This document shows, piece by piece, positions 1-20,000 of a stretch of 20,000 nucleotides of DNA (position 1 is its first letter; each line of letters begins with the position of its first letter). Below the pieces are notes generated by a model that did no database searches, was not told the origin of the DNA, and saw nothing but the letters and a program-made list of their open reading frames with translations. This DNA comes from an uncultured virus (IMG/VR IMGVR_UViG_3300025653_000029). Taxonomy: Duplodnaviria; Heunggongvirae; Uroviricota; Caudoviricetes. The stretch lies in IMG/VR virus record IMGVR_UViG_3300025653_000029. One strand, 5' to 3'. The position numbers were made by a program, and so were the translations under genes.

Positions 1-183
1 AGGTTTTATGAAAGCCAATGGGAGTATTATAATGAGAAGGAAAGGCTTGATTGCATATTGTATTTAGATAAGATTAAGTCTATAATAGAGAGATTCGGTG
101 TCAGGACTACACTAGATCCTGTCATTGATACGGGTAACAACCTGCCCACTAATAAAAAGATACGAGGAAAAGGAATAATATAA
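1..183 (+). CDS. hypothetical protein, 5'-truncated by window edge
   Basis: Frame 1 is open from base 1 (RFYESQWEYY...RGKGII) to TAA 181-183, which overlaps the SSB ATG (TAATG coupling). Confidence 0.7.
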   Translation, partial: RFYESQWEYYNEKERLDCILYLDKIKSIIERFGVRTTLDPVIDTGNNLPTNKKIRGKGII

Positions 184-551
184 TGAGTATGATTACGGTA
201 GTTGGAAATTTGGTTGCCGATCCAGAATTAAAAACAGTTGCTGGACACAAGCTATCTAAGTTGCGTGTTGCAAGTAATGAGCGCATCAAGGATAGCAATG
301 GTCAATGGAAGGATGGAGACACCACCTACATTGATGTTACCTGCTGGCGTAGGCTTGCAGAGGGTTCTGAGTCACTTAAAAAGGGACAAAAAATTATTGT
401 TCATGGAAAGCTAAAGGGCCGTTCTTTTGAGCGTAGTGATGGATCTAAGGGCTATGCATATCAGATTGAGGCAACAGACATTGGAGCCTCTGTTATGGCA
501 AAGAGCACCTCTACAAATGTAGAACCAGATCTAGACAGTCCATGGGAATAA
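183..551 (+). CDS. ssb: single-stranded DNA-binding protein
   Basis: ITVVGNLVADPEL, 'WKDGDTTYIDVTCWRRLAE', 'LKKGQKIIVHGKL' OB-fold motifs typical of actinobacterial SSB; acidic C-terminal tail DLDSPWE. Confidence 0.95.
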   Translation: MSMITVVGNLVADPELKTVAGHKLSKLRVASNERIKDSNGQWKDGDTTYIDVTCWRRLAEGSESLKKGQKIIVHGKLKGRSFERSDGSKGYAYQIEATDIGASVMAKSTSTNVEPDLDSPWE

Positions 552-552
552 T

Positions 553-831
553 ATGGACACTGAAACCAAATGTTTAATTCTTGAAGAGCTTTCTAAAGCT
601 TTTACTTTTGGGGAATTGGACAGGGAGTTTTTTTCAGAATTCATAATATATAATGATCTAGGTCTTCCACTAGCGCAAATGGTTGCCTACGATCTTGGAA
701 CTTTAAATAATGATGGGAAAAAAATAATAGATGAAACATGGCTATCATTGTGTAATCTATTAAATTTAGACCCAACAGAAGAGTTTCAAAATATTGATGA
801 TATGCTAGATGAGTATGAGTCAGATGATTAA
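553..831 (+). CDS. acidic hypothetical phage protein
   Basis: 92-aa ORF starting 1 nt after the ssb stop. Confidence 0.75.
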   Translation: MDTETKCLILEELSKAFTFGELDREFFSEFIIYNDLGLPLAQMVAYDLGTLNNDGKKIIDETWLSLCNLLNLDPTEEFQNIDDMLDEYESDD

Positions 832-1556
832 TTTACTGTTGCTAGGAAATTACCCTGATCATCTAGTCTAGAAATATTGTATCCAAAATCTCTTAACAGA
901 GATTCAGATGTTGGAGGGGTTTGAATTCCAAGATCTGCCAATGTAGACTTTGAAATAGTTTTATGATTATGTTCAAATACTATTGTTGGCATACATTCTT
1001 TTATGGTTTTTTGTGCACCTAAAAGAACTAAGGGTTCAAATCCCTCCACATCTATTTTCATAAAATCAACATTCGATAGATCTAGCGAATCAATCGTAAT
1101 GATATTGGTAGCCTCTCCACCCTTGCCCATTTGTAGTCCACCAAGATTATATCTTTTTTCTGTTCCATAACCTATTTCTCTATTTGCATTCTCACCATCA
1201 ATAGATGAATTACTCATTGTAAATATTCTATTTTCATGTCCAACGGCACAGTTATATATGTGAACATTGTCAAAATTATTTTGCTCTACATTATGGGTAA
1301 GCAAGTCTGACATTTTTCTTTGTGGCTCAAAGGCAAATATCTCAGAACTTGGATTTAGATATTTATACAATATTGTATGAGATCCAGCATGTGCACCTAT
1401 GTCAAGAATAGTTTTACTACTCTTTATATATGGTGCAAGTTTATTTAATACTAAGCCTTGCTCATATATCTTTCCATTATTTAATGTATCAGCAAATACC
1501 TGATCATTTTTATAATAGGCTATGTATCCGTAATCAGTTTTCTTTTCTATAATCAC
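828..1556 (-). CDS. FkbM-family SAM-dependent methyltransferase
   Basis: ILDIGAHAG (motif I), AFEP, 'VDFMKIDVEGFEPLVLLGA', 'PTIVFE'; GTG start 6 nt after TACAAT (leaderless). Confidence 0.93.
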   Translation of the reverse strand: MIIEKKTDYGYIAYYKNDQVFADTLNNGKIYEQGLVLNKLAPYIKSSKTILDIGAHAGSHTILYKYLNPSSEIFAFEPQRKMSDLLTHNVEQNNFDNVHIYNCAVGHENRIFTMSNSSIDGENANREIGYGTEKRYNLGGLQMGKGGEATNIITIDSLDLSNVDFMKIDVEGFEPLVLLGAQKTIKECMPTIVFEHNHKTISKSTLADLGIQTPPTSESLLRDFGYNISRLDDQGNFLATVN

Positions 1557-1586
1557 AAGAAAATTGTATCATGCTATAATTTTTGC

Positions 1587-2375
1587 ATGTTTAAACCCAT
1601 ACAATATGACAAGCATTTTGTTATCGGAACCCCCCTTGTTGGATGGAAAGTAGACAGAGGTGAGCATATGTACTGGTTACAGAATGCAAATAAGATTAGA
1701 GAAAAATTTCCCAACGCTGTTTACTTTGCTGCATTAGAGCTTGATCACAGAGGAATAGAGCCATTTAAGCCAATGATAGAAGTATTAGAATCTGTTGGCG
1801 GTAATTACTGGACATACACTATTGATGATAGGCAGGAGACAGTAACATCTGGCAATCGCTGGATAAGAATTGAAACTGGTCGTAATCTTATTCGTGAGTT
1901 TGCACAAAGAAAAAGAGTAATGTCTGGAAATAATTGGGGAGAAGAAACAAAACAGTCAGTTGTAAATTTTGATGCGATTCTTTATATAGACTCAGACAAT
2001 ATTGTTACAACGGAAATTATAGAAAAAATGTTTGAAATTGATAGACCACTTGTTGGTGTAGATGTTCCAGCATATGGGTTGAAGGGCGAAGTTGTAAATC
2101 AAAGACCAAGAATTGAGGAGCATTGGACAACTGCTGGAATGCTGCTTGTTAATGCTCCAGCCTATTACGACCTACCCTGGTTTCATAATGCATACTTAAA
2201 TCTTAGCGATGACCCAACATTCCAATCAGTTGCGAATAGACTAAAAAGGCGGGTAGGACAAGAAACATTTGAAGATACATATGGAATGACATGGGTAAGA
2301 AAAGATATCAAGTCTGAGCATAAGGGTCAATTAATTTCTGTAGAGAAAAGAAATATACCTAATAGAATTATTTAG
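1587..2375 (+). CDS. glycosyltransferase-like protein (GT-A fold, DxD)
   Basis: 'GRNLIREFA', 'FDAILYIDSD' DxD motif, 'LSDDPTF' resemble GT-A/GT2-like phage enzymes; leaderless ATG 6 nt after TATAAT. Confidence 0.6.
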   Translation: MFKPIQYDKHFVIGTPLVGWKVDRGEHMYWLQNANKIREKFPNAVYFAALELDHRGIEPFKPMIEVLESVGGNYWTYTIDDRQETVTSGNRWIRIETGRNLIREFAQRKRVMSGNNWGEETKQSVVNFDAILYIDSDNIVTTEIIEKMFEIDRPLVGVDVPAYGLKGEVVNQRPRIEEHWTTAGMLLVNAPAYYDLPWFHNAYLNLSDDPTFQSVANRLKRRVGQETFEDTYGMTWVRKDIKSEHKGQLISVEKRNIPNRII

Positions 2376-2895
2376 TTCTCTTGCCATTCTTTTTAATGCC
2401 AAGTAGCCTTTGTACTTCCTTAACATCTTTAAAGGTAGTATTTCTTTTAGCACCACGATCCCATGACTGAGAAAGTTCTGTGTGCATACCGTCTGGCTTT
2501 CTCCACCATTCACCATTTGCAAAAATTCTGTGACCATCCTTTGTCTTGTAACGATCAAGAATGCGGTTGAGGATCTTCATTTCTGATTGATTCATGTGTG
2601 GCTTACCGTCTGGCTTAAGAACATCGTATCTAAGGTCTACGGCTGTTCCAGATGCGTGGTTTGAATAGTTTTTGGTATATCTAGAGTATCTGTAATTCCA
2701 CCCGTCTACTGGACCTTTGTTTAGATTGAGTCTTTCTGGCATTTCAGCGTGCCAGTCTGCAAGAAATGCAGCAAAAACTGGAGCGATGCCACGACGAACA
2801 CGAACGGTTCGATTAGTTCCTGGAATTTTAACAGCCTTAAGTCTTGGATCTGCCCATTTTGTAATTACGGGCCAGTTGTTTAATGATTTAGCCAT
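2368..2895 (-). CDS. M15-family Zn peptidoglycan peptidase (endolysin-like)
   Basis: SNHASGTAVD (SxHxxGxAxD) and DGMHTE Zn-ligand motifs; start placed at ATG 2895 (MAKSLNN), 6 nt after TATAAT. Confidence 0.88.
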   Translation of the reverse strand: MAKSLNNWPVITKWADPRLKAVKIPGTNRTVRVRRGIAPVFAAFLADWHAEMPERLNLNKGPVDGWNYRYSRYTKNYSNHASGTAVDLRYDVLKPDGKPHMNQSEMKILNRILDRYKTKDGHRIFANGEWWRKPDGMHTELSQSWDRGAKRNTTFKDVKEVQRLLGIKKNGKRTK

Positions 2896-2917
2896 ACAAA
2901 TATTATACACTATACCT

Positions 2918-3796
2918 ATGAATTACGAAGAATTCTTAAAGTTCTGGCTAGAAGAAAGCCAAGGGTTTAATAAATTTACAGATATTCAGAGACTGTCTTC
3001 TGGAATATCATCTAATGTTTGTAGAATAGGTAATGCTAGTGGTGACACACTAATATTAAAATATGCTATATCAGATGACTTTGTGACCAAAAAAAGAATA
3101 TTCAATCAGTATCAAATACAAAAAACTCTTTATGGTAGCTTTCCTGTTGCCGAGCCTCTTTACTATAATATTTCTCCATCAATTTTTGAATTTCCTTTTT
3201 ACATAATGGAAGATATTGAAGGAAGGCCAAGTTACAATAGTGAATCAATAATTAATTCGTTTGATATGCTGCATAAGTTACACAGCATGGATCTTGATAA
3301 ATTTTTAACATCGAAAACCAAGGGTAAAAATAACATAGGATATAACATACAAAAAATAAACAAACAATGTATTGATAGGTCAGAGTTAGTTCCCATAAAT
3401 GTAGATCACATACATAAGTGGCTCATGAAAAATTATCCAGAAGAAAACAAAAATTCAATAGTTCATAATGATTGGAAAATGGACAATATTTTATTTCATA
3501 ATAATCAGATATCCGCAATACTAGATTGGGAGCTTTTTGATGTAGGAGATCCTAGAATGGATTTTGGCATAGCAATGTCTTACTGGTCGGATGAGTATTT
3601 ATGTCCCAAGGAGAAGGTGCTTGATTTATTTATTGATAAGTATTTTGTAAGTGAAAAAGAGTGGAAATTCTTTGAGGTTTTAGGAATGTTTAGGCTAATT
3701 CCCATAGCACAATTAGCACAGATACGATATAATAATATGACTATCCAAGATAAAATAAATACGATAGTAGAAAGATGCGAAGGAGCAATAAGATAA
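2918..3796 (+). CDS. APH/choline-kinase-family phosphotransferase
   Basis: 'LILK', 'FYIMEDIEG', Brenner motif VHNDWKMDNILF, 'ILDWELFDVGDPRMD'. True start most likely ATG 2918 (MNYEEF), since the longer ORF-track start overlaps the M15 gene. Confidence 0.88.
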   Translation: MNYEEFLKFWLEESQGFNKFTDIQRLSSGISSNVCRIGNASGDTLILKYAISDDFVTKKRIFNQYQIQKTLYGSFPVAEPLYYNISPSIFEFPFYIMEDIEGRPSYNSESIINSFDMLHKLHSMDLDKFLTSKTKGKNNIGYNIQKINKQCIDRSELVPINVDHIHKWLMKNYPEENKNSIVHNDWKMDNILFHNNQISAILDWELFDVGDPRMDFGIAMSYWSDEYLCPKEKVLDLFIDKYFVSEKEWKFFEVLGMFRLIPIAQLAQIRYNNMTIQDKINTIVERCEGAIR

Positions 3797-4408
3797 ATGT
3801 CAAGGGTTTTATATCAGCCAGTATTAAATCAGGCCATTAATGATAACTCAGCAATACTTAGGGGCTGCCAAGATAGGCTAGATGCTATGGTTGCCTTTTG
3901 TGAAAACAAGTTTGGCTCCTCTCTTTCAGAAAAGTCATTTTTAGATATTGGATCTTGTTACGGATTTTTTGTAAATGCATTTAATGGTTTATGCTCAATT
4001 GTTACTGGTATTGAGAATGGAAACAAACAATTTAATATGACCAGAATATTTTATCCAGACATTTCTTCTCAAATAAACAAAGAAGATTTTACAGAGACAA
4101 TAGACGGCTACCAAAATTATGACATTGTTTCTCTTTTAAGCGTATTGCATAGCATAATAATTTCAGATGGTGCCGATCATGCCGCAGAAATTCTAAGAAA
4201 AATTGATGCAAAAACAAATGATGTTTTATTTATTGATATGGGCCAAGAAAATGAATTAATTTATAACAGCAGTATGAGTGGATGGAATAAAGATTCTATT
4301 GCCCAATGGGTACTGAATGAGACAAGTTTTGATGTTTGTGAACCATTGATTGAAGACTCTGACCCAAGATTTGGAAGAACCCTTTTTGCCTGTTATAGAA
4401 ATAAGTAA
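3797..4408 (+). CDS. class I SAM-dependent methyltransferase
   Basis: SFLDIGSCYGFF motif I, VTGIE, YDIVSLLSVLH; ATG directly follows the kinase stop (TAAATG). Confidence 0.85.
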   Translation: MSRVLYQPVLNQAINDNSAILRGCQDRLDAMVAFCENKFGSSLSEKSFLDIGSCYGFFVNAFNGLCSIVTGIENGNKQFNMTRIFYPDISSQINKEDFTETIDGYQNYDIVSLLSVLHSIIISDGADHAAEILRKIDAKTNDVLFIDMGQENELIYNSSMSGWNKDSIAQWVLNETSFDVCEPLIEDSDPRFGRTLFACYRNK

Positions 4409-5580
4409 TGAAGCAAGTAATTGGCGGGGAAGACTTAATAAATAGTTTTATTTCTCTTAGAGACTCCTGTGATAATGGATATTTTCATTATAGCTATGGC
4501 AAAAGAGATGCACTATTAATATTTTCTCCAGAAATTGTTAATGAGGTCTTAGTAAATAAACAAAACAGTTTTTCTAGAGGGATAGTTTTTCTTAAAATGA
4601 AAAACTTTTTTGGCAATGGCTTGATAGTATCAGAAGATCCAGAGCACATAACAAACAAAAGAATGCTGCAGGGTAGTTTTAGCAAAAAGATAGTTGATGA
4701 TTATCAAACAATAATTAATAATGAATGCAATGCAAGCTTTGAAAACTTAGAAGAAAAAGGCTTCTCGTTGTCAAATTTAGCAGACAAGGTAGCATTTGAT
4801 TGCGTTGCTAAATGTTTTATTGGAGAAGATGTTCCATCTGAATATATTTCTGCATACCATGATATATCTTATAAGATATCTAACATTCCTAGACTTGTAT
4901 TTTCTACTGAAGAAACAATTAATTTTTCGCCTGTTAGAAACTTTATAAAAGATATTATTTTACAGAGCAATGTACAAGATAACTTACTTTGGTCAATGAT
5001 TAATTCTGACATGAATACTGATCAAATAACTGATGAAATAATAACCATATTAGGTGCTGGATTTGAAACAACAAGTGCTTTGATATCTTGGACACTTATT
5101 AATTTGTATAACAATGATGACGTTCTACAAAAATGTAGAGAAGATGACTCAATGATAGATAAAGCTATTAAAGAAACATTGAGAACAAATCCTCCTGCTT
5201 ACTTTACAACTAGGACGGCATCAAATGATATAGATTTATCTGGCGTAACAATAAAGCAAGGAACAAATATTTTTATATCGCAATATGTTACTCATAGGGA
5301 TAAAAAATACTATTCAGATCCAGATAATTGGAACCCTGAAAGATGGAGTAAACAATTTGAAAAAAGCTTGCCCCGTGGAGCATACTTCCCTTTTGGAATG
5401 GGGTCTAAAAAATGTATTGGCGAATATTTTTCTATAATGGTTGCAAAAACCTTTATTTCATTATTCATTAATAGATATCATTTTGAAATAATTGACAAAA
5501 ATATTAAACCAAAGTACCTTGTTTCCATGATTCCAGATAGCCCTGTGACTACAATCACTAGTAGTTTGTTCGACAAATAA
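4408..5580 (+). CDS. cytochrome P450
   Basis: I-helix AGFETT, K-helix KETLR (ExxR), PERW, heme-thiolate motif YFPFGMGSKKCIG (FxxGxxxCxG); TAATG coupling to the methyltransferase. Confidence 0.95.
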   Translation: MKQVIGGEDLINSFISLRDSCDNGYFHYSYGKRDALLIFSPEIVNEVLVNKQNSFSRGIVFLKMKNFFGNGLIVSEDPEHITNKRMLQGSFSKKIVDDYQTIINNECNASFENLEEKGFSLSNLADKVAFDCVAKCFIGEDVPSEYISAYHDISYKISNIPRLVFSTEETINFSPVRNFIKDIILQSNVQDNLLWSMINSDMNTDQITDEIITILGAGFETTSALISWTLINLYNNDDVLQKCREDDSMIDKAIKETLRTNPPAYFTTRTASNDIDLSGVTIKQGTNIFISQYVTHRDKKYYSDPDNWNPERWSKQFEKSLPRGAYFPFGMGSKKCIGEYFSIMVAKTFISLFINRYHFEIIDKNIKPKYLVSMIPDSPVTTITSSLFDK

Positions 5581-5634
5581 ACAAAGTCTTGATATAATTG
5601 AGATATCCCAACAATCCCAAAAGGAGGAATTTAC

Positions 5635-5808
5635 ATGAAAACACTCATGCGTAAAATTGAGAATCTTTTCACAAACGCCACAAGCGAAGAAGAAAAGTCT
5701 CGTCGTGCAATGCACCGTGCATGGATGGTCGAAAGAGAAAGGGCCGCTAGATATGGCCCCCATCATGTCCAAGAGATTGACGCAATCTTTACTCGCGCAG
5801 GACTCTAA
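5635..5808 (+). CDS. small hypothetical protein (57 aa, MKTLMRKIENLF...EIDAIFTRAGL), missed by ORF track
   Basis: Strong RBS AAGGAGG 7 nt upstream; clean ORF filling the gap. Confidence 0.8.
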   Translation: MKTLMRKIENLFTNATSEEEKSRRAMHRAWMVERERAARYGPHHVQEIDAIFTRAGL

Positions 5809-5811
5809 TTA

Positions 5812-5855
5812 TTGACATTTGTCCACACTTCCTGTAATATTGGAGGTGTGGATAA
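5812..5855 (+). promoter_or_regulatory. sigmaA/70-type promoter overlapped by an inverted repeat containing two DnaA-box sequences
   Basis: TTGACA (5812-17)-N17-TAATAT (5835-40); TTGTCCACA 5819-27 and TGTGGATAA 5847-55. Confidence 0.7.
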
Positions 5856-5875
5856 GTCATATTTAGGGAGATTAT

Positions 5876-6058
5876 ATGCTTGACTGCAGAGGCATTCCTA
5901 CGAGGGAATGCATAAATTGTGGATCAAATCTTTTTACTGTACAAGTACAATTTGATGAAGCATATGAAATTACCTCGTATCTACTTGACTGCGAGTGTGC
6001 TTACTGTCATACTAAGCTAACTGCTCCAACACCGTTGGACCTTATAGAAATGGATTAA
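5876..6058 (+). CDS. small Zn-ribbon protein
   Basis: CINC...CAYC pairs; GGGAG RBS. Confidence 0.75.
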   Translation: MLDCRGIPTRECINCGSNLFTVQVQFDEAYEITSYLLDCECAYCHTKLTAPTPLDLIEMD

Positions 6059-6059
6059 T

Positions 6060-6551
6060 ATGCAAACCTTTGTTCCGTATGTAGACATGTATGAGTCTGC
6101 TTCTGTATTGGATAACAAGCGACTTAATAAACAACTGCTAGAAGGTCGTCAAATTTATAGCATCCTATCCTCTGGACGTACTAGGGGTGGGTGGGTACGG
6201 CATCCAGCGGTACTTATGTGGAAAGGTTATGACAACGCACTCTTTGAATATCTCATTGCTATTAAGTATGAATGTGATGAACGCGGCATTAGTACAGAAA
6301 AGAATTGGGATGCTATTCAAGAAATGTATGACTGGAATTGGGATCGTGGCGACAATATCGTAATGCCTCCGTGGTGGGGAGATGAAAGGATACACGAATC
6401 TCATCGCAATAACCTATACATAAAAGACCCAGAATATTATGCAGAGTTTCGTAATGCTAATCGTGTAGCATGTTGTGACAAGTGCAATTACTTCTGGCCC
6501 ACACATACGCTATACTACAATCTAGAAATGGAGCAATTAATTGAAGCCTAA
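6060..6551 (+). CDS. pyrimidine-dimer DNA glycosylase-like protein (MSMEG_6728/Pyr_excise family)
   Basis: MQTFVPY...LDNKRLNKQLLE..QI, GWVRHPAVLMWKGY, PPWWGDERIHESHRNNL, KDPEYY, YFWP. Confidence 0.85.
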   Translation: MQTFVPYVDMYESASVLDNKRLNKQLLEGRQIYSILSSGRTRGGWVRHPAVLMWKGYDNALFEYLIAIKYECDERGISTEKNWDAIQEMYDWNWDRGDNIVMPPWWGDERIHESHRNNLYIKDPEYYAEFRNANRVACCDKCNYFWPTHTLYYNLEMEQLIEA

Positions 6552-6738
6552 GAGTGAATACACAGACGAAGACGAGCGTGCCCTGCGTGACCTAGAGAAG
6601 GCAATGGATGCCATTCGTAAAGGTGCTGGTGGAAAGGCTGGAGAGTCTTTAGAGTCAAAGTATGCAGAAGCATACAATAAATGCTATCGAATGGGATTAA
6701 AGCAATACAAGCTTGAATGGTGTAAAACCACAAGGTAG
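6541..6738 (+). CDS. hypothetical protein
   Basis: 65-aa ORF, TTG start after GGAG, fits between neighbours. Confidence 0.6.
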   Translation: MKPKSEYTDEDERALRDLEKAMDAIRKGAGGKAGESLESKYAEAYNKCYRMGLKQYKLEWCKTTR

Positions 6739-6740
6739 TT

Positions 6741-7199
6741 ATGGATATCTATCAGGAAGTTCTATTCCCTGCGCCAACAGAAAGATACTGTTATGTGTGC
6801 AAAAGAATTCTCCCTGAAGAAAACTTTGCTAAAAATGTTACTAAAACAGACGAGGTAAGGCCTGAATGCCGCGAGTGTGATAATAAACAAAGACGGGAAA
6901 GAAAGCAAAGAGAAAAAGAAAGAGATCCAGATGCCTGGAGAGATAAATACTTGAAGAAAAAGTATGGAATATCTCTTGAAGATTATAACAAAATGGTAAC
7001 GGAACAAGACGGTCTTTGCTGGATATGTGAGAAAGAATCTGATTTGGTTGTAGATCACGATCACGATACAGGAAAAGTCAGGGGACTTTTATGTAGCCTT
7101 TGCAATACTTCTCTTGGCGGATTTAAAGACAGTACAGATTCATTGTATAAAGCCATTGACTATCTTATTACTCATAATAAAGGCATACAATATTATTAG
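6741..7199 (+). CDS. endonuclease VII-family (His-Me finger) nuclease
   Basis: KYGISLEDY..M...Q.G.CWIC, VVDHDHDTGKVRGLLCSLCN..LG.FKD; N-terminal CxxC...CxxC. Confidence 0.92.
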   Translation: MDIYQEVLFPAPTERYCYVCKRILPEENFAKNVTKTDEVRPECRECDNKQRRERKQREKERDPDAWRDKYLKKKYGISLEDYNKMVTEQDGLCWICEKESDLVVDHDHDTGKVRGLLCSLCNTSLGGFKDSTDSLYKAIDYLITHNKGIQYY

Positions 7200-7200
7200 A

Positions 7201-7416
7201 ATGTTAAAGCCCTGTACAGTATGTGACAAATATATTGCAATGGCCCCAGAAGAGGACTATGATCTGTGTAGAGAATGCCGTATAAACGAATATAAATGGC
7301 GACACAAAATAGCAAAAGAATTGGAAAAAGCTCTTGACTCATCGACGCTTTTCGATTATACTTTTACTCGTAAGCAAACAATACTAGACATTGTTAGGAG
7401 ATACAATGGAATTTGA
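7201..7416 (+). CDS. hypothetical Zn-finger protein
   Basis: ATG 7201 (MLKPCTVC...LCREC) one base after the EndoVII stop. Confidence 0.65.
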   Translation: MLKPCTVCDKYIAMAPEEDYDLCRECRINEYKWRHKIAKELEKALDSSTLFDYTFTRKQTILDIVRRYNGI

Positions 7417-7480
7417 TGTGAAGGACTACACCGACAGTATTGACGATTACTTTGAGCAAAAGTTTCAGGACTTGAAGTGA
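7406..7480 (+). CDS. putative 24-aa acidic microprotein (MEFDVKDYTDSIDDYFEQKFQDLK)
   Basis: AGGAG RBS upstream; promoter TTGACT-N17-TATACT at 7334-7362. Confidence 0.45.
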   Translation: MEFDVKDYTDSIDDYFEQKFQDLK

Positions 7481-7487
7481 CTTTGGC

Positions 7488-7625
7488 ATGAGCGTAATAG
7501 TACAAAATAATGAAGAAAAGGCTGCACACTTTGCTTCCATAGGATTTATGGACCATGCAAATTATTATGCTACCATGGTACTGATCGAAGAGATCAAAAA
7601 TCTTAGAAAATCCTTGGAGAAATAA
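7488..7625 (+). CDS. small hypothetical protein (45 aa, MSVIVQNNEEK...)
   Basis: Clean ORF; stop overlaps next ATG (TAATG). Confidence 0.55.
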   Translation: MSVIVQNNEEKAAHFASIGFMDHANYYATMVLIEEIKNLRKSLEK

Positions 7626-7668
7626 TGTATTGTGGTGCATGTCGGGTCTATCATATGGGTATGTGTCG

Positions 7669-7758
7669 ATGAGCGAATGTAAGCATGAGTACGCTATCTG
7701 GCGTGGTCGTTATATTTGTGCTGAGTGTGGACAAGAAAAGAATTATGGTGTAGAATAG
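7669..7758 (+). CDS. putative 29-aa Zn-ribbon microprotein (MSECKHEYAIWRGRYICAECGQEKNYGVE)
   Basis: CxH...CxxCG pattern common in phage microproteins; ATGA-coupled to a 15-codon ORF at 7625-7672. Confidence 0.5.
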   Translation: MSECKHEYAIWRGRYICAECGQEKNYGVE

Positions 7759-7792
7759 CGCATACGGAAACTGGCGCAAGGAGATACGGGAA

Positions 7793-8074
7793 ATGGCATA
7801 TTGTAGATTTATAGACGCTGATGCCTATATATATGACGATATTTATTATGGCATTATTTGTTGTGCCTGCTCTATGGGAGTAGATGGCAATTTTATTGCA
7901 GGCTATGACTACGATCTAATGCTGGCTCACATACAAGAGCATAGGGAACAAAAAGATTTTATTCCTTTAGATGTAGATGAAAGACTCAAACTTGAAAGAG
8001 ACTGTACACATGAAAGTGAAGAAACGAAATATGGACAAGTATGTAAGAAATGTTGGAGGTCTTTAGATGTATGA
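7793..8074 (+). CDS. hypothetical Cys/His-rich protein
   Basis: 93 aa, AGGAG RBS, CCAC/H..EH and C.H...CKKC motifs. Confidence 0.75.
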   Translation: MAYCRFIDADAYIYDDIYYGIICCACSMGVDGNFIAGYDYDLMLAHIQEHREQKDFIPLDVDERLKLERDCTHESEETKYGQVCKKCWRSLDV

Positions 8075-8192
8075 CGATCCTATCCCATATGATCAATGTC
8101 CCGTCTGCCTTGACCCCATGGACTATTGCCAGGGTCATGGAGAAATTGGGGACTACGAGGGCTTTGTTATTTTACAAGAAGAGGATCTATGA
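8067..8192 (+). CDS. small hypothetical protein (41 aa, MYDDPIPYDQCPVCLDPMDYCQGHG...)
   Basis: GGAGG RBS; stop overlaps next ATG (ATGA); preferred over the ORF-track frame 8050-8256. Confidence 0.65.
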   Translation: MYDDPIPYDQCPVCLDPMDYCQGHGEIGDYEGFVILQEEDL

Positions 8193-8437
8193 TCGCTTGG
8201 TATTGGTCATGGATTCTTATGTCTGTCAATCTTGCCGCCATGATTTTGGCAGGTAGAAAGTTGTGGTGGGCTTGGCTAGTAGGTGTTTCTGCTGAGTGCA
8301 TGTGGCTAATTTATGGTTGGCAAACACAACAATGGGGCTTTAGTTTTTTTGCTTTTATATTTGGTGCTGTATATTTGAGAAATGCATATAAATGGAAATC
8401 AATTCATAAACAACACGATGGAAGAGTAGTAATATAA
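8189..8437 (+). CDS. PnuC-like small membrane protein
   Basis: Three hydrophobic segments, 'GRKLWWAWLVG', 'W..YG..T.Q.GF', 'NAYKW'; start ATG 8189. Confidence 0.7.
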   Translation: MIAWYWSWILMSVNLAAMILAGRKLWWAWLVGVSAECMWLIYGWQTQQWGFSFFAFIFGAVYLRNAYKWKSIHKQHDGRVVI

Positions 8438-8604
8438 TGTCTTTTGAATCGTCGGAAATTTCGGCGGCGGGTGAAAATAGTATACCCATTGGAATAAACG
8501 GACATGACATACATTGTAAGGCAAGATATCCACAATTAATAAATGTGGAACTATGCCTATGGTGTAATGTTATCCGTACTGTAAGGAATGAATATGAGGC
8601 TTAA
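8437..8604 (+). CDS. small hypothetical protein (55 aa)
   Basis: TAATG-coupled ORF MSFESSEIS...HDIHC...CLWC...NEYEA. Confidence 0.55.
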   Translation: MSFESSEISAAGENSIPIGINGHDIHCKARYPQLINVELCLWCNVIRTVRNEYEA

Positions 8605-8839
8605 TATCTTTCGTAATTGTACTATAGATGCACAGGTAGGATACCTTATTGATTCTATGATTGATGCCCGTAGAAAAGAAACGGAAGAATATTGGCGAGG
8701 GGTGCTGGAAAAGGAATGCCAGGACAATGCCATACAAGCCTACAATAATGGATATACAGATGGATATAATGATGCTAAAAAGACATACTTTGATGAGATG
8801 CATTCCTTTGTTGAGAATCTAGGAGATGATTTACTATGA
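8588..8839 (+). CDS. hypothetical protein
   Basis: 83 aa with GYxxGYxDG-type phage repeat. Confidence 0.7.
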   Translation: MNMRLNIFRNCTIDAQVGYLIDSMIDARRKETEEYWRGVLEKECQDNAIQAYNNGYTDGYNDAKKTYFDEMHSFVENLGDDLL

Positions 8840-9018
8840 TGATTAAATGCTGGAACTGCGGTACAGAAATGGAAAAACGCGGGGTAGAAGAATACAAAGC
8901 ATCATTACTAGCTAATATAAGAAATCTAGAAGAAATATTTTCTACCGTAGGAGATAACTATAGGGCAAGTGCCTATGAAGATATTATCTATTTGATTGAG
9001 AACTTTGATGGGCAATGA
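8836..9018 (+). CDS. hypothetical protein (CWNCG)
   Basis: ATGA coupling, AGGAG RBS. Confidence 0.7.
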   Translation: MMIKCWNCGTEMEKRGVEEYKASLLANIRNLEEIFSTVGDNYRASAYEDIIYLIENFDGQ

Positions 9019-9569
9019 GGAATCTCTCCATATGGCACATCATTTAGCCATGTTACAAGAACAAATTTTTCTCCTGATTTTACTGGCATAGCCTTGTGAG
9101 TGCAGACATAGTTTGATGGAAAGAATACCGCTGAAGGAGTCTGAGGCTTTATACTCACATCATAATATTGAAAGTATGTCTGCCCACCCTCATATTCGGT
9201 CGGGTTTAAATAAACAATGACTGAGGTAGTTCTATATATATTCCACGCAGCATCTGAATGATAATCGAAATATTGTCCTTGTTCGTATTTGAGCAGACTA
9301 ACCCTTTCTGATGAACGTAGATCCGCATTTGGATGATTTGCACAATAGTCTTGAGAGTAAGAAATAAGTAAGTCTTTTAGCTTATTTTTTATATCGGGGC
9401 TAAACCATTTAAAGGGAGTTTCTGTACTTGTTCTTTGAGGCTGAGTAGAGACTTCCCCTGCAAGAAGAGAGTCTTTCCACATTGGCTTTATTCTTTGTGA
9501 GAAAGCAATAATATCTTTGGCAAGTTCGGGTGGGAAATCATATACTTCAAATCCTGGTGGATATATCAT
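8988..9569 (-). CDS. 2OG-Fe(II) oxygenase (prolyl-4-hydroxylase-like)
   Basis: LLKYEQGQYFDYHSD (HxD), SVIVYLN..YEGGQTYF, FPSNY..TH.A.PV.SGEK. Confidence 0.92.
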   Translation of the reverse strand: MIYPPGFEVYDFPPELAKDIIAFSQRIKPMWKDSLLAGEVSTQPQRTSTETPFKWFSPDIKNKLKDLLISYSQDYCANHPNADLRSSERVSLLKYEQGQYFDYHSDAAWNIYRTTSVIVYLNPTEYEGGQTYFQYYDVSIKPQTPSAVFFPSNYVCTHKAMPVKSGEKFVLVTWLNDVPYGEIPHCPSKFSIK

Positions 9570-10338
9570 TATCGAATCTTTCCTTTCCTTTAATATATAT
9601 CTCGTAATCTGGGCTTTTGTCGTAGAACTTTTGTCTGGGAAATAAACAGTCGTATGGCTTACCCACAGCCTTATCTTTGTTGTCGTTGGTGTTGCCTCCT
9701 GCCACCTTTATTCCCCACAAGCTATTTAACAGGTCTATGGTAGCAGACATGTTTTCCGTTATGCCAACGGAATCAAAAGAATCAACGTCATCAAAATAAA
9801 CGGGGTAGGTAGGATTATCTACTGACCACTCTAAGTAATCATCTACACTCATATCATACTTATGAATGTTATATGTCTTGTCATAAAAAGCAGTTGATGG
9901 ACCATCGTCAGTAAATCCTCCCCAACCAGAAATTCCCATTATCTTTCCTGTGTGGTGAGCTAAAAACTCAAGTTTGCGAGGATCGGTTAAATCCCAATTT
10001 TTAAAAATGCTCAATGCGTTCTGTGCCTGTCGCTTGATGAAATAGTATTCAGAAGCAGCCCTGTCATAAGGATCGCGGAGAACAGTAAAGTAGGGGGTAG
10101 AGTTATTCGTAATCTCCTTTATGAGAGAAAGAGTCATATGAGAAGAGCCAGGAGTCTTAGAGTTTCTTAGCCGTGCTCGTCCTAAAGAATAAGGGGAATA
10201 ATAATGAGAAGGCACGGGGGTTAGAGAAAGATATGTACTTCCTGTCTTAGGTACAAACACTATCCCTATAGATGTATTAATAGAAGGAGAAGATCTAGAT
10301 ATGGTGGTTATTTCTTTGTATTTTTTGGCTTCATTCAT
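9547..10338 (-). CDS. sulfotransferase-family protein (Sulfotransfer_2-like)
   Basis: 5'-PAPS motif FVPKTGSTYL and 3'-PAPS motif FTVLRDPYDRAASEYY. Confidence 0.82.
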   Translation of the reverse strand: MNEAKKYKEITTISRSSPSINTSIGIVFVPKTGSTYLSLTPVPSHYYSPYSLGRARLRNSKTPGSSHMTLSLIKEITNNSTPYFTVLRDPYDRAASEYYFIKRQAQNALSIFKNWDLTDPRKLEFLAHHTGKIMGISGWGGFTDDGPSTAFYDKTYNIHKYDMSVDDYLEWSVDNPTYPVYFDDVDSFDSVGITENMSATIDLLNSLWGIKVAGGNTNDNKDKAVGKPYDCLFPRQKFYDKSPDYEIYIKGKERFDNDISTRI

Positions 10339-10524
10339 GATAAATAAGTATATCAAATTGTTGCATAAAAAGATAGTGTAATTATATTATTACACATAAT
10401 GGTGTGTTGTGGAGGGAAATGGGTGATTGTGGGTTTGTTACCAAATCGTAATACTTTTGCGACAATTCTGCGACATTTGTATATAAAAGTATGCAATTTA
10501 TATGCTAAAAGCAATCAAAATAAA

Positions 10525-11052
10525 TTATTTTTCTAAAATATCTATTGGGCCTTGACATGTGGGGGAATATGTGATAGCTGCTTCAATAGCTTCATTGATT
10601 CTTATATGGGGAGATTGATCTGTATTACTATATAGGCATCCATAGGCATATGAAGACCCTGATCCTATTGATACTTCATTATATTCTATACATTGAAAAT
10701 CAGTAAGATCTATTTCATATACCTTTCCCTTTACCCCTACAATAAATCCTGCATTATTGTCATCATCATCAGGTAGTTTTATATTATTATCTGATATAAA
10801 GGAGCGGAGCTTTGGTATAAATACCTGCAGCATATGTCTATCTATATTATGAGTCTTGCCGACAGGGGGGAATTCAAAATTATATACAACAGCTTGACCT
10901 ATACCACTATTACCAGCATATCCAATAAGATATGGACCACATTCAAATATTTTTGGGCGGGTAGAAGAAACAATGGTAGAAGAATCACTATGTCCTCTAT
11001 CTCCTCCTATATATACCTTACCTCCTGATGCTATAGCTACTATACAAGTCAT
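10525..11052 (-). CDS. proteasome-beta/HslV-like Ntn hydrolase
   Basis: M-T-C-I-V start giving N-terminal Thr nucleophile, 'IGGD', 'PKIF', 'IGYAG', 'SIGSGSSYAYG', 'AIEAA'. Confidence 0.85.
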   Translation of the reverse strand: MTCIVAIASGGKVYIGGDRGHSDSSTIVSSTRPKIFECGPYLIGYAGNSGIGQAVVYNFEFPPVGKTHNIDRHMLQVFIPKLRSFISDNNIKLPDDDDNNAGFIVGVKGKVYEIDLTDFQCIEYNEVSIGSGSSYAYGCLYSNTDQSPHIRINEAIEAAITYSPTCQGPIDILEK

Positions 11053-11153
11053 GAAAAGATCCAGGATAAACCAAGCACCATCGTAATCATAAATATAAAA
11101 AAGAAGAACGCGCCTGCTATAAATGTAGTAATAATATCATTACCTTTTTGCAT
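11049..11153 (-). CDS. 34-aa single-TM protein (MQKGNDIITTFIAGAFFFFIFMITMVLGLSWIFS)
   Basis: GGGAGG RBS; ATGA-coupled to the protease gene. Confidence 0.65.
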   Translation of the reverse strand: MQKGNDIITTFIAGAFFFFIFMITMVLGLSWIFS

Positions 11154-11181
11154 ATATCCTCCCTAGCAAATTCTACCAGCT

Positions 11182-11294
11182 TTCCAGGAATTTTACAAGT
11201 CCTTCGTAATCCCCTTTTGTATATTGGGGCGCGTAGAACTTTCCAGGAATTTTGGACATTCTTCGTAATAGTTCTATTTGGGGTGCCGCGCCCC
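11182..11294 (+). repeat. tandem pair of CCAGG-N15-TCGTAA-CGCG-box elements (copies 1, 2)
   Basis: CCAGG 11184/11243, TCGTAA 11204/11263, GGGGCGCG 11226-33 and inverted CGCGCCCC 11287-94. Confidence 0.9.
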
Positions 11295-11381
11295 GCTCCT
11301 CACCCACATTCCCCATCATGATATTTTTCCCTTGCACAATATTCTGCTGCCACAAATTCATCTAGGCAATATGTATCAATC

Positions 11382-11591
11382 TCATGTTGTGTGAAGATCA
11401 TTGTTGATCCTATCCATTTCTATTTCATCTGCAATATCTTCTAGCATGTAGACAATACCCCACAAGATATTATCCCCGTCATCCCAGATAAGTTCTATTA
11501 GTTCTTGTAGTTGATTTTTGAGAAGTTTAGGATCAATAGGGCCAACTTCTACTGATGCCCCCGCTGTTCCTCTTGCTGTTACCATCACCAT
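11382..11591 (-). CDS. hypothetical protein
   Basis: Start likely ATG 11591 after GGGAG; the upstream extension runs through a hairpin. Confidence 0.6.
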   Translation of the reverse strand: MVMVTARGTAGASVEVGPIDPKLLKNQLQELIELIWDDGDNILWGIVYMLEDIADEIEMDRINNDLHTT

Positions 11592-11612
11592 TATTACTCC
11601 CTTGGCGAATGC

Positions 11613-11638
11613 CCCCCACGGCCCATACTCCGTGGGGG
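11613..11638. terminator. GC-rich intergenic hairpin (possible actinobacterial-type terminator without U tract)
   Basis: CCCCCACGG-8 nt-CCGTGGGGG, perfect 9-bp stem just after the stop at 11650. Confidence 0.55.
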
Positions 11639-11649
11639 ACACTCTGTTG

Positions 11650-11898
11650 TTAGTCTAGCAGATAGTCTTTGCTGTATGGGTCGAACGCTGCCTTGTCATC
11701 GGGCATATCTACTCCGTAGAGTTCCATATTATGATCTATCCCGTCTGCTAGGTTTCTTGCGTTCCAAACTAACTGCTTGGGTTGCTGCACTATGAATAGT
11801 GGTATCTGATACTTCCATTCACTTGGCATTACCCTGTTATCTGCGAATATGTCTATCAACTTGTATGCAATAGACTTGGCATTTATCCATGTTGCCAT
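11650..11898 (-). CDS. hypothetical protein
   Basis: Start MATWINAK at 11898 after AGGAGG. Confidence 0.75.
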   Translation of the reverse strand: MATWINAKSIAYKLIDIFADNRVMPSEWKYQIPLFIVQQPKQLVWNARNLADGIDHNMELYGVDMPDDKAAFDPYSKDYLLD

Positions 11899-11917
11899 AG
11901 ACCCACCTCCTGAGTAG

Positions 11918-11946
11918 ATGATACACCAAGGGGCTGACACAATCAA
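11918..11946 (-). promoter_or_regulatory. promoter with TGTCAG-N10-TATCAT (PafBC/RecA-NDp-like) plus TTGATT -35
   Basis: Exact spacing; overlapped by hairpin 11930-11957. Confidence 0.75.
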
Positions 11947-11972
11947 GTGCCAGCCCCCACTAGAAAGGTGAT

Positions 11973-12131
11973 CTACTTGGAAGTGATCTTGGGAGCCTTC
12001 CGCAGAGCGGTAAGCGAAACGTTGTCCACGAACCGACCCTGGTCACGGATCACCACGCGGTCAGACGAACCGAAACGGGTGTCCCACTTCTCAAGGTAGG
12101 CGTAGGTACGACGGTTGTTGCGCTTTGACAT
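11973..12131 (-). CDS. small basic protein (52 aa, MSKRNNRRTYAYLEKWDTRFG...), missed by ORF track
   Basis: AAGGAG RBS, GC3-rich codons, own promoter TTGACA-N17-TAGAAT at about 12168-12197. Confidence 0.8.
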   Translation of the reverse strand: MSKRNNRRTYAYLEKWDTRFGSSDRVVIRDQGRFVDNVSLTALRKAPKITSK

Positions 12132-12181
12132 GTGTTTCTCCTTTTGTAGTAATTACTTACAGGTGATATTCTACTGTATCC

Positions 12182-12607
12182 CTAGACCGCTGTCAATACC
12201 TGCGGGTAGGAAATTTGTGAATGGAATACATGCTGACCATCTTTGTATTCCAATACTGTCATTGACTCATCATCCAGAATGTAAACATATTCGATAAAAC
12301 AATCTGGAATATCATTAGATGAGATAGTTAGTGGATCACTATCACGGTAGGCAATGCCATAGTCAGATACAACAGCGAACCTACCATCTTGCTGCCATTC
12401 ATTGAGAGTTTCACGCTCACCTGACAACACAGACCAGCCCTGAGGGTTCCAGTCTATGACGACATTGCGAACACGATCAACACCCTTGCGATAGATCAAG
12501 TCTAACAAGACTGGCACTCTAGCCTCGGGGTATCCGTCAAAGTGAACATAGCGACCCTCCCAACCATTGTCAGCAGTTCGCCTTGCTACACATGAACGAG
12601 TGCTCAT
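12182..12607 (-). CDS. conserved phage hypothetical protein (YxHxDGYP family)
   Basis: MSTRS...GRYVHFDGYPE...IEYVYI pattern seen in phage early regions. Confidence 0.8.
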   Translation of the reverse strand: MSTRSCVARRTADNGWEGRYVHFDGYPEARVPVLLDLIYRKGVDRVRNVVIDWNPQGWSVLSGERETLNEWQQDGRFAVVSDYGIAYRDSDPLTISSNDIPDCFIEYVYILDDESMTVLEYKDGQHVFHSQISYPQVLTAV

Positions 12608-12813
12608 GCCTCTACCTCCATTACATCCATGCTGTCATAGTAGATATCTGATTGTATCCAATCAGGCTCACACTCAAAACCCTCGGCATCCTCTATGTAG
12701 GAGGTTGGCGTGGCAGAGGAAGCAACTAGATCCTTTGCCTGATCCTCGTCCTCTGCTAAGACTACAACCTGAAAGTCATTCAGCATTTGATAACTAACTA
12801 GATACTTGCGCAT
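12604..12813 (-). CDS. small acidic protein (V.A.xxxxA family)
   Basis: Coupled ORF; similar pattern to 13678-13851 and 15052-15246. Confidence 0.75.
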   Translation of the reverse strand: MRKYLVSYQMLNDFQVVVLAEDEDQAKDLVASSATPTSYIEDAEGFECEPDWIQSDIYYDSMDVMEVEA

Positions 12814-13459
12814 TGGCTAGAGCCTCCATCTTGGCTGGACAATCATCAAACATGTATTCTACATCATCAGGGAAGAATTTGCAAACACAGGTGGTATCCA
12901 ATGCTTCATGATCTGCGTGGCTTTCTGGAATATCCCACTCTTCCCAACTAGTTATTTCACCATTCTGGAATTCATACTCACCACCCCAGCCCTGCTCTTC
13001 ATCGTAGCGATGAGTGAATGAAACGGTGGGGAATTGCTCAGACAGTTCCAGCATCATTTCATCCCACGGTGGCCCCCACGGGGACTCAAAATGATAAGTG
13101 AGTTGCCCTCTGCCCTCTCCGTCTGGACACCTCTCCATGTCTACCCTAGAAGCGTCCCACTTCACGCCCCAATGAGTATTGTTCCAGTTGTACCAGTTGC
13201 CAGCAGTATTACCAACACGCTCACCTTTGATAGTTCCATTAGTGCCATAGTATTCCTCTTCACTCACATTGTAGGGGGGAAGAAAGGGATTACGAAGGGA
13301 CATGTATGTAAATTCCACAGGCTCAATATCATAGTAATCAGTCCTTGTTTCTTTATCCCACTTGTTGATCCTGATTTCCATACGCAGGAACTCTTGCAAC
13401 TTGTCAAGGTCTTCCTTGCTACCGTGACAATGCAATGAATTGTAGACCCAGTTAGGCAT
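12794..13459 (-). CDS. DUF1281/YubB-like ferredoxin-fold protein
   Basis: MPNWVYN start, WYNWNNTHWGVKWDA, FESPWGPP signature; GGAG RBS; promoter TTGACA-N17-TAGAGT at about 13489-13517. Confidence 0.8.
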   Translation of the reverse strand: MPNWVYNSLHCHGSKEDLDKLQEFLRMEIRINKWDKETRTDYYDIEPVEFTYMSLRNPFLPPYNVSEEEYYGTNGTIKGERVGNTAGNWYNWNNTHWGVKWDASRVDMERCPDGEGRGQLTYHFESPWGPPWDEMMLELSEQFPTVSFTHRYDEEQGWGGEYEFQNGEITSWEEWDIPESHADHEALDTTCVCKFFPDDVEYMFDDCPAKMEALANAQVSS

Positions 13460-13518
13460 AACCACTCCATCCATTAGTTGATAGGGGTACTCTACCATTC
13501 CACTATTGAGTTGTCAAG

Positions 13519-13591
13519 TGCCCCCAGCAGGACTTGAACCTGCGACCTGCGGATTAAAAGTCCGTAGCTCTACCAACTGAGCTATAGGGGC
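13519..13591 (-). tRNA. tRNA-Lys (UUU)
   Basis: GCCCCTA/TGGGGGC acceptor, AGCTCAGTTGGTAGAGC D-arm, loop CT-TTT-AA, GGTTCAAGTCC T-arm; no encoded CCA. Confidence 0.95.
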
Positions 13592-13597
13592 TAGAAG

Positions 13598-13671
13598 TTG
13601 GGCGGGTGGGACTTGAACCCACGACCGTCAGTATATAAGACTGATGCTCTAACCTGCTGAGCTACCGCCCA
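13598..13671 (-). tRNA. tRNA-Ile (UAU)
   Basis: TGGGCGG/CCGCCCA acceptor, TCAGT/ACTGA anticodon stem, loop CT-TAT-AT, GTGGG-TTCAAGT-CCCAC T-arm, discriminator A. Confidence 0.92.
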
Positions 13672-13677
13672 GGGGAA

Positions 13678-13851
13678 CTAGATTATCTCTATCTCTAGAG
13701 ACTCTTCATCTAGTTCTACACCTATAGTCTGTGCATCTTCACTATCAAAGTCATGAGATATCCATTTATTCAGAGCATCCCGTTTGTTGTCTGCCTCAAT
13801 AACTAGATTGATAGTGTCAACCTCTTGCCAGGTCAATAGGTACTGAGCCAT
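13678..13851 (-). CDS. small acidic protein (57 aa, MAQYLLTWQEVDTINLVIEADNKRDAL...), missed by ORF track
   Basis: TAATG-coupled, GGGAG RBS. Confidence 0.75.
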   Translation of the reverse strand: MAQYLLTWQEVDTINLVIEADNKRDALNKWISHDFDSEDAQTIGVELDEESLEIEII

Positions 13852-14141
13852 TAGATTCTCCCCAATACATCACGAAAACCAAGGTCATAGACAAAACGCT
13901 CTGAGTCATTCCATGCTGTCTCGCCATAGAATAACTTTTGCTGCCACTTGGAATCTTTACCCATCTTGTATCTCACCTTGTAGAAGTCAGGGAAGGGGTA
14001 GCCAAATTGTACGATGACTGATCCACCATACATACCTCGCCAATCCTCCTCAATCTCGTCTGTAAAGATAGTTTTCCATTCCGAAACTTGCTTGACACTA
14101 GGACGCTTGCTAGGGCGGTATGTCCAATAGTCTGTGTTCAT
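13851..14141 (-). CDS. hypothetical protein
   Basis: 96 aa, KLFYGETAW.D.ER; coupled. Confidence 0.8.
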   Translation of the reverse strand: MNTDYWTYRPSKRPSVKQVSEWKTIFTDEIEEDWRGMYGGSVIVQFGYPFPDFYKVRYKMGKDSKWQQKLFYGETAWNDSERFVYDLGFRDVLGRI

Positions 14142-14341
14142 GCTACTGCGCCTCCCATGGCTAGGTTATACTGATACCAATCTTGTGTGTAGAGCACAAA
14201 GTCTACATCATCAGACCGCAGGGTGTCAAGGTAGTCGTCTAATTCATCTGCCTCAACTACCCTCAAGAAATTATCTTGAGAGTCATATACGTCCCAATAG
14301 AAAGGCTCTGCTCCCCAATCTATTTCATATAGTTTGATCAC
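14138..14341 (-). CDS. hypothetical acidic protein
   Basis: 4-bp overlap coupling on both ends. Confidence 0.75.
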   Translation of the reverse strand: MIKLYEIDWGAEPFYWDVYDSQDNFLRVVEADELDDYLDTLRSDDVDFVLYTQDWYQYNLAMGGAVA

Positions 14342-14544
14342 AGTTCATTTCCATTCTCATCTTGGAAGATAAGGTTAGACAGACCACCAAAGTCCTCTGC
14401 CACCCATTCCAGAATGAATTCTAGAACATCGTCCACATCTTGTGGAATCCATTCTGCATTATCCTGATTCAGGTCCTGGATAATGGACGGTACATGATAA
14501 GTAACGGTCTTGATAACGTTGATGCGTTCGGGTAAGGTGTTCAC
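14338..14544 (-). CDS. hypothetical acidic protein
   Basis: Coupled ORF ending LIFQDENGNEL. Confidence 0.75.
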   Translation of the reverse strand: MNTLPERINVIKTVTYHVPSIIQDLNQDNAEWIPQDVDDVLEFILEWVAEDFGGLSNLIFQDENGNEL

Positions 14545-14828
14545 TTTGCCTCCTGGATATCTACCATCTTGTTTGCAAGTGCTTGGAAGAATCTACTACG
14601 ATTAGGGTCATCTGTCAAGGACGCAAGATCAACCGCCAGCATTCTTGTGGCAGCAGTAAACCCCTTGATGAAGTCTACATTAGTTTGATATTCAGCGGGT
14701 GTAAAGTCATCCATGTAAACATCTAGTTCCATGCCAAGAGCAGTAACCTTGTCAATCATCATATTGAGATAATCCTCCATGGACACATACATCTCACCAT
14801 CATGGTCTAGAACTCTACCGTTATGCAT
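14541..14828 (-). CDS. hypothetical protein
   Basis: Coupled ORF, GGAGG RBS. Confidence 0.75.
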   Translation of the reverse strand: MHNGRVLDHDGEMYVSMEDYLNMMIDKVTALGMELDVYMDDFTPAEYQTNVDFIKGFTAATRMLAVDLASLTDDPNRSRFFQALANKMVDIQEAK

Positions 14829-15052
14829 TATGCCTCCTGGGGTACGGGCAGGGTATCAAGGACAGATGTTAGCACGAAATGGAGGCTAAAGTCAAGTGCC
14901 TCCTCATCACTACCCTCCTCAGGCCAATGCCAACCTGGGAACACATTCTTATCATAGATAGTTCCATCAGTCATGACAGCACGCAGGGTATCGTTGTCAA
15001 TAGACCACATCTTAGTTGCATCATCAAACATCAGCATATAGTGATATTGCAT
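14828..15052 (-). CDS. hypothetical protein
   Basis: TAATG-coupled ORF. Confidence 0.75.
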   Translation of the reverse strand: MQYHYMLMFDDATKMWSIDNDTLRAVMTDGTIYDKNVFPGWHWPEEGSDEEALDFSLHFVLTSVLDTLPVPQEA

Positions 15053-15246
15053 TAGTCCTCCTCAGGCTCAGAGACACAAGATACATCAACATTATCCCAG
15101 GGAATAGAAAAGCCAGCAGGCATGACAGCATAATAGTCACCATCAAACTCCAACTGTGCCATTTCCAATGCTTCCTGATATGATTCAGCCTCAATGTCAA
15201 TAGTGTCACATACAGTCATGACACCCTCAAATGAATAGGTACCCAT
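15052..15246 (-). CDS. small acidic protein (IEAESxxEA family)
   Basis: Coupled ORF, GGAGG RBS. Confidence 0.75.
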   Translation of the reverse strand: MGTYSFEGVMTVCDTIDIEAESYQEALEMAQLEFDGDYYAVMPAGFSIPWDNVDVSCVSEPEED

Positions 15247-15657
15247 TTACTGAACCTCCACCTCTACAAGTTGGATATCTGCATACTCAATATTAATGTC
15301 GCTGTAATTTATGTTGTCAATGACAACACTCAGATCACTCTCAAGTTCATCAATGTTGTATCCCAGGGGAACCTTCACTTCCACATCACCCTCGGCACGG
15401 ACATGAATACTAACCCTGCGATTCAGTTCACGATTAAAGTAACCAGCCAGTTCTTCACCAACCGCTTCCTCAATCTCATCATCAACAACGAATTGCATCA
15501 AACCTTCCATGAAGGATTCGATCTGACGCTCCAAGTAGATCTTGGTATCAACGGTGCTAGAAAGGCTCTTGCAGACCTTATCAAGTTCGTTTTGCAGTTC
15601 CTCAATCTTGGCTTGCATATATTGGGGGGTATAAGGATTGATAGTTGTAGTTTCCAT
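15247..15657 (-). CDS. hypothetical acidic protein with N-terminal coiled coil
   Basis: GAAAGG RBS; first gene after promoter TTGACA-N17-TAGGAT (about 15686-15715). Confidence 0.8.
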   Translation of the reverse strand: METTTINPYTPQYMQAKIEELQNELDKVCKSLSSTVDTKIYLERQIESFMEGLMQFVVDDEIEEAVGEELAGYFNRELNRRVSIHVRAEGDVEVKVPLGYNIDELESDLSVVIDNINYSDINIEYADIQLVEVEVQ

Positions 15658-15719
15658 AACATACCTTTCACTAGTTAATAGACATGATCCTATAACAGAA
15701 TATAGAAGGTGTCAAGAGT

Positions 15720-15819
15720 TTCCAGGAATATTTTTGGTTCATCGTAAAAGAGGGGTTGTGGGGGCGCGTTCCAGGAATTTTTATGTTCCATCGTAACTAA
15801 GCTCTTTGTGACGCGCCCC
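15720..15819 (+). repeat. tandem pair of CCAGG-N15-TCGTAA-CGCG-box elements (copies 3, 4)
   Basis: CCAGG 15722/15771, TCGTAA 15742/15791, GGGGCGCG 15761-68, CGCGCCCC 15812-19. Confidence 0.9.
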
Positions 15820-15823
15820 GTTT

Positions 15824-15899
15824 TGGCGACCCTGATGGGATTTGAACCCACGACCTCCACCGTGACAGGGTGGCGAGCACTCCGCTGCTCTACAGGGCC
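15824..15899 (-). tRNA. tRNA-Asp (GUC) with encoded CCA
   Basis: GGCCCTG/CAGGGTC acceptor, CCACC-CTGTCAC-GGTGG anticodon arm, GGTTCAAATCC, 3' GCCA. Confidence 0.95.
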
Positions 15900-15900
15900 A

Positions 15901-15930
15901 GGGGGCAGTTTATTGTCATGCCCAGGACTA
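15901..15930 (-). ncRNA. small H-type pseudoknot motif (copy C)
   Basis: TAGTC-CTGGGCAT-GACAA-TAAAC-TGCCC; covaries with copies at 18942 and 19084. Confidence 0.6.
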
Positions 15931-15934
15931 GCAA

Positions 15935-16930
15935 TTATGCGAATGCAACTTCTTTCACAGTACGCAAAATGTTGTTCTTTGCACTAGTGGTCGTGGCATC
16001 AAAGCCAGACGCAGCAGCAAGGACACCCTCTGCATTACCACCGCGAGGATTGCGATACCAATCCAGACGCTCCGTGAGTGCGTTGTATGCACCCCACGCA
16101 GTACCTTTGATATTCACGCAGGTAGGACCATTGTAGATATCATTGAGAGTGTCAATCTTGTTCTCCCACTTGGTCATGCTACCCTTTGCGTCCTTCTCAG
16201 GCTTGGGGTAAACAGCCGTGATGATCTCAAAGAATTGCTTGTCGTTGATCTCCTTGGAAATCATTTCACTAGCCATCTTGTCAAACTCATCAAGGTACTT
16301 GTGAGTCAGACCAAGAGCCTCGCGTGCAGCGGCAACCTTACCCTGCACAGTCTGAGTGTGACGGATACGGAAGGACTGCTTTGCACGATTACCCTTGCGA
16401 CCAACGGCAGCGTTGAGAGTGTTCTGGCAGACAACACGCACAGGGGTAACACTAGCCTGAATAGCAAGCGAACCATCATGCGAGGTGTGAACCAACAGGT
16501 AGTTGTTCACCTTGTCACCACGACCCTTGGGGTCAAGGTCAGTCTGACGCTCAAGGGCGAGTGAACCGAACACAACGGTTCCGTTCTTGATACTGCCAGC
16601 GGTTTCCCAGCGACCACCGTCAAGAAGGTTGTCACCAAAGGTGAACAGTTCCTCGTTCTGGAGAACGTTGTAACGCTCACCGACCAGACCAAGCACATCG
16701 TCCTCGCCGTCAAACGGGTTGGTACGAACAGTCGCAAAGTAATCACGATGCGAACGGCCAGGAAGGTCTACAGCCTCTAGGCGTACATTCCAGCCTGCCA
16801 AGTGTGCGAGTTCCAGCATTTCCTGAGTGCTGACAGCCTCGTCAATGACAGTTCCCAAGCCATGCCAAGCGGGTTCCCGCAGGGAAGCAAAGGAAGCCAT
16901 GTCGCCGTACTGCTCCAACATGTGACCCAT
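15935..16930 (-). CDS. DUF932 / phage-plasmid-like protein (TIGR03299 type)
   Basis: REPAWHGLG, VGERYNVLQNEE.F, WETAGS, YLL..TSHDGS, TPVRVVCQNTL, IRHT, GTAWGAYNALTE..D. Confidence 0.92.
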   Translation of the reverse strand: MGHMLEQYGDMASFASLREPAWHGLGTVIDEAVSTQEMLELAHLAGWNVRLEAVDLPGRSHRDYFATVRTNPFDGEDDVLGLVGERYNVLQNEELFTFGDNLLDGGRWETAGSIKNGTVVFGSLALERQTDLDPKGRGDKVNNYLLVHTSHDGSLAIQASVTPVRVVCQNTLNAAVGRKGNRAKQSFRIRHTQTVQGKVAAAREALGLTHKYLDEFDKMASEMISKEINDKQFFEIITAVYPKPEKDAKGSMTKWENKIDTLNDIYNGPTCVNIKGTAWGAYNALTERLDWYRNPRGGNAEGVLAAASGFDATTTSAKNNILRTVKEVAFA

Positions 16931-16962
16931 ATCTATCTCCTATCGTTGTTGTTGATAAGATA

Positions 16963-16992
16963 ACAATACACCACGGGTCTGACAGTTGTCAA
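16963..16992 (-). promoter_or_regulatory. promoter TTGACA-N18-TATTGT with internal TGTCAG-N10-TATTGT
   Basis: Upstream of the DUF932 RBS (AGGAG). Confidence 0.8.
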
Positions 16993-17020
16993 GAGTTTCC
17001 AGATAATTTTTTATTAGACT

Positions 17021-17073
17021 TTTCGGGAAATTAGAACATGCTTCGTAAATAGGGCGTGGCGGGGCGCGGCCCC
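17021..17073 (+). repeat. degenerate CCAGG(TCGGG)-N15-TCGTAA-CGCG-box element (copy 5)
   Basis: TCGGG 17023-27, TCGTAA 17043-48, GGGGCGCGGCCCC 17061-73. Confidence 0.8.
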
Positions 17074-17077
17074 TAGC

Positions 17078-17209
17078 TCACCCACACCACCTACATCGCA
17101 CATCAAAAAGGTATTTAGTTTCTGTCAGAGTTACAATATCTCCACACTCTTGGCAAAGGTATTTATATTGCACTAGAGGCTTGATAGGGGCTTGATCAAT
17201 GTGTTTCAC
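17078..17209 (-). CDS. 43-aa Zn-ribbon protein (..YKYLCQECG..VRCRWCG)
   Basis: GTGA-coupled to a 36-codon ORF at 17206-17316, itself coupled to the upstream gene. Confidence 0.6.
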   Translation of the reverse strand: MKHIDQAPIKPLVQYKYLCQECGDIVTLTETKYLFDVRCRWCG

Positions 17210-17312
17210 TTTACTACCCCCGCCTTTATTCTTTCTACTACCTCTGATCCATGTTCGATTTGCATGGTAGTCAAAATGTAATTGTAGTCTGATTTAGATA
17301 TGGTAAGTGTTA

Positions 17313-17861
17313 TCACTCTGCACTCCCTCGCTTTACAATCCAGATCAAAGCCTGAGCAGTACGAGGACTAAGACCATGTTCATTAGCCACAGAGGTAACA
17401 GCGTCAGACAGAGTATTATATAGGCCCTTGGAGGGTGAGTCGGTCGGAGCATTAGCAGCCCTGCACATCCAAACGTCAATAACGACAGCGTTAGTGTCGC
17501 CAGCGATAGCCCTAGCGAATGCATTAGTCTTTTGTCCTTTCAGAGCATCGAAACCTTGTTCCAATGCAGCATTAGCCATTTTCAGATTATTTGATAGACC
17601 CGCGACAGGCTTGCCATTAGCAAACGCATATGCTTTAGCAACGTTAGATGCCCAACGCTCACGGGGAGAGAATGCACTAACAATAGATGCACCAACCTCA
17701 AGTGAGGTTCCAAGAATCTCAGCAACGTCCTCGGCAACCTCTTGTGCCTCAAAGTACCACACAGATGCCTGCTCAACTTGTGCGAGGGTAGCCTGTAGAA
17801 TGCAGTTGTTATACAGGTACTCGGCGGTAGTTATTTCCATGGGATGAATAATTGTGTTCAT
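17313..17861 (-). CDS. HhH-GPD DNA-glycosylase-like phage protein
   Basis: WY, SAFSPRERW..N, G.KT.AF, VVIDVWMCRA (cf. the VDVW motif of HhH-GPD enzymes), AQALIW; leaderless after TTGACA-N17-TAGGTT. Confidence 0.6.
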   Translation of the reverse strand: MNTIIHPMEITTAEYLYNNCILQATLAQVEQASVWYFEAQEVAEDVAEILGTSLEVGASIVSAFSPRERWASNVAKAYAFANGKPVAGLSNNLKMANAALEQGFDALKGQKTNAFARAIAGDTNAVVIDVWMCRAANAPTDSPSKGLYNTLSDAVTSVANEHGLSPRTAQALIWIVKRGSAE

Positions 17862-17878
17862 GAGAGAAACCTATCAAA

Positions 17879-18016
17879 CTAGTCGGAGAATGTCAAGGAC
17901 TTATGCTTATTTTTTCTAGAATACTTTTTCTTATTCTTGTGAGGCTGGGCAGCATTAGAACGACGAATGTCCATGACCCTACGCTGATGACCGTTGCTAC
18001 GGCGTGATGTTTTCAT
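17879..18016 (-). CDS. 45-aa highly basic protein (MKTSRRSNGHQRRVMDIRRSNAAQPHKNKKKYSRKNKHKSLTFSD)
   Basis: Leaderless ATG 6 nt after TAAGTT of TTGATT-N17-TAAGTT; missed by ORF track. Confidence 0.7.
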   Translation of the reverse strand: MKTSRRSNGHQRRVMDIRRSNAAQPHKNKKKYSRKNKHKSLTFSD

Positions 18017-18036
18017 GAGATAAACTTAGCAGATAT

Positions 18037-18089
18037 TTCCAGGGAAATCAAGGGGTCTTCGTAACGATATGATAACGGCGGGGCGCGGC
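18037..18089 (+). repeat. CCAGG-N15-TCGTAA-CGCG-box element (copy 6)
   Basis: CCAGG 18039, TCGTAA 18059, GGGGCGCG 18080-87. Confidence 0.9.
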
Positions 18090-18145
18090 AGCAACCATTC
18101 TGTTACATACCTGTTACCATTTTGTTATTAAATAACCCTATACAA

Positions 18146-18167
18146 TGTCAGATGGGTATGGTAAGGT
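18146..18167 (+). promoter_or_regulatory. TGTCAG-N10-TAAGGT promoter (PafBC/RecA-NDp-like)
   Basis: Exact spacing, extended -10 TGn, upstream of AAGGAG RBS. Confidence 0.75.
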
Positions 18168-18199
18168 CAAGCCACGGAAATAGAAAAAGGAGAGCAAAA

Positions 18200-18397
18200 A
18201 TGTCAACTAAGTTTGATATTGATGTGCAATTGACAGGCACAGATGGAAATGCTTTTGCCCTCATGGGCAAGGTGTCAAAGGGTATCCTTGATGCTGGTGG
18301 CAGTAAGACAGATGTTGTTGCCTTCCAAGATGAGGCCATGAGTGGCGACTACAATCATTTGCTGCGTACTTGCATGGCGTGGGTGAATGTGCAATGA
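18200..18397 (+). CDS. conserved small phage protein (G.DGNAF...SGDY..LL family)
   Basis: Start MSTKFD at 18200 after AAGGAG. Confidence 0.8.
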   Translation: MSTKFDIDVQLTGTDGNAFALMGKVSKGILDAGGSKTDVVAFQDEAMSGDYNHLLRTCMAWVNVQ

Positions 18398-18603
18398 CAA
18401 TCGAACGCATTGAGGCATATGCCCTAGAGGAACAAGATCAGATCTTTGTCAATGGTTCTGTCTACCGCGTGGTTGGCATTGATCCAACAGATGAGGGATA
18501 CCGCTTCCGCTTGATTGACGAGGAAGGCGATGTGAAGTATCTCACAGTAGAGGACACAGAAAAGTTGCCCGTGGTTATTGACTTTCTCTCAGCAATAGGC
18601 TAA
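18394..18603 (+). CDS. small beta-rich hypothetical protein
   Basis: ATGA-coupled start MTIERIE. Confidence 0.75.
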   Translation: MTIERIEAYALEEQDQIFVNGSVYRVVGIDPTDEGYRFRLIDEEGDVKYLTVEDTEKLPVVIDFLSAIG

Positions 18604-18640
18604 GATAAACAAGGTACAACAACAAACGAAAGGTAACACT

Positions 18641-18778
18641 ATGACGATCACCGTTGGTTCCGAATACACCACTCGCAAGTCAGGCGTGACGGGAGTTGTG
18701 CAGGAGATTATCGAAAAGCCGTTTGGCTATGTCCTGCGTCTTGATGTGGACGGGGTAGAAAGATTTACAACCGTCTAA
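18641..18778 (+). CDS. 45-aa beta-rich protein (MTITVGSEYTTRKSGVTGVVQEI...RFTTV)
   Basis: GAAAGG RBS; clean ORF missed by track. Confidence 0.75.
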   Translation: MTITVGSEYTTRKSGVTGVVQEIIEKPFGYVLRLDVDGVERFTTV

Positions 18779-18784
18779 CTAATC

Positions 18785-18941
18785 TTGGGAATATGCAACC
18801 GTAGGTTCATGATTTCTTTATTTCCTTTCTGGTTCATGAAACTACATCGACTTGCTTTCCCAAATAGACATAGGGACAGTCTAAGTCATAGACAGCGTGA
18901 CTGTAAACCTTGACGTACATAGCAGGGTAACCATATGTCTA
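18785..18941 (+). ncRNA. putative structured ncRNA(s): long hairpin plus three-way junction
   Basis: Stems 18785-91/18857-63, 18806-12/18834-40, 18865-72/18934-41, 18876-81/18899-904, 18907-12/18923-28; no long ORF. Confidence 0.45.
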
Positions 18942-18970
18942 ATATCCTGAGCATGATATAAAACTGCTCA
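18942..18970 (+). ncRNA. small H-type pseudoknot motif (copy A)
   Basis: ATATC-CTGAGCAT-GATAT-AAAAC-TGCTCA. Confidence 0.6.
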
Positions 18971-18994
18971 ACTTCTCATGATAAAATAAAAAAT

Positions 18995-19066
18995 ATGCCT
19001 CAGGTGCTGGGCACAGACGAGCCTCCAAAACTTGTCTCGCTAGGTTCGATTCCTAGATGGGGTGCG
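18995..19066 (+). tRNA. atypical tRNA-Trp-like element (anticodon CCA)
   Basis: Canonical T-arm CTAGG-TTCGATT-CCTAG and loop CT-CCA-AA, but tiny D-arm (GTGC-TGG-GCAC), extended anticodon stem, G-U-rich acceptor. Confidence 0.55.
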
Positions 19067-19083
19067 CTATCTAAATAGCATAA

Positions 19084-19110
19084 GTCCTGAGCATGACAAA
19101 AAACTGCTCA
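19084..19110 (+). ncRNA. small H-type pseudoknot motif (copy B), followed by T7 tract
   Basis: GTC-CTGAGCAT-GAC-AAAAAAC-TGCTCA, 140 bp after copy A. Confidence 0.6.
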
Positions 19111-19126
19111 CATTTTTTTGGGAATA

Positions 19127-19180
19127 TTCCAGGGTAATTCTTAAAGGTTCGTAACAATGTGGTAACGGGGGCGCGGCCCC
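19127..19180 (+). repeat. CCAGG-N15-TCGTAA-CGCG-box element (copy 7)
   Basis: CCAGG 19129, TCGTAA 19149, GGGGCGCGGCCCC 19168-80. Confidence 0.9.
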
Positions 19181-19312
19181 TCACGGCTCGTCATAGTAGT
19201 CGTCATAGTCCATGCGAGCAGCACGGGCATAGTAGTAGTCCATGTCAGGGACGTAGTTGCAGCCAAGGCCATCGGTGTGACCGCAGCAGGGGTAGTCTTC
19301 GCATCGGGCCAT
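19181..19312 (-). CDS. 43-aa protein with RCEDYPCCG motif
   Basis: Start MARCED at 19312 after GAGG; promoter TGTCAG-N10-TATGGT at 19341-19362. Confidence 0.75.
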   Translation of the reverse strand: MARCEDYPCCGHTDGLGCNYVPDMDYYYARAARMDYDDYYDEP

Positions 19313-19362
19313 GAGGTGTCCTCTCGTTGTTGGTAGCCAAACCATACCACACCCCTCTGACA

Positions 19363-19416
19363 TTCCAGGGTTTCTTCGTAAGGTTCGTAACAAGGTCAGC
19401 TTGGGGGCGCGGCCCC
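19363..19416 (+). repeat. CCAGG-N15-TCGTAA-CGCG-box element (copy 8)
   Basis: CCAGG 19365, TCGTAA 19385 (extra copy 19376), GGGGCGCGGCCCC 19404-16. Confidence 0.9.
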
Positions 19417-19551
19417 CTAGTCCCAGCGGGACAGTTGGGCCTCAGTCCATGCGAGCATTCCAGGATCAGCATCCTCAAAGCCCACCTCAAAGTCAATGAA
19501 ATCCTCAAACTCAGGGGTATCGACGCAGATGGTGTCCTTGATCTTAGCCAT
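19417..19551 (-). CDS. 44-aa acidic protein (MAKIKDTICVDTPEFEDFIDFEVGFED...RWD)
   Basis: GAGGAG RBS; promoter TGTCAG-N10-TATGGT at 19580-19601; missed by ORF track. Confidence 0.75.
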   Translation of the reverse strand: MAKIKDTICVDTPEFEDFIDFEVGFEDADPGMLAWTEAQLSRWD

Positions 19552-19609
19552 GTGATCTCCTCAACTAGTAGGTGGTGAAACCATATCAGATGGGTCTGAC
19601 AATCGCAAA

Positions 19610-19661
19610 TTCCAGGGTGGTTTCGTAACCTTCGTAACGCAAGAGCTTCAGGCCGCGCCCC
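19610..19661 (+). repeat. CCAGG-N15-TCGTAA-CGCG-box element (copy 9)
   Basis: CCAGG 19612, TCGTAA 19632 (extra copy 19623), CGCGCCCC 19654-61. Confidence 0.9.
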
Positions 19662-19742
19662 GCCTGTGGATAACTTGTGAATATCTTCGTGACATATTCG
19701 TTATAAAACCTGTCCGATTTGTATGCATTTCCAGAGCCTGAA

Positions 19743-19764
19743 TGTCAGACCCCCATGATAGCCT
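19743..19764 (+). promoter_or_regulatory. TGTCAG-N10-TAGCCT promoter (PafBC/RecA-NDp-like)
   Basis: Exact spacing, TGn extension, followed by AGAAAGGAG RBS. Confidence 0.75.
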
Positions 19765-19789
19765 TGGGGCAAGTTAGAAAGGAGTAACG

Positions 19790-19930
19790 ATGTTTGTTTA
19801 TCTCGTTACCACGAATGACGGGTTCGTGACCCGTGTCACCACCGCTGGTGACCCTACTGATCACCCCACTTTCTGGGGCCGCGTTGCTAACGTGGAAACC
19901 CTTGGGGAGGCTGATCTCCATGCGGTCTAA
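19790..19930 (+). CDS. 46-aa hypothetical protein (MFVYLVTTNDGFVTRV...LHAV)
   Basis: AGAAAGGAG RBS, own promoter. Confidence 0.75.
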   Translation: MFVYLVTTNDGFVTRVTTAGDPTDHPTFWGRVANVETLGEADLHAV

Positions 19931-20000
19931 TCCAATGGCTCAAGCCATCGCCAACTACACCCGTGTAGTCAATGATTGTTTCGGGGGAGTGTCAGACCCC

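Follow-up and report, generated by a model that had tools for sequence, protein, structure and literature searches.

Polar repeat modules between gene cassettes of an uncultured actinobacterial phage as candidate boundary elements

A 20,000-nucleotide stretch of an uncultured virus (IMG/VR IMGVR_UViG_3300025653_000029), hereafter the window, genuinely contains repeat modules of three boxes (A, B and C), clustered and polar. We hold, at about even confidence, that they are boundary elements resembling the PeSLs of T4-type phages, each combining a direction-fixed protein-recognition site (A-B) with a GC hairpin (C), in the terminal-repeat early region of a T5-like phage. The phage is best explained as a relative of the Streptomyces BE-cluster phages (family Stanwilliamsviridae), namely a T5-like siphovirus infecting actinobacteria. 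The source is an uncultured lake phage of actinobacteria.

Results

Box A reads TTCC(A/G)GG, often as a dyad (TTCC-N-GGAA) followed by T-rich DNA, while box B reads TTCGTAA; B begins 21 bp after the start of A, about two helical turns, with a spacer of free sequence. Additional B-like boxes, 9 and 11 bp off, occur in some copies and place all boxes on one face of the helix. Box C is the GC-rich 10-mer GGGGCGCGGC or its complement, usually in a short hairpin, and between B and C the modules fall into subfamilies (AAGAGGGG, AAGAGCT and N-GTAACG types).

The nine copies of the original prediction all hold on the + strand, eight of them exact (CCAGG-N15-TCGTAA starting at 11184, 11243, 15722, 15771, 18039, 19129, 19365 and 19612) and one, at 17023, reading TCGGG with two mismatches. 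The other regularities predicted were also found, namely N15 before TCGTAA with a CGCG core 15-20 nt after it (9/9 copies), and GC boxes (GGGGCGCG in six copies, CGCGCCCC in three) inverted within each tandem pair (11184/11243 and 15722/15771). The count of nine was confirmed but omitted a doubtful exact match at 11061, with which the window holds nine exact matches, all on the + strand, plus the degenerate copy; it also omitted a half-site at 16997 beside that copy and two copies (~20944 and ~22037, both with degenerate A boxes) in the extension, an IMG/VR contig 99.86% identical to the window and reaching 19.3 kb past its right end. The A-B spacing tolerates a change of one nucleotide (N14 at ~22037, N15 elsewhere). 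Allowing up to two mismatches, the window gave 13 matches vs 3.34 +/- 1.89 in 200 shuffles (largest 9; none of the 200 reached 13). The modules and neighbouring features are as follows, G006 being a close relative.

11059..11114, + strand: doubtful tenth match, ATCCAGG-N15-TCGTAA (core 11061) then CGCGCC, without the TT prefix; within a 34-codon ORF of the - strand (11153 down to 11049); present in G006 too, probably conserved there through coding
11182..11233, + strand: module 1, first of a tandem pair; A TTCCAGG 11182-11188, B TTCGTAA 11203-11209, C GGGGCGCG 11226-11233; left neighbour, the - strand promoter (TTGTAA-17-TAGAAT at 11198-11170) and start (11153) of the 34-codon ORF
11241..11295, + strand: module 2; A 11241, B 11262-11268, C inverted CGCGCCCC 11287-11294 in hairpin GGGGTGCCGCGCCCC; homology to G006 stops to the right of C
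15720..15768, + strand: module 3; A 15720, B ATCGTAA 15741-15747, C GGGGCGCG 15761-15768; left neighbour, the - strand promoter TTGACA-17-TAGGAT of gene 15247-15657
15769..15819, + strand: module 4, directly after C of module 3, with which its own inverted C (CGCGCCCC, 15812-15819) pairs in the predicted fold; right neighbour, tRNA-Asp (- strand), 4 nt past the module end
15935..16930, - strand: DUF932 gene, synteny anchor
16955..16992, - strand: DUF932 promoter, TTGACA-18-TATTGT with a TGTCAG box (16983) in PafBC-type register
16997..17073, + strand: module 5, degenerate; half-site TTCCAGA 16997, A-like TTTCGGG 17021, B 17042-17048, C hairpin GGGGCGCGGCCCC 17061-17073, 4 nt from the stop of - strand ORF 17078-17209; the G006 orthologue has a perfect TTCCAGG
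18037..18089, + strand: module 6, at the divergent junction of - strand ORF 17879-18016 and the + strand unit starting at 18201; ATAAC 11 nt after B; C is GGGGCGCGGC, without a good hairpin
19127..19180, + strand: module 7, at a convergent junction after + strand unit 18201-18778, abutting the stop (19181-19183) of - strand gene 19181-19312; TTCTTAA 9 nt upstream of B, GTAAC 11 nt after it; C hairpin GGGGGCGCGGCCCC
19363..19417, + strand: module 8; B doubled (TTCGTAA at 19375 and 19384); C hairpin GGGGGCGCGGCCCCC overlaps the stop of - strand ORF 19417-19551; left neighbour, a - strand PafBC-type promoter at 19361
19610..19666, + strand: module 9, at the divergence point of the - and + gene arms; B doubled (19622 and 19631); C inverted CGCGCCCC 19654-19661 within CAGGC...GCCTG
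19665..19673, - strand: consensus DnaA box (TGTGGATAA on the + strand), directly after module 9
19744..19765, + strand: PafBC-type promoter TGTCAGACCCCCATGATAGCCT, driving + strand gene 19790-19930
11938 (-), 18147 (+), 19361 (-), 19600 (-) and 19991 (+): other PafBC-type promoters in the window
After the ~22037 copy, in the extension: DnaA box pair TTATCCACA and TTGTCCACA

The motif is confined to one region. In the 39.3-kb composite of window and extension, the stretch from 11.18 to 22.1 kb contains all 11 modules, and the remaining 28 kb is free of them; a position-matrix scan gave ten hits of at least 14 bits, all on the + strand and in the same interval, and the 11 octamers GGGGCGCG/CGCGCCCC of the composite are all inside the 11 modules. 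The contig scan gave nine hits on one strand and none on the other.

Relatives repeat this polarity. G006 carries ten matches on one strand and none on the other, and in eight orthologous module pairs between it and the window the boxes are kept while spacers and flanks have changed; N15 is kept even in one G006 tandem pair where the C box of the first module lies inside the spacer of the second. In a distant uncultured lineage (G004), three matches were found at exact stringency vs none on the other strand, and a looser pattern gave nine distinct copies, all co-oriented, within 9.2 kb (~10.6 kb with one more likely copy). The BE phages were compared for the two-box A-B core. In the complete Streptomyces phages Yaboi and Wipeout there are five forward/zero reverse and seven forward/zero reverse core matches, confined to the two terminal-repeat copies except for one conserved one-mismatch off-target per genome; core sites lie at ~0.64 kb and ~11.2-11.6 kb, with other left-end copies at ~0.2 and ~0.59 kb, pointing inward. 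In a further scan of the collection, the core also turned up in five BE-size records (122-136 kb) and one 7-kb fragment. Furthermore, the gene order DUF932, modules, ThyX (~2 kb beyond) is common to the window with its extension, G004 and the BE phages, and DUF932 homologues in Streptomyces BE-cluster phages map within the terminal repeat, 1.2-2.6 kb in from the left end. By synteny, the module cluster probably corresponds to the long direct terminal repeat of the BE cluster.

The modules sit at transcription-unit borders, as predicted, but not at all of them, since strong TTGACA-type promoters of the - strand at 12196, 13517, 14229 and 14618 are without one. Junctions of every kind carry modules (tandem -,-; divergent; convergent; tandem +,+), the coding strands being backed by third-codon-position bias in five of six genes tested. 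All nine predicted copies are co-oriented; the claim that they are so regardless of gene direction rests on few cases, namely one convergent and two divergent junctions, two copies in the + arm (degenerate A) and the BE left-end copies.

Discussion

Fixed spacing with a free spacer, which the original prediction had taken to imply protein recognition on DNA, is kept in relatives and therefore fits such recognition. Since the folds of ten module regions gave no RNA-fold signal (z-scores -0.85 to +0.98), the modules are read as acting as DNA rather than RNA. In this context, the A-B core would be recognised as double-stranded DNA, in one fixed orientation, by a DNA-binding protein or by several copies of it arrayed head to tail; this protein would be conserved in the phage clade or its hosts. 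Pfam gave no DNA-binding domain above cut-off in 31 small ORFs (11.3-23.9 kb) or in larger ones.

Promoters offer another account of the same geometry, which we consider rather unlikely: A-B would belong to a non-sigma-A class (TTCCAGG as -35, 16-nt spacer, CGTAA as -10) firing rightward from the left end, with RNA polymerase carrying a host alternative sigma or a phage factor. Such a promoter might silence early genes through antisense RNA, feed transcription into rightward genes, or drive DNA entry by transcription, as happens in T7. Two unlike boxes at fixed spacing (+/-1) with a free spacer are typical of promoters, and the arrangement of 7 nt, 16 nt and CGT also fits an ECF-type sigma promoter; moreover, orientation is strict, three BE copies point inward from positions 0.2-0.66 kb inside the physical left end, and a BE tandem pair stands 250-350 nt upstream of a + strand HNH gene. 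In the G004 lineage, five of nine copies have TTGAC(A/T) right after B and (T/C)AAGA(T/A) 16-17 nt on, on the module strand (as in TTGACA-16-TAAGAT), one of them flagged by the scan as the best sigma-70-type site of its region. RNA-run contigs also span modules (e.g., 19013-19300), although contigs reveal neither strand nor DNA carry-over; transcription starting at modules is possible. However, neither box resembles sigma-A elements, and the 29 sigma-70-type promoter hits include no A-B site, whereas they do include the - strand TTGACA promoters adjoining modules. The co-occurring phage sigma factor that had been proposed did not appear, with no Sigma70_r2 or r4_2 match in four related records (G001, G004, estimated at 84% complete, G005 and G006) and, for Sigma70_r4 only, one sub-threshold match, in a 108-codon frame, in two complete Streptomyces BE genomes. 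Seven of the 11 copies face genes of the - strand, and with a GC hairpin coming within 15-20 nt, their product would be antisense or very short RNA; an A that is often a dyad and a B repeated in helical phase are more typical of transcription-factor-like binding sites.

Under the boundary-element explanation, the genes are driven by separate, gene-oriented promoters of sigma-A and PafBC types; indeed, the direction of the DUF932 promoter follows its gene, not the modules. The C hairpin would most likely be the 3' end of the adjacent unit. Box C abuts or overlaps the stops at 19181 and 19417 and is separated by 4 nt both from the stop at 17078-17080 and from tRNA-Asp, with short hairpins predicted at 17061, 19167 and 19403. 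These hairpins have only 5-6 bp and no T tails, two to four of the 11 C boxes are without a convincing one, and T-tailed terminators are not enriched (6 found vs 6.2 expected; none at a C box).

Proximity to a genome end, also proposed originally, gains from the cultured relatives but not from the right end of the window, beyond which the near-identical contig continues; the link is plausible because the core sits in the long terminal repeat of two complete cultured relatives. We think it improbable, though, that the modules are polar terminal-repeat cis-sites for a DNA transaction instead of transcription, such as staged entry (like the T5 injection stop), packaging recognition of the terminal repeat, control of replication start or forks, or protection of the entering end. 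In the two BE genomes the core lies near both terminal-repeat edges in constant direction relative to the physical end, and the cluster is of matching size, 11 kb here and 9.2 kb as scored in G004 vs repeats of 12.2-12.4 kb in BE phages. Two copies here are immediately followed by consensus DnaA boxes, and in G004, which has nine boxes in 440 bp, they lie around two or three copies. In the untranslated stretch of their terminal repeat, T5-like phages have conserved repeats together with eight DnaA boxes, and a model put forward by Davison as a proposal makes these the injection stop; the likeness to our modules is one of architecture only. Against this, the modules here are dispersed among genes across 11 kb and not gathered in one non-coding block, only two of 11 copies adjoin DnaA boxes, and the terminal repeat of the window phage is deduced from synteny.

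The prediction that the elements shuffle cassettes was partly borne out. Between modules 8 and 9, G006 carries a replacement cassette, and the breaks fall inside both modules; homology to G006 ends 13 nt after C of module 2, and module 4 with its tRNA-Asp is absent from relatives (joint 15748->15903), being missing in G006 and in the contigs of two RNA runs. Only ~5 of 18-20 homology-block edges, however, fall within 30 nt of a module, and the indels 12179-12658, 17208-17319 and 18444-18618 are away from modules. It is very unlikely that the modules are simply a spreading or decaying repeat (MITE-like or gene-conversion copies) with no function beyond a terminator/promoter neighbourhood and a direction shared by history: the subfamilies suggest copying among sites and indel breakpoints fall at copies, but the same boxes and spacing with free spacers persist across lineages of 35-55% G+C and at orthologous sites, N15 survives even in the overlapped G006 pair, and terminal inverted repeats, target duplications and a transposase are all absent.

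The original prediction had recognised no named element with this architecture. For the polar A-B core this stands, no match to it having been found in the published literature; the whole modules, in turn, resemble PeSLs, described as promoter/terminator-type boundary cassettes that mediate shuffling in T4-type phages. In brief, we favor modules at which a putative bound protein would mark and insulate unit borders, through an effect on RNA polymerase or the DNA end, and which, as dispersed direct repeats, double as joints for some cassette gains, losses and replacements, PeSL-fashion.

Results

Occurrence and orientation of the modules

The modules form a real, strongly non-random and conserved set, in which a TTCCAGG-type box (A), a TTCGTAA box (B) and a GC-rich box with a CGCG core (C) follow one another. 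Reading of the window and a pattern scan recovered the predicted A-B core, CCAGG-N15-TCGTAA, exactly at eight sites, and the degenerate ninth copy was present with two mismatches; moreover, the gap of 15-20 nt claimed between TCGTAA and CGCG was found in 9/9 copies, and the inversion of the GC box was seen within both tandem pairs. With up to two mismatches allowed, the window held 13 matches; 200 shuffles averaged 3.34 +/- 1.89, and 13 was reached in 0/200. No close cultured phage was found for the window at the DNA level, the sole match being a tRNA; a composite of 39,317 bp was read as the window plus 19.3 kb added rightward from a 28,171-bp IMG/VR contig (overlap 11147-20000, 99.86%), and it contained two further modules.

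Matches to the A-B core in the composite
11184, + strand, module 1, exact
11243, + strand, module 2, exact
15722, + strand, module 3, exact
15771, + strand, module 4, exact
17023, + strand, module 5, two mismatches
18039, + strand, module 6, exact
19129, + strand, module 7, exact
19365, + strand, module 8, exact
19612, + strand, module 9, exact
~20944, + strand, module 10, overlapping the last codons of a + gene, box A weakened and box B doubled
~22037, + strand, module 11, N14 spacer, box A weakened and box B doubled
11061, + strand, exact match within a 34-codon - strand ORF, without the GGGGCGCG box
6429, + strand, one mismatch, within a gene
2798, - strand, two mismatches
11579, - strand, two mismatches

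The last four matches are doubtful or due to chance and were not counted as modules. The box C octamer was GGGGCGCG in 6/9 window copies and CGCGCCCC in the other three (3/9), and either octamer occurred 11 times in the 39.3-kb composite, always inside a module (11/11). Since no modules were found in 22.1-39.3 kb of the composite and none convincing in 1-11 kb, the cluster spans ~11 kb. The + strand orientation claimed for every copy held for 11/11 copies, across - units, a + unit and both arms: genes of the composite lie on the - strand left of ~19.7 kb, except for a small + unit (18201-18778), and on the + strand to the right. Third-codon-position bias, measured against a close uncultured relative (G006), backed the coding strand in 5/6 tested genes, with no clear bias at 18201-18397.

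In window 1-11000 and in the extension at 27-37 kb, many genes are of auxiliary type. They include genes for a cytochrome P450 and an APH-type phosphotransferase, two methyltransferase-like genes and one sulfotransferase-like, a row of several 2OG-Fe(II) oxygenase genes, and genes for a FabG-like reductase, a DenV-like glycosylase, an endonuclease VII and an HslV-like peptidase.

Anatomy of the boxes

Box A reads TTCCAGG(A/G), often as the dyad TTCC-A-GGAA with T-rich DNA after it; the start of box A lies 21 bp from that of box B. A second TTCGTAA stands 9-10 bp upstream of B in four copies, with a degenerate TTCTTAA in a fifth (19129), and GTAAC or ATAAC is found 11 bp downstream of B in three copies; these distances (9-10, 11 and 21 bp) place all boxes on one helix face. 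Box C, GGGGCGCGGC or its complement, touches or runs into two stop codons (19181 and 19417); a gap of 4 nt separates it from a third stop (17078-17080), and one of the same length from the end of tRNA-Asp. The 43-codon ORF at 19181-19312 (-) begins with MARCEDYPCCGH, a small Cys-rich motif that occurs in actinophage proteins, and shows 78% identity over 32 residues in a distant uncultured lineage (G004).

A GC hairpin was predicted or visible at box C in ~7/11 copies. Ten folds of module regions gave no RNA fold signal (z -0.85 to +0.98), with nothing beyond short hairpins of 5-6 bp at C and a single long-range helix in which modules 3 and 4 pair through their C boxes, and Rfam over 10500-20000 returned only three tRNAs and a sub-threshold match opposite a tRNA. 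These results rule out the whole module as a structured RNA, and the A-B core is consequently read as DNA. No C box was among the six T-tailed terminator-like sites detected, a number without enrichment (6.2 +/- 2.4 expected); tail-less terminators exist in actinobacteria, and box C may still fit such a type.

A hairpin without an A-B core, CCCCCACGG...CCGTGGGGG, lies at window 11613-11638, right after the stop of a - gene (11650-11946), and two identical contigs from RNA runs end at 11649 and 11654. In two RNA runs the cover of 10.7-20 kb exceeded that of 3.3-10 kb, as contigs from which expression, strand and ends are not readable.

Neighbouring promoters

A sigma-70-type scan placed strong promoters on the - strand at 12196, 13517, 14229, 14618, 15715 and 16992, each with a perfect TTGACA, and a TGn-TAGAAT promoter on the same strand at 11198; no A-B site was among its 29 matches or was flagged on the + strand. 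A gene-oriented promoter of sigma-A or PafBC type adjoins ~6/11 modules, the A-B core itself being no such promoter. As read from the sequence, box A stands between 6 and 28 nt away from the nearest - strand -10 box, and such a promoter is missing at the second members of tandem pairs, at the convergent junction (19129) and at the + arm copies; this variable distance and the promoter-less copies rule out A-B as a fixed-distance upstream part of the - strand promoters. The reverse strand of A-B as a sigma-A promoter (TTACGA ... CCTGGAA) was rejected by eye and by the same scan, and SigH/SigR-type (GGAAT-N18-GTT), sigma-54 and sigma-28 promoters, LexA sites, integron attC and Chi were set aside, since by their consensuses they appear to have the wrong spacing or boxes.

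Furthermore, the stretch from 11.9 to 22.4 kb contains ten sites of the pattern TGTCAG-N10-TAnnnT, and every one is oriented toward its gene.

PafBC-type promoters in the composite
11938, - strand, window
16983, - strand, window
18147, + strand, window
19361, - strand, window
19600, - strand, window
19744, + strand, window
19991, + strand, window
~21237, + strand, extension
~22206, + strand, extension
~22399, + strand, extension

A looser pattern gave 14 matches, against 5.05 in shuffles. By their sequence, these sites fit the consensus of PafBC (RecA-NDp), which the available part of the source gives as tGTCgg(N10)tA(N3)T, with a -26 element in place of the -35 element (PMC8635444). In G004, 11 strong PafBC-type sites were detected, and 12/14 matches lay on the gene strand. 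This promoter set suggests an actinobacterial host and early genes that may depend on PafBC. Many of the promoters have a TGn extended -10 box, several seem leaderless, and the whole set is co-extensive with the module cluster.

Uncultured relatives and cassette exchange

The relative G006, a contig of 29 kb with 72-96% identity over homologous blocks, bore out the fixed direction, all of its 10 exact matches lying on a single strand. In eight orthologous pairs between the composite and G006 the boxes are kept and the spacers and flanks differ; in a rebuilt tandem pair of G006, box C of the first module lies inside the N15 spacer of the second, with its spacing unchanged. In the distant lineage, to which G005 also belongs, G004 (103.8 kb; CheckV completeness 84%) has nine distinct co-oriented copies within 9.2 kb, which read AAATTC(C/T)(A/G)G ... 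GTCGTAA and carry a different GC hairpin with a AAGATCTT loop. Both ends of G004 fall inside the gene for a DUF932 protein (window 15935..16930, - strand, in our phage), which indicates a permuted, almost closed circle. Single matches in a first scan of the collection were mostly chance matches in high-GC sequence.

The original prediction also raised, as one option, that the elements shuffle gene cassettes, which was borne out in part: several cassette events fall at modules when the composite is compared with G006 and with RNA-run contigs, and other indels lie elsewhere (12179-12658, 17208-17319 and 18444-18618). G006 has another cassette between modules 8 and 9, with both breaks inside modules; homology to G006 stops 13 nt after box C of module 2; module 4 and tRNA-Asp are absent in relatives, with a joint from 15748 to 15903 in two RNA runs; and 18779-19113 is skipped in relatives, the gap ending 14 nt before module 7. 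Overall, ~5 of 18-20 homology-block edges lie <=30 nt from a module, a modest excess. In window 18940-19125, two copies of TCCTGAGCATGAnAnAAAACTGCTCA lie on either side of a tRNA-like stretch (...GGTTCGATTCC...) that neither ARAGORN nor Rfam called as a tRNA, and seven consecutive T come after the second copy; the whole stretch is missing in relatives (joint from 18779 to 19113).

Cultured Streptomyces phages and the terminal repeat

The best matches of the DUF932 protein were in Streptomyces BE-cluster phages, at two places per record and 1.2-2.6 kb from the left end. According to the part of the BE1 genome note available, defined ends and direct terminal repeats of ~11 kb characterise the BE phages, and its authors compared these phages with T5 and SPO1; that part is silent on motifs and promoters (PMC5764925). 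In the complete BE phage Yaboi, a doubled TTCGTAC occurs at 11501 and again at 130319, which implies a terminal repeat of 12,432 bp. The BE core pattern CCSGGRAA-N12-TCGTA, with <=1 mismatch, gave five forward and no reverse matches in Yaboi, and seven forward and none reverse in a second complete BE phage, Wipeout; save for one conserved off-target per genome, they lie in the two repeat copies (at ~0.64 kb and ~11.2-11.56 kb). The confinement of the motif to one region thus holds for the ~11-kb span of our phage and for the terminal repeats of Yaboi and Wipeout, apart from that off-target in each. Matrix scans added BE-phage copies at ~0.2 and ~0.59 kb, and all copies point inward from the left end, flanking a leftward early-gene block; in another scan of the collection, five BE-size records (122-136 kb) and a 7-kb fragment also proved to carry the core. 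The order DUF932, modules and, ~2 kb beyond, ThyX is common to the composite, G004 and the BE phages, and from this synteny we infer that the 11-kb cluster would be a collapsed terminal repeat.

Near the divergent junction, this phage and BE phages share another recurrent motif, TGTCCGATTTG (TGTCCGTTTTG in Wipeout); its complement, AAATCGGACA, follows the left-end tandem modules of the BE phages.

Occurrences of TGTCCGATTTG/TGTCCGTTTTG
19708-19722, window
4399-4508, Yaboi
11418-11783, Yaboi
11195-11555, Wipeout

Most intergenic gaps within 1114-10006 of Yaboi, in the terminal repeat, hold a different conserved module, AAGATCTTTTGACCGGGGCGG, once inverted, which is followed by a GC hairpin with a GAAG-type loop; its GGGGCGG box is similar to box C, and in the G004 modules the hairpin loop reads AAGATCTT.

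Consensus DnaA boxes adjoin two modules, at 19665 and at 22089/22101, and the remaining copies have none.

Consensus DnaA boxes (TTATCCACA, TTGTCCACA)
19665-19673, window
~22089-22109, extension
5819, window
5847, window

Nine DnaA boxes lie within 440 bp among the modules of G004 (reverse strand 7790-8240), interleaved with them in an oriC-like or T5-iss-like arrangement. The stretches that follow modules 9 and 11 look like paralogues.

Discussion

The best reading of these data is that the elements are composite boundary modules, probably peculiar to the early region, of terminal-repeat type, in this phage clade. For their mechanism, we infer that the direction-fixed A-B core would be a protein-recognition site, bipartite and in places multipartite and phased, that the GC hairpin at C would end the adjacent unit, and that genes would be driven by separate, gene-oriented promoters beside the modules. 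Among 31 small ORFs searched with Pfam for a candidate binding protein, no match exceeded the cut-offs.

A serious rival is that A-B is itself a promoter of a sigma-70-family, ECF-like class. ECF sigma promoters have an AAC-type -35 box, 16-17 nt and a CGT-type -10 box, and the modules likewise have two unlike boxes at promoter spacing, since TTCCAG-N17-CGTAAn can be written as CCAGG-N16-CGT, with a tolerance of +/-1 and a CGT core in the downstream box. Moreover, in G004 a TTGACA-16-TAAGAT follows B on the module strand, and three BE-phage copies near the left end face inward. However, the -35-like box has no AAC motif, most modules have no co-oriented gene downstream, and most copies face antisense and run straight into the hairpin; the dyad of A and the phased B repeats resemble sites of transcription-factor-like proteins. 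The phage sigma factor whose co-occurrence the original prediction had raised did not appear: PF04542 and PF08281 matched 0/4 related records, although a very divergent phage sigma could escape such models, and PF04545, the sole model on two BE genomes, reached 15.8 bits, below its cut-off of 24.1.

As a third option, the modules may be sites of DNA transactions on the terminal repeat, such as entry, packaging or replication. In its favor are the confinement of the core to the repeat in BE phages, the DnaA boxes beside two copies here and the nine among the G004 copies; by analogy, the DnaA-box-rich terminal-repeat regions of T5, as far as they are described in the available part of the source, would point the same way (10.1101/866236).

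A far more elaborate proposal, which we consider improbable, is that the A-B-C modules are the cis half of a staged-infection device of T5-like actinophages, by which the phage would mimic DNA damage at defined sites and so set off its early genes. A virion-delivered or very early protein would bind the modules directionally on the first-entering terminal repeat and control the extent of DNA entry or of reading; it would also expose single-stranded DNA at the GC box, through nicks, an extruded hairpin or short R-loops, and this DNA would activate host PafBC at the adjacent PafBC-type early promoters.

Considered as boundary modules, the elements are closest to the PeSL (promoter-early stem-loop) cassettes of T4-type myoviruses, reportedly described by Arbiol et al. 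in 2010. In the available part of a later study, T4-type PeSLs are early-promoter/stem-loop cassettes that serve as joints of indels and replacements (Comeau et al., 2014; PMC4122927). As far as that part goes, both kinds of element are small, composite, conserved motifs placed between small, variable, early-type ORFs, and indels or replacements between close relatives break inside both; a part of the modules also resemble PeSLs in having a stem-loop and an early promoter nearby. Unlike PeSLs, the modules come from another phage lineage and another host phylum, their hairpin has no T tail, their core is restricted to the terminal repeat in cultured relatives, and they add a bipartite A-B core that is not the promoter of the gene; furthermore, the PeSL promoter faces its ORF, whereas the direction of the modules is set by the genome and not by the flanking gene. 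On sequence grounds, the modules are PeSL-like boundary cassettes with an added, putative polar docking site.

The left terminal repeat of T5 has untranslated repeat regions, rich in DnaA boxes, and an injection stop region, according to the portion of the report available (Davison, 2020; 10.1101/866236). From that portion, T5 and the phages studied here appear alike in being large siphoviruses with many tRNAs, in having conserved cis-elements in a direct terminal repeat of ~10-12 kb (a putative one in our phage) with leftward pre-early/early genes, and in the association of some of these elements with consensus DnaA boxes; the T5 elements, however, form three non-coding blocks with inverted repeats and palindromes, whereas the modules are single, dispersed and all direct. 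This comparison is one of architecture and not of sequence, and the functions of the T5 elements and of the modules are both putative. T5-like nick sites at GCGC were considered and set aside; the BF23 paper offers no consensus for them.

Stoperators of cluster A mycobacteriophages (e.g., L5) are single asymmetric sites of 13-14 bp, spread genome-wide, whose direction tracks the transcription of each arm, and they are thought to affect passing RNA polymerase once protein-bound. They share with the modules the occurrence of many short asymmetric sites in short intergenic gaps of actinophages; in contrast, the modules are bipartite, confined to one region and of a single direction across both arms.

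A literature search for TTCGTAAC with 'phage' gave only unrelated papers among the matches listed, and one on actinophage repeats gave nothing relevant to the modules. What is new here is the polar A-B core, its independence from gene direction and, in cultured Streptomyces phages, its confinement to the terminal repeat.

The modules would be a boundary repeat that takes its direction from the genome and not from the genes, and they extend to actinobacterial phages the PeSL idea that regulatory repeats are joints of cassette exchange. In addition, the co-extensive PafBC-type promoters point to a use by the phage of the single-stranded-DNA alarm of its host. Since cultured Streptomyces phages whose ends are mapped carry these boxes too, the proposals can be tested at the bench. 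Should A-B prove to be a docking site confined to the terminal repeat, it would offer a handle on the organisation, insulation and timing of early genes in large, long-repeat siphoviruses, such as T5, SPO1 and the Streptomyces BE phages, and perhaps also on the staging of DNA entry.
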